DNA of 64,000 nucleotides from Candidatus Bathyarchaeota archaeon (lineage in GTDB: Archaea > Thermoproteota > Bathyarchaeia > Bathyarchaeales > DTEX01): assembly GCA_963714275.1 (NCBI GenBank), contig CAVQNT010000005.1, positions 96,001-160,000 of the forward strand, written 5' to 3'. The notes under the pieces are model-generated. The model worked only from the letters and a program-made list of their open reading frames with translations, made no database searches and was not told where the DNA came from. This document shows, piece by piece, positions 1 to 64,000 of the stretch; position 1 is the first letter of the stretch, and the number at the start of each line of letters is the position of its first letter. The position numbers and the translations under genes were made by a program.

Positions 1-1023
1 TTCCATCTCTGTTTTCAAGTGAGCCATTATGAACATATTCAAGTGTGACTGGCTTGTCGCTTTTTACAACAATCGCGGGAGCCTGAGGTTTGAAGCCGAA
101 TCCGCTTCCTGCCTGAACATCGGCTGTTAGTATTTGTTGTTTGGTTTCAAGATTCCACACCGTGATCTTCGCGTCCTGGGAAGATGACACTCTGAATCCG
201 TAGCTTTCTGTTGGGTCCCAGCTTGTTTGAGACCACGAATAGAAGGTATTGCCTACAAACCCTCCTTCAACCGAAGGCACACACAATGTTCGAGGTTCTC
301 CCCACGCATTTGGAAGTCTGCCTGACTGAATCATGATATTACCTGTAGAGACAACTTTGTATGTTCTAAAAGGTTGCCAAATTGGCTCTTCCCAAGTATT
401 GGCGTCAATCGAAAATTGCTGTATATCTCCGTCATCCCTTGTCACTGTGACCTCAGCATTCTCCAAAGCCAGAATCAAATAATCCAGGTTGTAACCTAAC
501 CCAGATCCCATAAAGACGAATTCTTTACCCACGTAAGCTCCATCAGTAGACTGGTAAAATGTTACAGGCACAGGTCCAGAAGTTGCGTTGCTGGAAGGAA
601 CCGACCCATAATTAAGGAGCAGGACATTGGTTAACTCGCTTGTTTCAACCCTAAAGGCTGTTCCATTCTGGAAAACAGCGTAATGTCTCTGTGTGCTGTT
701 TATGGTGGCTTCAGAGACTAGGGAATCATTGTCTAGATTGTAGACTTTTACGTGAGTGTTGTTTTTGATAGACTATAATCACGATTAAGGCAGCACTTGC
801 CACCGTACTCGTTTGAAGCTTCCAACCCGAATTGATGTTATTCGCATCAGTCAAATTGTATTGCCAAATTTTTGCAGGAACATAACCGAAATACTCGTAT
901 TCCGTGTTCTGCGCGTGAACTTCATAAACTTCAGTTGGAAAGAAGGCAAGTATGAAGCTTACAGAACAGTATGGTAAATATTGCCTTAACCGGTCCTACT
1001 TTGGTGTGAGTTCTTGATGACAT
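1..1023 (-). CDS. 5' part of a secreted/membrane-anchored protein, paralog of 1252..2735; runs off the window edge; frameshifted
   Basis: The minus strand encodes the same segments as the neighbouring gene (AQNTEYEYFGYVPAKIW.YNLTDAN, DGAYVGKEF, VTRDDG, WNLETKQQILTADV). GGCTGTTAGTATTTGTTGTTTGGTTTC is identical at 122-148 and 1822-1848. ATG at 1023. Confidence 0.75.
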
Positions 1024-1047
1024 TTTTAATCCTTACATTAGATAAAA

Positions 1048-1090
1048 CTTAGATAACTTTGGATTATTAAGTCTATTAAAATTTTCGTAA
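1048..1090 (-). promoter_or_regulatory. BRE/TATA promoter, duplicated upstream of both paralogs (copy at 2761..2802)
   Basis: Minus-strand TTACGAAAATTTTAATA...TTATCTAAG occurs at near-identical spacing upstream of the ATGs at 1023 and 2735. Confidence 0.7.
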
Positions 1091-1251
1091 CAAAATTTTT
1101 TTGAAAGATTCTTCAATAGGGTTTGCCCTGAGAAATATTTCAAAAAATCAAGTCTTTGATAATTACATTTCATAGACTGACATAATTATAGTGTTCTAAA
1201 CGGAATCATTAGACTGAACTTATTGCGAAGTTTAATCAGTTATGAGTAATT

Positions 1252-2735
1252 TTATTTTTTGCCATGGCTTTTCATTAATAGCAACGCTACGATTACGCCT
1301 ATTGCGGCAACTGCAGCTCCTATGATTATGTACGTTATTGGGAGACCTTCTCCTCCAAAGGGAGTTAACGTTACATCTGTAATTATGTCTACAGTTTGAA
1401 TACAGGGCACTTGGACTCCGCTGTATTGAAGTCCTTGGTATTCTGGTATGGAAGGCCAATTTAATGTTTCGACGACCACGTTATTGTTTGCCCTTATTAT
1501 GTGTGTTCCTGGCTGAGACAAAGTGTAGTAAGTATTGGCTATAATCGTCCACGGATTTCCGTCCACTGTTATGTCTGTGTCTTCGGACGCGAAAATGTAG
1601 GCTTCCACATACGAATCGACAGGAAGATAGAACGGAGTATCCTCGTCAGGCTTGACTCCAAAATATGCAACACCTGACCCGTAAGCACCATAAATTCCGC
1701 TACTTGCCGCCCTCGAAATTGAGCCATTATGAATCAAGAAAAGCGTGACTGGCTGGTCACTCTCGACAAAAACAGCTGGCGCTGTAGGTTTAAAACCATA
1801 TCCACTTCCTCCAGCAACATCGGCTGTTAGTATTTGTTGTTTGGTTTCGAGGTTCCAAACCGTGATTTTCGTGTCTTGGGCAGCTGACACTCTGTATCCG
1901 TCACTCTCATCTACATCCCAGTCGTTTCGTGACAACGTGAAAAAGGTTTTCCCGACGAATCCTCCTTCAGTACATGGGACAAAGAATGTTGTGGTATCTA
2001 TGTTTCCTGCATGAATCATGATGTTGCCTGTAGACTCGATTTTGTACGTTCTGAAGGGTTCCCAAATTAGTCTTCTCCATGCGTTTGCTTCAATCGAGTA
2101 TGTTTGTATGATTCCATCTTCCCTTGTCACAGTAACTTCAGTTTCTCTAATGCAAAGATCGTGTATTGGAGATAAATATCGTACTGAACCGCCATCAGAA
2201 TGAACTCTTTGCCAACATAGGCTCCGTTAACGTCATAGTAAAACGTGAAAGGCAAGGGATACGACGTTAGACTTCCGTAATCGATAGGTATTGACTCATA
2301 CTTTTCTGAATCTGCTAAAATAATATTCAGAAGCAATAAGCTGGCAAGTTTGTTTGTTACCACCTTAAAAAAAGTTCCGTTTTTGAAAAAGACGTAATAT
2401 TTCTCCATGCTGTCTATTGTGGCTTCGGAAACCAGTGAGCCGTTGTCTAAGCTGTAGACTTCCACGTGGGTGTCGTTCTCTATGCCCGTAATTGCTACTA
2501 AGCCAGCTTTTGCTATTGAGCCCGTGTCTAATCTCCAGCCTGAAGTAACATTATTTGCATCAGTCAAATTGTAATCATAAATCTTGGCTGGAACATAACC
2601 ATAATACTCGTATTCTGTATCCTGCGCACATACTTTTGAAACAGAGACTGAAGAGAAAGCGAGAAAAGAGCTTGATAACAGAATTATGAATATTGCCACA
2701 GATGATCCCAGTTTAACGGAATTTTTTAATATCAT
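1252..2735 (-). CDS. Secreted protein with C-terminal TM anchor, possibly IgGFc-binding-like beta repeats; frameshift near 2130
   Basis: ORFs 2127..2735 (N-terminal signal peptide) and 1252..2130 (ending in hydrophobic ITYIIIGAAVAAIGVIVALLLM + basic tail) abut. Recurrent '.T.ITV' and 'SDQPV/ANNNVVV' motifs. The domain name is an inference. Confidence 0.7.
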
Positions 2736-2760
2736 ACCTATCCACTTCTATTGAATAAAC

Positions 2761-2802
2761 CTTAGATAATTTTCAATGTAAATGTTATTAAAATTTTCGT
2801 AA
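2761..2802 (-). promoter_or_regulatory. BRE/TATA promoter of 1252..2735
   Basis: Same motif as 1048..1090. Confidence 0.7.
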
Positions 2803-2965
2803 TAAATCTATATAATTAAAAATTGGTTTTTAATGCATCTCTTTCATTCACAATTAAATCAATGTAACCAAAAAAAATTCTTCCTCAGGAGTACATTCTA
2901 TGGCGCAAAACAGACAAGTCGAACCAAACGAAATTAATAATAATAAACATTCAATACTTGAGAGG

Positions 2966-3088
2966 TAGCGGGGGGTCGAATTTCAAGAACCCAGTTTCAG
3001 GGTTTCTTTTTGAACGACCGATTTCTGGGTCACTCAGACTTGAAGTCTTATGAGCCCAGCGGGTTAAACCTGGCTACCCCACCCCGCT
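2966..3088 (-). tRNA. Initiator tRNA-Met(CAT) with two introns (anticodon loop 37/38 and T-loop)
   Basis: AGCGGGG/CCCCGCT acceptor stem (A1:U72) and CTGGG-CTCATA[AGACTTCAAGTCTGAGTG]A-CCCAG. T arm GGTCG-TTCAAA[~29 nt hairpin]T-CGACC. Confidence 0.92.
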
Positions 3089-3256
3089 ACGTAGTTCTTC
3101 AATTGTGTTACGCGAGATTTCAGCCAGATTCATGTGAATAAAGAATCACTTGAATAAAAGAGTTGCGACCACATCACAGCAAGCTCTTAATTACAGAAAC
3201 AGTAACTTTCGTGTTCCAGTTATGCTTATTATTGCCAATCCATATAGAAATTGTTA

Positions 3257-3723
3257 TGGTGAGTTCGAAAATAGTTGTTCTGATGGGTTCAAAAAGCGAC
3301 GTTTCATTCGCCCAAAGAGTCGAAGAGTTTTTGAAACAAGAGAACATGAATGTTGACTGCGAGTTTGTGGTGTCGTCAGCCCACAGAACCCCAGATATGC
3401 TGCTTCAAAAACTAAAGGAATATGAGAAATCCAGCGACAACATCGTCTTCATAACCATCGCAGGCTTATCAGACGCCCTATCAGGAGTCGTTGCAGGCTT
3501 TACAGCTCGACCCGTCATAGCGTGCCCGCCAGACATCGAAAAATATGGTCCTCTGAAAGCTTTTTCGTCTGTCATGATGCCCACTGGAGTTCCAGTTATG
3601 CTTGTTTCGAAACCTGAAAATGCTGCCTTGGCTGCTGCGAAGATTTTGGCAATCGGAAATCCATCTCTCAATCACGAAATTGTTAAGTATATCCAGAAAA
3701 AGAGAAGCGAGGTCGCAACATGA
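3257..3723 (+). CDS. purE: N5-CAIR mutase / AIR carboxylase
   Basis: MGSKSD, SAHRTP, AGLSDALSGVVAG, PVIACPP and MPTGVPV motifs. The start is probably the ATG at 3257 within ORF 3163..3723. Confidence 0.93.
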
Positions 3724-3755
3724 GCAAAAAAAGGAAGGAAAGCTGAGACTTAACA

Positions 3756-4622
3756 ATGAACACGAGAAATATCGTTTTAGAGTCCAATCTTGCTTATCCC
3801 TTGCTTAAAAGAGGTAAGGTACGAGACCTATATGACTTAGGCGACAAACTTCTAATTGTTTCCACGGACAGACTCTCAGCGTTCGACGTTGTTTTGCCTG
3901 ACGGAATACCGCACAAGGGCGAAGCATTGAACCTTCTCTCTGCATTCTGGTTCAAAAAAACCGAACGAATAGTGCCTAACCACCTTCTTGAGGTTGTCGA
4001 CTCGAGAACAGTTCTCGTAAAAAAGACTGAACCAGTGAAGGTTGAGTTTGTTGTCAGAGGTTACCTTTACGGCTCAGCGTGGGAAAAACACCGAAACGGA
4101 GAAGCCGTCTGCGGAGTCAAGCTTCCATCTGGCATGAAAAAAGCTCGAAAAGTTCCTGAACCAATTTTGACACCCACCACGAAGGCTGATGTTGGGCACG
4201 ACATCGAATTAACCCGAGAACAAGTTGACAAGTTTATTGGCAGAAAACTCGCTACCGAAATAGAGGAGTGCAGCCTAAACATTTACGAAGCTGCATCGAA
4301 GAAGGCTGAAGAAAAAGGCATAATCATTGCGGACACAAAATTCGAGTTCGGAGTGCTTAATGGCAGCCTTATTTTGATTGACGAGATTTTGACTCCTGAC
4401 TCATCACGTTTCTGGCCAAAAGACCAATATAAGATTGGTGTAGACCAGCCAAGCTTTGACAAACAAAACGTCAGAGACTACCTCACGTCAACAGGCTGGA
4501 ACAAGCAGCCACCTGCCCCGTACCTTCCAGAATCTGTCATCGCCGAAACGTCGCGTAGGTACATTGAAGCCTACGAAAAACTAACGGGACAAAAATTTAT
4601 CAATAAAATAAGAAAGAAATGA
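3756..4622 (+). CDS. purC: SAICAR synthetase
   Basis: GKVRDLY, DRLSAFD, EFVVRGYLYGS, DTKFEFG, DEILTPDSSRFW, FDKQNVRD. Confidence 0.96.
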   Translation: MNTRNIVLESNLAYPLLKRGKVRDLYDLGDKLLIVSTDRLSAFDVVLPDGIPHKGEALNLLSAFWFKKTERIVPNHLLEVVDSRTVLVKKTEPVKVEFVVRGYLYGSAWEKHRNGEAVCGVKLPSGMKKARKVPEPILTPTTKADVGHDIELTREQVDKFIGRKLATEIEECSLNIYEAASKKAEEKGIIIADTKFEFGVLNGSLILIDEILTPDSSRFWPKDQYKIGVDQPSFDKQNVRDYLTSTGWNKQPPAPYLPESVIAETSRRYIEAYEKLTGQKFINKIRKK

Positions 4623-4628
4623 TGTGGA

Positions 4629-5787
4629 ATGTCTTCAAAATATGCTGAAGCAGGAGTAGACGTCAAGAAAAAAGGAATCGAAATCTTCAAGGAAACCGTC
4701 AACAACCTTTTTCCTAATGCTTTCTGCGTCGTAACAGGAGACCCAAACTTGCCCGGACAAGGACTCGTCACGCATGCTGACAGCGCAGGCAGCAAACCAG
4801 TCCAAGCATACCTCAACTGGAAAGAAACTGGCGACCTAGGATGGTTCAAGGGACTCGCCCAAGACATCTTAGCGATGAACCTCAACGACATCTCATGCGT
4901 AGGAGCACAGCCAATAAATTTCATCGATTACATTGCACTTAATCCGCTGAAGGTCCCAAAGGTAAACCTACTAAGAATCTTAAATGACGGATTCAAAGAA
5001 AGCTTTAAAACTTTAGAGAATCTTGGAACCAAGGTATTTTTTTCTGGAGGCGAGACCGCTGACCTTCCAGACCAGATTAGAACCTTCGACATTTCAGGCG
5101 TAGTTAATGGGCGTGTCGAACTGTCCAAAGTCATAACGGGAACAGAAATTAAGTCAGGCAACGTTATTATTGGTTTGAGAAGTGGCGGAAAAACAAGTTA
5201 CGAAAACCGAGAGAACAGCGGAATTATGTGTAACGGACTCACTTTGGCAAGGCTTTGTCTTCTAAGCAAGGATTACCAGCAGAAATATCCTGAGATTGCT
5301 GATCCAGAAGGCAGAGGATACTACGGACGGTTCAAGATTGACACATATTTGCATGAAATAGGCATGACTGTTGGAGAGGCTTTAGTTTCGCAGATGAGGT
5401 TTTATGCACCCGTCATCCTGAAGATACTGAAAAAGCATGGAGAAGACTTAACTGGCTTGGTTCACAACATGGGCGGTGGACAAACCAAATGCCTACGAAT
5501 TGGCAGAAACATCAATTTCGTTAAAGACAGCATCATCGAGCCAGATCCCATATTCAACCTCATCCAAAAAGAGTCCAACGAAAGTCTGGAAGTCGATGTT
5601 TGAGATTTTTAACATGGGAACAGGCTTCGAGATAATCGCGAAACCGCACATCCAAAACGAATTACTAGACATTTCAGAAAAATTCGGGCTTGAGGCTAAG
5701 GTTATTGGAAGATGTGAAAAAAGCAGCCGTCAGAATATGGTTACAATAGTTTGTCCTTGGGGAAAGTTCAAGTATCAACGCGAATAG
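4629..5787 (+). CDS. purM: AIR synthase (PurM family); frameshift near 5590
   Basis: YAEAGVD N-terminus, MNLND, GGETA. The C-terminal MFEIFNMGTG...IGR is in overlapping ORF 5476..5787. Co-oriented with purE-purC. Confidence 0.88.
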
Positions 5788-5800
5788 AATGGCCAGAATA

Positions 5801-6974
5801 TTACGTGACTATTCTGTCGAGAACCTTTTTTTCCGCAGCATATTTTATCTCAAGTAAAGGTAAATCCATAGGAGCTGCGATTCTTTCCAGTCCATGCTGC
5901 TTCATTAGCCACTGGTATTTTAACGACAGCCGTCTCATCTCAGGAGAGGTCGGACCCACGCATGGGCAGCCTGGAATTCTGGGACTGACATCAAAAACGT
6001 AAAAAGACAGCTTCCTCTGCTCGGGATCGTCGGCATCGTAAGCTATGGCTCCCTGTAAGGCAAAAAGCCCTATTATTCCAGGCTGGAACTCTTTTTTGCA
6101 GATTCTCCTAAATTTTTCCGCTGCGTCGTATACAAGTGGCTTCTGGGACTCCCTCATTGTCAAACCGTAATGACCGATTTCCTCGTTCTTTATGGTCACG
6201 TTTATTCCAAGCTGGTCTCTGGCTGGCAAACCGAGGACACCGTGGAGGTTGGTCTGTTTTCTGTCGTCGAAGCCTAAAAGGTCGAAGTCGCTGAAAACGT
6301 CGGGCAACGCCCACCCCTGAAAATTGGCGTTGAACTTTTGTCCCAAAACGTATTCTTCTATTCTGGCTTTCTTTAAGGCGTCTCCATCGATTACTTCGTC
6401 TTTTATGAGGCTGTTAGCCTTTTCATAATAATCCTTCGAATTGGAAGCATAAAAGAACGCTCTCTCCATAGGCTTCTTTTTCTGCTGCACTTTAACTATC
6501 GCGAGCCTGTCAATGTCTTCGGGCTTGTCAAATTTTTTGGGCGTCTTGATTCCCGCCTGCTCTAGCAACCAATACTGGTTGCGTTCCTCGTTTCTTTCTT
6601 CAGCTCTGAGAATCATCCTGTTTCCGTACAAGGGAACCTTAAATCGGCTTTCGATATTCTCGTAACCCACATACACAGAAAACGATCTGTTCGGGATGAA
6701 AATCGTGTTGTAATCCCTTAGCTTGGTTTGGACTTCAGAGTTAACTATGTCCGTGAACCGATCCAGAAGAATCACGTGGTCAAACAGGTGCTTATTGTAT
6801 TTGGCATATAGTTCCTCTCTGCCCTTCTGGCAAACAACAACAGTCGACAAACCGATGGACTTAGACTGAAACACCGACCTCCTCCGCCGAGTGTGACCCT
6901 AAAACTCCTACGGTAATTGTTTTGTTGTTGTATGATGATGTTAGTTCTTGCATTTCCTCTCTTTTTATAACCAT
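5801..6974 (-). CDS. purP: PurP-family ATP-grasp enzyme (second paralog); frameshift near 6870
   Basis: N-terminus MVIKREEMQ...TVGVLGSHSA read from 6974, plus IFIPNRSF, GIIGLFALQ and DVSPRIPG. Whether it is a FAICAR or FGAR synthetase cannot be decided from the sequence. Confidence 0.85.
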
Positions 6975-7024
6975 ATTTTATACCTTCAAAACGTGTTTAG
7001 ATACTGTTATGACAGGAAACAACG

Positions 7025-8110
7025 TCAATAAACCACCTTCTCCAACTGGTTCATCTCAGCTGCTTTCCTAATTTCCGCCGCTATTCTTCTTCCCATGTAC
7101 ATTCCTTCGCCATATTTCAGGTATGCGTAGGGGGAGGTACCGATGCCGACGTTGCTGCCTGCGACAATCCGAGCTGAAATCTCGAAAGTGTAAATTTTCA
7201 TCGTGTCCGTGATGATTGTTTCGAGACAGAACGGACCAATTACGCCTGGAGGCGCGATCTCCTTTGCCACTTTTGCAACATTGTCTCCCATTGTCAAAAC
7301 TTCAGGCAGCAGCGACTCTCTTAGTGTTAAGGGAATGTTGCCGACAATCGTGTAGGTTGGATTTATTTCGAGCTGGAGCTGCTCGTTTGCAGGTATTCTG
7401 CCTATTGTATCAACCGTGGACTCGTAACGTTTGTCCATTCCAAGAAGCTCAATATCGTCCTCAAGCGCTGAACCAAAGTACTGAAAATACACGTTTACGC
7501 CAAGCACGTACTGTTGAAGATGCATGTCCTTAAGGTCTTCTCTGTTCAAATGTCCCTTTTTTATCATTTCCTCAGACTTTCTTCTAAACGATTCTGGAGA
7601 ATCAGCTAAGAAATAGCCCCTTCCTCCTCTTGCGCCTGGAAACTTGGCAATCACTAACCGATCTATCTCGTCTGGATTGCTGTAAATTTTAGGTAAGGTT
7701 AAACCTGCCTTTTGAAGCCAGCTTCTCTGCATGTCGCGGTCGATTTCCCAGCGTAGAAGCCTTCTATTGCCCAACATTGGTACGTATAAATTGTTCAGAA
7801 GCGCCTCCATACTCACGTACGCATTGAAAGAGCCGTGTGGAATCAGAATCGTATTAAGCCTTCTCAGCTTTTCCTGAACTTTGTCATCAAGGAGTTCGCT
7901 GAAATTATCAACGTAAACCATCTCATCCACTAATGGAAATTTCCTGTAGACAATCTCACGGTCTTTAGTAAGAATGCAGACTGTCCTGAAGCCTTCTTCT
8001 TTGGCGCCTTTAAAAATGTTAAGAGCTGAATGTGAACCAAGTGTTCCTATTGATAATTTGTGTTTGTCGTATTTTTTTACGATGGCGTTCATGTCTTCCT
8101 TTTCTATCAT
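7025..8110 (-). CDS. purP: FAICAR synthetase (formate-dependent)
   Basis: TLGSHSAL, IPHGSF, GARGGRGYF, GPFCLE, FEISARIVAG, MGRRIA. Confidence 0.93.
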   Translation of the reverse strand: MIEKEDMNAIVKKYDKHKLSIGTLGSHSALNIFKGAKEEGFRTVCILTKDREIVYRKFPLVDEMVYVDNFSELLDDKVQEKLRRLNTILIPHGSFNAYVSMEALLNNLYVPMLGNRRLLRWEIDRDMQRSWLQKAGLTLPKIYSNPDEIDRLVIAKFPGARGGRGYFLADSPESFRRKSEEMIKKGHLNREDLKDMHLQQYVLGVNVYFQYFGSALEDDIELLGMDKRYESTVDTIGRIPANEQLQLEINPTYTIVGNIPLTLRESLLPEVLTMGDNVAKVAKEIAPPGVIGPFCLETIITDTMKIYTFEISARIVAGSNVGIGTSPYAYLKYGEGMYMGRRIAAEIRKAAEMNQLEKVVY

Positions 8111-8243
8111 CGATTTTCCCCAATGAAACTTGGCATTCTACATTAGAATAAACTATTCGTGAAGGTCTCTTTAATACTTCCGTTATTTCCTAATACTTGG
8201 AATTTAGCCCTAACTTTTTGAAATATTATAGAAAGTATTGACA

Positions 8244-8783
8244 TTATTCGCCTTCGAACTCGACAAGATGGAAAACATCGTAACCTTCGAGTTTTTTTCG
8301 ACCATGCAACTCAGGGAGGTCAACCACGAAGGCACAGCCAACCACTTTTCCGCCACATTTTTCAATCAGCTGGCACGCAGCCTTCATTGTACCGCCTGTA
8401 GCAAGCAAGTCGTCTACTAGAAGCACTCTGTCGCCTTTCTTGATTGCATCTTTATGAATCTCTATTCGGTCTATGTCATATTCTAGTTCATATTCTTGGC
8501 TTACAGTTTCAGCGGGTAATTTCCCCTTTTTCCTTATGGGTATAAATCCTTTCTTTAAGAGTATGGCTAACGCTGTGCCAAAGATTAGGCCACGTGACTC
8601 GATTCCAGCAACTATGTCAATCTTTTCGTTTTTGTAGTGTTCATAAAGCCTTTGACAAGTTTCGCGGAAGCCCTTCTCGTCCTTCAGTAAAGTCGTGATG
8701 TCCCTGAACATTACTCCTTTTTTGGGCCAGTTTGGAATCGTCCTAATCTTGGATTTTATGTCTTCGTTCATCTTCTTAACCAC
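8244..8783 (-). CDS. apt: Adenine phosphoribosyltransferase
   Basis: WPKKGVMFRDITTLL, IESRG, IRKKGKLP, VLLVDDLLATGGT. Confidence 0.95.
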   Translation of the reverse strand: MVKKMNEDIKSKIRTIPNWPKKGVMFRDITTLLKDEKGFRETCQRLYEHYKNEKIDIVAGIESRGLIFGTALAILLKKGFIPIRKKGKLPAETVSQEYELEYDIDRIEIHKDAIKKGDRVLLVDDLLATGGTMKAACQLIEKCGGKVVGCAFVVDLPELHGRKKLEGYDVFHLVEFEGE

Positions 8784-8789
8784 CTAGCT

Positions 8790-9587
8790 TCACATTACAG
8801 CTGTCTTGATGTCTTTTGTGCATGGACAGTCATCATAATCTTTAATTTTTGGGATTGTTTCCAGAATCAATCTCTGAACTTTGTCCACGTTCTCTTTAAA
8901 CGTCTTCATGACCATGACTGCGTCAACTGGCTTTTCACCAGTCTTCCAACAGTCATAATCAGTCGGCATCGCGATAGCAGCGTAATGCAGCCCAGCTTCC
9001 CTTGCCAACACAGCCTCTGGTACCGTACTCATGTTAATGACATCTCCGCCCCATTGCCTGAACGTGAAGCTTTCAGCTCTAGAGGAAAACCGCGGACCCT
9101 CAATGGTGACAACAGTTCCCTTTTCGTGGCACGGTAAACTGAGACTTTTAGCCTGCTCATAAAGAAGCTTCCTCATGTTAAAACAGAAGGGTTCAGCCAT
9201 CGGAATGTGGCAGACAGCATCCTTCTCGTAGAATGTTGACCGCCTTTTCGTCGTCCGATCAATGAATTGGTCTATAAAAACAAAGTCGCCAGGTTTTATC
9301 TTTTCACGCAACGAACCGCAAGCCGTTGTTACCAGAATGTGGGTGCAGCCTGCGTCCTTCAAGGCTTGTATGTTGGCTTGAAAAGGAACATTCGAAGGCA
9401 TCAAGGTGTGTCTTTTGCCGTGTCTCGAAAGTATTACGACCTCAGTTCCCTTAATCTTTCCAAGCATAAGCACAGATGATGGCTTACCAAAAACGGTTTC
9501 GCGCTCAACCTCTTTTTGTTCTTTAAGAATTTTTGGATCCTCAAGTCCTGATCCGCCGATTATTCCAATCTTGACCAAACCATTCAC
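8790..9587 (-). CDS. mtaP: 5'-methylthioadenosine phosphorylase
   Basis: [47 protein letters not shown]. Confidence 0.93.
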
Positions 9588-9764
9588 CTTTACATTCAGA
9601 TATTATGCAACACCTAATTTTAAATTTACATATAATAGTTTATAGAATTTTATGACCGTTAACTGCACATTAATAGCTTATTTGAAACAGCAATATTATT
9701 TTTATGTTGTGATTTTACAGGTTTTTCGTTTGACAAAATATGAAAAAATTTTTTTATGCTATTT

Positions 9765-10983
9765 TCATATTTCATGGCTACCATATTGCGAGGATGCAAA
9801 TCTTCTAAGCCTTTGCAACGACGTCATTCTTTCCTTGTCTCCCAGCCTTGCATTCTCGACGGCTTCTCTAAGAAACTGGATTGAGTTGTCCATGGCTTTC
9901 CTGTCAACTGGGAAGGGCACACCGTCTTTTCCGCCATAAGCAAAGGAATATTTTACGGGGTCTTTCCAGCTCGGTTTCTCGCCATAGACAAGTTCAGAAA
10001 TCAAGGATAATCCGCGAATTGTTGAGGGTCCTAAGCCTTTTACGCTTAAAAGTTCCTCATAATTCGTTGGCTTAAACTCGTATGCTCTTTGCATGGCTTT
10101 CCAATTGATCGTTGCTGGCATAGTCAAGTAGTCAGCGATGAGAGCTTTGACTTTATTTTGATCCAAAGGCATCCATTCCTGAAGTGTTCGCTGATAAGCT
10201 GGATGAACCGACTGAAGTAGCCTCGCGATTGCTTTAGGACTTTCTTTTACCAAATCTACCGAGACCTTTCGGCATCCTTCGCTCTCTTTAGTCTGTCATG
10301 TCTAAGGCTGCTGCTCGCTTTACGTCCCCAACGATCGCTGCGTGAGGTTTTTCGACAAAGTTATCGTATTCTCCGAGAGCCAATGATACCTGCGAGCAGT
10401 CCTATCGGCAACGCTCATTCCTTGCTGAACCACAGCCCATTTCCCGTCTTGCGAAAAAAGAAAGGCATGGTGATAAAGTGGATACCCCGCTTGAATCGCA
10501 ACATTATCCACCTTCGCGCTTATTCGGCTTGCATACTTCAACCGATCCGTATCTTCAGTTGATAATCCTGAATTCGGTGCCAGCTGAACCTATCTCGAAC
10601 TGGGCTTTGTTTGAAGCTTTACCTTTTCCTCCGCAAACTGCCAAGCCAAATTCTCTTGGAGTTATTGCTGATTTGAGAACGCCAGTCAGAACCGTTGTTA
10701 CGCCTGAGGAGTGCCAGTCATAGCCTAAGACGCAGCCTAAGGCTTGAAACCAGTTTGGATCAGAGATTCTGCGTAAAAAAACCTCGTTACCATACTCGTC
10801 AAGAATGATTGCCACAATCTGCCTTGCCAGACGGATCATTCTACCGACTAACCATTGAGGCGCCTTGCCTCCATGAAGGGGAAGCTCCGCATATCCCGTT
10901 CTTTTTACCAATTTTACTACAGTCATCTCTAATTGATTCAAAATGACATATTGTTGTGAGAATCCTTTAAACCTAATTGCCAA
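9765..10983 (-). CDS. DUF763-family protein; two frameshifts
   Basis: LPLHGGKAP.WL, FQALGCVLGYDWHSSGVTT, AKVDNVAIQ.GY.LYHH, ARRYHW, GLGPSTIR and DP..YSFAYGGKDGVPFPV across three consecutive ORFs. Confidence 0.85.
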
Positions 10984-10999
10984 GAAAAAAGGGAAAAAT

Positions 11000-11482
11000 T
11001 TACTTTTTTTCTATTAATTGTCCTTCCCTGTTAATCTCCCCATACCTAATACGGGTTGTTGAGATAGAAACGTGGTTTTCTGCGGGAACCATGTCTATCA
11101 CGATAATTTTTAGTGCCTGCAACCCATTTTCTTTCCTTTTCACGTTTATTGCTTGGGCAGCTGGTTCAGTTTCCCGGCTGACGACAATAGCTTCGATACT
11201 ATTGTCCGTAGCAGCTGACCCATAAAAATCAGCAATGGGAATAATTTCAGCTCTGCCAAGAACTTTGGTTTCTTTGAGAAAGTCTTCTAATTCCTTCCTT
11301 CTTTCCTTGTAAGGTGCGATTTCGTGGTTCTTCCTGAGCTTCCTCGCGAACTCGTCCGTGCAAAGCCCTATCTGGACATGTACGCCTATGACGAAGGCTT
11401 TTTTGAGTAAGACTCGGTGACCTTTGTGCAGTTCGTCGAAGGTTCCACCGAGTCCTACGATTTTGAATTTTGTGTTCAACAA
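11000..11482 (-). CDS. coaD: Phosphopantetheine adenylyltransferase (archaeal type)
   Basis: GGTFDELHKGH, IVVSRET, ISTTRIR.GEI. Confidence 0.92.
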   Translation of the reverse strand: MLNTKFKIVGLGGTFDELHKGHRVLLKKAFVIGVHVQIGLCTDEFARKLRKNHEIAPYKERRKELEDFLKETKVLGRAEIIPIADFYGSAATDNSIEAIVVSRETEPAAQAINVKRKENGLQALKIIVIDMVPAENHVSISTTRIRYGEINREGQLIEKK

Positions 11483-11649
11483 TTGTTCGCCTAGACCACT
11501 TGTCCGCGCATTTTCGGTGTTTGCCTATCGTTTCGAGGCTTTCTTATTTATTGTTTTCTTTGAAACAGTATAGATTCGTATAAACATTTCATAGGAAATT
11601 CTTATATGCTTACATTTATTATGGCGCTTGACACATTGCGGTAATCTCT

Positions 11650-12540
11650 ATGACTGTATCCACAAAAAAGCCAGAAGATGTATCAGGAAGCGATGCATCA
11701 GAGAATAACACTGATCAACAGATACCAAAGGCGCTATCACTTGCCTTGATCTCGATTAATGCTGCACTTTACGCCATAGCCATAGCAGCGACTTCTCCTA
11801 TTCCGACGCCTTGGGGAATCGGGAACTTCAGACCTGGCGTCGTAATTCCCGCCTTCTTTTCCGTTGTTTTCGGACCGTTTGTTGGAGGAATCGGGGCGGC
11901 CATCGGATGCTTCTTGGGGGATTTTGCTTTGTCCCTTTTTGGGTTGACGACACCACTATTGAGTCTTGTGGCGGGTGTTCCTGGCAATTTTGTAGGCTTC
12001 TACGTCTTGGGTTGGCTTTATACCAAAAGACGTTCACTCTCATCTTTCATATTAAGTAACTTTGTTGCGTTATTTGCTGGTAATCTGGTTGCGGCTCTTG
12101 GTGTTCTGGCATACTTTTTGTACATTGTTCCCACATGGGTTTCGTGGCCGATTAACCTACAGGTCGCTGTGGTGATAGGATTAACTCTGTTCTGGGTGAC
12201 AACGATGGTGGTCTTTGTGACTCCCCTTGTTCCCGTGTTGGTTATTTACATAGAACCCACGTTATCGAAGATCGGGGTGAAAGGCGTCTCAAACTTGAAA
12301 CTAAGCAGCAAAGCGGATATTTTTAAATCAACGGGCTTAGTAACCCTCATTCTCGTTGCAGTATATGTTCTTGTTATGTTCATGCCTGATGGAAGCCAGC
12401 TTTTTGCTGGAACCGTTCCGCCCGAATTTCTCCTTTTGTCTGCGGGAGTGATTTTCGTTACTGGACTATTCTTCGCATTCTTGTCAGAGATTAATCTGAT
12501 GAAAAATAAATTACAGAAAACCCAGAAAGGACAGCATTGA
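11650..12540 (+). CDS. ECF-transporter S-component-like membrane protein (candidate pantothenate-related)
   Basis: Multi-TM with FRPGVVIP...FGPFVGGIGAAIG...GD S-component-like motif. Lies between coaD and a pantothenate kinase. Confidence 0.65.
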   Translation: MTVSTKKPEDVSGSDASENNTDQQIPKALSLALISINAALYAIAIAATSPIPTPWGIGNFRPGVVIPAFFSVVFGPFVGGIGAAIGCFLGDFALSLFGLTTPLLSLVAGVPGNFVGFYVLGWLYTKRRSLSSFILSNFVALFAGNLVAALGVLAYFLYIVPTWVSWPINLQVAVVIGLTLFWVTTMVVFVTPLVPVLVIYIEPTLSKIGVKGVSNLKLSSKADIFKSTGLVTLILVAVYVLVMFMPDGSQLFAGTVPPEFLLLSAGVIFVTGLFFAFLSEINLMKNKLQKTQKGQH

Positions 12541-12543
12541 GCC

Positions 12544-13394
12544 ATGTCTCGTGAAGACCGTGTTCAATTAGTCGCAGGCATCGATGTTGGAGCAAGCACC
12601 ACTAAGGGCGTCATACTGGGAAAATCGGGAATAATACATCAATGTTTCATTGAAACCTTGAATGACAAGTCTTCAACTTTGCGAATTTTAAAAAAACTTC
12701 TTTCGAGGGTCGATGATGTTTCTTCAATAAAAAAAGTTGCTGTCTCAGGTGGCGATTCGCGGATAATTGTAAAAGAGTTCTTTGGGATACCAGTCCAGAA
12801 GGTAGATGAGATAGCAGCAACTGGCATAGGAGGTCTTTTCCTGTCAGGTAAGAATCAAGCATTAATCGTCAGCGTGGGAACTGGAACAGGTGATAATCAG
12901 CTGCCCGTAACAGTGGAAAAAGGATTAACCATGTTGGCGGCACAGGCGTTGGTGGAGGAACGGTTATGGGGTTGGCGAGAAGAATACTCGGTGTCAACGA
13001 CTTTCAGGATTTAGAAACTTTGGCATTAAAAGGCAACCTAAACCATGTTGATCTGACTGTGGGAGACATTGTGGGGGGACCTGTTGGGATTGTACCTGCT
13101 GAAGCGACCGCGTCAAACCTCGCTAGACTTGACGACGAAACTTTTCCGGAGGATGTGGCTGCTGGTATCTTTAACTTGGTTTCTCAGGTTGTGGGCGTTG
13201 TCTCAGTTATGGCTGCAAAATCCTGTAACCTCGAAGAAGACGTGGTTTTTGTGGGGAGATTAGTAAAAAGCCCATTAGTGTCAAACATCATCCATGAAAC
13301 TGTCAGAGTCTTCGGCGTGAAAGCCTTTGTGCCAGAAAATGGTGAGTATTGCATGGCTGTGGGGGCTGCATCGTACATTCTCAGGAATTATTGA
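12544..13394 (+). CDS. Type II pantothenate kinase-like (CoaW/Fumble, ASKHA); frameshift near 12900
   Basis: GIDVGASTTK, VDEIAATGIGG, VSVGTGT, HVGGTGVGGGT (shifted frame), KGNLNHVDLTVGDI, ASNL. Confidence 0.8.
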
Positions 13395-13498
13395 TATCAA
13401 AATAGAATTATGGCACAAAAACTATATTTTCCAGCGTAAAGTTTAAAGGTTAATATTGTGAATTTGCATACCGCGTTTAAGACAAAGGAGATTACAAG

Positions 13499-14044
13499 TT
13501 GATTTCTGATTCGATTCTTGATAAGAAGGTTCAGATTCTCCTTAAACTTAGAGGTTACAAGCTTCTCGGCGAAGAAGAAGTGAAAGAAGGCAAAGTTTTC
13601 ACGGTTGAAGGTCGTAAAAAGAAAAAACTAATCGTGTGGGCGATAACCAACGTTGAAACCATAGGCATCCGCTACATAACCCAACTGTCGAAACGGATTG
13701 AAACCCAAAGCCTCGATGGCGGAGTAATAATCTCTAACGGTAGGTTTACATACTCAGCCAAGGCGAACTCGAGAAAGAAAAGAGTCGAGCTTATCCCGCC
13801 CAACTTTCCTTCATTCAACATATTTGACCACTATCTTGTGCCAACACACGAGATACTTACTTTAGAGGAAAAAGAGGCGGTTCTTAAAAAATACCGGGTG
13901 CATCCTTACCAGCTTCCTCTGCTGAGAACTTCAGACCCAATTTCCAAGGTTATTGGCGCCAGACCAGGAGACTTAGTTAAGATAACTAGGGAAAGTCAAA
14001 CAGCCGGTGAACATGTCTCGTACCGATACGTCGTTGAAGGCTGA
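13499..14044 (+). CDS. rpo5: DNA-directed RNA polymerase subunit Rpo5 (H) with ~100-aa N-terminal extension
   Basis: C-terminal FNIFDHYLVPTHEIL...QLP...SDP...GARPGDLVKITRES.TAG...YRYVV is the Rpo5/RPB5-C signature. Confidence 0.93.
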   Translation: MISDSILDKKVQILLKLRGYKLLGEEEVKEGKVFTVEGRKKKKLIVWAITNVETIGIRYITQLSKRIETQSLDGGVIISNGRFTYSAKANSRKKRVELIPPNFPSFNIFDHYLVPTHEILTLEEKEAVLKKYRVHPYQLPLLRTSDPISKVIGARPGDLVKITRESQTAGEHVSYRYVVEG

Positions 14045-14108
14045 TTCGTCCTCCTATATTTTGAGTAAAAAGGTTTGACCTTGCTTTCAGCGTTGCGTCA
14101 CCCCAAAA

Positions 14109-15293
14109 GTGGTTCATGTGAATAAGAACGTTAAGGTCATCTTTGTCTCAGGTCTCCTTTCTGCTTTTATTATTGGAATTTTTGAGCTTCTTTTTCCGTT
14201 CTACCTTGAATACAGGGGTATTTCACTTGTTGACATGGGTTTGATCTTCAGTGTTTCAATGCTTGTCATATCTTTTCTCCGCATCCTTCTGGGAGAGTAT
14301 GCTGACGTTTATGGCAAAAAGAAGGTCTATTTGGCTTCGTGCACTATGGGGATTGCGTCAAAGGCAGTCTTCCCTTTTTCATTTAACGAATTACAGATTC
14401 TGGGCACAAAGTTCCTGAATGATTTGCAGGACAACCTTCGATTAACGGTTCATAACATTATGCTTTACGAAAATGTGAGGAACTCTTATGCTAAACTTCT
14501 GTCATGGTTCACGACAATTGAATTCGTTCTTCAGGCTTCGGGTACCATTTTCTTTGCTTTATTCTTGTCTTACCTGAATTTTTCGGGGCTTTTTCTTATT
14601 CTTGCATCAGTGGAAGCTGCTAAATTCCTCATATTGCTATTGTACCGAGAGGACAACAGGAAAGAAGGCAAAAAATTGTCTCTTAGAGAGGCTTATAGCT
14701 TCAAGATTGAAAGGAACCTTCTTATTTTGTCTTTGACATCGGCTGTTGCGTCGCTCGGGTTCGGAATTGCCCACGGTTTCCTTTTGCCATTGTATTTTAT
14801 GGGTAAATACAACCTTGATGTTGCACAAATATCCATCATTACGGTGCTGCATAGGCTGTCTTTCATGACTACGCCTTTAGCCGATAGGTTCATAAGAAAG
14901 TTGGGACTGCGGTCAACATACATCTTTTCAACCTCAGCGTATGCTCTTTCTTTTTTGGTAATAGGTTTTTGGACTTTTCCGATTCCAGTGTTTGTGGCTT
15001 TGTTCCTCGTCCACGACCTTTTGGGAGGAGGAATCGGGATGACAGCGATGAGCGTAATTACGCAGAATCTTACCGACGATGAAACGCGTGCAAGGCAAAT
15101 TAACACTTTTAATGCAATCCAAACTCCTATGACGATTTTGGCTCCAAGCATATCAGGAATGTTGGCAGCAATGAGCTGGGACTACACCTTCATTGCTGGA
15201 GGATTTTTTTATTGCATCTCATTAGCCATTTTCTCCGTTCTCTTGAAAAGTGAATCTCTCATCCCAAAATCTACCATCAAACAAGAAGTTTAA
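14109..15293 (+). CDS. MFS transporter
   Basis: About 12 TM segments; GEYADVYGKK and ADRFIRKLGLR MFS loop motifs. Confidence 0.85.
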   Translation: MVHVNKNVKVIFVSGLLSAFIIGIFELLFPFYLEYRGISLVDMGLIFSVSMLVISFLRILLGEYADVYGKKKVYLASCTMGIASKAVFPFSFNELQILGTKFLNDLQDNLRLTVHNIMLYENVRNSYAKLLSWFTTIEFVLQASGTIFFALFLSYLNFSGLFLILASVEAAKFLILLLYREDNRKEGKKLSLREAYSFKIERNLLILSLTSAVASLGFGIAHGFLLPLYFMGKYNLDVAQISIITVLHRLSFMTTPLADRFIRKLGLRSTYIFSTSAYALSFLVIGFWTFPIPVFVALFLVHDLLGGGIGMTAMSVITQNLTDDETRARQINTFNAIQTPMTILAPSISGMLAAMSWDYTFIAGGFFYCISLAIFSVLLKSESLIPKSTIKQEV

Positions 15294-15430
15294 TTATTGC
15301 TGAAGACCATTAATCTCGAATCTTCAATAATTCAGAATACTGCTCTTAGGTTCCACTAAAAGTTAATTTTTCTGTCAGTATCTTGGATGTTTAAATACAG
15401 GCATGATATATAGAGAAATTAAAGTTTGAA

Positions 15431-15914
15431 CTAGTTTTTCAAGTATGTTCGGTAGTTCACGAGTTTTATGCTTTTTCGCGTAACTATTTCTTTAGTTTTT
15501 GGACTTAACAAACATTTTAATTCTGCTAGTCTATGATTTCCTACTCCTTCAGGCATCACGTGAGACGGTTCCGTATGCATAAGAGCTTGAGATTCAAGTG
15601 AGTCTACCAAGAGATGGTTAACTAACAACCAAAGTCCCGGAGTTAATTCATCAAGTTGCTTAGTGAGATTTGATTCCTTTTCTGAAGGATGAATAGTATA
15701 TACACCCGCAACAATCTTCTAGTCTGAATGACCTGAAATTGGCAGCTTATATTCCGCTGAAAGTTCCTTCACTACCTTAAGGAATTCTTTCTCTCTGCCA
15801 GATTCTTCGCTATCGCCTATGTAGTGTGTGTCAAGATAACATGGATTTACGCCCCATTTCATTAGAAGCTCAATTTGGGCTTTAATCTCATTTTTCACTT
15901 CAATGTAGTCAGGA
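15431..15914 (-). pseudogene. 3' half of YdjC/ChbG-family deacetylase, cut off by the integrated element; in-frame TAG at 15719-15721
   Basis: Manual translation: PDYIEVKNEIKAQIELLMKWGVNPCYLDTHYIG...SD*KIVAG...LTPGLWLLVNH...RLAELKCLLSP. This is the typical YdjC C-terminal half. Confidence 0.88.
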
Positions 15915-15932
15915 CAACAGAATAGTTAACTT
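15908..15932. repeat. Left attachment site (core GTCAGGA + arm CAACAGAATAGTTAACTT)
   Basis: The arm is an imperfect inverted copy of the right arm (reverse complement CAACTAATTAGTCAACTT). Confidence 0.85.
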
Positions 15933-15961
15933 TATATATTAATCAGTAGTATTCTTTCAGT

Positions 15962-17162
15962 ATGGCAAAATTAGAGTATCTTAAACAATATGGCAGCGTC
16001 CAAACCGTTAATGCATACAAAAGCGGTTTGAAAGATTTTTTCCAAGCAATCTATAACGAACGAAACGGGCTTGAAGGATTAGCTGAAAGATACCTTAATG
16101 ACAAGCGGAATTATGAAGAAGACATTCAGACCTTTTTAATAGCGATCAAGGACTACGCACCTAAAACCGTAAAACTTAGACTTACTGCAGTTCGTATGTT
16201 TCTTTTAGAGAATGGAATAGAGATGTCTCAACAGTTCTGGAGAAGGATAAGAGGAAGAGTAAGAGGAACGAGAGGCTCTAACGCTTGACAAGGTCCCGAG
16301 CAATGAAGAATTAAGGAAAATCATGACACACTTACCAGTTCAAGGAAAGGCTCTGTTTCTGACAATGTGCAGTTCAGGAATGAGGATCGGTGAAGCTCTT
16401 AGTCTTGTGCCTGAAAACATAGAGTTCGGAGATCCTACACGTATTAACATTCAAGCGTCGTTTACGAAGACCAAAAACTCGAGGATAGCGTTTATTTCAA
16501 AAGAAGCCAGCGAAGCCGTCGAGGAATGGCTCAAGGTCAGAAAAGACTATTTGGGTTCAGCCGTCGCAAGAAGCCGATTTGGAAAGTCTATTGATGATCC
16601 TAGGATTTTTCCATTCACAAGTTTTAATGCAAGGTATATTTGGAATATTGCCTTAAAGAAGACTGGAAACGGGAAAAAGGACACTCAGACAAACTATCAT
16701 CTTGTGCATCCTCACGTATTGCGAAAGTTCTTTCGGACTCGGATGGCTACAATTATTCCCGTCGACGTAACCGAAGCTTTGATGGGTCATGAAGGTTATT
16801 TGACTGAGGTTTACCGTAGATACACGCCTGAGGACTTAGCCAAGTTCTACAAGCAAGGAGAACTATCTATTTCAATATTCGGCGGCGTAGTGGATCTACA
16901 ACAGATTCAAAAACAAGTTGATGAAAAAGTAGATGATAAAATAGGAGCTTTGCAGAAAGTCATAGACCGTTATGCTACTGAAAATTTGGAGTCTAAAAGC
17001 CGTCTCTCTAGTATAGAGCTTGAAATCACACAATTATCAGAGATTTTCAAAGAATTTAAGAAGAAAGCTCTAAAAATTTTTCAACTGTCATATTTTCCTG
17101 TTTCAAAATTAAGACTTTCCGACCCAAAAAGACCATTGTTTTATCTTATCGCATTAAGATAA
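15962..17162 (+). CDS. Tyrosine recombinase/integrase (SAM-like N domain, catalytic domain, C-terminal coiled coil); frameshift near 16280
   Basis: TVNAY...YAPKTV N-domain; SSGMRIGEAL, TKTK, HPHVLRKFFRT, LMGH, YRRY catalytic residues. Confidence 0.93.
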
Positions 17163-17530
17163 ACTCAGGGGTCCGACCAAAAAACACCATATTTAATGTT
17201 ATATATGATAATATTAAATGGCTCATTGTTTTATCCTTCGCAATAAATCAGTTATAATTATCTAAACTAAGGATAAAGGCTGAAACAGCTATAATTCACT
17301 CAACTAAGAATATAATAAAAGTCATCATGAAGAATATAATTAAACAGCTATACTTTTGAGGCGAAAAGGCTAGGGTAAACACCTCAGATATGCCACTACA
17401 ATTTTTTAAACTGTTTCCATAAACTTATATACATCGTTAAGTTAGATCAGGGCATTGGTCATTAGGTTGTGCGTTTATGGTATGACGATAAAATCGCAAG
17501 ATAAACGTCATTCAAACCATAGGACAACAC

Positions 17531-17752
17531 TTGAAAAATTCTGAAAAAACGACTGAATCAGTAAAGATTCTCGACCACGATTTTGAATTTCCGTCTTGTA
17601 TTGGCAGAAAGACCGCTGAACCGCTGAGTACATGCAAAGGCTGCGAGGTTGCAAGCCTTTGTGAATGGCTGAAAATCAAGTTTGTTTCCCGAGAACCTGT
17701 AATCCAGTTCACGGAAAAATTTGAAAAAATTTTAGGAGCAATAAAAATTTGA
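17531..17752 (+). CDS. Small Cys-rich hypothetical protein (element cargo)
   Basis: C-x10-CKGC-x5-C pattern; co-oriented with the downstream cargo. Confidence 0.55.
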   Translation: MKNSEKTTESVKILDHDFEFPSCIGRKTAEPLSTCKGCEVASLCEWLKIKFVSREPVIQFTEKFEKILGAIKI

Positions 17753-17813
17753 CGAAGGTTTCAAGGCAACGACTGAAACGGAAAACACCAAGCACTGATA
17801 GAAGGAAAAGGTA

Positions 17814-17987
17814 ATGACTTTCAAGTTTTTCTTTTATGCTCCGTCAAGTAGAATCTTGTTCAAAATTTGCGACGTATGTAAAAAACCATTCGTAAATGGT
17901 GATTTATGCGTTTCAAGGCTTGGCGGATCTTCAATTCATGTTATCGGTCATTACTGTCAAGGTTGCTATGAAAAATTGTTCAGGTGA
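17814..17987 (+). CDS. 57-aa Zn-finger protein (not in ORF track)
   Basis: MTFKFFFYAPSSRILFKICDVCKKPFVNGDLCVSRLGGSSIHVIGHYCQGCYEKLFR; same Cys/His pattern as the next ORF. Confidence 0.75.
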   Translation: MTFKFFFYAPSSRILFKICDVCKKPFVNGDLCVSRLGGSSIHVIGHYCQGCYEKLFR

Positions 17988-17991
17988 CTGA

Positions 17992-18204
17992 ATGGTTTTT
18001 AGAACGTATGTTTTTCAGTCTTGGGCTCGGTTTTCAGGCTTGAGATGTGACGTTTGCGGTCACCGATTTGTAGAAAATGACATCGTAGTTACTAAGACTC
18101 AAGGTGCAAAAGAAAGGAAAAAATGGGAAAGAAAAAACGTCTTAACCCATTATTGTGGCAAATGTTATAATAATTTGTATTTTCAAGGGGAGGTGATTGA
18201 ATGA
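17992..18204 (+). CDS. 70-aa Zn-finger protein
   Basis: CDVC..F...D.V...HYCGKCY; GGTGA SD-like sequence upstream; tightly packed. Confidence 0.75.
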   Translation: MVFRTYVFQSWARFSGLRCDVCGHRFVENDIVVTKTQGAKERKKWERKNVLTHYCGKCYNNLYFQGEVIE

Positions 18205-18885
18205 AAAGAAGAACACCAATAAGACATCATGTTTCAAGCCATGTTCGGGATGGACATCATATCCACGATTATATGAGAGGTCGAGGGAACCGAGGAAATT
18301 CGTATGTTCGAAGGACTAGGATCCAAGAAGGGATTTACTGCAAAACTGATAAGTCTATAAAAACGAAACATTGCGGGAAATGCAGCGATAAGCTGAGAGG
18401 ATTATTCAACATCTCATGAGCCAAGAGCTTACCACGTGACCTTTGGATACTTAGACGGTTCTAATGAAGTCGTCGAAATAATTGCAAGGTCGCCAAAGGA
18501 GGCTTTACACGGTGCTGATAATAAGAGAAAACGAAAGGATCAGAGAGCTGTCTCAGTGGTCGTAACGAATTCTATCGGTGAAATCGTCGGAAAACTGGCT
18601 CGAGGAATCGGTTCAGGCGTCAAAAAGGTTGCTAAGGGAGCTATGATTTTAGGAAAACAAGCCTATTGGAAAGGTAAAGAGTTTGCTTATGAACATGAGC
18701 TCGGTGAAAAATTAAAGAATGTCGGTCGTTCTGCTGCTGTTGCACTAGCAAAACACCAAAAAAACGTTAAGGCTGAACAGCTCATAAGAAAAGCGTTCAG
18801 TTCTGACCGTGTCGAATCAGTTAAAGCAAGAGTCGAACTTAAACAAAAATATCCAGAAATCTACTTGGCGGCTCGTTTCAGGTGA
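18201..18885 (+). CDS. Basic hypothetical protein(s): His/Arg-rich 72-aa ORF and 149-aa ORF, possibly one frameshifted gene
   Basis: GGAGGTGA SD before 18201; RHHVSSHVRDGHHIHDYMRG. The frame of 18436..18885 stays open upstream (EPRAYHVTFG). Confidence 0.6.
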
Positions 18886-18933
18886 TAATATTGACTAAAA
18901 AGACCGATTTCAAGGGTTATAGAAGGTGACTTA

Positions 18934-19083
18934 ATGGACGTTTTAAATAACCTTGTTCAGTATCTCATGATTCACCCTTGGCATTGTGTTTTAGCTGTTG
19001 CGATTGCTGGCTCTGTAATTTTGTATTTTTTGTATGACTGGCTCGGAAATCAGTCCTCGAGACCTCGGAAAAGTGGATGGTGA
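18934..19083 (+). CDS. 49-aa single-pass membrane protein (not in ORF track)
   Basis: MDVLNNLVQYLMIHPWHCVLAVAIAGSVILYFLYDWLGNQSSRPRKSGW; AAGGTGA SD upstream. Confidence 0.6.
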   Translation: MDVLNNLVQYLMIHPWHCVLAVAIAGSVILYFLYDWLGNQSSRPRKSGW

Positions 19084-19562
19084 AGACTTAGGCATTTGTA
19101 GAGGAAAAGCTCGACCTTTCAATGTAAAAGATGCCCATTGTATGAGCTAACTGTCTATTTAATAAAAAATTAGTAAAAATCGGCGATGGTGACGCTGACG
19201 CTGCGTTACGATATCAACGATGGACCCCTTAGAACCTTGTTTTAGTAAACCATTTAATAAACTGAAAGCCATGATTCAATATAATTAGTAATCTTAAGTC
19301 TAAGATATCGAATTCGAAGACCTCTTCGATGCAGTAATGCCCATTCCCTAGGGGAAAATAATTCTTTTTTAAGGTTCTTTTAATGGTCTCATACAAAATT
19401 ATATATATCACACTAAATAGTCATTTAGTGTGAAACGTTTGGTTTTCAGCGGAAATTACTAAAAAGTCTGTTTTCCGTTTAGAGGAAGAAGACATAAACC
19501 GAAAAAAAAATAAATGTGTGTGCTAAAACCCGACTTTAAAAATTTGGAAGTGTCGAAACAAT

Positions 19563-19802
19563 TTGAAGACTATAGCCCAAATAGTTAGTGAGAGTGGACA
19601 CAGTTACTATTTGGTTTTGAACGAAGTGTTAAGGCATAATGAAGAAGTTAAGAGCCTTGGTTACTGTTCACGCTGTAGAAAGGCGAAGAGTGAGGCTGAG
19701 ACGGTATTAATTCCGACTGGTTCACGCAGAGATTTGGAACACGCTGCAATGATGGAATATGCAATGGCTCAAGCCAAGGCTCAAGGTAAAAAAGAGGTCT
19801 AA
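19563..19802 (+). CDS. Small putative DNA-binding protein (HTH-like + CxxC)
   Basis: KTIAQIVSESGHSYYLVLNEV HTH-like helix pair, then YCSRC; directly upstream of the second recombinase. Confidence 0.55.
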   Translation: MKTIAQIVSESGHSYYLVLNEVLRHNEEVKSLGYCSRCRKAKSEAETVLIPTGSRRDLEHAAMMEYAMAQAKAQGKKEV

Positions 19803-19807
19803 AAACA

Positions 19808-20522
19808 ATGTTAAAGAAATCTAGATATCGAAATAAGAGAGAAGAAACTCTTTCAGCGGTTGAATTTGAAGGATTTTATGAGAATGCCAAGAAGCTTGAA
19901 GAACTTAGAGAAATTAATAGAAAAACGGCTGCAGGTCCAGCCGCATTGAGAATTAAACCAATTTCTGTTTGTGGTCTTCTCAGCATTCTTTTCTATACTG
20001 GATTAAGGATAACTGAGATTTGTGGTGATCCCATTCACATTTACAAAGTTAAAGTATGGGATAATACCACAAGTCCAAAAACTTGGACTGGTGAATATGA
20101 AGAAAAGAAGTCTGAAGAGATCCACGGCATACTTAAAAAGAATGTTGAAATTGTAGGAGATAAGTGAAGAATTACCGCAAGAGAGGTTCGAAAACGTGGC
20201 AAAAGACTTTCACCTCTTTTTATTCCGATTGACCGTTTAGGTGTTCAAAGTATAATTGAAGCTTGGAAGCTGGCAAAGGGTCCAGAAGATAGAATTTTTC
20301 CAATATGCCGCTGGACTGGCTGGTTTTTAATCTCAAATGTTACGAACGGGCGATTATATCCTCATTATTTTCGCCTCAATAGAGACTTCAAAATTCGCAG
20401 AAAATAAGAAGACTACATTAATAGAATTATTAGCTTGGTTCGGCTGGAAACAACCTGAAACCGCAAGTCACTATTTAATTGCTGCGGGACGAACGACCGA
20501 AAATATGGCTGACCGATTATAA
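19808..20522 (+). CDS. Compact (catalytic-domain-only) tyrosine recombinase; two frameshifts
   Basis: LFYTGLRITEI, then in shifted frames KRGKR...LYPHYFRLNR and WFGWKQPETASHYL (R, K, HxxR, W, Y set). Confidence 0.85.
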
Positions 20523-20568
20523 TTATGACAGTGGAATGATAGCTGGCTACGGCTGAGAGATTATAAAT

Positions 20569-20592
20569 AAGTTGACTAATTAGTTGTCAGGA
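20569..20592. repeat. Right attachment site (arm AAGTTGACTAATTAGTTG + core TCAGGA)
   Basis: Mirror of the left site; the core is duplicated. Confidence 0.85.
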
Positions 20593-20915
20593 TTACTGTC
20601 AAAGAATTCCCGTGGAGACCTATGAAAAAAGCCATCATCATCCGTGATGCTTGATAAGTGGTCATATGGAAGCACTGGCCTCCATGGGTATCCTCTCCAT
20701 TCTCCAATGACTGCCAGATGGACGCCTAAGCACCAAGATGGATTAACCTTCGCCATTTCAGCTGCTTCACGAGCCCAAGGAGTAGGTGCCAATATGGCAG
20801 CGCAGGTTAGAATACCTTCTTTAAAGGCTTTGGACACAGCCAAGTTGCATGAATGCAGACTGCCCATGCCGTCGCCACGGACAATAAGCTTAATGCCTTT
20901 ATCTGAGGATCGCAT
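20580..20915 (-). pseudogene. 5' half of YdjC/ChbG-family deacetylase, truncated by the element
   Basis: LIVRGDGMG...N.AV, G.LT.A, LGVHL...GEW...WRP. Ends at NPD|N* exactly at the att core. Confidence 0.9.
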
Positions 20916-20994
20916 AGTATCGCCTGCTGTGAATATTATTGACTATGTTTTTTCAAAATTTTTTGTTAGTTGTTAGTAACCCATCGTAAAATGA

Positions 20995-21409
20995 TTATGG
21001 GAGTCTAAAGTAGTATCTTGGCCATTGAGGCCATGTTGAAGAGGACTCGGTGTCGAAGTCTACTTCCAGCTCGATTCCAACCTTTAACTTTTCGTGTTCA
21101 ACGTTTCTTATCATTCCAGGCAGCCTAAGCCCATTTTCCAACTCTACGATGCCGTATGCGTAGGGAGCCATGTTCTGAAACAGTTCAGGAGCAATGTGGA
21201 TAACGGTGTATGTCGCCAGTTTCCCTCTCGGCTTAAGCTGGGTCCATGCAAGCTCTTTTGAATAGCAGTTTGAACACACGGGTCTCGGGGGCAAATACAA
21301 GGTTCCGCATCGAGCGCATTTAGCTGCCATCAGCTTTCTCTTTCAAGGACTTGAAGAACTGCTCAATAGTGAACGGAGGCACATTAACCTGCTGACCTGT
21401 TCCTTCCAT
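20995..21409 (-). CDS. DUF35 (Zn-ribbon/OB-fold) thiolase partner; frameshift near 21335
   Basis: CARCG..YLPPRPVCSNC, GKLATYTVI, PY..GIVELENG; abuts the thiolase. Confidence 0.9.
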
Positions 21410-22590
21410 CATTTACTCCTCCTGAAAACGTGGACCAGACACGAAGCTCCACTTCCGCCAAGATTTTGCGTCAAACCAACACTGCAACCTTCGACCTGCC
21501 GTTTTTCAGCTTGCCCCGTTAACTGAAGGAAAATTTCGTACACCTGAGCTATGCCTGTTGCACCAACCGGATGCCCTTTAGATTTTAAGCCGCCACTAGT
21601 ATTGACTGGAAGGTCTCCATCCAAAGTTGGCACGCCCTTTTCGATGAATTTTCCTCCTTCTCCAGGCTTACAGAATCCCAAGTCTTCGTAGGCGATTAAT
21701 TCAGCTATCGTGAAACAATCGTGCACCTCAGCTATATCTACGTCGGCAGGTTTTATACAAGCCATATTGTAGGCTTCTTTCGCTGCGTTTATGGTAGCTT
21801 TTATTGAGGTGAAGCTTTCCCTTTGGAAAAGTCCAAGGGTGTCGCTTGCGTGACCTGAACCTGTTATGTAAACCGGGTTATCTGCGTATTTCTTGGCAAT
21901 CTCCGGTTTCGTTAGAACAACGCAGCTGGCTCCATCCGAAATTAGGGAGCAGTCATAAAGCTTAAGGGGGGTCGCAATCATCCTCGAAGCCATCACTGTT
22001 TTAAGCGAAACCTCTTTTTGGATGTGGGCCTTCGGATTTAAGGAACCGTTATGGTGATTTTTCACCGCAATGAGACCCATCTGCTGCTCAGTTGTGCCAT
22101 ATTCATGCATGTGAGCCGTAGCCATCAACGCGAAGAGTCCCGGAAACGTGATGCCGTTCCACTGTTCAAAAGGATAGTCTGCTGCCATTCCCAGAAACTC
22201 GGTGGTTTCTAAAGTGGTTTTCTTCGTCATCTTCTCGAACCCGCCCACCAGAACAACATCATAGAAGCCGGATAGTATGCTGAAAATCCCAGTCCTCAAC
22301 GCAGCGGCAGACGAAGCGCACGCAATCTCAGTTCGGATTGCTGGAACAGGCAGAAGCCCTGCCCAGTCTGAAAGCATAGGCGCCGAGTGACCCTGGTGTT
22401 CGAAGCTTTCGCTCATCATGCCGATGAAGAGACCTTTAACGTCTTTTTTCGGGTTCAAGTTTGGGCATCTTTCAAAAGTTTCTAATGCTGCTTGGGCGAA
22501 CAGTTCTCTTCCTGAAAAGTCTTCCATCTTGCCGAACTTGGACAACCCCGCTGACACGATGGCGACAAGCGGCTTTCCTTTCAACGCCAA
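21409..22590 (-). CDS. Thiolase (acetyl-CoA acetyltransferase, archaeal/SCP2-like)
   Basis: ACASS, KNH.NG..NP.A, DCS..SDGA, EVHDCFT, NTSGGLKSKGHPVGATG. Confidence 0.93.
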   Translation of the reverse strand: MALKGKPLVAIVSAGLSKFGKMEDFSGRELFAQAALETFERCPNLNPKKDVKGLFIGMMSESFEHQGHSAPMLSDWAGLLPVPAIRTEIACASSAAALRTGIFSILSGFYDVVLVGGFEKMTKKTTLETTEFLGMAADYPFEQWNGITFPGLFALMATAHMHEYGTTEQQMGLIAVKNHHNGSLNPKAHIQKEVSLKTVMASRMIATPLKLYDCSLISDGASCVVLTKPEIAKKYADNPVYITGSGHASDTLGLFQRESFTSIKATINAAKEAYNMACIKPADVDIAEVHDCFTIAELIAYEDLGFCKPGEGGKFIEKGVPTLDGDLPVNTSGGLKSKGHPVGATGIAQVYEIFLQLTGQAEKRQVEGCSVGLTQNLGGSGASCLVHVFRRSK

Positions 22591-22779
22591 CTTCTCCTCA
22601 AGACCAGACGCATAATTCAGTGTATGCCTTTTAGTTCAGTTCGTTGTATTTATTTTTACTGCGATTCGGAGAAAAACTAAGTGCTAAACGAGGGAAAACC
22701 CTAAAGTTACTTAATTCAATTGCGCAGTACCAGTAACGCTATTATATTTGTTGTTGCCGTGTAAATAGTGCATGTTCAA

Positions 22780-22870
22780 GCCTCGGTGGCTTAGCGGTTA
22801 GAGCAACAGCCTTGTATCCTCAAAAAAGAAAGAAAGTTGTGGATCGCGGGTTCAAATCCCGCCCGGGGCT
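22780..22870 (+). tRNA. tRNA-Thr(TGT) with ~18-nt anticodon-loop intron
   Basis: GCCTCGG/CCGGGGC acceptor, ACAGC-CTTGTA[intron]A-GTTGT, GCGGG-TTCAAAT-CCCGC. Confidence 0.88.
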
Positions 22871-22973
22871 TTAAACGAATTCGTTTAAAAATATGTTTCT
22901 AGAATATCTTAAAACGTGGGAAATGGCTCCTTACACTTGGTGCAGATGTTCTTATTACTTTTTTGAATGAAGA

Positions 22974-23492
22974 TCATTTGAAGATTTTTGGCTTTCTCCA
23001 TTCGTCCCTGAGAATACTGTATAGGGCTCCGTCTTTCCATTCTCTCCTGATAAAAACCGATTTACGTATCAGTCCTTCCCTACTGAATCCTGCCTTTTCT
23101 AAAACTCTAATTGAAGCAATGTTTTTCGGGTTTGCCTCAGCCTCAATACGGACTATGCCAGTCGAGAGGAAGAGGTAGTCCACAACGATTTTAATAGCCT
23201 TAGTCCCAAATCCCTTGTTTCTTTCGTTAGGCATAACTCTGAAGCCTACAGAATAATGAGGACCTCTCGGACAACAGATTATTTGACCAATTTTGGTTCC
23301 ATCCTTCTTCTCGATAATAAACCACTTCTCCTCAGGACGGAGACCATCAAACCACTTCTCAAACTCAGCAAAAGAACTTTGTATGAAAGGTTCAAACTCG
23401 CCTGAGAACCTTGGGTCATTATTCCATTCAGCGAAAAGAGGCAGATCTTCTTTTTCCAAAATTCTCAAACGGACATTTTTTCCTTCAAGCAA
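22974..23492 (-). CDS. GNAT acetyltransferase (RimJ/RimL family)
   Basis: VRLR.LE..DL, RNKGFGT.A, N.ASIRVLEKAGF..EG..RK. Confidence 0.9.
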   Translation of the reverse strand: MLEGKNVRLRILEKEDLPLFAEWNNDPRFSGEFEPFIQSSFAEFEKWFDGLRPEEKWFIIEKKDGTKIGQIICCPRGPHYSVGFRVMPNERNKGFGTKAIKIVVDYLFLSTGIVRIEAEANPKNIASIRVLEKAGFSREGLIRKSVFIRREWKDGALYSILRDEWRKPKIFK

Positions 23493-23556
23493 TTCTCGTC
23501 ACGGTTGATTGGTTTTTCTTTTCGGAACCAATAAGGATTATTCAAATAAGTTGAGT

Positions 23557-24526
23557 CTAATCACCTTTAGGTTTGAAGTACGGTATCACCTTTTCGGCGT
23601 AAAGTCGAAGGGTTTCATGGTTCGTCGGAACAATTTTTACAATAATATGTTCAGCTCCTGCCTTCACGTATTCCTCAATTCTGCTTATCCATTCATCGGG
23701 GTCTCCGACTAAACAGATTTCCTCAATGTCTTTAAGGGTTAAGTTAGGTCTCACTGCACGTCTTCTTTCTGGCAGGATTTGTTCTTCAGCTGTTTTCCGC
23801 GCCTTTTCAGAGTCTGAAGATATGCTGGCATAGGCGTAGTATCCTGCTTCGATCTGTTCGCTTTTTTTGCCAATTTTTCTTGCATGCTTCCGTATAATGC
23901 TTAGCTTTTGACGGTATTCTTCCACGGTTGGGTTAGGTATGACCCAGCCGTCTCCCAGTTCAGCTGTTAACTTCAGCATGCGTGGACCTGAGCTTCCGAT
24001 CCAAATGGGCGGATGAGGTTTCTGAAGGGGTTTAGGTAAACAGGTGCCGTCTTTGATCTTGTAGAATTTTCCATCGTAATTGACTGAGGGCTTCTCCCAC
24101 AGCATCCTAACTATCTCTACAGCCTCGTGCATCACGCTTGTTTTTCTTTCGAAGGGGAACCCGAAGGCTTCGAATTCTTTTTTGTACCATCCAGCTCCCG
24201 ACTCCCAGGATGAAGCGACCGCCCGATATTATGTCCAATGTGGCTCCTGCTTTGGCGATAAGCGCGGGGTGACGGAATGGAGCGCAGACAACCTTTGTTC
24301 CAATCGTCAATTTTTTGGTTCTCGCAGCTACAGCGGATAATGAGGCAAACACTTCCAGCGAACCTTTGTTCGGAACGGTGTACATGAGGTGGTCTGACAT
24401 CCAAACGGAGTCGAGGCCAAGTTTTTCTGCGAGTTGAGCTGTCTCAACAATCTCGTTAAACGTACTGTATTCCCAAGGCCAAATCGTCAAATCCAACCCG
24501 AACTTTACCATACGTTGTTTCACCAA
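23557..24526 (-). CDS. LLM-class (probably F420-dependent) oxidoreductase; frameshift near 24195
   Basis: DSVWMSDH, RHPALIAK..ATLD.ISGGR..LG.G, PKPLQKPHPPIWIG, A...DGW. Confidence 0.88.
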
Positions 24527-24995
24527 GTCTCAACATAGGAGATGTCTGAAGACTTAATGTATCTCTAAAAATGTTTATTTATTTTTGTATTTTTTATGTT
24601 TACGCTTTATTTTCTATTATTTAGTTGATTAATGTTATTCACTTTAGAATTATGTGTTTCAGCATCTCTGGCAGGTCTGATTTGTTCATCATCCGAGTTT
24701 CAATTTTATGTAACATATCGCAACCTAAAAAGACCTGTCTGTTTTGCAGCGCACCTGTTCTGTTGTTTTTGGGCGCAAACATAGACACGTGTTTGTTTCG
24801 TTAGTCGTGATGGTTTTTTAATTATACAAAATGTTTGTCATGCAAACGGAAAACTTGTTTTTCACACAAAACAGACCAGATGGGAACGCTTGAGCCTGCT
24901 GTTCTACGAAGTTTCCGTGGATTCCGTTTGTGAATGTCTTAAATAGAATAGAAGCAAATATTATTTCCAAACGCATACATTGTTAGTGCAAAAAA

Positions 24996-25427
24996 TTGAG
25001 CGAACAAGGAGTCTCCGACCGTCTCGAAGAGGTCAGCAAGAAACTGGATACCATAATGCGGAGACTCGATGTTCTGGAAACGATGGTTCTCGAAAAACCT
25101 GAGTACGCTGAAGTTGCCTCCTCACTTAGGCTTGTTAGGCTCGGGGTAAGATTGTACGACGAGCCGATCAAGGTTTTGTCGCGCCTGAAATTGGCTGAAC
25201 GGTACATCAAGGAAACACGGATTTCGAAAGACGAGATTTCCCGCTGCATCGTTCAAGCCTTAGCCCTGAAAGGTCCGCTGAACACGTCCGCAATCACCCG
25301 CGAAGTCGAGACGATGAGGGGCAAAGCGTCAAGAAGAATCGTCAGAGCCAGACTCAAAAACCTCGAAAAAATGTATGTCGTCCGCCAAGTGGAAGGGTTC
25401 GGAACAAAATACGAACTCATCGAGTAA
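24996..25427 (+). CDS. Hypothetical protein with C-terminal winged HTH
   Basis: N-terminal coiled coil; GPLNTSAITR...GKASRRIVRARL..LE. Confidence 0.65.
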   Translation: MSEQGVSDRLEEVSKKLDTIMRRLDVLETMVLEKPEYAEVASSLRLVRLGVRLYDEPIKVLSRLKLAERYIKETRISKDEISRCIVQALALKGPLNTSAITREVETMRGKASRRIVRARLKNLEKMYVVRQVEGFGTKYELIE

Positions 25428-25548
25428 ACATAAATGATAAATTCTGAGGATGCTAGGAACATTATAATAGTTTTCAGTAGGCTTGGCGATAACATCAGTT
25501 ACACCGAAATTATTGGGAAATATATACTTACACGGAAATTTTATTAAT

Positions 25549-26544
25549 ATGATTAAATTCGGGTATCGCGCTGTTGAGGAGAAATATCAGCCCAGCCAAT
25601 TGTTAACCTATGCTGCATTAGCTGAAAAACAGGGCTTCGAATTCGTTTGCATAAGCGACCATTTCTTACCTTGGTTCCATAAGGATGGACATTCGGGGCA
25701 CGCTTGGATATGGATAGCTGCTGCTGGGGCAAAAACAAAAAAGGTTCGTCTGGGCACTGGCGTCACGACCTGCATCTACAGGTATCACCCCGCAATCGTC
25801 GCCCAAGCCTTCGCATCACTGGATGAACTGTATCCGGGTAGAATTTTTCTCGGCATGGGAACAGGAGAGGCAATGAACGAGGAACCAATAGGTCTCAATT
25901 GGCCTTCTTTTGATGAAAGGCTCGAGAGAACGGTGGAGGCGGTAAAGATCATAAAGTCTCTTTGGGAGAAAGACTTCGTGGATTTTAAAGGAAAGTATTA
26001 CAATTTAAGAAAGACAAACCTATATACTAAGCCGATGAAGAAAATCCCTATCTACTTTGCCGCTTCTGGAACCAGAGCGTCCAGAGCTTCTGGCAGACTT
26101 GGGGATGCCCTTATGACAACTGATTTTGACCGCGAACGCGTTCTTCGGATTTTTGCTTCTTTCGAGGAAGGCGTGAAGGAGAGCGGAAGAAGGATCGAAG
26201 ACATGCCCAAAATGGTAGAGATGAAAGTATCCTACGACGAAGACTACGATAGGGCACTGGACTCGCTTTCAGTCTGGAAGGCAACAACCATTCCAGGCAT
26301 CTTCAGCAGACCCATCAGTGACCCGAGAGAACTTGACAAAATGGGAGAGACAGTTGACCCTGCGCAACTGGCAGGAAAAGTCTACACCAACATGGAACAT
26401 CTCATACGGAAAATCGAGGAATACGTCGAAATCGGCTTCAACGAAATACAGGTCGGCAGCTCCAGCCCAGACGAACAAAAGTTCATACGAGAATTTGGCA
26501 AAAAAGCTCTACCGTATCTTCAAGAAAAATATTCCTCAGTTTAA
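25549..26544 (+). CDS. F420-dependent LLM oxidoreductase (G6PDH-like family)
   Basis: SDHFLPW.H, GTGVT...RYHPAIVAQAFASL..LYPGR.FLG.GTGEAMNE. Confidence 0.88.
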   Translation: MIKFGYRAVEEKYQPSQLLTYAALAEKQGFEFVCISDHFLPWFHKDGHSGHAWIWIAAAGAKTKKVRLGTGVTTCIYRYHPAIVAQAFASLDELYPGRIFLGMGTGEAMNEEPIGLNWPSFDERLERTVEAVKIIKSLWEKDFVDFKGKYYNLRKTNLYTKPMKKIPIYFAASGTRASRASGRLGDALMTTDFDRERVLRIFASFEEGVKESGRRIEDMPKMVEMKVSYDEDYDRALDSLSVWKATTIPGIFSRPISDPRELDKMGETVDPAQLAGKVYTNMEHLIRKIEEYVEIGFNEIQVGSSSPDEQKFIREFGKKALPYLQEKYSSV

Positions 26545-26647
26545 ATTCCCTATAATTCCATGTTTATTAATAATACATCCATCAATGAAGAATAACATAA
26601 AAAAAATAGTCTAATCTGGTCACTTTTGCCCATAATGGTTAACATGG

Positions 26648-27058
26648 GTGACCACACTAAGTATTGTTCAGCAAACAATGGAGGTGTTAAAAGAAATGCC
26701 AGAAGACCCAGAAGAAGTTGAAAAGATTCTAAAGACAGTCTCCGACATGGTTCCGACACTAGTAAAAGGCGTGTTAGGAGCAATCTTCTCGCCTGAAGCT
26801 GGAAAAAACATGGGCGCCGCAGCAGCAAACTTCTATAAGGAAGTGAAAGCTGGTGGACTACCGGAAGACGTCGCTGTTAAAATGACTCAAGACTACATGA
26901 AGACCTTCACAGACATCGGAAGCCTAATCAAAGATCTTTCCAGTCAAAAAGGAGGCATACATATCGGGGATGGATCAAGCAAAGACGAAGTATCAAAAAT
27001 AGTCGATGAAGAAATCCGCAAGAAGGTAGCGGAAAAACAAGAGCAAAAAACCGTTTAA
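26648..27058 (+). CDS. Hypothetical protein
   Basis: Long ORF with coding-like composition and a GGAGGTG SD before the ATG at 26696. Shares 'GG...E.A' helix with the next ORF. Confidence 0.65.
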   Translation: MTTLSIVQQTMEVLKEMPEDPEEVEKILKTVSDMVPTLVKGVLGAIFSPEAGKNMGAAAANFYKEVKAGGLPEDVAVKMTQDYMKTFTDIGSLIKDLSSQKGGIHIGDGSSKDEVSKIVDEEIRKKVAEKQEQKTV

Positions 27059-27083
27059 ATCCCCTTTTTTTGAGGGAAACAAG

Positions 27084-27384
27084 TTGGAGATAAAGACAAT
27101 CGTGACCGTCATCAAAGGCAGCTACTACATCCTGAAGATGGCTGGAAGCCTATTGACCGCATGGCTGACTTTAGGCTGGCGCGTTAGAAGAGCACGGAAA
27201 TCCTTCGAAAAACAACTAATCAAAGGCGGAATGGCAAGAGAAGACGCTGAACAGATAAGCGAAGTCTACTCAGACTTTAAGGACCAAATGATGGGAGCTG
27301 TAAAGGGCGCTTTTTCGAAAGTCAGAAATCCCCTAACAAAAACAGTCACTCGCCATCAACCAACACAACATCCGAATAAACCAA
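27084..27384 (+). CDS. Small hypothetical protein; the long 3' tail of ORF 27084..27701 is probably read-through antisense to lipS1
   Basis: First ~85 aa look protein-like (WRVRRARKSFEKQLIKGGM...A); the end coordinate is approximate. Confidence 0.5.
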
Positions 27385-28347
27385 TGAACAACATAAGTCT
27401 AGAAAACTTTACATTGAGCCCCAGATTCTCCGCAGCCTTCACAGCTTCAACTGTTGGAAAAGCTATAGCGTTGACTCCAGCTTCAATAGCCAAAACATCG
27501 ATATCCGACCTAAGTTTCCCTTTTGGTCTAGCACACCCTAAGGCAATCGGAACCTTAGGCATAATGGACCTTGCTTTAACCAGCACGTCGGCAACAATTT
27601 CTAGAGAGGGTGGCTTAACATTCTCCATTCTTGTTCCCCGAATCGGGAAAAACACAATCAGTATCAAAGCTGAAGGCTGGAATTCAGTCTATCATCTCTA
27701 AAGCGTTCAGTTCACCTTTTAATTCGCCATAGTGCAATCCGACTAGAACGTGCGGAGTGAAGGGTATCCCAGAGAATTTTAAGGCAAGCAAGCTTTGGTG
27801 GTAATCCTTGGTTGTCGCATCAACGTGGTAAACTTCCTTCGCCGTCTCTTCGGAGCCTAAGATGTCGATTGAAACCGCGTCAACTCCAGACTTTTTTTAG
27901 CCTATTCGCTGTATAAATATCTATAAGACCCGAATGAACCACAATAGTCAGCCCAAACTTTTTGGCTTCAGTAATCGCATCAACAAATCCGCTTATTGGC
28001 ACCGACCCGTCTGGAAGACACCCACCGCTTATTAGGCAGCCAACAGCTCCCTTTGCCTTAATCTTCTTGCACGTTTCAACCAAAGTCTGGGGCGATGTGG
28101 CTGGAATCATTGTCTCTAAAAGTTTTCCTCCACAATGGCTGCAGTTCAACGAACAGGAGCTTCCAGTAATCGAAATCGAAGGAAAAGCATTCCGCGAAGA
28201 CCGAAAATATTTGTTTTCGTAGTGAACGAATCCTGGCGCATAAAAACAGATTCTTTTCCCAAAATACTTCCAACTAAGAAGCCGTGCCTGTTTAACTCGT
28301 TCTTTAAAATCACTGGGCATCTGCGAATAATCAATCATAACATGCAT
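27356..28347 (-). CDS. lipS1: Radical SAM protein, LipS1-type archaeal lipoyl synthase subunit; frameshifted
   Basis: SISITG..CSLNCSHC, G.LISGG, PH..VGLH, LGCARP, C-terminal Cys residues. GC(M/A)R is the described LipS1 motif. Confidence 0.72.
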
Positions 28348-28454
28348 CTGTTCTTTAATTCAGATTAAAAGATTTTGTCAATTATGGAATAATTTCAAAC
28401 ACTAAAAAAGAGTAAAGCCATGACAAATCCTAGACAGTGAAAAGAGGGTCTATT

Positions 28455-29415
28455 TTACTCGTTTTTTGTTCTACCAATCAGGGAAGCAATCATTAAAGGC
28501 AAAAGAACCGTGGCGTCTCCCTCGATAGTCACCTGCTTTGCGGCTTCCTTCACTTTCCCCCAAGAAATAGCCTCTCTGACTTGAGCCCCGGAAAGGCTGC
28601 CGTCCCACTCAACAGCGGTCGTAACGTAAACGGCGTAGTCGAGCCCTCCTTTGAACTGGTTCCACCAAATAACGTGGTGCTTCGAAATTCCGCCCCCAAT
28701 AACAAAAGCCCCCGTCTTCTTGGAATCAAAAATCAGGTCGTTGAGTTCCTGCTCGTCCTTCAGAACGTCGATTTTCAGTTTATGGTCCTGACTGAAAAGC
28801 CAAATCTGGTAACCCACAGCTCCATCTGTCAACCCCGGAATGTAGACTGGAACCCTATTTTTTGCTGCCCAATAAAGAATCGACTCTTCGTTGCACAGTC
28901 TTTCCCCAATTTTCCAGCAGAGCTCACGGCTCGATATTTCGCGGATGCCTTCGTCCCAAAGAGTTGAAAGGAGCTCCTGCATCTTTTTTTCGATGATTAT
29001 TCCGTAGCTGTCGTTTGGCACCAGAATGTTTCCGAGTCGGTTCACGTTTTTTCTGTGAAGCTCGCCTATCATCCAAGTTAAAGGAGCCTCGGTAATAGTC
29101 CTTCCAGCACCGCGCCAAGTCATGGTCAAGGGTTCCACAAGTGGTCACAACAACATCGGCGAAGCGGCGTTTCACCATTTCCCTGATGACGCCTCTCGTC
29201 CCAGTTGCTACGATGCAGGCGGGGAAAGAAAAGAATTTGGTGCACTTTTTGTCGGCAACCATGTTTTCCAGAACATCGATTCCTGTCACAACCTTTTCTG
29301 CTGAGAATCCCCACGAACCCCGCATCTGGTCAACAAGTTCCTCAACGGACATGCCTCGACTAAGGCGAAAGTCCTTAACAGCGTCGTAATCAACAGTCAA
29401 CTTTACAGTCTCCAC
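28455..29415 (-). CDS. dhs: Deoxyhypusine synthase; frameshift near 29070
   Basis: ATGTRG, VTTCG...HD, NRLGNILVPN..Y, TDGAVG, GGGISKHH, DGSLSGA...EAISWGKV, GDATVLLP. Confidence 0.93.
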
Positions 29416-29602
29416 GTTTTGATTCGACCGAAAAGTAGGCTCAAGACTCCTATAATCGTTACGGAAACCTAATTAGACAGCAAACAACTCTGGAATCTTG
29501 ATCGTTCATGAACAACCCAAAATAGTATAGTTGCGTATTTTTTAGGTAGTATAAGGTTCTTATAATGACCGTTACGTTCACGCGACAATGAGGTTTAACT
29601 GA

Positions 29603-30601
29603 ATGACTGTGGAAGAAATCCCTAGAAAAATCAGGATATCAGTCGGTTCAGCCATAATCTTAGGTTTGACCGAAGGCTGGTTGAATACCTTACTAACCAC
29701 AATATACATATTGACCTATAAACGCGGCAAATGTTCCGCCAGCTGCACCTTCTGTCCACAGTCAAAAACAAGCAGCGGAAGGGCAGACATGCTTTCAAGA
29801 GTCATCTGGCCAGAGTTCCCCACCGAGAAAGTTGTTGCACGCATCGCAGAAGCCCACAAAAAAGGCAACGTTCAAAGAGTGTGCATTCAAGCCCTAAACT
29901 ACCCGAACGTCCAGAGAGACTTGATAAACATAGCCAGATCAATACGTGGCACATGCGGAATACCGATATCGGTTTCCTGTCAACCCCTATCTCAAAAAAA
30001 GATACAAGCATTAGCTGAAGCTGGCGTCAACCGCATAAGCGTTGCCTTGGACGCTACGACAGAGAAACTGTTCGATGAAGTGAAGGGTGCTTCAGCTGGA
30101 GGACCATACAGATGGAGGAATCACCTGAAGTCCTTGGAAGAGACTGTTCAGATTTTTGGGAGAAACAACGTTTCTACGCACTTGATTGCTGGACTAGGAG
30201 AGCAAGAAGAAGATTTCATCAAGTTAATCCAGAAATGCGTCGACATGGGCGTCTATCCCGCTATTTTCGCTTTCACACCTGTTCCTGGCACAATCATGGA
30301 GCACAATCCGCCACCACCGATTGAAATTTACCGTAGAATGCAGCTTGCACAATACTTGATTACTCATGGTTTGTCTCGTTACGAGGAGATGAGGTTTGAG
30401 AAGAGGTGTCTAGTGGACTTCGGGCTTCAAAAAACCAATTTGTTAGAAATCGTAAAAACTGGTGAGCCGTTTCGAACTTCGGGTTGTCCAGGATGTAACA
30501 GACCGTATTATAATGAACGTCCAGGAGGCACCATCTACAATTACCCCAAAAAACCTACAAAAAACGGAATAGCGGAGATTGAAAAAGTTTTATGTTTGTA
30601 A
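29603..30601 (+). CDS. lipS2: Radical SAM protein, LipS2-type archaeal lipoyl synthase subunit
   Basis: CSASCTFCPQ, LSRVIWP, THLIAGLGE, FAFTP, TSGCPGCNRPYYNE (TxGCPxCNRP LipS2 motif). Confidence 0.78.
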   Translation: MTVEEIPRKIRISVGSAIILGLTEGWLNTLLTTIYILTYKRGKCSASCTFCPQSKTSSGRADMLSRVIWPEFPTEKVVARIAEAHKKGNVQRVCIQALNYPNVQRDLINIARSIRGTCGIPISVSCQPLSQKKIQALAEAGVNRISVALDATTEKLFDEVKGASAGGPYRWRNHLKSLEETVQIFGRNNVSTHLIAGLGEQEEDFIKLIQKCVDMGVYPAIFAFTPVPGTIMEHNPPPPIEIYRRMQLAQYLITHGLSRYEEMRFEKRCLVDFGLQKTNLLEIVKTGEPFRTSGCPGCNRPYYNERPGGTIYNYPKKPTKNGIAEIEKVLCL

Positions 30602-30638
30602 CCACATAAAGGGATTGAGTCACAATGGAGGATCGAAG

Positions 30639-31478
30639 ATGAAAATTTTCGTTGACACCGCGGAAATCGAGGAGATAAAGACTGCCATTTCTTGGGGGAT
30701 AGTGAACGGCGTAACGACTAATCCTTCGCTGATCAAAAAAGCCGTGGATAAAAGGCAAGGTAAAGTCACAATGGCGGAATACATCGAAGAAATCGTAAAA
30801 ATCACCCCCGGACCAGTCAGCCTTGAAGTTCTCGGGGGAACAGCTAACGAAATGATCACGCAGGGAAGGCTGCTTTACAAAAAGTTCAGCCCTTACGGAA
30901 ATGTTGCGATAAAAATACCCGTGAATCCGAGCTTACAAGAAAACGATGGTCTTGAATTCGACGGGTTGAGGGCAATAAAGCATCTCAGCAACGAAGACAT
31001 ACCGGTCAATGTGACTTTGATCATGACTCCTGAACAGGCATTGCTTGCAGCCAAAGCTGGAGCAGCTTATGCAAGTCCCTTCGCAGGCAGAATAGACGAT
31101 TACATACGGATAAAAATGGGGCTGAAGCTAGGAACGGATTTCCAGAAAGACTCTTACTTTGACTCGAATCTCGCGAGAAAGGCTTGTGAAAAGAAAACTG
31201 TGGAGATGGGGCAAGACAACGGAGTCTGGAGTGGAGTAGACCTTGTGGCCAGAATCCTGAGAATCTATCAAAACTATGGGTTCAAAACAGAGGTCATCGC
31301 TGCCAGCATCAGAAATCCCCGTCAAGCAAGGGAAGTTGCGGAGTTAGGAGTTCACATAGCAACCCTACCGTTTGAGGTTATTCAAGGAATTGTTACGCAT
31401 GTCAAAACAATTGAGGGAATACGGAGTTTCACAGCTGACATCGTTCCTCCTTACCGAGACCTGTTTGGTCGTGAATAA
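30639..31478 (+). CDS. tal: Transaldolase (TalC/Fsa family)
   Basis: IFVDTA, GVTTNPSL, IKIP, NVTL, SPFAGRIDD, AASIR. Confidence 0.92.
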   Translation: MKIFVDTAEIEEIKTAISWGIVNGVTTNPSLIKKAVDKRQGKVTMAEYIEEIVKITPGPVSLEVLGGTANEMITQGRLLYKKFSPYGNVAIKIPVNPSLQENDGLEFDGLRAIKHLSNEDIPVNVTLIMTPEQALLAAKAGAAYASPFAGRIDDYIRIKMGLKLGTDFQKDSYFDSNLARKACEKKTVEMGQDNGVWSGVDLVARILRIYQNYGFKTEVIAASIRNPRQAREVAELGVHIATLPFEVIQGIVTHVKTIEGIRSFTADIVPPYRDLFGRE

Positions 31479-31527
31479 AAGTGATTAGCTGCAAAAAGTG
31501 CTGTTGCTTATCCAATGATTTTGAAGG

Positions 31528-32247
31528 ATGAAACATTTGGCTCGCACAATCGAAGTTAGCAATGGCTGTAAAGTTATCTTTGACGATTTCCGAAATGTCA
31601 AGCTCGATGAGTACGCTGACTTAATTTTCGCGGACCCCCCGTTCGGCATCGATTTTCGAGGTAACCTGCAGACTTACCACAGGACGCCTGACGCATTATC
31701 CTATAAAGAGGTGTCTTTGGATGAGTATCCCAAATTCATGAAAAGCTTGTTGAACTGGTCGTATGCGACGTTAAAACCTTCTGGAAGCATGTGGCTGCTT
31801 TCAGGCTGGAACAACCTCGGCATTGTACATCAAGCCATTGAGGAAGTAGGATTCTACATTTTAAACCACTGCATCTGGAGGTACCAGTTCGGCGTCTTCA
31901 CGAAAAAAAGGTTCACAACGTCCCATTACCACCTTTTACTTTTAGTCAAGGACATGAAAGATTACGTGTTCAATAAGCCTCAACACTATGCAGAGGACGT
32001 TTGGAGCATTAAAAGACCCTACAACCGAGGCATACGAACAGCAGGAAATGAGCTTCCAGACAAGCTAGTCGAAAAATGCGTGACCACATCCTCAAACAAG
32101 GGCGACTTGGTCGTAGATCCCGTTCTCGGCTCTGGCACCACCCTGAAAGTTTGTTTACAAACAAGCAGAAGGTGCATAGGCATAGAAATCAACTCAGCTC
32201 TTGAGGAGAGAATAAAAACCAAGTCAAAGTTGAACAATAATGTCTAG
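31528..32247 (+). CDS. DNA methyltransferase (N4-C/N6-A, beta class), no adjacent nuclease
   Basis: DLIFADPPF (motif IV) precedes VVDPVLGSGTT (motif I) and IGIEI. Confidence 0.88.
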   Translation: MKHLARTIEVSNGCKVIFDDFRNVKLDEYADLIFADPPFGIDFRGNLQTYHRTPDALSYKEVSLDEYPKFMKSLLNWSYATLKPSGSMWLLSGWNNLGIVHQAIEEVGFYILNHCIWRYQFGVFTKKRFTTSHYHLLLLVKDMKDYVFNKPQHYAEDVWSIKRPYNRGIRTAGNELPDKLVEKCVTTSSNKGDLVVDPVLGSGTTLKVCLQTSRRCIGIEINSALEERIKTKSKLNNNV

Positions 32248-32290
32248 AGAAAGTTTCAAGGGATATTAGTGTAGCAAGGAATATTTCTAT

Positions 32291-32824
32291 TTATATTGAA
32301 TGCTCGTTGTGAATGTTTAATACTCGTATTTCTGTGTTGCCTGAGACTCTTACAGATCCAAAGGGCTGTGTGTCAATGACGATGAACGGAACTGGATTCG
32401 CCAACATCATCACTTCGATTATGTTTTCTTTCATCAGTGGTCTCCCAAAAAGGGAATCTTTTAAAAATTTTACGAGAAAATCGTCCATTGCTAATCGAAT
32501 GCCTTTGAGAGACAGAACAATTATTTTGGCATCTGATACTTCAGCTTTAGAGACAACAACGTTTTTTCCAATTGTTGTTCCAGCGTTTCGCCGTGTGAAT
32601 GCGTCTATTCTGATTATTTTTTTATTATTATCCTCAGGACGGGCAGCATGAACCTTTACCACAGTCTTCTTGTTGCCTACGATTTCAACCGCGTCTTCTT
32701 CAACGATTTGCAGGAACTTCATGGTTGCTTGGTCAATTCTAGCGATTTCTTTAGTAAGGTCAGATTGCTCCACATCTTCAACTCTTAACTCAACCTTCAC
32801 GTTCTTTTCAACCATTATCTTCAC
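32291..32824 (-). CDS. Stand-alone CDC48/VAT N-terminal domain protein
   Basis: IARID...VEI.G.K.T...IIRID..TR.NAG..IG..V plus second subdomain; no AAA module. Confidence 0.82.
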   Translation of the reverse strand: MKIMVEKNVKVELRVEDVEQSDLTKEIARIDQATMKFLQIVEEDAVEIVGNKKTVVKVHAARPEDNNKKIIRIDAFTRRNAGTTIGKNVVVSKAEVSDAKIIVLSLKGIRLAMDDFLVKFLKDSLFGRPLMKENIIEVMMLANPVPFIVIDTQPFGSVRVSGNTEIRVLNIHNEHSI

Positions 32825-33102
32825 ATTTCCAATCTTCCCATGTTGTTCCCTAAAAATTCATTGTATTTTTGCATATATAGAACTGTGTAAAAAACCTCTG
32901 CTTTGCTACATCACAATTTAAAAAGAAAATTTCTTACTGACTAGCTAGCCTAACCATGCCATATTTTCTGGAATGTTGGTAATGTGAGTTCAAGTATAAA
33001 CAAAATTTAACATTCCAAACAATGAACTTAAGTATACCTATTCCAAGTATCTACTCCAAACCATAAAATGGCTATCAACTTCGTCAGTGGCGAAACAGAA
33101 AT

Positions 33103-33948
33103 TTGCCGATCATCGAAACAAAGAATTTAATGTATACTTACCCGATTGGTACGAAACCCGCCTTTGAAGACGTGACGTTACAGATCGAAAAAGGCGAATT
33201 CGTAGTTTTAACTGGTCCCAGCGGATGCGGCAAAACCACTCTTTGCAGATGCTTCAACGGGCTCATCCCGCACTTCTACAGCGGAAAACTCGAAGGTGAA
33301 ATAACGGTATCCGAATTAAGGGTATCAGAACACCCGATCCACGAGCTCGCACAACACGTAGGCATGGTATTCCAGAACCCAGAAAACCAGCTCTTCGCGC
33401 TTTCAGTGGAGAAAGACGTTGCCTTTGGTCTTGAAAACCTTGGAATGCCAAGGGACGAGATTCGTGGAAGAGTGGATTGGGCTCTTAAAACAACTGGAGT
33501 TTTTGAACTCAAAGACAGAGCACCCTACGAGCTTTCAGGCGGTCAACAACAGCGGGTCGCGATTGCCTCGGTTCTTGCCATGCAGCCTGAAATCATAGTT
33601 CTTGACGAACCCACCAGCTTTTTAGACCCACTTGGAGCTCAGAAAATTTTTGAGGTCATCAACACGCTCAATAAGGAACTCAACATAACCACGATTCTAG
33701 TCGAACATAGGCTTGACTTAACCTCGAAATACGCGAGCCGAGTCATAATCATGGACAAAGGCAGAATCCTTTTAGACGGTCCTCCAAGGGAAATCCTCAG
33801 CAGCGAAGAAGCACGGTTGATCGGAGTGGGAATCCCAAAGGTAACGCGGCTTTACCAGATTCTCAAAGAAAAAGGCGTAAACCTGAGCAACATTCCGTTA
33901 AGTGCGGATGAGGCTACTAAAACTTTGTTAGAGGTTTTAGCAGGTTGA
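33103..33948 (+). CDS. ecfA1: ECF transporter ATPase A1
   Basis: GPSGCGKT, FQNPENQ, LSGGQQQR, LDEPT. Confidence 0.9.
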   Translation: MPIIETKNLMYTYPIGTKPAFEDVTLQIEKGEFVVLTGPSGCGKTTLCRCFNGLIPHFYSGKLEGEITVSELRVSEHPIHELAQHVGMVFQNPENQLFALSVEKDVAFGLENLGMPRDEIRGRVDWALKTTGVFELKDRAPYELSGGQQQRVAIASVLAMQPEIIVLDEPTSFLDPLGAQKIFEVINTLNKELNITTILVEHRLDLTSKYASRVIIMDKGRILLDGPPREILSSEEARLIGVGIPKVTRLYQILKEKGVNLSNIPLSADEATKTLLEVLAG

Positions 33949-34766
33949 TCAAGATCGATGATATTCATTTCACTTATCCGAACGGCGTTGAAGCCCTAAA
34001 GGGAGTCAGCCTCGATATTCAAGATGGCGAATTTCTCGCCATTATGGGGCAGAACGGAGCTGGAAAAACTACTTTAGTCAAACACATTAACAGCTTGTTT
34101 AAGCCTTCGAAGGGCACAGTTGTGGTCGACGACCTCGAAACGACAAAAGTCAGCGTAGCCACTCTTGCCAGAAAAGTCGGCTTTGTTTTCCAGAATCCTG
34201 ATCATCAGCTTTTCAGCGAAACCGTTGAAGAAGAAATTTCGTTTGCCTTAAGAAATTTCGGGTATGACGAATCAGCCATAAACGAAAGGGTCACGTGGGC
34301 TTTGAACCTTTTAGACCTAACGGAGTATCGCAAAGTTTCGCCGTTCATGTTAAGTGGTGGCGAAAGAAAAAGGGTTGCACTTGCTTCTGTTCTCGCATGG
34401 GACCCAAAAATCGTAATACTTGACGAGCCGACGATTGGGCAGGACAATCAACAGAAGGAACGGCTGAGACAGTTCATCGTGCAACTGAACCGTCAGGGAA
34501 AAACCGTCATCATCGTCACTCATGACATTGAGTTTGTGGCTGAATGCAAACCTCGTGTAGTCTTAATGGCGCAGGGGAAAATTCTGGCTCAGGGCGAAGC
34601 AGAAAAAATCTTGACGAACTATGAGCTTGTCAACCAAGCATCGGTTGTTCTCCCGCAGATTGCTCAGCTTTTCACGAATCTCAAATGCAAAGGCGTCCCT
34701 ACGGAGGTCATAGATGTTTATGACGCAGCAAAAATACTTCTGGGAAGGTTAGGTGAGCCCGTATGA
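33945..34766 (+). CDS. ecfA2: ECF transporter ATPase A2
   Basis: GQNGAGKT, FQNPDHQLF, LSGGERKR, LDEPT. Confidence 0.9.
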   Translation: MIKIDDIHFTYPNGVEALKGVSLDIQDGEFLAIMGQNGAGKTTLVKHINSLFKPSKGTVVVDDLETTKVSVATLARKVGFVFQNPDHQLFSETVEEEISFALRNFGYDESAINERVTWALNLLDLTEYRKVSPFMLSGGERKRVALASVLAWDPKIVILDEPTIGQDNQQKERLRQFIVQLNRQGKTVIIVTHDIEFVAECKPRVVLMAQGKILAQGEAEKILTNYELVNQASVVLPQIAQLFTNLKCKGVPTEVIDVYDAAKILLGRLGEPV

Positions 34767-35551
34767 GCATGTTTGATGGTTTCAAGTTCCGCAGCGTCTC
34801 CTCTGCGGTTCACAGGATGGATCCTCGGGCAAAATTCGTCTATGTCTGCGTATTGTTCGCGGTTGCTGTTATGTTCAGTCAGCTGATTCCGCTTCTTGTT
34901 TTATTCATTGTTCAGATGCCATTGGTTTTCGCTGCTCGGGTCCAGAAAGAGTGGTTGCGTTCCATGAAGGGGTCCGCTATGTTTGCTGTCATAATATTCG
35001 GAATGAACCTTTTAACCCTCTATTTTTATGGCAGCTACGAATCCCTATCAGCCGTCATAGAACGATCTCTGGCCTTAACTGTCAGGTTCATGGTTCTGAT
35101 CGAGTCCTTCTCAGTGTTTTTCCTCACTACGTCGCCTGACCTTCTCGGTCTTGCGTTAGAGCAAAGCCATGTCCCCTATGAGCTGTGCTTCGCGTTCACA
35201 ACAGCCGTCAGGTTTGTACCTGTACTTGCAGATGAGGCTCAGACCATAATGGATGCCCAGAAGGCGCGGGGGCTTGAACTTGAGGGCGGAAATTTTGTCA
35301 AAAAAATAAGGAACTACATTCCGATTCTGATTCCGCTCATTGTTAACGCGATCCGCCGAAGCCTTGAATTAGCGGAAACCATGGAGTCGAGAGCTTGGGG
35401 TGCCACCAAGAACCGAACAAACCTGTACGTCCTCAAGATAGGAAGAAAAGACCTTTACTTGGTGCTCTTCGCTTTCGCAATTTTATTGGTTTCAGTTTAT
35501 GTCGTAACATACATAAAGATTCCAAACGTAACACACCTTCTCAACATTTAA
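34763..35551 (+). CDS. ecfT: ECF transporter T component
   Basis: HRMDPRAK, RFVP, AQKARG, MESRAW. Confidence 0.9.
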   Translation: MSMFDGFKFRSVSSAVHRMDPRAKFVYVCVLFAVAVMFSQLIPLLVLFIVQMPLVFAARVQKEWLRSMKGSAMFAVIIFGMNLLTLYFYGSYESLSAVIERSLALTVRFMVLIESFSVFFLTTSPDLLGLALEQSHVPYELCFAFTTAVRFVPVLADEAQTIMDAQKARGLELEGGNFVKKIRNYIPILIPLIVNAIRRSLELAETMESRAWGATKNRTNLYVLKIGRKDLYLVLFAFAILLVSVYVVTYIKIPNVTHLLNI

Positions 35552-35730
35552 CAACCACGAAAGGAGAGAAGAAAAGAAAGAAAAAATGGTTTTTTTACCT
35601 GCCTAAGGTATGCAGACCGTTGTGTTGGTGTGTAGTACACCTTCCAGTTGATGGATTTTGGTTTTTTAACCTGAAAAACCTTTTAAAGAATCTTATCGAA
35701 ATAGGATTTGAGATGTAATTATTTTAACTT

Positions 35731-36336
35731 GTGTGGAAGGCAACAACCTTGGAAGAAGAACGAATCAGAAAAATTGCTGAACTCAGAGAAACTCTTGAAG
35801 AACGGACAAAAAGCTTAGAAGCTGAACTTCAAGGTTTACGAACCCTGCTTGATTTTATCAATGAACTTTTAATCGAAAAAAGCTTTAAGAAGGCAGAAAA
35901 GATCGCGAAGCCTCCTTCCATGCCCGAAGTTAAGCCTCAACCTGTTCCCACCAAAAAACAGTTAAGGACAATACCATTGAAGACGGTAACCGACGAACTG
36001 CTGGCTACAATGTATGTTGAGGACGACCAGATACGCATCGTTCCAGAACCGAACCTGCAGTTCAACGAGAACACGCCGCCGTTCACCGCTTTTCTCGTTG
36101 ACAGAATCATTGGGAAGATGCTGGAAAGAGACCGTGAGCTGGTTAACCAAGGAAAACTTGTGCCTGACAAAGCCTATTCATATAATATAGAAAAAGATGG
36201 CAACATACTCAAGGAAATATCGATTCGGAACCTTGCACCTCAAAGAGAACGGGAACTTCGGTCCGCGACGCGTTGGACATTCGAGAAAATGCTTGAAAAA
36301 CAGAGAAGCCAAAGCGAAAACCCTTCTGAAGGATGA
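35731..36336 (+). CDS. Hypothetical protein (N-terminal coiled coil)
   Basis: 201-aa ORF with coding-like composition; no family recognised. Confidence 0.65.
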   Translation: MWKATTLEEERIRKIAELRETLEERTKSLEAELQGLRTLLDFINELLIEKSFKKAEKIAKPPSMPEVKPQPVPTKKQLRTIPLKTVTDELLATMYVEDDQIRIVPEPNLQFNENTPPFTAFLVDRIIGKMLERDRELVNQGKLVPDKAYSYNIEKDGNILKEISIRNLAPQRERELRSATRWTFEKMLEKQRSQSENPSEG

Positions 36337-36524
36337 GCTGACTTTCATAGTGGACTCAGTCGCGGGAAAAGCCATCATTCTCTATTGAGTCAAAGTACCT
36401 CGATTACGTCATCGTCCAGTAACAAAAAAAGTAAACGGAATATTTCAGTCTTACCGAAAACCATGCAAACAGAACAAACTATTATTCGAATACTTGGTTG
36501 AATAATAACAATTGTAAAAATTTA

Positions 36525-36773
36525 TTATGCTTCTTTTTTGGGTGTTGCATCAAGCGTTATGTAAAGAATGTTGTTTCCCCGGACGAGTGCTTCTCCGTAG
36601 TTCGCGAGCATTTTGTTGTCGTAAACTTCGGTGGCTCCGTCTAGAATGATGTTCATGTAGCTGTCGCAGTGGACCATTGTGCCCTTGTATTCTATGCCAT
36701 TCTTTAGGGTAATCACGATGTAGGCGTTCATGTGCCTCGTCAGCATGTTCAAGGGTTTTTTACTTGGTTCCAT
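36525..36773 (-). CDS. Sm/Lsm RNA-binding protein
   Basis: PL..L......I.LKNG.EYKG.....D.YMNIIL (Sm1); VRGNNI (Sm2). Confidence 0.92.
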   Translation of the reverse strand: MEPSKKPLNMLTRHMNAYIVITLKNGIEYKGTMVHCDSYMNIILDGATEVYDNKMLANYGEALVRGNNILYITLDATPKKEA

Positions 36774-36957
36774 GACTCTTTCGCCAGACTAATTGATGTA
36801 ACATGAATTCGGACTTTCAATATAAAAAGCTTATCAATACAGCTAAAATGGTATTTTAGAAATAGAAGAATAGAAAGCAAAGAAGTCTTTTCTTTGTCCC
36901 CTTTCTTAGGCACCTTTATAAGAGATGATTGTGCCACTATTTTGAGAGAGGAAAAAA

Positions 36958-38412
36958 ATGGAGCTCCCTCAGTCAGCGCCAATCTCATTCCAGATTCGGA
37001 CAGAGGTTGCTTCATCCTACTTAAGCGAAATGCTGGTTTTCATATACCAAGAATGCATCCTTCCATACTACACGTACTTTTCTAATGTTGGAAGATGGAC
37101 CGCTGAAGGCAAGGAAGTCCTCACGTTCACGCTTAACGATGCAAAGGGCGCGTGGCACATCAGTGTGGAAGTTGCAGCAGCTAACCCAGTCGAGGTAAAG
37201 TTGACGCCTTATGGCAATTATCCTCAAAAAGTATTGGGTAGACTCAGGGAAGACCTGATTATCGCTGTTCAGATGTATGAGGAGAAGATTCGCAGATCGA
37301 CGCTTTACTTTGCGTGGGTGCCAGAAAACAGGGTCATACCTGAAAAGACCGAAAACACGCGGAGAAAGATTATCAACCAGATTTTCATGGGTAACATGAT
37401 TGTCTTCTTCATCATTACTATTATTCTGAGTTATGCGGCTTTCATGGTTATGACTGAGGTTTTCAATCTTCCCCTAATTTATTTTCCTTTTGTTATGGTG
37501 TTGGCTCAATTTGTCATGATTCTTTTTTCGCACAAGATTGTGGGAAGCATGGGAGACTGGTCAATCACCGCGTCGAATCCTTACGTTCACATTGTCCAGT
37601 ACCATATTCCGCCAGAGCAATTTGAAATATTCAGGGAAAAGAATGCCCGCGAAAAGTACTACAGGTTAAAAGGGCGATTCAGAACAAAACGTTGACTCTT
37701 GGAAGACCCATCGACGCACAGACAGCCCAAGAAATATTTAACGAAAATGGCATCAACATCAAACCCGAAAACATTGTGACAAAAACAGTGGATGTCTACA
37801 GGATCGTTAAAGAGGCTGCAACGAGGTTCGGGATGTCTATACCCAAAATAAAATTGTCAAATGTCATAATCCCGAACGCTGCTGCCACCGGACCTAGTCC
37901 ACGTTTCGGCTTAATTCTCATCACTACTGGTCTGCTTGTGCAGCTTGATGATGACGAAGTTCTCTCAGTTGTCGGTCACGAAATGAGCCACGTTAAGAAA
38001 AGGGACCCAATGGCGCTTTTTACGCTTGTCTCAGCCGAGTATCTGCTAAGGATTTACCTTTGGAATTACATCTGGGTCTTTGGATTCCTTTACTTGATGT
38101 TCGCATTGGGAGCTATTTACTTTATTGCAAAGTTTTTTGAGGCCAGAGCGGACCTTGACTCAGCAATTATGTTAGGGCGACCAGAGATTCTTGCTGGTGC
38201 TCTAAGGAAAATTGGTTATCGGAGGATTCAGTCTTGAAAGGGTGCACTCAAACAGAATCGAAAGCTGGATCAACTGGAATCCTCACCCGCCTATTTCGTT
38301 CAGGGTTGACAGGCTTGAGAATTTGGGGGAGCCACAGAAAATCAGGCACCCCTTCATTAAATCGATAAAGGACTGCATAGTCGGGTTCATGAAAGAGTTT
38401 AGGCGCATCTAA
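36958..38412 (+). CDS. M48/HtpX-family membrane Zn protease with long N-terminal extension; two frameshifts
   Basis: PNAAATG, TTGLL, GHEMSHV (HExxH), EARAD, HPP..FRV.RL across three ORFs. Confidence 0.85.
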
Positions 38413-38495
38413 CACAACATTATGCTATTCCGAGAGTGGCAACATTAAGTTTTTTATAACCTTGTTGCATGAACTATTCACATATTGATGTTTAG

Positions 38496-40268
38496 GTGAT
38501 TATGATGATGAAAGTCGATTTCGGATCCGGACGTGAAACGGTTGACCTTTCAGGATTCTGGCATTTCAGAACCGACCTGCAGAAGAAAGGCGAAGAGCAA
38601 AAATGGTTTGAACAAACGTCCTTCGCAGGTTGGGATAAAATTTATGCTCCTGCTTCATGGAATGAGCAGTCTTCGGAATACATGTGGTACATGGGAACTG
38701 CTTGGTACGCGAGGGAGTTTTTTGTTCCAGTGGGCTGGAGTGACAAGCTTGTCTTTGTCGGCTTTGAAGGTGTAAATTATAATGCTAAGGTCTGGGTGAA
38801 TGGCTTCTTCGTCGGTGAACATGAGGGAGGTTTCACTCCATTTGCGGTTAACGCGGAAAAGGCGTTGAAGTTTGGCGACAACAACGTAGTGGTCGTCATG
38901 GTTGACGATACGTTAACAAAAAGGACTATCCCGCCCGGAGAAGGAATGAACCAAACATACTTCGATTTCTTCCAATATGGCGGTATCCAAAGGGAGGTTA
39001 ACCTTTTGGCGGTTCATAAAATCCACATAAGGGACGTGTGGGTGAGAACCAGCATAAAAGAATTCGACGGAATCCTCGACATAGACATTGAAGCTTTAAG
39101 CGAGTTAGAAAAGGAACGCTTCTGCAAGGTGAACCTCAAGATGTATGACGGAAACGAGCTGGTCGCAGAGAGCCGAGTAAGTTACATGGCGTCTCCGCAC
39201 ATTCCAAAGTCACTTTACCAGAAGATAACGTTGAAAGCTGCGAAGTTCTGGAGCCCCGAATCGCCCAACCTATACACGCTTAAGGTAAGCATAATACTGG
39301 ATGAACAGGAGATAGACAGGAAAGATGTGAGGTTAGGAATCAGAACAGTCAAAGTCGAAAATGGCAAAATATTGTTGAACGGTCGCCCAGTCTTCCTTAA
39401 AGGCTGCGCAAGGCACGAAGACTTCCCAGTTTTAGGCAAAGTCGTTCATGGTGCTGTTTTGAGGAAAGATTACGGTTTGATGAGGGAACTTGGCTGCAAC
39501 TCTTTTCGGACCACTCACTATCCATATTCGAGAAGCAACCTTGACTTGGCAGACGAATACGGGTTCCTCGTCATCCTTGAGACGCCTGCAGTGGGCTTCA
39601 GAAAAGCAATTGGACGTTTCGACGACCCTGAAATCATCGAAAAAGTGAAACGTGTGACCCAAGAAACCATAAAGCGGGACAGAAACCGCCCATCGGTCAT
39701 CATGTACAGCCTGTTCAACGAACCAGACAGCGAACAGGAAGATTTCAGAACCCTCCTGCAAGAAGCGAAAAACGAAGCAAACAAAACCGACCCAACCAGA
39801 CCAGTAACCTTTGTCTCGGATAGACCTCTGAATGACCTCTGCCTCGACATCGTTGACATCCTCTGCCACAACTTCTATTTTGGCTGGTACACACTGTACG
39901 GAGATTTAGTTACAGCAGAAAAAAGGCTAAGCGAAACTTTGGACGAAATTCACAAAAGGTTCCCTGACAAACCCATTATAGTGACGGAGTTTGGGGCTGA
40001 CGCGATCGACGGAGTCCACAAGGATCCGCCTGAAATGTGGTCCGAGGAGTACCAGGCTGAACTTATAAAAACGTACTGGAAGGTGTTTTTGTCGAAAGAC
40101 TACGTTGTCGGCGGGCACATCTGGAACTTCGCAGACTTCAAAGTTGGGCAAAGCCCCGGAAGAACGACGCTTAACAGAAAAGGAATCTTCACAAGAACCC
40201 GAGACCCGAAAGCCTCCGTGAAAGTTGTAAAAGAACTCTTCACAAACACGCCCACGTACAAGCAATAA
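38496..40268 (+). CDS. uidA: GH2 beta-glucuronidase-like
   Basis: HEGGFTPF, DFFQYGGI.R, NSFRTTHYPY, RDRNRPSVIMY...NEP, YFGWY, VTEFGAD, WSEEYQ, WNFADF, NRKGIFTR.R.PK. Confidence 0.9.
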   Translation: MIMMMKVDFGSGRETVDLSGFWHFRTDLQKKGEEQKWFEQTSFAGWDKIYAPASWNEQSSEYMWYMGTAWYAREFFVPVGWSDKLVFVGFEGVNYNAKVWVNGFFVGEHEGGFTPFAVNAEKALKFGDNNVVVVMVDDTLTKRTIPPGEGMNQTYFDFFQYGGIQREVNLLAVHKIHIRDVWVRTSIKEFDGILDIDIEALSELEKERFCKVNLKMYDGNELVAESRVSYMASPHIPKSLYQKITLKAAKFWSPESPNLYTLKVSIILDEQEIDRKDVRLGIRTVKVENGKILLNGRPVFLKGCARHEDFPVLGKVVHGAVLRKDYGLMRELGCNSFRTTHYPYSRSNLDLADEYGFLVILETPAVGFRKAIGRFDDPEIIEKVKRVTQETIKRDRNRPSVIMYSLFNEPDSEQEDFRTLLQEAKNEANKTDPTRPVTFVSDRPLNDLCLDIVDILCHNFYFGWYTLYGDLVTAEKRLSETLDEIHKRFPDKPIIVTEFGADAIDGVHKDPPEMWSEEYQAELIKTYWKVFLSKDYVVGGHIWNFADFKVGQSPGRTTLNRKGIFTRTRDPKASVKVVKELFTNTPTYKQ

Positions 40269-40337
40269 ACCTACAACAACAAATAATAAACAGCGCCTAA
40301 AAGGTCTTAAGAAAGGACTTTTCTTTTTCTTTGGAAT

Positions 40338-40414
<77 letters not shown>

Positions 40415-40610
40415 CTAGAATTATTATAAAAAATGATGTTTTAGTCAGCTAGCTTTTAGACAGTTTGTAGGTAGTTCGAGGAGTATCTTGAGAAGACATC
40501 AACGTCTTTTTATCAATTTTCTATGACTGTTTGGTTGCCTAAATAATTGTTATATATGCAACATTTGATAGCTAGAATCAACTCCTTGACTAAAAATTAA
40601 AATTACTTGG

Positions 40611-41912
40611 TTGTGCCTGTGCATGACTAAACTAAGCAAATATTTGGAAGTATCTGAGGAATACCATATACCTAAAACTATGCAGGCAGTTGTTCTCTCA
40701 GGTGTTGGCGAAGAGAATCTGAGATTGTCAACCGTGGAAGTGCCAGACTGCAACGATGACCAACTTCTAGTAAGGGTAGACGCAGCTATGGCATGTGCTT
40801 CAGATAATAAGCTCATAGATCAAGGCTCGTCTCACCCTTTATTGTATGGTTGGGATGTCTCAAAGTATCCCAGAATAATTGGTCACGAAGGCGCTGTCAC
40901 GATCGTTAAAGTGGGAAAAAACCTTAAAAACAAATATTCAGCTGGTCAGAGGTTTGCTATTCAACCCGCAGTCCCAAGAGGACCCAGCCATTACAGGGAT
41001 AGATACAGGGACAACGCCAAAGGAATCAGTAAGGTGGCTGTGGGCTATACTCTGCCGGGACTGTTCGCTGAATATGTTCAAATCACGGAAGAGACAATTG
41101 GGGCTGGCTGCCTACTTAAACTTCAAAACATCAATATTCCATATTTTGCGGCAGCCTTAGCTGAGCCAATTTCGTGCGTTATAGCTGCACAAGAAAAGAT
41201 TGTTCATTTTAATACAAGTGAATTGGCTAATCAGCAGCGGATCGAGTTAGGACCAAGGAAGGGAGGTATTACGTTCATCATGGGCGATGGACCTATGGGT
41301 CTCATGAACGCTGAGATCGCTATGGCGCATCATCCTAAAACCATCATTGTGTCGGGGCATCATCAAAAAAGAATCGAATCAATACATAAAGCCCTTGGCA
41401 ACAGGGCAGACAAACAAGGAATCAAACTTTTCTGCATTCTTTCGGAACAAATTGGTAATACATTATTGGAAACGACGGGGGGAGTCGGAGCAGACGACGT
41501 GATTGTTGCAGTCGGTGACCCATCTGCTCATGAAGCTGCTCTTGGATATTTAGCTCCGAAGGGCGTTGTCCACTTTTTTGGCGGAATCCACTCAAATGAT
41601 AGGATGGTCAAAATTGACACTCACAGAATTCACTACGATGGAATCTCAATAGTGGGCTCGAGTGGAAGTGAACCCTTGCATGTCGCAGCTACGCTTCGAA
41701 TGATGAGTGAAGCTCTCATTGACCCCGGCAATTACGTAGTCAAATGTGGAGGATTGGACGCAGCGATTCCCCTCATACATGCCATAAGACAACGGCGGAT
41801 TAATGGAAAAGGCGTAATATACCCACACACTCGAAGCCAGCTGTTAGATGTCGAAGGCTGGAGTTTAAACAAGGAAAAAGCTTTCCTTAAAGAACATCTC
41901 GTTGACTGCTAA
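40611..41912 (+). CDS. Zn-dependent MDR dehydrogenase, sorbose-1-phosphate-reductase-like
   Basis: CASD, GHEG, AEPISC, G.GPMG, HYDG.S.VGSSG. Lacks the structural 4-Cys lobe. Confidence 0.8.
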   Translation: MCLCMTKLSKYLEVSEEYHIPKTMQAVVLSGVGEENLRLSTVEVPDCNDDQLLVRVDAAMACASDNKLIDQGSSHPLLYGWDVSKYPRIIGHEGAVTIVKVGKNLKNKYSAGQRFAIQPAVPRGPSHYRDRYRDNAKGISKVAVGYTLPGLFAEYVQITEETIGAGCLLKLQNINIPYFAAALAEPISCVIAAQEKIVHFNTSELANQQRIELGPRKGGITFIMGDGPMGLMNAEIAMAHHPKTIIVSGHHQKRIESIHKALGNRADKQGIKLFCILSEQIGNTLLETTGGVGADDVIVAVGDPSAHEAALGYLAPKGVVHFFGGIHSNDRMVKIDTHRIHYDGISIVGSSGSEPLHVAATLRMMSEALIDPGNYVVKCGGLDAAIPLIHAIRQRRINGKGVIYPHTRSQLLDVEGWSLNKEKAFLKEHLVDC

Positions 41913-41937
41913 AATCCTGTTATGGCAAGGTTCCAAT

Positions 41938-43156
41938 ATGAAAAAAATCGTTGTTTTTGGCGCAGGAAATATTGGACGGTCTTTAGTGGGTCAGCTCTTT
42001 TCAAAAGCAGGTTACGAGGTTGTCTTTGTCGATGTGGATGATGAAATCGTCCATGCGTTGAACAAGCAGAAAGCATACAGAATCGAGGTAAAGGATAAAC
42101 ATCCAGAGATAATATGCGTTGAGAATGTCCGAGCGGTACACATCAAAAACTCAGCTAAAGTAATAAACGAAATAGTTTCCGCAGACATCATATCCACAAG
42201 CTGTCGGAGTCAATAACCTTCAAGGCGTCTACCCATACATATCCAGAGGACTAACAAAAAGAGCCAAACTTGGGAAAGGTCCTGTAGATATCATAATTTG
42301 CGAAAACATTAAGAACTCTCCATTAGTGTTCAGCGAAGGTTTGTCGAAGTGTCTGCCAAAGAAGTATCGTCTGGATTCCATAGCGGGACTTGTTGAGACA
42401 TGTATCGGAAAAATGGTTCCCATAATAAGTGAAATGGATAGAAGAAAAGACCCCTTGTTGGTTTATGCAGAAGCTTACAACACGATAATTCTTGACGCAA
42501 AAGCCTTCAAGTGTGGCGTTCCGAAGGTTGACGGGATTGAACCGAAAAAGAACATAACTGCATACGTAGACCGCAAACTCTTCATTCACAACATGGGTCA
42601 CGCTGCAACTGCCTACTTGGGATATTTGACTAATCCCGATATGAAATTCATCTGGGAAGCCATCAGCAACAAGCAGATTCATGAGTCCGTGAAAGAAGCC
42701 ATGTGCGAGTCTGGTGAAGCCTTGATACTCGAGTATGCTGACGAGTTTAACAATGAAAACATACGGGAATATATAAAAAATTTGTTCGAACGTTTCAATA
42801 ACAGGTCTCTGGGAGACACAATATTTCGTGTGGGAAGAGATATCCCGCGTAAACTATCTCGAAACGATAGGTTAATAGGGGCATTACTTCTTGCCGTGAA
42901 ACACTCGGTCCCTGCACCTTTCACTATGTTAATAATTCCTGCTGCAATGCTCTTCAGAGGAAAAGATGACGAAGGGAATCTTGATCTGCGGGACAAAACG
43001 TTTGTTAACGAAGTTTTCCCGCTTGGAATCGATTATATTCTTAGGGCAATCTGCGGACTTGACAACGATGAAGAAGCATCATTAATTAGTAACATAAAGA
43101 AAGCTTATGAGAAAATAACTATTGATCCAAAAAACTGGTTCAATGCAGTTGCTTAG
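41938..43156 (+). CDS. mtlD: Mannitol-1-phosphate 5-dehydrogenase-like; frameshift near 42200
   Basis: FGAGNIGR, ICEN, RKL..HNMGHA..AYLG, RF.N..L.D...RVGR...RKL...DRL. Confidence 0.82.
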
Positions 43157-43319
43157 ATAATAATCTTATAAAGAATTAATTATAGAAAAATGAGTCGTTA
43201 AATTACAGATTAACCGAAATAACTATTTAATCTTATATTATTATGAAAGTTGCTGTTAGGAAATCTTTTCCTTCGAATCAATGATCCTAGTATGTAAATA
43301 TTGAAGTGGAAGCTTAATC

Positions 43320-44273
43320 ATGCGGAAAAAGATCAAGGTCTTCGTTTATTATGGGGATTTGTCGGAAGCTTTAGTTCAGCATATCCGTGATGTTTCTGAA
43401 AGAATCGAGGTTGCGGTTGTTAACGATGGCAAGTCTGCTTTAGAGGCTTTTATTGACGCCGAGGTTGTTTTTGGCAAATTCAATAAGGAGCTTTTTCAGC
43501 TGCGAAAAGGCTTAGGTGGGTGCAGACTAAGGGAGCAGGCGTGGATGTTCTATTATTTCCTGAATTCATCGAGTCTACCGTTGCCTTGACGAGTGCAAGT
43601 GGAATTCATGGAACACAGATTTCTGAAATGATCGTAGCGATGATGTTGGTTTTCACGAAACAGCTGCACAAGTTCATGCGTTACAAGTTTGAGGCGAAAT
43701 GGCAACCTCACACTCCTGACGAGCTGGCAGGTAAAACCTTAGGCATCATTGGGCTTGGAAGTATCGGCTCGGAAACAGCTGAAGAAGCTAAATGTTTAGG
43801 CATGAAAGTCATAGCCCTCAAAAAACATCCAGACAAAAAACCTGACTACGTGGATGAGCTCATAGATTCTGAAGGCTTTGACAGATTGTTGCGTCAATCC
43901 GATTTTATTGTTTTAACTTTGCCTTTAACTGGTGAGACACGCCACATGGTCAGTGAAGAACAGTTACGTTCGATGAAGCCAACTGCTTATGTGATCAACA
44001 TGGGCAGAGGAGCATTAATCGACACGAATGCTTTACTGAAGGCTTTGAGGGAAGGTTGGATTGCGGGCGCTGGATTGGACGTTTTCGAAAATGAGCCTCT
44101 CCCAACGGACTCGGATCTCTGGAAACTTGATAATGTCTTAATTACGCCGCATGTTGCTGGAGCATCTCCGTATTATGATGAAAGAGACTGTGGAAGTTTT
44201 CTGTGACAACCTGAAAAGGTACATTGAAGGTAAACCGTTAAGAAATGTGGTCGACAAGAAAGCGGGGTACTAG
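43320..44273 (+). CDS. D-2-hydroxyacid dehydrogenase; frameshifts
   Basis: GIIGLGSIG, PLTGET, IN.GRG, GAGLDVFENEPL, TPHVAG, C-terminal N.VDK..GY. Confidence 0.88.
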
Positions 44274-44403
44274 ATTCGGTTTCTCTGATTTCGATGACAA
44301 TTCTCTACGTAATCGAAAGTGAACCTTGACTTAGTTGATCTTTCAAAAAATATATGTTGGCAAGTTGTAATGTCATACAAAACAGATAGTACTCGTTAAA
44401 AGG

Positions 44404-45444
44404 ATGGTTAGTCTAATGGAGTTGCCTGACGTTTCCTTCTTCCTTTTCGGAATGGGCGACAGACGTAAACTCCTCTACATGGACGGCGTGCTCTGCGATG
44501 CTTTGACACACGAAGTCATACGAAAATGGAACACAGCCTCCGAAGACATACGAGCGTCAGAATACATGGTGACTCTGAAAACAAAACAAGGAATAAAAGT
44601 CACCATAAAAGAAAACAAGAAAGGAGTCTGGCTTAACGAAGGCAAAAAAAGAATTTGCCTAACTCAAAGCAACCTGACGCTACCACAGTGAAAGGGTCAT
44701 AAATACGCTCAATTGCTGCGAATTTTGCACCAAGAGATTTTAGTGAATGTCATTGATGGAAAAACATTGCCTAATTTTTTTGTTTACTCTAAGCCTTGGA
44801 TCAGGGACGCAGCTATGATGTGCACCTGCCTCGAAAGGACTGGTAATCTTCACCTCGTAAAAAACTGGATACTTGGACTGAACGAATCCTTCGACCGTAA
44901 CGCGGGCAATATCGAAACGGACAACTTAGGCTAATCCCTTTACATGGTTTCGCTTGTTTCAGATGCGTCTCATCCGTTTGTTGCAACAGTCCTTAATACC
45001 TTACCAGAATTTACGAAGGATAAATATGTCTTTGGCTTAACAGACTTCGCTGAGCATCCCGTTTACCAGACAAAATGGCTTAAGTATGGTTTAAAACGTC
45101 TGGGCTTAAGAGACATTTTCGAGATTCCAAAGGTTTTCGATAGCTACTCAGCCCTTTTCTGGATGGACTACAAAGACTTTCACGTCGAAGGCAAGCCTCT
45201 AAGCGAAAGAGACAAGGACCTTTATCCTTACCTAGGCTGGGCGGAAGCCCACTTCTACGGTTGGCCAATGCCAAAAACTCTGATTGGCGAAAACTATCCT
45301 GTTACTTGGGAAAGTCACGCAACCCAAGTAGACTATAACGGAATGGCAAGGATTTCGCAGCTTTACGTTGACAGCAAAACCTGTGCTCCTCACGGATGGC
45401 ACGCAGCGGAAGCATTCCTCTATTTACTCGAAAAAGAAGAATGA
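44404..45444 (+). pseudogene. Hypothetical (possibly (alpha/alpha)6 glycosidase-like) gene broken by two in-frame stops
   Basis: Three ORFs in one frame separated by TGA (44689-91) and TAA (44932-34). W.RDAAM and PHGWHAAE motifs. Confidence 0.65.
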
Positions 45445-45473
45445 CAATATTTTTCAATATGGTTCAAACGTGG

Positions 45474-45857
45474 CTAGGCTTTCTCGATTCTTATTTTGTC
45501 TCCGTCTCTAACATTCATTAGGAGTTTCGGGTCTCCCTTCACCTTTCCGAACACGTTGACAGGATTAGCAGGTCTAATTTCTTCCTCGTGGCTTATTGGT
45601 GTTGGACCGAAAAATATGCAGAATCCTTGCCCAGGAGGCCAATAGCCGATGTCTCCAAGTTCAACGGTTGGCTGAGCTTTTTCTGCGCCCAGTTTCACGG
45701 GGATAGAGAAGTATATTTCGTCGCCCCACGTATTGGCTCGCGTTTCGAAGGGAAGAGCGTCCCAGATTGCCTTTGCTGTCTTCGGGTTCTTTTCCTCAAT
45801 AATTTCGGCTTCTATTGTGCTGATTTTTTCGCTGATGATTTTAATAGTTTTTACCAT
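45474..45857 (-). CDS. Cyclophilin-like fold protein (DUF369/TM1367 type)
   Basis: P.TA.AI..ALP.....NTWGDEIYF, GDI.YWPPG..FCIFFG.TP.S. Confidence 0.85.
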   Translation of the reverse strand: MVKTIKIISEKISTIEAEIIEEKNPKTAKAIWDALPFETRANTWGDEIYFSIPVKLGAEKAQPTVELGDIGYWPPGQGFCIFFGPTPISHEEEIRPANPVNVFGKVKGDPKLLMNVRDGDKIRIEKA

Positions 45858-46066
45858 TTTCGCGCCCTCACCATAATTCGTTCTGTAAAGAATACTGGCT
45901 GCTGCTTCTTAAACAGTTTTTGCTTGAAAAAACAATATCTTGTGGGGAATTCTTTACTATCGGATTTCTAATAAGCCTTTCAAACGTGCTGATTTAGTCA
46001 TTCGTTGTATCAACTTTTCGTTCTTTAGGGAAACTGTTATGCAATGAATGTTCTTTACATCACATT

Positions 46067-46978
46067 ATGAATAAGGTTACAGTCGTCGGTGTTGGCAACC
46101 TCGGATCATGCATAGCCTACGAAATTGCGAGTCGCGGAATAGCAGATAGAATTGTTCTCGTCGACATTTACCACGAACTAGCGGAAGGCAATGCTGCAGA
46201 CATCTCGCAGGCAATGGCTTTCCGAAACAAAACTGAAGTCGTTGCTGGGAACTACGAGGATGTCAGAGGATCAAAGGTTGTTGTTGTCACAGCGGGAAAG
46301 CCGAGGACGCCTGACATGAAATCGAGAATGGAACTTCTTGAGGCAAATAAGAAAATCATCACTTCGGTGGCTTCAAACTTGAAACAGCATGGAGGAACGC
46401 CTATTATAATTACTCTCTCGAATCCCGTGGACGTCATGAACTATGTGATGTGGGCGTCAACGGGCAATGACCGTAAAAGAATCATTGGCAGCGCGGGAAT
46501 GCTGGACTCAGCAAGATTTCGAACAGTCTTGAATAGCATGTATGATGTGCCTAATCTTGACATCGAAGCCTACGTGATAGGAGAGCACGGAGACAGTCAG
46601 ATTCCAGTTTTCAGTCAAGTCACGATAAAGAAACACAAAAAAACGTTCACAGAAGAAGAACGCGTTGAGATAATGAGTAGACTGAAAGAGTCCGCGTTGC
46701 AGGTCATCTCCAAGAAGGGAGCAACGATCTATGCGCCAGCCAGCAACACAGCCAACATGATCGAAGCGATTTTAAAAGACGAAAAGAAGACATCTGTTTG
46801 CTCAGTGGTTCTGGACGGGGAATACAACCTCGAAGGTGTTAGCTTAGGGGTTCCCGTTGTACTTGGCTGTTACGGAGTTGAAAAGGTTGTAGAATGGAAC
46901 CTCGACGAATATGAAAGAAAATTGTTCTACAAAGGGGCTGAGCAGCTAAAAGAAACAATAAAAGCAATGGCAATCTAG
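46067..46978 (+). CDS. mdh: Malate/lactate dehydrogenase (LDH-like MDH)
   Basis: VGVGNLG, TAGKPR.P.MKSR, SNPVD, LDSARF, GEHGDS. Confidence 0.88.
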   Translation: MNKVTVVGVGNLGSCIAYEIASRGIADRIVLVDIYHELAEGNAADISQAMAFRNKTEVVAGNYEDVRGSKVVVVTAGKPRTPDMKSRMELLEANKKIITSVASNLKQHGGTPIIITLSNPVDVMNYVMWASTGNDRKRIIGSAGMLDSARFRTVLNSMYDVPNLDIEAYVIGEHGDSQIPVFSQVTIKKHKKTFTEEERVEIMSRLKESALQVISKKGATIYAPASNTANMIEAILKDEKKTSVCSVVLDGEYNLEGVSLGVPVVLGCYGVEKVVEWNLDEYERKLFYKGAEQLKETIKAMAI

Positions 46979-46985
46979 GTTAATG

Positions 46986-47744
46986 TCAAACTTTCTCCGC
47001 AGTGTTCCAGAGGTATTGAAAGTAGTCTTTTGCGAATTTCACTAATCCGCTGTGGTCTGACCATATTATTAATGAAGGCTTGTTTTCTCCAAGTATGAGA
47101 AGGGCTTCCCTTCCGTCGGCTATTACGCCTCCGCCAAACATGCTGTCTTTTCTTCTAACCTCATAAATCCGAGAAAGGACTTCGACGTCCAAGTTTAGGT
47201 CTTTAGAAACCATTATTTGAACCCGGATGTTTGCCCCCAAAAGCTCACCAAACAAAGGCATAACCGCATTGAGAATGGACTCTGTCAAAGGCGGCACTGC
47301 AAACATCAATTCCGTCTTTGCATTTCCAACAAGGTCCTTGAGCTTGGCCAAAGCGTCAAATTCACCGCGAAGTATCCAAACGTCAGGTTTTTCCCTTATC
47401 TCTCGCTTCTCGTACAACGGTTGCAGTTCGTCCAAGACCGTGTTCCGCCATAACTTCATCATGTTTTCAAGCCTCAACCTAGTTATGTCCAACGCTTCGC
47501 TTGGAGATTTCGGGTAATACTGGCGTGGTCTGTCCGTTTGTGTTTCGACCCAGCCTTTCCTTTCTAACGAGTTCAGAACCTCGTAAATTTTTGAATACGG
47601 AACATCCGTCTCATTGCTGATTTGGCTTGCTGTTGTTACTCCCACCTGCAGAAGGTACAGGTAAGCGCGTGTTTCATATTCTGTGAGTCCAGCTTCCCGT
47701 AAAGCATTCTTTGCTTTTTCGCTAATGCTCATCGTCAAACCCAC
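46986..47744 (-). CDS. TrmB-family transcriptional regulator
   Basis: GLTEYE.RAY..L, VPYSKIYEVL.SLE.KGWV, C-terminal PLD-like IADG. Confidence 0.9.
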   Translation of the reverse strand: MGLTMSISEKAKNALREAGLTEYETRAYLYLLQVGVTTASQISNETDVPYSKIYEVLNSLERKGWVETQTDRPRQYYPKSPSEALDITRLRLENMMKLWRNTVLDELQPLYEKREIREKPDVWILRGEFDALAKLKDLVGNAKTELMFAVPPLTESILNAVMPLFGELLGANIRVQIMVSKDLNLDVEVLSRIYEVRRKDSMFGGGVIADGREALLILGENKPSLIIWSDHSGLVKFAKDYFQYLWNTAEKV

Positions 47745-47830
47745 TTTTCACCTTAGGAAAAGTTTGGAAACCTTATTATATGAAATCTGTTCAACCATGA
47801 TATAAACATTACAACTGTCAGTGGTAAAAA

Positions 47831-49323
47831 ATGATCGTCATCAAACAGACCCAGTCTCTCTGCCCCGAATGCCTGAAAGTTTTAGACGCCACAATATATG
47901 AAGAAGACGATAAAGTTTACATCAAAAAAGAATGCCCCGATCACGGCGCATTCAAAGAGGTTTACTGGTCCGACTATGGACAGTACGAGCGAGTTAAAGC
48001 CTTCGAATACATTGGCAACGGAATCGAGAATCCACGAACTGAAACAAAGACTTGGCTGCCCTTACGATTGTGGAATCTGCCCAAAACATAAATCGCAAAC
48101 AGTTCTCGCAATAATTGACGTCACAAACCGATGCAACTTAAGATGCCCGGTATGCTTCGCCACGGCTGGAACAACGGGCTATGTTTATGAGCCCACAAAA
48201 GAACAAATTGAAGCGATGCTTGTTAACCTTCGAAGCAACAAGCCTGTGCCTGTTGATGCGCTTCAGTTTTCAGGTGGAGAACCCACAATCCGTGAGGACT
48301 TGCCGGGAGCTCGTGAAGATGGCGAAAGAACTGGGCATAAAACACATCGAAGTCAACACTAATGGCATAAGGCTCGCGTCAAGCGTGGAATATTGCCACA
48401 GCCTCAAAGAAGCTGGGGTCAGCACGATTTACTTGCAGTTCGACGGCGTCACGCCCGAAGTTTTCAAGTTTACCCGAGGAGCCGACCTGTTCCAAACAAA
48501 AGTGAAAGCCATCGAGAACTGCAGACAAGCAGGATTACACAGCGTTGTTTTAGTTTGCACCTTAGTAAAGGGTGTCAACGACCATCAAATAGGCGACATC
48601 ATCAAGTTTGCCATTGCCAACTTCGACATCGTCAGATGCGTGAACTTCCAACCTGTCTCGCTTTGCGGTCGAATCCCAGAAGAACAAAGAAAGCAAATGC
48701 GGATAACAATCCCAGAATTCATGAACGAAGTCGAAAAACAGACAGACGAACAAATCAAGACCTCAGACTTCTATCCTGTTCCTACCGTTGTGCCTGTGTC
48801 TCGTGCAGTTGGCGCTTTAAAGAAGAAACGTTACGTTGAGTTCACTGCCCATCCGCACTGTGGCATGGCAACCTACGTTTTCGTTGAAGACGGGAAGATT
48901 GTGCCAATTACCGAATATGGTAACGTCGACAATTTCATCAAGACAATGGAAAAAGCCTATGAAGAATATGAGAAGGGTCACGAAACGAGGTTGAAAATGC
49001 AGCTTATGGGTTCAATGCGCCACATCAAATTTGACATGTTAAAAAAATACATTTGGCCACTGCTGAAGACAGGCAGCTACTCTGCCTTAGGCGACCTTCA
49101 CCGTAAGATGCTCATGATTTCGTCAATGCACTTCATGGACCCATATAACTTCGACCTTGAAAGGGTGCAACGGTGCTGCATCCACTACGCAGTTCCAGAC
49201 GGAAGAATAATCCCGTTCTGCACCATGAACTCCATTCACAGGCCAAAAATCGAGAAAGAACTGGGCATTCCAGTGGACAAGTGGAGACAAATCCACAAGA
49301 AAGAGGTCGAAGCCGTCGCTTAG
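47831..49323 (+). CDS. tes: Tetraether lipid synthase (Tes/GDGT-MAS, MJ0619 family) radical SAM; frameshifted
   Basis: TQSLCPEC...KECPDHG, CPYDCGICPKH, VTNRCNLRCPVCFA, HPHCG, CCIHY...DGRIIPFC. Confidence 0.85.
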
Positions 49324-49372
49324 AGAAACCTATAAATTTAGGCGATGCTTGATGAGTGTGAGGGCATAAAAC

Positions 49373-49717
49373 ATGGGTGGCGGAAAAAAGAAGAAAAACA
49401 TCACGCAAATGGCGAAATCTCAAGAACTCGAAGAACGTAAAGGTCAACCGAAAGGTAAAGGAAGCGGAACTGGAATCTCTTCATCAGCAGCCGAAAAACG
49501 GGTACAAGGAATAACAGTCCCGAACCCAAAAGACAAGAAAATCGAAAAGGAACTGCAAGCCATGAAAGTTCTCACGCCATACTCGGTGGCTTCACGCTTT
49601 AACCTCCGCATAAGCGTCGCACGCGATTTCCTCGAAGAGCTTCAACGCGAAGGGCTCGTATCATTTGTAATAAGTGGAAAAGGAACAAAAGTCTATAAAC
49701 CTGTTGCCAGTTCATAA
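49373..49717 (+). CDS. rps25e: 30S ribosomal protein eS25
   Basis: MGGGKKK, KVLTPYSVASRFNLRISVARDFL.EL...G.V. Confidence 0.9.
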   Translation: MGGGKKKKNITQMAKSQELEERKGQPKGKGSGTGISSSAAEKRVQGITVPNPKDKKIEKELQAMKVLTPYSVASRFNLRISVARDFLEELQREGLVSFVISGKGTKVYKPVASS

Positions 49718-49893
49718 ATTTTTGTTTTTCTTTTTTTACGTTTTTCTCGTCAAAATAAGACTTAGAGTCACATCGATATTCTCACTGACCAGTTCTTATA
49801 CGGGGAAAACTAAACATTTAAAGCAGAGCTTTAGCAAGTGATTGTTAGAGGGAAAAGTTTCAGACACCCCACGATTTCTTGGCATGGTGAATT

Positions 49894-50467
49894 TTGGTTA
49901 TGGCTCTCGACCAGTTCATCTACACAAAGACGATTCTCATCGACGACGCAGGCTGGGGAGACCTGATATTGGGCGCCATCATAGGAGCCTTGAAGCTTCC
50001 GGACCATAAGTACATGGAACGTAGAATCCCAGTCACAGCTTTTCAACAGCCAAATTTCGTGAACAAATCTTACCTCGAAGAAGTCTGTCAGAATAGCCAG
50101 AGAAATCATCGACGTCATGCAGGCTGACCAACAAACCTGCTTTAAAGTCTGCTCCGGGTTCATCCTGTCTCGCGTCCGCAGTTACCTTCAGGAACAGGGA
50201 TTCCATGTTGAAAAAACGGTAATCACTGGCGAACTGCAGGAAAAGGTGGAAAAAAGCTTTGTCGACTGGTGTGTTGAAGTAGGCGTTCCAAAGGACAGGT
50301 TCGGAAATGAGAGACGGTTTTACCCATTACTTGATTGGGTGGCTGACATGTTTGAACTCAGAGAACGTCTCGTGAAGACAGGTTGGAAGAGCTGGCAGAA
50401 TAAATGGAGGCAGAAAGCTCAGGAAATTCACCTTCAAAAAATCGTTCAATCTCAAGGAAGACCATAA
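49894..50467 (+). CDS. Hypothetical protein with RNase H-like N-terminal motif; frameshift near 50095
   Basis: ILIDDAGWGD...GAIIG resembles the RNase HII GxDExGxG strand; two overlapping ORFs. Confidence 0.6.
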
Positions 50468-50524
50468 CTAAGGTAACTTTTAAAAATTATTTTCCAATTT
50501 TTTTTATGAAGAATAACAAGTTCA

Positions 50525-50915
50525 TTAAGTTCTCTTAACTGTAATTTTGGTTCCACTTTTTATTTTACTGAATATTTCAAGGTTTTCCATCATACTACCA
50601 ATTGAGTTTATGGAACTATAAGGACGGGTCCTTTCGTAGAATATGCAGAAAGCCCTGCCCATAGGCCAATACGCCAGTGTTCCTTGTTCTGCCACGTTTT
50701 TAGATTTTTCTTCTCCCAGTGTCAGAGGGACTTCGAAAAACACCTCGTTCGGATGCAATGCAGCTCGTCCTTCTATCGGTAGACTTCCTGACCAACGCGT
50801 CCACTGTTCTCGGAGCAAGGAATCTAACTAATTCGCCTTTCGCTTCGCCCATGCCTTCGATCATAAACGTTACAGGAATACGTGAGATGCTTTCGGTCGT
50901 GCCCTCTGCCTCCAC
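50525..50915 (-). CDS. Second cyclophilin-like fold protein; frameshift near 50785
   Basis: APRTVDAL...LP, EVFFEVP, LAYWPMG.AFCIFY. Confidence 0.78.
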
Positions 50916-50971
50916 ATTAATTGTTCGGGAAATCTTAATAAATGGTTCCGTTAATTCAAGCGTGATTCAGA

Positions 50972-51184
50972 ATGTTCAACGTTGAAGGTATAGACCTAAA
51001 GAAAAAAGACTTGGAAAAGCAGAGAGACAAACTTGTCGACGAGATAAAGAAGCTCGAAGAAAGACGCAAAAAAGGAGAGTTCGACGAAAATACATACAAA
51101 GAAAAGAGACGAGAAATCGAAAGAGCTATAGTCGAAGTCATGGACAGACTCGCCCAAATGAACTTCCTATCAGGAAAATCATGA
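50972..51184 (+). CDS. Small coiled-coil protein
   Basis: Charged helical ORF with KGEFDENTY motif. Confidence 0.6.
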   Translation: MFNVEGIDLKKKDLEKQRDKLVDEIKKLEERRKKGEFDENTYKEKRREIERAIVEVMDRLAQMNFLSGKS

Positions 51185-51330
51185 AACCAACAATCGCCTT
51201 AAAAGGAAAATTAAAAAAAGGAACTCTCACACGATCACACAACGATTACTCTTTTCCTGAAAACACCATAAATAATAGTGAAAACCTTAAAATACGAAGC
51301 ACCCTAATCCAGATGATACACAAAAGCCAA

Positions 51331-51422
51331 GCTCCGGTAGTATAGTCCGGTCAAGTATTCCGGCCTTTCGACCCAAAAATGGAAGACAGTCGGAAACCCG
51401 GGTTCAAATCCCGGCCGGAGCA
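51331..51422 (+). tRNA. tRNA-Glu(TTC) with ~17-nt anticodon-loop intron
   Basis: GCTCCGG/CCGGAGC acceptor, CCGGC-CTTTCG[ACCCAAAAATGGAAGAC]A-GTCGG, CCGGG-TTCAAAT-CCCGG. Confidence 0.92.
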
Positions 51423-51497
51423 CTTTACGTATTCCACGTTTTTTTGAATATCTACACATAGCTGAGTTAGCTAGCTAGCTTTATTCTGAATTTTTCT

Positions 51498-54146
51498 TTA
51501 GAATTCTAGGATGACTTCAGCACTGTCCTTGAAAGGTTCTATTTTGACTGTTTCAGTTTGGGCATCGTAGGTTCCGCCTTTAACTTTTGTTGCCTTTACG
51601 CCATCCGGATGAGGGAGACGAAGTTCTAAAATTCTGGGTTGCTGTTTTGATGGGCATTCTATCTTAGCCACAATTCGACCTTGCTTCAGTTTCGATTCAA
51701 CTTTGAGTGACATGGGTCCGAAATAGCTGGCAACCTTGTTTAGTTCTATGCGTTTGCCATTTTTCATCCAGTCTCTGGGGATTCCTGAAAGCAGTTTCAG
51801 TGTCTGACCTTGTTCCGTCCATAGCATCCACCGCGTCTGCATTAGGAACCATCCTTCTTCGTGCGTCTTGTGCGGGCTGCCAACGCCTGGGTAATGTTCC
51901 CAGAATGTGTAGGTTTCCTGGTCAGACAAGCTTGCGAGACTGTTATAATAGGCTTTTAGAAATGCCTTGATTTCGCCACGTTTAAGGTGAACCCACGGGT
52001 GCTGGCTGTAATAGGGTTGGCTTAATGCCACGTTACGTTCATGCATCAACTCCGTGCAACAGTTCACAAGCTGGTCCGCTGCTTTTTCTTTGGAATCGAT
52101 GACTTCCTGAAAAATTAGATGAAACGGTCCAAGAAGTGAATCTCTGCAGAAGAAGGTTAGGTGAGAGAACCAGTTGCCTTTTTCAGCGTAAAGCGATAGG
52201 AGACCTCGGGCTTCTGCCCAAGGAGGCGCAGTAGGGCACCATGTTCCGTCACCAAGTGGTACAACAGGTGACCTCGCCATCGCCTCAAAGAAAGCTTCGC
52301 GAATATCGCTTTTTAGCTCCTCAGCTTCCTGCTTTATCCTCCTTGATTGTATGGGATCCAATTTAGAGAACATCTCTGCGACACGGCTTAGACCAAGATA
52401 CGCATACCCATTCAGCATAAACTGGTGATACGGGTCGTGAGGATCTGCGACTTGTCCTTCGATCATTCCGTAGCCTTTTCCACGTAACCCTTCGTCTTTG
52501 TTCCGTTGACGACAACGTATGATGTATTCGCAAGACTTCAACAGTTTCGATGCAATGCTTTTAAACCATGCATCGTCCCGCATGTAACGGTAATGCTCAC
52601 CTATGCTCCATAGGGTTGCCCCTGTTTCCAGCATGTAATTGTCGAAATTCTGCATGAAGCCATCTTCGCGCTGTTTGTCAAGGAAGTACATTAAGGAACG
52701 CCGAGTCAGCTCGTGCCAACCCATAGAGTCCATAAACTGTATGATTGGAGCACTTTCCGAACCAATCGGAGAGTACACGCCAATTGTCGGTGTCACCGTG
52801 CCTCCGGGTTCAAGCCCGTAAGTAACAATGTCCAAATGCAACAGCCCAGCCTTAACCATTTGGTCAATACGTTTCTCGGGAAGCTTCACCTGCGCAGCGG
52901 ACTTCAGCTTCTTTTTCCAGAATTCCCGACATTCCAAATGGCGAATTTCGAAGTCTTGTTGTGCCAGCTGCAAGGCACGCTCTTTCGAAATCGGACGGTG
53001 AGGAAGATAAAAGTCGAAAACAGCTGTTTCGTTTGGCTTAAGCAGGATGGCTGTTTCTTCTTGTGGCAACGGTTTATTGTTAATTTTTGAGACACAGAAA
53101 ACCCGACCACTATCATAAATTCCAAATCCTGAGTTTCCATCGAATGAATATTTCAAAGGTTGACTCGACGTGGGAAAGACGCTTTTAAACCATGCATAAC
53201 GTAGCACAGAAGACATATTCTTTGCCTTAATTCGGTAGAAGAGAACTGTCTCCTCGTCTCGGTTCATCTCCTCTGGCTGCAGCTTCTGAAATTCCTTTTC
53301 TTGTCCATCAGTGAACGTGTGACCAAACGCGTTTCCGTCTGCAACTAGGAAGTGTGTGCCCCGAAGGTTCTTCGACGTAGGCTCGTTTCTCTCAAGCGTG
53401 ACAAACGCTGTAATGTTATAGTTAATGTCTTCATCAATAATCGACCCACATAGAATTGGCAAAACGCCATCCTTTAAGCTTCGAGACACGTTTTCGACAC
53501 ATCCGATACCGCGTCCAATAAAAAATTGGTAACAAACGGGATTATTGTTGGATTCGGGAAGCGAGACCAATGGACCATGGAACCGTGGCTGAATCCAGTC
53601 TAATCTTCCTCCTCGAAAGTCGACCTCGAAGATCCGTATGTCTCGGCTTACTCCTAACCAAGTTGGACAGCGAAGCTTCCGCGTGTTGGCTGCTGCTTCT
53701 TTATAACTTTCTTCATCTTCGCTCTGAATTTGCTTTAGTTTGGTTTTCAGCCCATAATTACGTATGGTCTCTCCAACTTGTTCATATGAACGTGTGTCAT
53801 CCGCATCAGTGGCAATTACTCCGTAGTCAGGAATAAAAATTGGGTATTCTTTGCTTACGTCTCTCAGAAAGAAACTAAAAGGATTCGTAACCGTGCGAAC
53901 AGTAATTATGGTTGCCCCAGACCCAAAATTGAGGTTATGTTCTTTAATCGAAACATTAAGTCCACATGAGCCGTGAGAAGTAAATGCGAAACTTTCACCT
54001 GTAATAGCACCTTGACCCTTTAAAATAATCAATTTTTCGAATTTACCGTCAGCTATTTCTAATTTTCCTTTGAGACCGCCTTTTTTCCACTCGATTGATA
54101 TGTTCTTCACGTTTAATCCATCCTTAAATCTCGAACCAAATCGCAA
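51498..54146 (-). CDS. Large hypothetical protein, probable (alpha/alpha)6 glycoside hydrolase/phosphorylase
   Basis: 882 aa. Helical catalytic region (ETG..LW...EHY...RD, N.YAY.GL, TFWE) and C-terminal beta domain (P.DW, SYFGP.S). Confidence 0.65.
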   Translation of the reverse strand: MRFGSRFKDGLNVKNISIEWKKGGLKGKLEIADGKFEKLIILKGQGAITGESFAFTSHGSCGLNVSIKEHNLNFGSGATIITVRTVTNPFSFFLRDVSKEYPIFIPDYGVIATDADDTRSYEQVGETIRNYGLKTKLKQIQSEDEESYKEAAANTRKLRCPTWLGVSRDIRIFEVDFRGGRLDWIQPRFHGPLVSLPESNNNPVCYQFFIGRGIGCVENVSRSLKDGVLPILCGSIIDEDINYNITAFVTLERNEPTSKNLRGTHFLVADGNAFGHTFTDGQEKEFQKLQPEEMNRDEETVLFYRIKAKNMSSVLRYAWFKSVFPTSSQPLKYSFDGNSGFGIYDSGRVFCVSKINNKPLPQEETAILLKPNETAVFDFYLPHRPISKERALQLAQQDFEIRHLECREFWKKKLKSAAQVKLPEKRIDQMVKAGLLHLDIVTYGLEPGGTVTPTIGVYSPIGSESAPIIQFMDSMGWHELTRRSLMYFLDKQREDGFMQNFDNYMLETGATLWSIGEHYRYMRDDAWFKSIASKLLKSCEYIIRCRQRNKDEGLRGKGYGMIEGQVADPHDPYHQFMLNGYAYLGLSRVAEMFSKLDPIQSRRIKQEAEELKSDIREAFFEAMARSPVVPLGDGTWCPTAPPWAEARGLLSLYAEKGNWFSHLTFFCRDSLLGPFHLIFQEVIDSKEKAADQLVNCCTELMHERNVALSQPYYSQHPWVHLKRGEIKAFLKAYYNSLASLSDQETYTFWEHYPGVGSPHKTHEEGWFLMQTRWMLWTEQGQTLKLLSGIPRDWMKNGKRIELNKVASYFGPMSLKVESKLKQGRIVAKIECPSKQQPRILELRLPHPDGVKATKVKGGTYDAQTETVKIEPFKDSAEVILEF

Positions 54147-54241
54147 TGTAAAATATAGTCTAATAAAAATAAAATTTTGGTATCAATTTTACTTTCAACT
54201 TAGGAATTTTTTTAAAAAAAAGAGAGTCGTTTCCATACATT

Positions 54242-55705
54242 CTATACTTTTGGACCGAATGGGCAGGAAGAATCAGGTTTCAACCAATCTCCGTTGGTTA
54301 CGTATGCCGTGTACCTGCAACCGCCACATAGTTCGCTGTATAGGCATTTGTTGCAGGAGCCTTTCAGCGCTTTCCGGTCTCTAATGTAATTGAGTAATTC
54401 ATTATTTATCCATATGTCACCCAATTTTTGGTCGAGAAGGTTGCCCAGTTTGATCGGGGCTGGAACGCATGGTAGCAAATCTCCGGAAGCGGAAAGCCCA
54501 GCGTAGGTTATGCCAGCGGAGCATCCGCCGAATCCTGATGCAAATTTTTTCACAATTTTTGGAATCTCAAGTCCAAACTTTTCCTGAAACATTTTTTCGT
54601 AGCCAGACAAAGCTTCACTTACTGTGAATAAACTTCCTTCTGACTGTTCATGGCAAACTCTGGCGTAATATGTCATTCCCCGAGCGTAACATTGTATCCC
54701 TGAGCCTTTGATTATGCTTGCACGGAATTTAGTGTAGAGTTTTTCTAACGCCTTAATCTTTTCATCAGGTGTTACGTCGAGATAGAGCGCGTCTACCCCT
54801 CGACCAGCAGGTATAAGGCGGTTAAGGTAGAACCTTGTTGCTCCAAGCTTTTCCGCTAAGGATATAGTGTCGTCCAGTTCGTTGATGTTTTTCGAGTGAA
54901 GGGTCATCGTTACGGCAAGTTCGTCGAAACCTACTTCTGCACAATTTTTTATCCCCTGAACGGTAGAGTTAAAACTGCCCTTATTGTTTCTCAGGAAATC
55001 GTGCGTTTCAGCGCTTGCTCCATCAAGACCTATTTCCACTCGTCTGATGCCGGCGGTTGACAGTTTTTCTGCAACCTCTTTGGTCATAAGTGTACCGTTG
55101 GAGGCGATTGTGCAAAGCATACCTCTATCGGTCGCCCGTTCGACGGCGTCGAATAAATCTCCGCGAAGTAAGGGTTCACCGCCAGAAAAAGTCAGAATCG
55201 CCACTCCTGCATTGCTCACGTTGTCTATTACTTCGAAAGCCTGATGAGTCGTCAATTCAGGATAAGTGGACATCGGGGAAGAATCCTGATGGCAGTGCAA
55301 ACAGTTCAGATTGCATCTGTTCGTGAAGTTCCACACAATAGTTATTGGCACCCCAGCCGACTGAGGAAACCTTACTCCAAAACTGGCAATCCCTTTTACC
55401 ACGCTAAGCATGCATCTGCGAATAAGCTGATCTTTCAGAAGCTGTTTTACGGTTTCTTCTTCAACTCCGAGATGAAGGAAAATGAGTCGAATTAAGGGAG
55501 TAAGAACTGCTGATTCCATCAAACAGCTTGGACAAATTGAACTTGGGCTAGACGAGTAGTTGTCGAAAATTGTGAGTAACCGTTCGTTTCCGCACCTTTC
55601 ACATTTGCTTGTTAAATGATGCGCAAGAGTTTTCCACATCGGATTAAAGGTTCGAGATAAATAATGACTGCCTTTATGAACTTTTGGAACTATGTGCCTA
55701 ACCAT
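54242..55705 (-). CDS. Radical SAM/SPASM protein with Cys-bearing N-terminal extension
   Basis: WNFTNRCNLNCLHC, FSGGEP, CSAG...GDLLPC, C..C.....CGGCR..A...DSSCP. Confidence 0.9.
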   Translation of the reverse strand: MVRHIVPKVHKGSHYLSRTFNPMWKTLAHHLTSKCERCGNERLLTIFDNYSSSPSSICPSCLMESAVLTPLIRLIFLHLGVEEETVKQLLKDQLIRRCMLSVVKGIASFGVRFPQSAGVPITIVWNFTNRCNLNCLHCHQDSSPMSTYPELTTHQAFEVIDNVSNAGVAILTFSGGEPLLRGDLFDAVERATDRGMLCTIASNGTLMTKEVAEKLSTAGIRRVEIGLDGASAETHDFLRNNKGSFNSTVQGIKNCAEVGFDELAVTMTLHSKNINELDDTISLAEKLGATRFYLNRLIPAGRGVDALYLDVTPDEKIKALEKLYTKFRASIIKGSGIQCYARGMTYYARVCHEQSEGSLFTVSEALSGYEKMFQEKFGLEIPKIVKKFASGFGGCSAGITYAGLSASGDLLPCVPAPIKLGNLLDQKLGDIWINNELLNYIRDRKALKGSCNKCLYSELCGGCRYTAYVTNGDWLKPDSSCPFGPKV

Positions 55706-56080
55706 TTTTTTCTCTTTTTATATGATAACATGCATTACTTAAACACAATTGCTTACATAAAATCAGTGAAAATAATTATAAAATGGGATTTTATTATTAA
55801 AAATTTATATATTCGAATAAAGCTAGCTAGATAGCTAATGGGATAAGCTTTTATATTCCTCTTTTCTGTTTCTCATTTTTCAGGGACGCGTACTTGGTAA
55901 ATAGAATAAGCCAAATCTACAAGTCGCTCAAAGGAGTGGAATTAAGAAATACCCTCAAGAGAATTATCGAACAACGCGTAAACCAGCTAAACCGGGGCAA
56001 TAGTCCTACTGCACGTGCTATACCCAAGCAAAAATGAAAAAAAGTCAATGAAAGATCTTGATTCAGATTGGTGTTTGTAA

Positions 56081-57530
56081 ATGAAGGCATACGATTTGAT
56101 AGTAATAGGGTCGGGTTCAGCTATGGAGATCGTGAACGCTATGTTTCAAGAAAACCAGAGCATGAAAGTTGCGATCATAGACAAGGATGAGCCTGGTGGC
56201 ATCTGCTTAACCCGAGGGTGCATTCCCTCAAAAATCTTGCTATACCCAGCAGAGCTCGTGAGGACGATAGATAGAGCTGGCGAATTCGGTATAGACGTTA
56301 TTGTGAAGAAAATAGATTTTGCAAAAGTCATGGAGAGAATGAGAAACCTCATCAACAAGGACATAAACGCTATACGACAAGGGCTTTCTCACTCCGAAAA
56401 CATAGATTATTACCCAACCGTAGCTGAATTTACCGCTCCATACACGCTTAAAGTTGGCGGCAACAACATAACGTCAAAGATGATAATTCTCTGCACAGGA
56501 TCAAGACCAGTTGTCCCTCCAATAAAAGGCCTTCAAAATGTAGGTTACTTGACCAGCGACACAATCCTCAAATTGGATCGCTTGCCTGAAACCACGACCA
56601 TTATTGGCGGAGGATACGTAGACTGCTGAATACGGGCATTTTCTTTCAGCTATGGGGTCAAAAGTAACCATAATCGGCAGAAACCCGCAGTTCCTACAAG
56701 ATGAAGAACCCGAAATATCAGCGCTGGCAAAGCGGGAATTGCAGAAGCGTATGACAATTATTACCAACCACGAAGTTCGCAGCGCAGAAAGAACGTTGAC
56801 GGGAAAAAAGAAGCTGATTGCTGTGAACAGCGAGAATCAAAAAGAAGTTGAGATTGTGGGGGACGAGATACTGGTTGCCTCAGGAAGAGAACCGAACATA
56901 GACATACTTCACCCAGAAAGATCTGGCATAAAAACAGATGAAAGAGGATATATTATCGTTAATGAGTATGCAGAGACCTCGCAGCCAAATATTTGGGCTT
57001 TAGGTGATGCAGATGGCAAATTTCCATTCAAGCATGTGGCAAATTACGAAGCCCAAATCGTATATTACAATGCTGTCCTTAAAAGGAAGGAAAAAACTGA
57101 TTATCACGCAATACCCCATGCTGTTTTTACAGATCCTGAGATTGCAGGCGTCGGACTAAAGGAGAAACAAGCAATACAGGAATACGGGAAAGACAATGTG
57201 TTAATAGGGTTCCAAAGATTTCAGGATACTGCAAAAGGAGAGGCAATGGGCGTCAAGGACTATTTTGTAAAGGTTGTTGTCGAGAGAGAAAACATGAAGA
57301 TTTTGGGTGCTCACATTATTGGGCCCGAAGCCTCAGTCCTTATACAGGAAATAATAAACCTAATGTATACTCCTGATCAAAGCGCAGAGACAATAATAAA
57401 CGCGATGCATATCCACCCTGCTCTAAGCGAGGTAGTACAAAGAGCATTTTTCTCCCTAATGCCTCCAGAACACTACCATCATTCTATTGAAGAAGTTAGC
57501 TCACTACATATTTGTTTGGATTCTTATTGA
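56081..57530 (+). CDS. Pyridine nucleotide-disulfide oxidoreductase (dihydrolipoamide dehydrogenase/mycothione reductase-like); frameshift near 56620
   Basis: IGSGS, GGICLTRGCIPSK, IGGG, ALGD, P.AVFTDPEIA, HIHPALSE. Confidence 0.88.
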
Positions 57531-57642
57531 AGGTTGCCATGCAGTTGGATGAGCAGAAATAGTAGGTTTTGCCCATTTGTTTACTTGTGAATTTTGCTGT
57601 TTTCTCGTTTACAGTCATACCGCAAACTGGATCTTTCGCCAT
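57496..57642 (-). CDS. YHS/TRASH-domain metal-binding protein
   Basis: MAKDPVCGM...TYYFCSSNC...F..NP.KY. Confidence 0.85.
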   Translation of the reverse strand: MAKDPVCGMTVNEKTAKFTSKQMGKTYYFCSSNCMATFNKNPNKYVVS

Positions 57643-57779
57643 ATTTATCTCACCTCTTTCTAGCTTTTCTAAACGAATCCTGGAAATGGAACACATAGCC
57701 ACAGACATTCTGGATAGAACTGGTCGGAACTGTCGGGTATAACATTACTGAGCCGCTGGCTCCGGGAATTAGTGGGTTG

Positions 57780-58079
57780 CTATAACCTGTCTTCATACTT
57801 CTCTTCCACAATCATATAGCTTCTGTATCCTGTTTTGTCTATCTCCTTCCTTATTGTTGTTGAATCAATCAGTTTTGGATTGTAGTCTATGAAGACCTTG
57901 TCCAACATAATTGCTGCATTGACGTCGTCAACCCCTTTCAGCTTTTTGACACGTTTTTCAATCGCGGAGGCACATGTAACGCAACTCATTCCTCTAACCG
58001 ACACTGTGATCCTGTTTTTTTCCATCTTTTCGATGTTTTTTATTTTTTCCTTTTGCGAATCTTGTCTATTATCTTCCAC
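57780..58079 (-). CDS. HMA-domain copper chaperone (CopZ-like)
   Basis: GMSCVTCA. Confidence 0.88.
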   Translation of the reverse strand: MEDNRQDSQKEKIKNIEKMEKNRITVSVRGMSCVTCASAIEKRVKKLKGVDDVNAAIMLDKVFIDYNPKLIDSTTIRKEIDKTGYRSYMIVEEKYEDRL

Positions 58080-58098
58080 GTTTTCAACACCTTTTCTT

Positions 58099-60183
58099 TC
58101 AGAAAGTGGGTTTAAACCTCTCTAATAGAAGGGAATTACCAACAACCGTAACGGAACTGAAAGCCATCGCCCCCGCGGCGAGGAAAGGAAGCACATTGTA
58201 TATCTGAACCCCAAAGAATGGAACTAGTGCTCCTGCGGCGATAGGAATAAGGACTGTATTGTAGCCAAAAGCCCAAAAAAGATTCTGTTTGATTTTGCTC
58301 ACTGTGCTTTTGCTCAGCTTTAGGGCTGTGACAACATCTCTTAAGTCTTCTTTGATTAGCACGATTCCACCAGTTTCCTTGGCCACATCGGTCCCGCTGC
58401 CTATCGCAATACCGACATTGGCCCGGGCTAAGGCTGGTGCGTCATTGATACCATCACCAACCATAGCCACAATTTTTCCCTCTTTTTGAAGGCCTTCGAT
58501 TATGGCTTCTTTTTGCTGAGGCAGAACTTCGGCAAAAATCTTTTCTATGCCCAGTCTTCTGGCTATTGCCTTGGCTGTTCGCTCATTGTCTCCTGTGAGC
58601 ATTATCACTTCTAAGCCCATACGCTTCAACTCTACTATTGTCTCTGTGGCGTATTCCTTCAAAGTATCAGCAGAGCAAATCACACCTGCCAATGTGCCTT
58701 TGACTGAAAGGAACATGACCGTTTTTCCATCTTCCTCGAATTCCTTCACTCTTTCTTCTAGCTTCGAAAGATCTACTGCCATCTCAGTCATTAGCGTTCT
58801 ACTTCCCAGAAAGATTTCGGTATCTCGAATCTTTGCTTTCACACCTTTTCCGGGGATAGCTTCAAATCCTAGTGGATCTAGAAGTTTGAGGGAACGCGAA
58901 AATGCTTCCTTCTCGATCGCCTCAGCCAAAGGGTGTTCAGAGCCCTTTTCAACCGATGCTGCAAACATGATAACCGTATCCGCATCGTATTTGCCATATG
59001 CTATCACGTCTATGACAGAGGGTCTTCCCAGGGTTAATGTGCCTGTCTTGTCGAATAATATAGATGTGACCTTTTGGGCTGTTTCCAAGTTCTCTCCGCC
59101 TTTGATCAGTATGCCGTTTTGGGCACCTTTGCTTGTGCCCACTAAAAGGGCAGCAGGAGTCGCTATTCCGAGAGCACAGGGACAAGCTATTACCGTCACT
59201 GAAACAAAGATGAGAAGGGAAAATTGCAGACCTATCCCACCGACGAAATACCACAGAAGAGCTGACCCCATAGCGATCAAGATTACAGAGGGAACAAAGT
59301 AGGCTGCCACTCGGTCGGCGAGATTCTGGATTGGTGCTCTTCCAATCTGGGCCTCCTCAACGAGTTTAACTATCTGAGCCAGCGTGGTGTCTTGACCCAC
59401 CTTTGTTGCCCTAACCTTTAGCATACCAGTTCTGTTTATTGTGGCTCCTACAACCTCATTGCCGGGATTCTTTTCCACAGGGATGCTTTCACCCGTGATC
59501 ATGGACTGGTCCACAGAGGAATGTCCTTCTACCACGGCACCGTCTACAGGAACTTTTTCCCCAGGCCTAACGATGAAGATGTCACCAACCTGTATTTGTT
59601 CAATTGGAATTTTAATTTCTTGTTCACCTCTTAATATGTGTGCAAGCCTGGGTTGAAGATCCATTAACCTTCTCACAGCTTCAGATGCCCTACCTTTGCT
59701 TACATGTTCAAGAAATCTTCCTGTTAACACTAAGGTGACAATCACTGCTGCTGTATCGAAGTAGACTCCACTAAAGGCGAAAGAAGACGGAAAAAAGGTC
59801 ACAAAAGCACTGTATATCCATGCGGCACTGGTACCCAATACTATAAGGCTGTCCATGTTTCCCATCCTATTCCGGATGGCATCATAGGTTCCTCTATAGA
59901 ATCGCCATCCAAAAATGAATTGAATGGGCGTGTCAAGAGCTAGGAGAATATAGTTATTAATAGTCATTGGCAGAAAAATAACATACGTTAATATTAGGAT
60001 AGGAACAGTCAAGATAGCCCCAATGACAACAGAGATTTCCAAAAGTCTAATTTCAACTTCCGGAGCCAAAAACTGTTTCATACAGGTTTGGCTGCAAAAA
60101 TAGTAGTTGGTTCCCCTAATAGTTACCTTAAATTCGGCAGTCTTTTCATCCACATACATTCCACAGACAGGATCCTTGGCCAT
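58099..60183 (-). CDS. copA: Cu(I)-exporting P1B ATPase with N-terminal YHS domain
   Basis: DPVCGM...[35 protein letters not shown]...IP, MAFSS. Confidence 0.95.
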
Positions 60184-60609
60184 AGGTTCTCATCACAAAC
60201 TTTCATTAATGAATTTGAATATATAAAATCAAAGCTCTGCATCTAGATGCAAATATACTTTTTTATTTTCTAATTGAATAAATCAGGAAAAAATTTTGCA
60301 GCCTAAATTTACTCACTTGGTTCAGTAGCCATCCCTTTATTTGAACATCGGGCTAGCTTAGCTGCTAGCTATTTTAAAACATGATATTTTCATACCAATA
60401 ATTGGAGTAGTCGTAAAGCCAACTTTATGAATTCCCAAGGTATAAGCGGAAAATCTAGTTAAATTCTAAACAGTCTAAACGAGGCTGACTAGTTGACTAG
60501 TCAACGGAGTACAGAACAGACCATAATGGAAAAACGTATTATTTCTGTTCATCTGGATGCAGAGAAACCTTCGAATCTAACCCTCGGAAATACGAAAAAA
60601 AGTAGCTAT

Positions 60610-60922
60610 CTATCCTCCATGGATTACGGGAATAAACACGATTTCATCCTTGTCTTTGAGACTTAGTTTCTAATCTTTTCAGTAATCCGATTTCGACACC
60701 ATTCACAAGTATGACGGCGTTAGAAAGGGGATTGTCAAGTTCAGGATCAATTAATACTCGTCTAAGATTTGGTGATGCTTCACATAATTTTTTGACCACG
60801 GTCTCAAGATTATCTTTTCTACGAATTTCGATTAAGGCTTGACCGTTACCGTAAGCCTTTTTGAAAATACCGAGAAATTTAAATGTCACCTTTTCAAAAT
60901 CTTTGGGGTTTTTTGTAGACAT
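60610..60922 (-). CDS. MoaD/ThiS/SAMP ubiquitin-like protein; frameshift near 60655
   Basis: ILVNG.EI..L; the shifted frame ends EIVFIPVIHGG*. Confidence 0.85.
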
Positions 60923-61054
60923 TATTCTTCAACATTTTCTTCAATAAAGAGCTGTATTAAACTTTAGCTTTTTTTCTCCTTCTTTGGCTTGCAGCGTTCC
61001 TAAAACTTTTAGAAGCCTTTTATGTGTTTCTTCAGTGACTTTAACTATCTTCAT
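60922..61054 (-). CDS. Small RHH/antitoxin-like DNA-binding protein; probable frameshift
   Basis: MKIVKVTEETHKRLLKVLGTLQAKEG...; GAGGTG SD upstream. Confidence 0.5.
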
Positions 61055-61217
61055 GACTCTCTCACACCTCAGATATCCAGCTCCCACTATTATAATTTAT
61101 TTTAATATTCAGGATTATAGCGAATAGGGTTGTCAATTCAGTTTCTTCCACTAACTAGATAAAGGCATCATAGTCTAAAGATTCCAGAGTAAGGCTAGCT
61201 CAGCTCTTAGGTATGCT

Positions 61218-61996
61218 TTAGTTTTTCCCGATTCCTCTTTTTCCGAGGATTATTATGGGATATTTGGTGATTTGTATTCCTTTGCTGGTGAGATATCGCC
61301 TTTTCAGCTCTTTCAGTAGGGAAAGGTCTTTCTCTTTTTTGAACCCTTTTACTATTGGATCGAACTCCATTTGTTTTATGAGCTGGTCGAGTGTATAGTA
61401 ATCTCTGATGATGAAATCCTTTTCTTGTACACTAGTCAGTCCGTGTGATTCAAACCATTCTAAACGTTTCCATGACGTCTTGTATGCTCTGAGACTGTGC
61501 CAAATCGAGCTGATAAGCACGGTCTCCAAATACATCCTCTATCTCTAGCCAGCGATCGTAGAGCCCCGACATTTGTAGAATGTACCAGCCTCCCGGCTTC
61601 AATACTCTCAACGCCTCGTCAATGCTGCAGGGCGTAAGTTTTGACATTACCACCTGAAAAGATTCGTCTTTGAAAGGTAGATTATGTGCATCTCCCCTAA
61701 TGGCAACGATGCTGTGAAGGCTGGCTGTGTTGTTCTTGGCTATTCTAACCATGCATTCTGATAAGTCCATAGCGACAACCTCGATAAGCTTTCTTAGTCT
61801 TCTGGGCGATCCGAAAAGAAATGTGTCCTGTACCGGTGCCGATGTCAAGGATTCTAGACCCATCAGAGCATCTTTGCAGCACATCATCCTCATATACCTT
61901 GTCAACATCGACCCCCTCTCGTTCAATTGTTGGTTCTTCTTCTTTTTCAAACCTGTCCTTAGCGAGAGCTCTACCTTGCGAATATGCCAGATCCAT
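61218..61996 (-). CDS. Class I SAM-dependent methyltransferase; two frameshifts
   Basis: ILDIGTGTG, DLS..MV..A, GDAHNLPF.DESF, RVLKPGG. Confidence 0.82.
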
Positions 61997-62238
61997 AACA
62001 TATAGATGGTTCTTACATTTTAAATACTTAGAACGATGAAATGCGTAGTATCTAAAGACCGCGGAAAAAGCTTAATTATTTATAAGGGTTAGTGTGCCGA
62101 TAATGGTGAATATCGGAATAGAAATAGTTCCAAACTATTCTTTTGGGTTCTCATAATCCTCATTATCAGTAGAGATTAGCCTTGAGGTTACTGAACTTCT
62201 CTTAGCCAGTGTGGAATCTCTCAGTATAGGTGTCGATG

Positions 62239-62526
62239 CTACAGAGTTAATTCTTTGAAGTCGTTCCACGTTATCGGTTCTTTTTTGTGTTTCTTTGTTT
62301 TGTAAAGTCTGTTAAAAAAGGGAACAAATTTCCGTGTCCATAAACTGCGACTAAATGTCTTTACTGAATCCTTCGCCGTTTTCACGTCTCTTTCTCTTAC
62401 CCAAAGTCTATAGAAAGCACTACAGTATTTCATTCTCTTTTCCGGCGGTTCTATCCAAGGGCAATAGACGAATTCTTCTTTATTGCGTCTTTTTCCCTCA
62501 AATATGATATCATAATCGGCCTTCAT
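62239..62526 (-). CDS. Hypothetical protein
   Basis: 95-aa ORF with GGAG upstream; no family recognised. Confidence 0.5.
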   Translation of the reverse strand: MKADYDIIFEGKRRNKEEFVYCPWIEPPEKRMKYCSAFYRLWVRERDVKTAKDSVKTFSRSLWTRKFVPFFNRLYKTKKHKKEPITWNDFKELTL

Positions 62527-62700
62527 TCAAACAACTCCGTTTTTGCTTAAAGCAAACTAATCAAGCCTTCCCTATATTTCTTCTTAAAAGTTAGACGATG
62601 CAACATGGCGCCCAACTCATTGATACGGATAATCACGGTTAACAGAAGTTCCACTAAATGATTGTGGTTGCTATGAAAAAAAAGAGGGAGAGATGATCTT

Positions 62701-62826
62701 CTATTTCTTTGTGTACTGCCGGAACTTCTTACCACAGCATTCGTAGAGCTTAACGTGGACTTTAGGGCTTAAGTCCCATTCCTTTACGGGTTTATTTACT
62801 TCTTTTCCGCATTCTGGACATTTCAT
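62701..62826 (-). CDS. 41-aa Cren7-like Zn-ribbon protein (not in ORF track)
   Basis: MKCPECGKEVNKPVKEWDLSPKVHVKLYECCGKKFRQYTKK with GGAGG SD upstream. Confidence 0.7.
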   Translation of the reverse strand: MKCPECGKEVNKPVKEWDLSPKVHVKLYECCGKKFRQYTKK

Positions 62827-62831
62827 TTACA

Positions 62832-63089
62832 TCAGACCTCCATATGGCATGAATTCTGTCTTTCATGTTCATATATTTTTGCTCTAGCTAGCTGAGAGAG
62901 GTCGATTATAGGCTCGAATTCGTTTGTTATAAACGTGGATACAGCATGGTGCTGACCAGAGTCAACAGCATGGAAACCGATGTTGTCCAAACACTCCTTA
63001 CTTCCGGGGTTCTCAATATGCCACAAATGGCCGCCATGATCATCCACACCAGCGATAAGAATCCAAAGCTGATAGTTGTACCGCTGCAT
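62832..63089 (-). pseudogene. Fragment of a proteasome-subunit-like Ntn-fold protein
   Basis: LIAGVDDHGGHLW.I.NPG......GFHAVDSG...A matches the central strands and A(I)GSG region. No intact N-terminus. Confidence 0.6.
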
Positions 63090-63272
63090 GCTCCTCTTCT
63101 ATAATGACTGTTTACTTTTTTCCTCGACTGCCTAGACTCAAAAATGTTTAGCCTTGCTTGCTCTCTTGCTATTCTCTTTTGTGAATTCTGGTGTGTCCTT
63201 CTTAATTTTTCTTCGTAACCTTTAAGTATGGTTCTTTTTGAAGCTGATCTAGTGACTAATGGGTTGGGAAGA

Positions 63273-63407
63273 TTGTCAGATGATGAAGAGAGTTCTCCTG
63301 GTTATGCTTACTTAGATTTGCTGGTTACTGCTCTCACAGAGCATGAGAAGAACTTGAATGAGCTCATCGAGAGGTTGGACAGGGTTACTGAGAAATTGCT
63401 GAGCTAA
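63273..63407 (+). CDS. Small coiled-coil hypothetical protein (not in ORF track)
   Basis: (M)SDDEESSPGYAYLDLLVTALTEHEKNLNELIERLDRVTEKLLS from TTG. Confidence 0.45.
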   Translation: MSDDEESSPGYAYLDLLVTALTEHEKNLNELIERLDRVTEKLLS

Positions 63408-63648
63408 TCACTGCTGAATCAACAGAACCAACAGAACCAAGCGTAGAGAAAGAGACTAGTTCAGATGAAGAAAACGAAGAAACTCTTATACGAACAGCTC
63501 GAGACATACTGCAAGGTGAGTGATTAATTAACCTGTAGCTTAATTGCTATTAAAAGAATTTTTTATAACACGATCATTAAAAGGTAGTCGTTCTTGGGAC
63601 TCAGTTGGTATTTGCGTTCTGACAGGCCGTTAGAATATTTCTGGGAAG

Positions 63649-64000
63649 TTACGTAAAATATTTCCGTAGATTCAGGATTTGCTTGATCTGTTCATCGATT
63701 TTGGAGATTTCATCTTGGCTTTCTAGTATGATCTTTTGTAGCTTCTCTTTATTCCGGTCAAGTTTGGGGATCATGTTGCCTAATTCCCCAACTTTGGCTT
63801 GTTTATCAAGTATTTCCTTTTCCAGTAGTTCCTTTTCTTCTTGTTTACTCTTGATGCCTTTTGTGAAGTCTTCCTTTTTCTCTTGTAGCTTGAGTATAAG
63901 ATCGCTGATTTCTGTCAGTTTCTGTTGTTTATCGTTAACGTCCTTTACCAATTGTTCCTTTCTCTCGTTGAGCTTCAGAGCAAGTCCCGATACCGTCTCT
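63649..64000 (-). CDS. 3' end of a coiled-coil protein entering from beyond the window
   Basis: Heptad-rich K/E/Q/L sequence; the frame stays open to the window edge. Confidence 0.65.
   Translation of the reverse strand, partial: ETVSGLALKLNERKEQLVKDVNDKQQKLTEISDLILKLQEKKEDFTKGIKSKQEEKELLEKEILDKQAKVGELGNMIPKLDRNKEKLQKIILESQDEISKIDEQIKQILNLRKYFT

Follow-up and report, generated by a model that had tools for sequence, protein, structure and literature searches.

A YdjC-family gene of a sediment archaeon of the Bathyarchaeia (genome of 2.64 Mb, 91% complete) is split in two by a 4678-bp insert, and the same site occurs exactly empty in related populations. The insert is a small cryptic integrative element with two tyrosine recombinases, one long and one short. 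The stretch of DNA that we analysed, referred to here as the window, is 64,000 nt long. Our analysis makes it very probable that the element occupies a dispensable paralog and that its arrival was an ordinary disruption of the gene, not the making of a switch; an initial annotation had offered simple disruption as one of two alternatives, and the evidence favours it. The element would have entered at codon 109/110 by site-specific recombination of the tyrosine recombinase type, the crossover falling in GTCAGGA, 7 nt that the gene would share with a lox-like attP of the circular element. The recombinase genes would then stand just inside the ends, int1 (long) on the left and int2 (short) on the right, and we infer that one or the other acted. 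Insertion would thus amount to plain gene disruption, in a gene whose nonsense (TAG) allele also circulates without the element in a related population.

The two halves make up one gene of 268 codons (110 + 158), and the coordinates, frames and duplicated GTCAGGA given in the initial annotation were all recovered. The 5' half is a minus-strand ORF of 111 aa with the C terminus ...EFFDSNPDN*, and the frame of the 3' half opens with PDYIEVKNE... and contains a single in-frame TAG. When compared with the Pfam profile YdjC (PF04794, 266 positions, gathering cut-off 29.7 bits), the 5' half scored 72.2 bits over profile positions 1-89 and the 3' half 38.2 bits over positions 97-264, both above the cut-off and jointly covering the profile. 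The 5' half also matched PDB 8jqe (E 2.2e-15). We aligned the halves with four full-length metagenome relatives (262-273 aa) and the ortholog from genome G009. All five are colinear through the junction with no gap (...EFFNSNPDYSEVKNELKAQIELL...), and the closest full-length relative, P0122 (268 aa), is 88% identical to the 5' half. Instead of homologs carrying the halves as separate genes, colinear relatives were thus found. The double label YdjC/ChbG survives in its first part, given the PF04794 matches; 'ChbG' is too specific a name because the full-length ortholog P0122 lies far under the cut-off of the ChbG equivalog (NCBIfam NF002559; 60.9 bits against 227). Judging from its sequence, the host gene is a sugar-deacetylase-like member of the YdjC family.

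Features of the interrupted gene and of the element (window coordinates)
Feature	Position	Strand	Basis or remark
3' part of interrupted YdjC-family gene	15431..15913	-	codons 109-268, PDYIEV... to stop
In-frame TAG nonsense codon, codon 175	15719..15721	-	Glu/GAG in relatives
Left core copy GTCAGGA (attL), 7-nt crossover core	15908..15914		sequence and joints in X1, X2, X4
Left-end arm of element (AACAGAATAGTTAACTT...)	15916..15935		half of inferred dyad-symmetric attP
int1, long tyrosine recombinase, ~400 aa	15962..17162	+	two frames: 15962-16288 and 16263-17162
AT-rich non-coding stretch, GC down to 0.31	17163..17530		two ~30-nt direct repeats
Seven small ORFs, no assigned function	17531..19802	+	ORF list (next two lines)
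Small ORFs 1-4	17531-17752, 17814-17987, 17992-18204, 18201-18419	+	
Small ORFs 5-7	18436-18885, 18934-19083, 19563-19802	+	
int2, short tyrosine recombinase, ~200-230 aa	19808..20522	+	alignment with intact homologs
Right-end arm of element (...AAGTTGACTAATTAGTT)	20566..20585		other half of inferred dyad
Right core copy GTCAGGA (attR)	20586..20592		sequence and joints in X1, X2, X4
5' part of YdjC-family gene	20580..20915	-	codons 1-110, then N and element-borne TAA
Codon 16, GGC (Gly) against Asp in relatives	20868..20870	-	GDDMG to GDGMG; corresponds to metal-binding Asp of ChbG

The two copies of GTCAGGA lie 4678 nt apart, with no further copy on either strand within 15000-21500. We compared the locus with four other metagenome runs (X1 to X4). 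Contigs of three of them, drawn from three studies (X1, 1455 nt; X2, 3674 nt; X4, 229 nt), join 15907 to 20586 exactly and skip precisely 4678 nt, the seven letters fitting either side. These contigs are ~99% identical to the flanks (in X1, 10 differences and 3 gaps over 1455 nt) and come from other strains in other samples, not from the window's own population; a search for runs with the window's own strain gave none, the closest run sharing 0.21 of words and lacking the element. The joint reads ...SNPDYIEVK..., with the frame rejoined and colinear with the orthologs, which bears out the earlier proposal that precise recombination at the 7-nt core yields a continuous frame. The empty site that the initial annotation had called for is thus present in related populations, and its exact occurrence in nature therefore confirms the insertion model. 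Occupied junctions were seen in none of the four independent runs compared, and the element itself was absent from these runs and from the protein collection.

At the ends of the element, we infer a lox-like attP made of two imperfect inverted ~17-nt arms around an 8-nt spacer. The arms are complementary at 14 of 20 positions across the spacer; of 63,800 window positions, 3 attain this level (at least 14/20). Relative to the left junction the arms are displaced by one base. Simple recombination sites such as lox and FRT consist of inverted recombinase-binding arms around a spacer, and the putative attP resembles them in having two inverted binding-like arms and a 7-8-nt spacer that would hold the crossover. 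It differs in that the arms are imperfect (13/17) and that the target site in the gene has no comparable symmetry (6/20). The left arm is followed by a TATA-like TTTATATA, recognised by eye, ~25 nt ahead of the start of int1.

The earlier reading of the insert as an integrated element is supported. It is single-copy in the 2.64-Mb genome, its GC content is 0.31-0.43 compared with mostly 0.40-0.50 outside, and the 90% cluster of its integrase has one member on one contig, the best other homolog being 65% identical. Neither recombinase gene extends beyond the insert: int1 starts 48 nt past the left core, and int2 ends 64 nt short of the right core. In int1 the frame is broken by one extra G at 16274/16275, which in an alignment with intact 378-414-aa homologs falls between GTR and ALTLDKVP; the conserved R, H-x-x-R, H and Y positions are retained. 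Its C-terminal part matches PF00589 (53.5 bits, cut-off 27.1), and int1 further gave 18.2 bits with PF02899 and a match to the phrog_1 integrase. As assembled, int2 is interrupted twice, by a TGA in frame (20165-20167) and by a shift of the reading frame at ~20384, directly after HYFRLNR, and its own fragments gave no Pfam match. Among the 32 members of the int2 family, 20 match PF00589 at E<=0.01 (best 2.4e-13), R58, K112, H167 and Y202 are invariant, and the family aligns with that of int1 at an hhalign probability of 93.7%. A low-confidence model (pLDDT 60.6) of the int2 homolog from G310 returned topoisomerase IB, XerH and Cre as top Foldseek matches, none at E<=0.001, and VIA-align gave Z values of 5.4-5.7 over 147-160 residues with Cre, XerA and topoisomerase IB. 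Against the cut-off of 220 bits for archaeal XerA (NCBIfam NF040815), the window reaches 42 bits and an intact paralog 72.5 bits. The pairing of a long with a short recombinase recurs in one other element, at locus L060 of a Bathyarchaeia MAG. The AT-rich stretch has its direct repeats at 17246-17275 and 17283-17312; an 82-nt copy, 83% identical, occurs at G000:C7:103047-103128. None of the seven small ORFs gave a Pfam family at or above cut-off or an informative PHROG; by eye, two contain paired CxxC motifs and one a hydrophobic stretch, and a search of 300 other genomes of the class recovered the 149-aa ORF in none.

The target gene shows further signs of decay and of dispensability. At codon 16, position 20869 (C>T) gives GAC (Asp) in X1, X2 and X4, leaving the window alone among these with Gly, and the DD pair is present in 8jqe, 2i5i, the genome's own paralog and all orthologs. 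The cited portion of the work on kpChbG names D11 as a metal ligand and D10, D11, H61, H125 and H206 as the active-site set (PMC9402603); in the window the D11 equivalent is Gly, and the His positions were judged by eye. The Asp to Gly change could be a base error. An intact 268-aa paralog in the same genome (G000:C1:106468-107205) can cover the function of the target. The G009 ortholog has a TGA of its own at a Trp position. In X1, a ~90%-identical relative has 25 nt in place of 15374-20981, and therefore lacks the gene altogether; the same loose end occurs in X3.

The in-frame TAG aligns with E in 5/5 orthologs compared. Position 15721 is C (GAG) in X2, X3 and X4, whereas the empty-site contig of X1 has A (TAG) there, and because this contig combines the TAG with an empty site, we consider the codon a real polymorphism that is independent of the element. 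Its independent presence in X1 shows that it is not a base-call error, and its occurrence there without an insertion means that it need not be post-insertion decay, as had been supposed. On grounds of parsimony the TAG would have come first and the insertion later; in the alternative order, the TAG allele of X1 could descend from a precise excision. Some archaeal lineages are known to decode TAG, and at L072, a locus of another MAG, ARAGORN predicted a tRNA that contains an intron and has the anticodon CUA. We nevertheless see practically no chance that the codon is decoded here, by pyrrolysine or other read-through, and the gene thereby kept alive. The Pyl gene search of the genome came out negative, with best matches of 35.4 bits for PylS (cut-off 178.15) and 19.1 bits for PylD (cut-off 150.05), no CUA anticodon was found among the 29 tRNAs of this 91%-complete genome, TAG is the stop of 190 of its 828 long ORFs (23%), and three populations as well as all orthologs have GAG at this position.

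Among archaeal integrases, those of the pNOB8 type are non-suicidal, and our element resembles them in that each recombinase gene is whole within the element after integration. It differs from both pNOB8- and SSV-type integrases in that the target is not a tRNA gene and the site identity is just 7 nt. There is nevertheless a tRNA gene at a distance of 2.2 kb (window 22780-22870). SSV-type (suicidal) integrases, described in the cited text as having the att site within an int gene that is split upon integration (PMC7253208), were considered and rejected, as the att site here is not inside the int gene. The initial annotation was correct that the target is a protein-coding gene and not a tRNA gene, but in the wider archaeal group concerned such targets are no rarity: a survey of Thaumarchaeota places 14 of 68 integrated elements in protein-coding genes (Krupovic et al. 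2019, PMC6563490). Our element shares with those described there integration by a tyrosine recombinase, a protein-coding target, sites verified against the empty sites of relatives and very short att sites (minimum 8 bp, median 17, in Thaumarchaeota), and, like the small ones, it has no recognisable replication or capsid genes (PMC6563490). In the same portion of that survey the insertions are 3'-distal in genes, and the example described supplies a new stop so that the gene survives (PMC6563490). In contrast, the element reported here lies mid-gene (codon 110 of 268) and destroys the gene, resides in a Bathyarchaeia host and carries two recombinase genes.

A transposon would offer another account of the junctions, since a 7-nt direct repeat and 14/20 inverted ends formally match the leftovers of cut-and-paste transposition, the repeats being a target-site duplication and the imperfect inverted repeats the transposon ends. 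We regard this as very unlikely: the insert ORFs scanned contain no transposase or casposase domain (Pfam, PHROG), two tyrosine recombinase genes stand at the ends, and the one-base offset of the arms from the left junction is what an 8-nt spacer, and not a pair of termini, would lead one to expect. That the insert is an assembly chimera, mis-joined into the gene, is hardly credible. The assembly is rich in local errors or pseudogenes and the occupied junctions recur in no independent run, but a chimera would not give an exact 7-nt duplication together with an in-frame rejoin, a recombinase gene at each end and dyad symmetry in the joined site. The skin element in sigK of Bacillus and the nifD and fdxN elements of Anabaena are developmentally excised intervening elements; like them, ours has its own recombinase and interrupts a coding gene whose frame precise excision would rejoin. 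Regulated excision of this type, rebuilding a working YdjC gene, had been the other alternative of the initial annotation, and both the continuous 268-codon frame and the existence of empty-site alleles would suit it. We hold it to be extremely unlikely, however, as the excised gene would keep the TAG and stop at codon 175, would lack the metal-binding Asp and would, unlike sigK or nifD, still be a non-functional pseudogene, with a TAG allele that exists alone in X1 and no Pyl decoding. In the assembly neither recombinase is intact, the interrupted gene is dispensable (an intact paralog is present and a relative lacks the gene), the empty sites observed are those of other strains, and there is no sign of regulated excision in these runs, which do not contain the source strain.

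Ordinary disruption by an integrative element leaves the question of its present mobility, where our reading is least secure. Both recombinase genes are broken as assembled, and the element therefore looks immobilised. These lesions are possibly assembly errors, because many genes are broken across this assembly: among 49 ABC ATPase domains, 7 are split between frames and 2 more have an in-frame TGA (9/49, not at homopolymers), a GH57 gene changes frame twice and also contains a TGA, and a Fumble-type kinase gene is split (window 12544-13394). With frame breaks this common, a total of three lesions across the recombinases' 1.9 kb is no excess. As int1 keeps its conserved residues and the junctions are still exact, it is conceivable, if on balance doubtful, that the element remains mobile, leaving and re-entering precisely with no regulatory role in the host. 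Against this, the two lesions of int2 adjoin a host gene with two more, a clustering typical of real decay, the TAG of that gene is confirmed in an independent run, and the element is missing from all the data compared. Should the breaks be errors, the element might, though we think it improbable, still be active and belong to a so far undescribed class of small elements of the Bathyarchaeia with paired recombinases and a minimal lox-like site. If so, 7 nt of identity would be enough for precise entry into and exit from the middle of a gene, which would produce reversible knock-outs at the population level.

The minus-strand YdjC-family gene is divided as the initial annotation had described it, and the sequence, the ORFs, the matches to PF04794 (YdjC) and the colinearity of relatives bear out the two halves, their coordinates, the GTCAGGA repeats and the single in-frame TAG throughout. 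The 5' piece matches PF04794 with 72.2 bits over profile positions 1-89 and the 3' piece with 38.2 bits over positions 97-264 (cut-off 29.7 bits). The two copies of the GTCAGGA core are spaced 4678 nt apart, with no further copy on either strand within 15000-21500. Full-length metagenome relatives of the gene measure 262-273 aa, the closest being the metagenome protein P0122 (268 aa, 88% identity to the 5' half). The junction is gapless (...NPDY[S/I]EVK...) in four aligned metagenome relatives and in the ortholog from another genome, G009; the pieces therefore add up to 110 + 158 codons of a 268-codon gene. The name ChbG, also given to the gene initially, is not warranted, as its ortholog P0122 scores 60.9 bits where the cut-off is 227.

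Features of the window, of its genome (contigs C1, C2 and so on) and of compared loci
Feature	Position	Strand	Remarks
YdjC 5' part	20580-20915	minus	111 residues, ends ...EFFDSNPDN and stop
YdjC 3' part	frame from 15913 to 15431	minus	starts PDYIEVKNE...
In-frame TAG of YdjC 3' part	15719-21	minus	one
GTCAGGA copies	15908-14; 20586-92
int1 (long recombinase)	15962-17162	left to right (plus)	PF00589 53.5 bits; phrog_1; sub-threshold SAM-like N-domain
int2 (short recombinase)	19808-20522	left to right (plus)	own fragments without Pfam match
82-nt repeat stretch	17237-17319
Contig-7 copy of repeat stretch	C7:103047-103128 (L002:1501-1582)		83% identity
Weak integrase fragments near relative of 149-aa ORF	C2:225014-225530; C2:228052-228324
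Fumble/pantothenate-kinase-like gene	12544-13394		split, two overlapping frames
Broken-gene examples	C2:438371-438819; C1:69263-69714; C4:22777-23255; C5:17600-18507
tRNA genes	22780-22870; 51331-51422		Rfam, 91-92 nt, missed by ARAGORN; probably intron-bearing
tRNA gene, ARAGORN 'tRNA-???'	40338-40415		four-letter anticodon (gcgg); Rfam tRNA 52.3 bits; may have enlarged anticodon loop or small intron
Integrase of a different family	C4:14996-15397		adjoins tRNA-Pro gene C4:15550-15625
Empty-site contigs (runs X1, X2, X4)	joint 15907-20586		X1 1455 nt, depth 22; X2 3674 nt; X4 229 nt

We aligned contigs from the four best of 19 candidate metagenome runs (X1-X4) to window positions 14900-21500. 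The best run shares 0.21 of the sampled words, none of the 19 holds at least half of the window's words, and the window's own strain was found in no public run. In three of the four runs (X1, X2 and X4, from three different studies) a contig joins 15907 straight to 20586, omitting exactly 4678 nt, with seven letters that fit both sides; no X3 contig crosses the site. These empty-site contigs match the window flanks at about 99% identity, that of X1 differing by 10 substitutions and three gaps, and the right-flank indels seen across X1-X4 are all three intergenic. In the contigs of these four runs, to which the result applies, the interior of the insert is uncovered except by short conserved-integrase pieces that continue unlike it. 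Related populations thus commonly have the gene in one piece, and the window's genome has gained the insert; the empty-site contigs and the colinear relatives together confirm the insertion model. A foreign origin of the insert agrees with its single copy in the 2.64-Mb assembly, its lone integrase cluster and its lower GC content (0.31-0.43, against mostly 0.40-0.50 outside). Among viral contigs, 18 pattern matches to possible relatives of the element were obtained, of which none was confirmed.

All ORFs of the element run left to right, beginning with int1, which is the sole member of its own 90% cluster among 5.8 billion proteins, its next relative being 65% identical. Its family comprises 748 members at E ≤ 1e-10 among 1703 candidates scored, with Bathyarchaeia or Bathyarchaeota (also 'Nitrososphaeria') MAGs as source names. 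A scan of species-representative genomes gave 48 loci, the closest in Bathyarchaeia and distant ones in Thermoplasmatota, Archaeoglobi, Methanoperedens and Asgard MAGs. ARAGORN, which misses many archaeal tRNAs, placed a tRNA gene at most 1 kb upstream of the match at two of the 48 (L072 and L101); tRNA genes are therefore not usual neighbours of this family. The L072 gene (7312-7412; a Bathyarchaeota MAG distinct from the window's genome) is called as an intron-bearing CUA tRNA ('tRNA-Pyl') beside the integrase, and may be a mis-call. The window's genome has two paralogous int1-type genes, and no motif common to their upstream regions was seen.

Downstream of int1 lies an AT-rich non-coding stretch with two ~30-nt direct repeats, followed by seven small ORFs that have no family match at threshold in Pfam or PHROG. 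The 82-nt stretch holding the repeats recurs on contig 7, directly downstream of a recombinase-like ORF (L002 592-1481) and in opposite orientation; candidates for its role are an origin, an operator or the terminus of a different element. That ORF was rejected as a relative of int1 or int2, given no BLASTP similarity and no Pfam match. The element's 149-aa ORF has no match in 300 further genomes of the class and a single weak one in its own; this only relative (30% identical) lies about 3 kb from weak integrase fragments, which may be what is left of a related element.

Homologs of int2, 198-257 aa long, occur in 5 of the 300 other genomes of the class, and a profile of seven of them retrieved 2263 cluster representatives at E ≤ 0.001. 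PF00589 matches 20 of 32 sampled members at E ≤ 0.01 (best 2.4e-13) and none of the window's int2 fragments. Profile comparison relates the family to that of int1 with a probability of 93.7%, and R58, K112, H167 and Y202 are invariant, R170 nearly so. These sequence profiles settle the identity of int2 as a tyrosine recombinase; weak structural evidence on the fold would point in the same direction. To the short family (~175-250 aa; alignment A6) belong, among others, int2 and L051:1378-2052. One other locus, L060 in a Bathyarchaeia MAG, likewise pairs a long recombinase with a short one some 2 kb away. Its sequence upstream of the integrase that was closest in the genome-contig scan (L060:7597-7640) has in common with window 15916-15945, by eye, AACA..ATAG...TTAACTTTA[A/T]ATAT, a likeness that covers the window's left arm and a TATA-like box. 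At L060 we found no matching right end and no direct repeat whose arms form a convincing dyad (best 11/20 and 9/20).

When the ends of the insert are joined around one core, 14 of 20 arm positions are complementary across an 8-nt spacer (GTCAGGAC), a symmetry reached or exceeded at 3 of 63,800 window positions; the target site in the YdjC gene has a symmetry of only 6/20. The joined ends would thus have the make-up of a simple tyrosine-recombinase site, whose crossover presumably falls within the 7 nt common to gene and element. A target duplication made by a transposase would give the same pattern on paper, but the scanned ORFs of the insert include no transposase gene. Neither recombinase gene extends beyond the insert, so integration was not of the SSV type. 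The nearby tRNA gene, 2.2 kb right of the element, is not its target. Elsewhere in the genome, the tyrosine integrase on contig 4 shows the classical arrangement beside a tRNA gene, in contrast to int1.

Both recombinases are broken as assembled. Alignment to intact homologs of 378-414 aa places int1 in two frames owing to a single additional G (16274/5) that falls between ...GTR and ALTLDKVP..., and int2 has a TGA (20165-7) in place of the L/V/I of its relatives, its frame breaking directly after HYFRLNR, at about 20384. Such damage is widespread: frame breaks, which do not fall at homopolymers, split 7 of the 49 clear ABC ATPase domains and an in-frame TGA interrupts 2 others, and greedy ORFs of at least 100 aa cover 74% of the genome. 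These broken genes reflect either assembly error or massive pseudogenisation. A GH57 gene beside a paralogous integrase, considered as a second interrupted gene, has two frame breaks of its own and a TGA and is not split by an element. Since frame breaks abound genome-wide, the three recombinase lesions do not exceed the background rate, and the element may still be mobile, although we regard this as rather unlikely. Even a mobile element would not rescue the switch, given the independent confirmation of the TAG.

The initial annotation had offered two readings, a simple disruption or a switch in which excision rebuilds the gene, as in skin or nifD elements, and had taken the TAG as a sign of post-insertion decay unless it was a base-call error or a read-through codon. 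Position 15721 is C in X2, X3 and X4, giving GAG (Glu) as in all orthologs, and A in the empty-site contig of X1, giving TAG; the TAG is therefore real and independent of the element, and a base-call error is excluded. Read-through fares no better: the best PylS and PylD matches lie far below cut-off (35.4 against 178 bits and 19.1 against 150), no tRNA-CUA is present among the 29 tRNAs of the genome (91% complete), and TAG ends 190 of its 828 ORFs of at least 300 codons. The genome does not decode TAG. In-frame TGA was likewise rejected as a recoded codon: its counterpart is the Leu of LSGG in an ABC gene, L/V/I in int2 and Trp in G009, and 272 of the 828 long ORFs end in TGA.

The interrupted copy reads GDGMG (Gly instead of Asp through position 20869) where X1, X2, X4, the orthologs, the paralog and two solved relatives have DD. 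A passage in PMC9402603 gives D11, equivalent to the second Asp, as a metal ligand in K. pneumoniae ChbG; judged by this alignment, the interrupted copy has lost a putative catalytic-site residue. An intact paralog on contig 1 (268 aa) is 47% identical. The ortholog in G009 (L010:1027-1860; another genus, 72% identical) has a separate in-frame TGA in place of a conserved Trp, so decay of this YdjC paralog appears independent in two lineages. In a relative of about 90% identity in X1 (with the same loose end in X3), 25 nt replace 15374-20981 (joint 15373/20982); that relative therefore has no YdjC gene, and the MFS transporter and DUF35-type genes are direct neighbours there. The interrupted gene is expendable, because its nonsense allele also circulates where the element is absent. 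In the most economical order, the nonsense mutation, common to X1, would have come first, the insertion next and further decay last; alternatively, the X1 allele may descend from a precise excision. With a TAG in the rebuilt gene and no TAG decoding, a lost Asp, an expendable gene and recombinases that are broken as assembled, the excision-controlled switch is not supported.

Among integrated elements of Thaumarchaeota, passages of PMC6563490 report 14 of 68 in protein-coding genes, with att sites down to 8 bp and insertions in the 3'-distal part of genes. In contrast, the present insertion is mid-gene and destructive, its host is a Bathyarchaeia genome and the element carries two recombinases. 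The term-matched passages of two papers on Bathyarchaeia (PMC10848311, PMC11697101) mention only proviruses. The int1-type long integrases form a family that spans many archaeal phyla, usually without an adjoining tRNA gene, and the short recombinases (~200 aa) form a large one that Pfam recognises only in part. The locus also serves as a warning that perfect rejoining of a frame on excision does not make a switch. It provides a clean, population-verified case of a mobile element inserted mid-gene in Bathyarchaeia, for which descriptions of small integrative elements are scarce.

Follow-up and report, generated by a model that had tools for sequence, protein, structure and literature searches.

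An insertion with two unlike tyrosine recombinase genes at its ends interrupts a YdjC-family gene of a Bathyarchaeon

Systems in which one unit encodes or uses more than one tyrosine recombinase include XerC/XerD, TnpA/TnpB of Tn554 and the recombinase-in-trio, and in these the genes are neighbors of related size and build. An element can also encode a tyrosine recombinase that is not an integrase, as in Cre/loxP of P1, where it serves multimer resolution. The mobile elements of Bathyarchaeia are almost undescribed, and the survey of this lineage that was found covers, in the part available, viruses only (PMC10541130). The insertion described here is similar to the "cryptic integrated elements" (CIE) known from Thaumarchaeota. 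In the available part of their description, these are small elements integrated in archaeal genomes, defined by an integrase together with flanking repeats and consisting mostly of genes of unknown function (Krupovic et al. 2019, PMC6563490). According to the same part, a replication protein is not recognisable in many of them, sizes go down to 2.6 kb, and the short att sites can be of as little as 8 bp, with some elements inserting in protein-coding genes (PMC6563490).

The window analysed here, a 64,000-nucleotide stretch of a Bathyarchaeon contig (CAVQNT010000005.1, positions 96,001 to 160,000), contains an insertion that cuts through the middle of a YdjC-family, sugar-deacetylase-like gene and, with one repeat copy included, measures 4,678 bp (15908-20585; Table 1). 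The limits of 15962-20522 given in the original prediction were not right, as the element runs from 15908/15915 to 20585/20592. The YdjC gene is split exactly at the repeat GTCAGGA, of which two copies only occur between 15000 and 21000, and the insertion does not restore the gene that it cuts. Removal of 15915-20591 fuses ...EFFDSNPD with YIEVKNEIKAQ of YdjC and restores the frame. In a relative (G009) the YdjC gene spans the junction uninterrupted and represents the empty site; the TAG in the C-terminal part of the split gene aligns with a Glu of this copy. Since a single junction pair restores the YdjC reading frame, the insertion is one element and not a set of loose remnants, and it arose by site-specific recombination with the crossover within the 7-bp core.

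Table 1. Features of the insertion and its target gene (positions in the window)
Feature	Position	Strand	Evidence
YdjC target gene, C-terminal part, in-frame TAG near 15716	15431..15898	-	profile 100-146
attL core, left copy of 7-bp direct repeat GTCAGGA	15908..15914	.	repeat search
Inner arm C' (AACAGAATAGTTAACTT), imperfect inverted repeat of right-end arm	15916..15932	+	
Int1 N-terminal SAM-like (core-binding) part, up to frameshift	15962..16288	+	SAM_1 PF02899 18.2 bits
Int1 catalytic domain plus coiled-coil tail, +1 frame	16263..17162	+	PF00589
AT-rich non-coding stretch, about 31-35% G+C, iteron-like direct repeats	17163..17530	.	repeat search
73-aa ORF with Cys pairs	17531..17752	+	no family in Pfam / PHROGs
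Pair of small zinc-ribbon paralogs (ORFs of 57 and 70 aa)	17814..18204	+	30% mutual identity, E 1e-7
"190-aa" family gene, +1 frameshift, 18201-18419 and 18397-18885	18201..18885	+	homologues
49-aa ORF with one hydrophobic helix	18934..19083	+	translation, Pfam scan
79-aa ORF, 5-nt gap ahead of Int2, one CxxC	19563..19802	+	
Int2, small tyrosine recombinase without core-binding domain	19808..20522	+	homologue alignment, model
Two 22-nt direct repeats, 82% alike, 44 nt apart	20504..20569	+	repeat family D8
Inner arm C (AACTAATTAGTCAACTT on minus strand)	20569..20585	-	
YdjC-family target gene, N-terminal part	20580..20915	-	PF04794 8e-20, profile 1-89
attR core, right copy of GTCAGGA	20586..20592	.	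repeat search

The two 17-nt inner arms are complementary at 13 of 17 positions (binomial p of about 1e-4 at a fixed position), and a degenerate pattern built from both arms had two matches in the window, which are the arms themselves. A core flanked by two inverted arms is the usual layout of a tyrosine recombinase core site, and in a circular form of the element the 7-bp core would sit between these two imperfect arms. One full copy of the element is present in the 2.64-Mb genome, and its interior had no DNA match in the 40 other genomes searched.

As had been predicted, a co-oriented gene block, with every ORF on the plus strand, has a tyrosine recombinase gene at each end, and neither Pfam nor PHROGs detected a gene for replication, capsid or transfer within the element. 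The left-end gene, Int1, encodes an XerA-like protein of approximately 400 aa with a SAM-like domain, a catalytic domain and a coiled-coil tail. It matches Phage_integrase (PF00589) at 1.4e-13 and 51.4 bits, above the cut-off of 27.1, and PHROGs phrog_1 integrase at 6e-23, and the match to SAM_1 is weak, falling under the cut-off of 22.3 bits. The closest solved relative by sequence is XerA (4a8e; E of 8.7e-5), and the catalytic part has 748 homologues at an E value of ≤1e-5. The catalytic residues R...HxxR...H...Y were read in GMRIGE, HPHVLRKFFR, LMGHEGY (the LMGH histidine singled out in the original prediction) and TEVY, and none of 12 homologues deviates in these columns. Assignment of Int1 as an XerA equivalog was rejected, the score being 42 bits against a cut-off of 220 for NCBIfam NF040815.

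The Int1 frame is broken by one +1 frameshift between 16263 and 16288. Its N-terminus shares 36 to 43% identity with those of three paralogs encoded in the same genome. The paralogs parA and parB have uninterrupted frames and sit at the borders of genome-specific islands; 46 nt (parA) and 74 nt (parB) separate the integrase start from the upstream point at which homology to relatives returns, a geometry similar to that of Int1, whose start codon lies 47 nt inside attL. No Int2 was found near the parA or parB island borders. The upstream regions compared among the Int1 paralogs are not significantly alike (p of 0.17 to 0.49), so the arms are assigned to Int1 on geometry only, from which we read Int1 as the integrase that made the insertion.

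The right-end gene, Int2, encodes a protein of approximately 237 aa that comprises the catalytic domain only. Ten database homologues of 185 to 289 aa were identified, sharing 29 to 51% identity with Int2 and the motifs GLRITE, RKHGK, PHYFRLNR, WFxW and Y, which bears out the earlier reading of a catalytic-domain-only recombinase with HYFR and WFGW; the "long insertion after the first Arg" likewise corresponds to a variable insert in the homologue alignment. R118, K167/K170, H224, R227, W251 and Y260 are invariant in all eight aligned sequences of the mobile clade described below. The Int2 frame contains a TGA at 20165-20167, aligned with a conserved Leu, and a +1 frameshift near 20381-20384, between RLNR and TSKFA, and ends 63 nt short of attR. 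An N-terminal core-binding (SAM-like) domain is absent from all members of the Int2 clade, and the structural model, which is of moderate quality (pLDDT of 69), has a disordered N-terminus and one helix (residues 68 to 90) ahead of the catalytic domain. Every one of the best 20 VIA matches of this model is a tyrosine recombinase or a type IB topoisomerase, with 101 to 130 residues aligned and Z scores from 7.7 to 5.2, all below 8; they include XerH (7.7), XerA (7.2 and 7.0), Variola topoisomerase (6.9) and Cre (6.8). The best Foldseek rows are type IB topoisomerases and are weak (E of 0.018, TM of 0.27).

The pieces of Int2 in the window have no match in Pfam. Among family members, P0008 (36 bits) exceeds the PF00589 cut-off, P0013 (24.7 bits) and the L049 Int2 (20.5 bits) are both under it, and the L006 Int2 has no match; against NF040815 (cut-off of 220 bits), P0007 of the Int2 clade has no match and the chromosomal-clade protein of locus L011 scores 27.9 bits. 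The Int2 family is mostly missed by Pfam and NCBIfam and is largely unannotated, and no relatives of Int2 were found in IMG/VR. In the family tree, a split with 99/98 support divides a mobile clade (18 rows) from a chromosomal clade (21 rows), the latter being syntenic in Bathyarchaeia and often located beside the Holliday-junction resolvase Hjc.

Between the two recombinases, the AT-rich stretch after Int1 contains a 30-nt repeat present twice and a 14-nt unit present three times, and it has an 83% match at C7:103047-103128, adjoining another recombinase-like ORF; it is a candidate origin or regulatory region. Small CxxC ORFs similar to the zinc-ribbon pair directly follow Int2 in L050 and L051, with no integrase between, and in L101 and L121 a weak match to o70 lies some 1.8 kb ahead of the recombinase, on its upstream side. 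The "190-aa" gene is unbroken as a 189-aa gene in L006, and its family comprises 40 database proteins including the query's own record, the 39 others being 120 to 288 aa with 42 to 80% identity. None of the 40 is named, no informative fold match was obtained, and no relatives were found in IMG/VR. The ORF directly ahead of Int2 had been described as combining an HTH with a CxxC; the ORF and its one CxxC stand, no profile supports the HTH, and its suggested role as a directionality factor is not supported. The first of the two 22-nt repeats runs across the Int2 stop, and the second directly adjoins the right arm; both are possible accessory binding sites. Nine ORFs and fragments besides the recombinases were scanned without any Pfam or PHROG match, and no viral hallmark was found; small archaeal capsid proteins are often missed by profile searches. 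The alternative given in the original prediction, a minimal satellite or defective provirus, is neither favored nor disfavored by these results.

As assembled, Int1, Int2 and the "190-aa" gene are broken, by three +1 frameshifts and one TGA in total. Split genes are common in this assembly, and as host genes in the window and rpoB are also split, real decay is indistinguishable from assembly error within the element. The target gene is dead, and this copy of the element is probably inactive or decaying, with assembly errors contributing.

The pairing was then considered across loci. Mobile-clade Int2 genes occur with a different large integrase in four of the six other loci having enough flank. 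One of them is G310, an 8.25-kb element at a tRNA-Thr gene cleanly delimited by a perfect 25-nt repeat (9655-9679 and 17909-17933, the latter in the tRNA gene), with Int2 (9995-10669) and a 438-aa integrase that differs from the Int1 family (16570-17886) at opposite ends. Int2 is accompanied in L049 by a 417-aa integrase adjoining a tRNA, the two genes being on opposite strands, in L045 by a 440-aa integrase, and in L047 by an integrase cut by the contig end; the element limits of these three loci are undefined, and membership of the same element is assumed. The two remaining loci, L006/L042 and L044, have Int2 without a large integrase, on contigs that end at 3.4 to 3.9 kb and 4.7 kb, respectively. 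The large integrases paired with Int2 are mutually unrelated or distantly related, indicating that the mobile clade has combined repeatedly with interchangeable large integrases from at least three unrelated lineages. Larger relatives also carry replication genes: L045 has a DUF3987/primase, L044 a DnaA-like ATPase and G310 a weak PolB-like match; none was found in the L049 ORFs scanned. An Int1-family gene was found beside Int2 in none of the 104 loci fetched with an Int2 profile, so the exact pair in the window is unique so far. The co-occurrence put forward for testing in the original prediction is therefore seen for the Int2 type with a large integrase and not for the Int1 family; at the family level it does not hold that the two never co-occur, and the proposed division of labour survives.

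We favor, with moderate confidence, the reading that this is one small integrated mobile element in which Int1 integrates and Int2 carries out a second element-specific reaction. Int1 would insert the element by site-specific recombination at the 7-bp core in the middle of the YdjC gene. Int2 would then perform a reaction other than integration, most likely multimer resolution of the free circle, with help in excision as an alternative. As the two genes lie at opposite ends when integrated, both in the window and in G310, both would flank attP in the circle. The mobile clade of Int2 appears to mark a group of small Bathyarchaeial elements.

It is unlikely that Int1 and Int2 instead act as an obligate pair at one shared att site, in the manner of XerC/XerD or Tn554 TnpA/TnpB, each cutting one strand pair or binding one arm and both being needed for integration and excision. 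Such a pair would fit the position of both genes beside attP in the window and G310, the four of 17 positions at which the arms differ, which could mean two binding proteins, and the missing core-binding domain of Int2, which might need a partner to hold DNA. However, Int1-family integrases border islands without any Int2, the L049 genes are on opposite strands, and across the Int2 clade the large partner comes from unrelated lineages, a turnover that fits poorly with a heteromer whose subunits have co-evolved.

It is very unlikely that Int2 replaces a replication protein, nicking and closing DNA in the manner of a topoisomerase IB and so starting or finishing the replication of a Rep-less circle. 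This would explain the smallest elements without a recognisable Rep, such as that of the window, and would agree with the lack of a replication gene among the L049 ORFs scanned, the weak topoisomerase rows in Foldseek, the Variola match (Z of 6.9) and the AT-rich iteron-like stretch. However, the HxxR...W...Y active-site pattern is of the recombinase type, the larger relatives L045, L044 and G310 carry their own replication genes beside Int2, and we know of no precedent for a tyrosine recombinase standing in for a replication protein in this way.

There is equally little probability that decaying remnants of an Int1 element and an Int2 element have become nested or placed in tandem by chance. 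The exact pair occurs nowhere else among the 104 loci, three genes are broken, and the zinc-ribbon ORFs of L050 and L051 follow Int2 with no integrase between, all as expected of such remnants. Against this stand the single junction pair that restores the host gene, the matching inverted arms at both ends with no further copy in the window, the co-orientation of all ORFs, and the same end-to-end layout with a perfect 25-nt repeat in G310. A chimeric join or mis-assembled region in an error-prone long-read assembly is extremely improbable despite the frequency of split genes, as the junctions are base-exact and restore a frame that is uninterrupted in the independent genome G009, and the element genes have independent homologues from other samples.

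The favored reading, with Int1 integrating and Int2 performing a second reaction, could point to a second recombination step in the life cycle of such elements, and Int2, if a marker of 5- to 8-kb elements with swappable integrases, would provide a handle for finding and classifying them. Very small parts for replicons or for integration might also be obtained in this way for the genetics of an uncultured, abundant sediment lineage. A separate question is raised by the chromosomal sister clade beside Hjc, namely that of DNA-junction processing in Bathyarchaeia. A distinctly speculative extension is that Int2 represents an unrecognised class of minimal recombinases without a core-binding domain, comprising a syntenic housekeeping branch in Bathyarchaeia, often by Hjc, and a branch defining very small elements with interchangeable targeting integrases, in which Int2 might maintain the free circle by resolution or even by replication initiation. 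Were this true, a Rep-less two-recombinase replicon would be a new kind of archaeal mobile element.

Among described systems, the CIE, in the available part of their account, share with this element an integrase, flanking repeats, a short att site, unknown genes and, in some cases, a protein-coding target; they insert in the 3'-distal part of genes, whereas this element cuts YdjC in the middle, and that part of the account does not mention a second small recombinase or two, second or multiple integrases (PMC6563490). SSV1-type ("suicidal") integrases are likewise archaeal element-borne tyrosine recombinases with the gene next to attP, and the SSV1 catalytic domain is a weak structural match of the Int2 model (Z of 4.0); this type was rejected, as neither Int1 nor Int2 is split by integration and each has its own start and stop inside the element. 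The archaeal chromosome-dimer resolvase XerA (PDB 4a8e, 5hxy) has its catalytic fold and residues in common with Int1 and Int2, but Int1 exceeds it by about 120 aa, ends in a coiled-coil tail and has an island-border location, and Int2 is without the XerA N-terminal domain. Cre (1kbu) is also a structural match of Int2, but it possesses a complete N-terminal DNA-binding domain and its site is known, whereas Int2 has no core-binding domain. Unlike an active transposon, the element is single-copy, and a Tn554-like transposon was rejected on its one full genomic copy and the lack of an interior DNA match in the 40 other genomes. In contrast to the genes of XerC/XerD, Tn554 and the recombinase-in-trio, Int1 and Int2 lie at opposite ends of the element, are unlike in build and belong to a pairing in which the large partner is interchangeable.

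The element, a 4,678-bp insertion with a G+C content of 37.9% compared with 42.8% for the window, was found once in the 2.64-Mb genome searched. Immediately flanking it are two YdjC-family ORF pieces, both on the minus strand, which are the two parts of one gene, and a 7-bp direct repeat, GTCAGGA, is present at either end (attL and attR). In silico excision of the DNA between the repeats together with one repeat copy joined ...EFFDSNPD to YIEVKNEIKAQ of the YdjC protein, and in a relative from another genus (G009) the YdjC gene is continuous across the junction point. The C-terminal part of the interrupted gene contains an in-frame TAG, for which the counterpart residue in this relative is Glu. 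The core site of a tyrosine recombinase has a standard layout of two inverted arms around a 7- to 8-bp center; the 17-nt arms directly inside the GTCAGGA repeats show an inverted match at 13 of 17 positions (fixed-position binomial p of ~1e-4). All sizeable ORFs between 15962 and 20522 are on the plus strand, and the start codon of Int1, the large integrase at the left end, lies 47 nt inside attL. The insertion is site specific, with a 7-bp core, inverted arms, and a large integrase beside the core, and from this geometry we infer that Int1 is the integrase behind it. An SSV-type split integrase was rejected from the layout of the junctions and ORFs at the two ends. Searches of the same genome for a free circular junction or for the arm pair elsewhere gave 0 matches, and an Rfam scan of the element gave no match under an E value of 0.41. 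No tRNA was found at the element borders; the sole tRNA call in the window (40338-40415, ARAGORN) has an unassignable four-base anticodon (gcgg) and may be intron bearing or atypical.

The YdjC gene and the element (15394-20981) are absent from the same locus in five relatives, three from the genus (G002, G005, and G001) and two from the family (G012 and G017), in which only 6 to 176 nt separate an MFS transporter gene from DUF35/thiolase genes. The target gene therefore looks like a recent arrival at this locus. Within the element, an AT-rich noncoding stretch with iteron-like repeats was observed at 17163-17530. A copy with 83% identity lies in the opposite orientation on another contig of the genome (G000:C7:103047-103128; L126 6048-6129), where it adjoins another, broken, recombinase-like ORF.

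Coordinates of the element, its flanking gene, and related features in the window, compared genomes (G), and fetched loci (L)
Feature	Sequence	Coordinates	Strand	Remarks
YdjC-family C-terminal part	window	15719-15898	minus	Pfam profile positions 1​00-146
GTCAGGA direct repeat	window	15908-15914 and 20586-20592		no other copy within 15000-21000
Int1	window	15962-16288 + 16263-17162	plus	read in two frames
Third interrupted gene (190-aa family)	window	18201-18419 + 18397-18885	plus	one 189-aa protein in L006
Int2	window	19808-20522	plus	no Pfam match for any piece
YdjC-family N-terminal part	window	20580-20915	minus	Pfam profile positions 1-89
Split host genes	window	9765-10980, 12544-13394, 23557-24523, 41902-43153, 43320-44203, 47831-49320, 56081-57527
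~90-nt block copies	L049; L051; L052	3130-3213; 510-583; 525-618
Int2	G310	9995-10669
438-aa integrase	G310	16570-17886
Int2	L049	3214-3927
417-aa integrase with zinc ribbon	L049	6097-7353		beside tRNA
Int2	L045	5844-6530
440-aa integrase	L045	166-1488
Int2	L047	6488-7180		large integrase cut by contig end

The second part of Int1 matched Pfam Phage_integrase at 51.4 bits (cutoff of 27.1), and the first part gave a weak match to a SAM-like N-terminal domain (18.2 bits, below the Pfam cutoff). The closest solved structure is XerA of Pyrococcus (E value of 8.7e-5); the 42 bits scored by Int1 are far below the XerA equivalog cutoff of 220. The Int1 family comprises 748 proteins at an E value of ≤1e-5, mostly of 350 to 400 aa, and its named members are integrases or Bathyarchaeia/Nitrososphaeria recombinases. 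A single-protein search of IMG/VR gave no match to Int1, a profile search recovered only three distant loci (29 to 36%), and a phage collection yielded only two weak records, the better from a Nitrosopumilaceae spindle-shaped virus (29.6% identity). Three Int1 paralogs are present in the same genome, sharing 36 to 54% identity (40 to 49% over the longest segments), and two of these, parA and parB, are intact (414 and 411 aa). For parA and parB, respectively, DNA conservation with relatives of the genus resumes 46 and 74 nt before the start codon, and genome-specific DNA extends at least 8.4 kb and at least 9.5 kb on the opposite side. As Int2 and the other genes of the element are absent from all paralog neighborhoods, Int1-type integrases also occur alone at island borders. 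No arm motif common to the upstream regions of the paralogs was identified, local alignments scoring no better than those of shuffles (p of 0.49, 0.17, and 0.45). The Phage_integrase profile gave 20 matches at about 17 loci in this 2.64-Mb genome, and a heavy load of integrated elements is suggested; the genomes of relatives are smaller (1.1 to 2.2 Mb).

Alignment of Int2, the small recombinase at the right end, revealed the recombinase set GLR(I/V)(T/S)E, RKHGK, PH(Y/F)FRLNR, WFxW, and Y, and a core-binding domain is absent. With its in-frame TGA read as X, 10 database homologs of 185 to 289 aa were identified (29 to 51% identity). Using a profile from eight close homologs against 1.84 billion proteins, the family was found to contain 435 cluster representatives at an E value of ≤1e-3, 72 at ≤1e-10, and 17 at ≤1e-30. 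No NCBIfam name was obtained for the Int2 proteins tested, PHROGs gave no match, and no relatives were found in IMG/VR. For the AlphaFold model (pLDDT of 69) of P0007, a database member identical to the L006 protein, each of the 20 best structural matches was a tyrosine recombinase or a type IB topoisomerase, and these included XerH (Z score of 7.7), XerA (7.2 and 7.0), variola topoisomerase (6.9), and Cre (6.8); SSV1 integrase ranked 28th, outside the best 20 (4.0). A Foldseek search with the Int2 model returned nothing under an E value of 0.018. The closest homolog of the window's Int2 lies at L053 98-819, with 55 to 82% identity by segment. Just upstream of Int2, a noncoding block of ~90 nt is near invariant in three related metagenome contigs and could be a regulatory or recombination site.

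Representative genomes contained 24 Int2-type loci, all from Bathyarchaeia, with L006 alone in the close clade. The other 23 (L007 to L029) encode mostly 186- to 217-aa proteins, two of them truncated, and have host neighbors in common, which include a MacB-type ABC transporter, UPF0047, and L35Ae; the Holliday junction resolvase Hjc adjoins the gene in five of the 23. A maximum likelihood tree of 39 rows separated an 18-row mobile clade, within which the window's Int2 falls, from a 21-row chromosomal clade (support of 99/98). Left out of this tree were fragments of <170 aa (L026, L027, and the window's ORF pieces), the fragmentary L050, L053, and L054, and P0007, P0008 (a presumed duplicate of L044), P0010, and P0012. 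The chromosomal sister clade is conserved in Bathyarchaeia, is represented in the window's own genome at C6:45670-45999, and has no applicable NCBIfam name. The mobile clade is rare: of 401 genomes from the class, two carried a member, counting the window's own genome.

No Int1-family gene was found beside Int2 at any of the 24 genome loci or 80 metagenome loci. A large two-domain integrase of a different lineage accompanies mobile-clade Int2 in four of six other informative loci, and both delimited elements, those of the window and G310, pair Int2 with a large integrase; the remaining nine close-clade contigs (≤3.1 kb) are uninformative. The co-occurrence of two recombinases raised in the original prediction was thus recovered for the small Int2 with large integrases of other lineages, and the exact pair of Int1 and Int2 was not found elsewhere. 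In G310, a unit of 8,254 bp, with Int2 and the integrase at opposite ends, is bounded by a perfect 25-nt repeat (9655-9679 and 17909-17933) that overlaps tRNA-Thr at its 5' end. This element (L130, G310:C1:124304-132582) is cleanly delimited and also encodes an RHH protein; its integrase has an N-terminal zinc ribbon, and a 1,183-aa ORF weakly matches family B polymerases (E value of 0.0037). In the circular form, the order would be Int2-attP-Int1 for the window and integrase-attP-Int2 for G310. No att repeat was found in L049, and no large integrase was seen in L006/L042 or L044, both of which are cut by contig ends. Int2 represents a catalytically complete small-recombinase family that travels with interchangeable integrases.

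Other element genes are shared patchily among relatives. The 190-aa family, to which the third interrupted gene belongs, comprises 40 database proteins, one being the query's own record, and none is named; it co-occurs with Int2 in L006, and G307 has a member with a large integrase and without Int2. Many of the metagenome contigs carrying Int2 and the 190-aa gene are short, at 3 to 10 kb. No relative of this gene was found in IMG/VR, an ESM Atlas search gave no usable match, and its best fold match, a ribosomal protein (Z score of 6.2 over 54 residues), is uninformative. The 1,183-aa protein of G310 and a 1,191-aa protein of G307 show no likeness.

The in-frame TGA of Int2 (20165-20167) aligns with a conserved Leu, and a +1 frameshift between RLNR and TSKFA lies downstream of it. 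All three frameshifts in the element need +1. They can be placed (16271-16274, 18396-18399, and 20381-20384) immediately behind an AGA codon in frame 0 whose next base is G, a placement pinned by homologs for two of the three; GAGAGG occurs four times in the element, twice inside these frameshift windows. Host gene splits are without this pattern, and no sequence motif accounting for them was seen. Affected host genes in the window encode DUF763 (three pieces), Fumble, luciferase-like, mannitol dehydrogenase, 2-hydroxyacid dehydrogenase, Pyr_redox_2, radical-SAM, and deoxyhypusine synthase proteins, with many housekeeping genes broken into neighboring fragments that lie in different frames (+1 and -1 shifts mixed). 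As the essential rpoB is also split (G000:C6:232669-233786), the assembly carries indel errors. By our count, host DNA has about 12 to 14 breaks in 59 kb, against which the element's four in 4.7 kb are a modest excess (Poisson p of 0.016 to 0.026), and the Int2 homolog in L053 is also frameshifted, at an A-run. Either decay or assembly error may account for the element's breaks; the copy in the window is probably inactive. Elsewhere in the window, an Rpb5/RpoH-like subunit (13499-14044) has an N-terminal domain weakly matching the restriction endonuclease-like Mrr_cat (2e-5); we take it to resemble two-domain eukaryotic Rpb5 more than short archaeal RpoH.

Int1 would carry out integration and excision of the element, and Int2 would perform a second reaction on the free element, most simply multimer resolution, or would assist excision. 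A heteromer of both recombinases was weighed as an alternative; the large integrases are mutually unrelated or distant (31% for L049 versus L047; 24% for L045 versus parB, E value of 1e-8; other pairs not significant), and their Int2 partners are scattered across the mobile clade. A role for Int2 in replication was also considered: no replication gene was found in the window element or in L049, and larger relatives carry DUF3987/primase (L045), a DnaA-like ATPase (L044), or a weak PolB-like match (G310). Chance adjacency was the third alternative weighed. The recurring two-recombinase layout is real, as is the unannotated family of recombinases, for which the function given above is a proposed one.

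We found no description of the pairing in PMC6563490 or in the Bathyarchaeia virus survey PMC10541130, although the supplementary tables of these two papers may list multi-integrase elements, and literature titles and abstract openings on two tyrosine recombinases and archaea included none on archaeal mobile elements. The cryptic integrated elements of Thaumarchaeota, as portrayed in the text of PMC6563490, are small, have short att sites, and often lack a replication gene, an operational class that the window element fits. Two features set it apart from those elements: the insertion lies mid-gene and disrupts its target, and a second, small recombinase is present.
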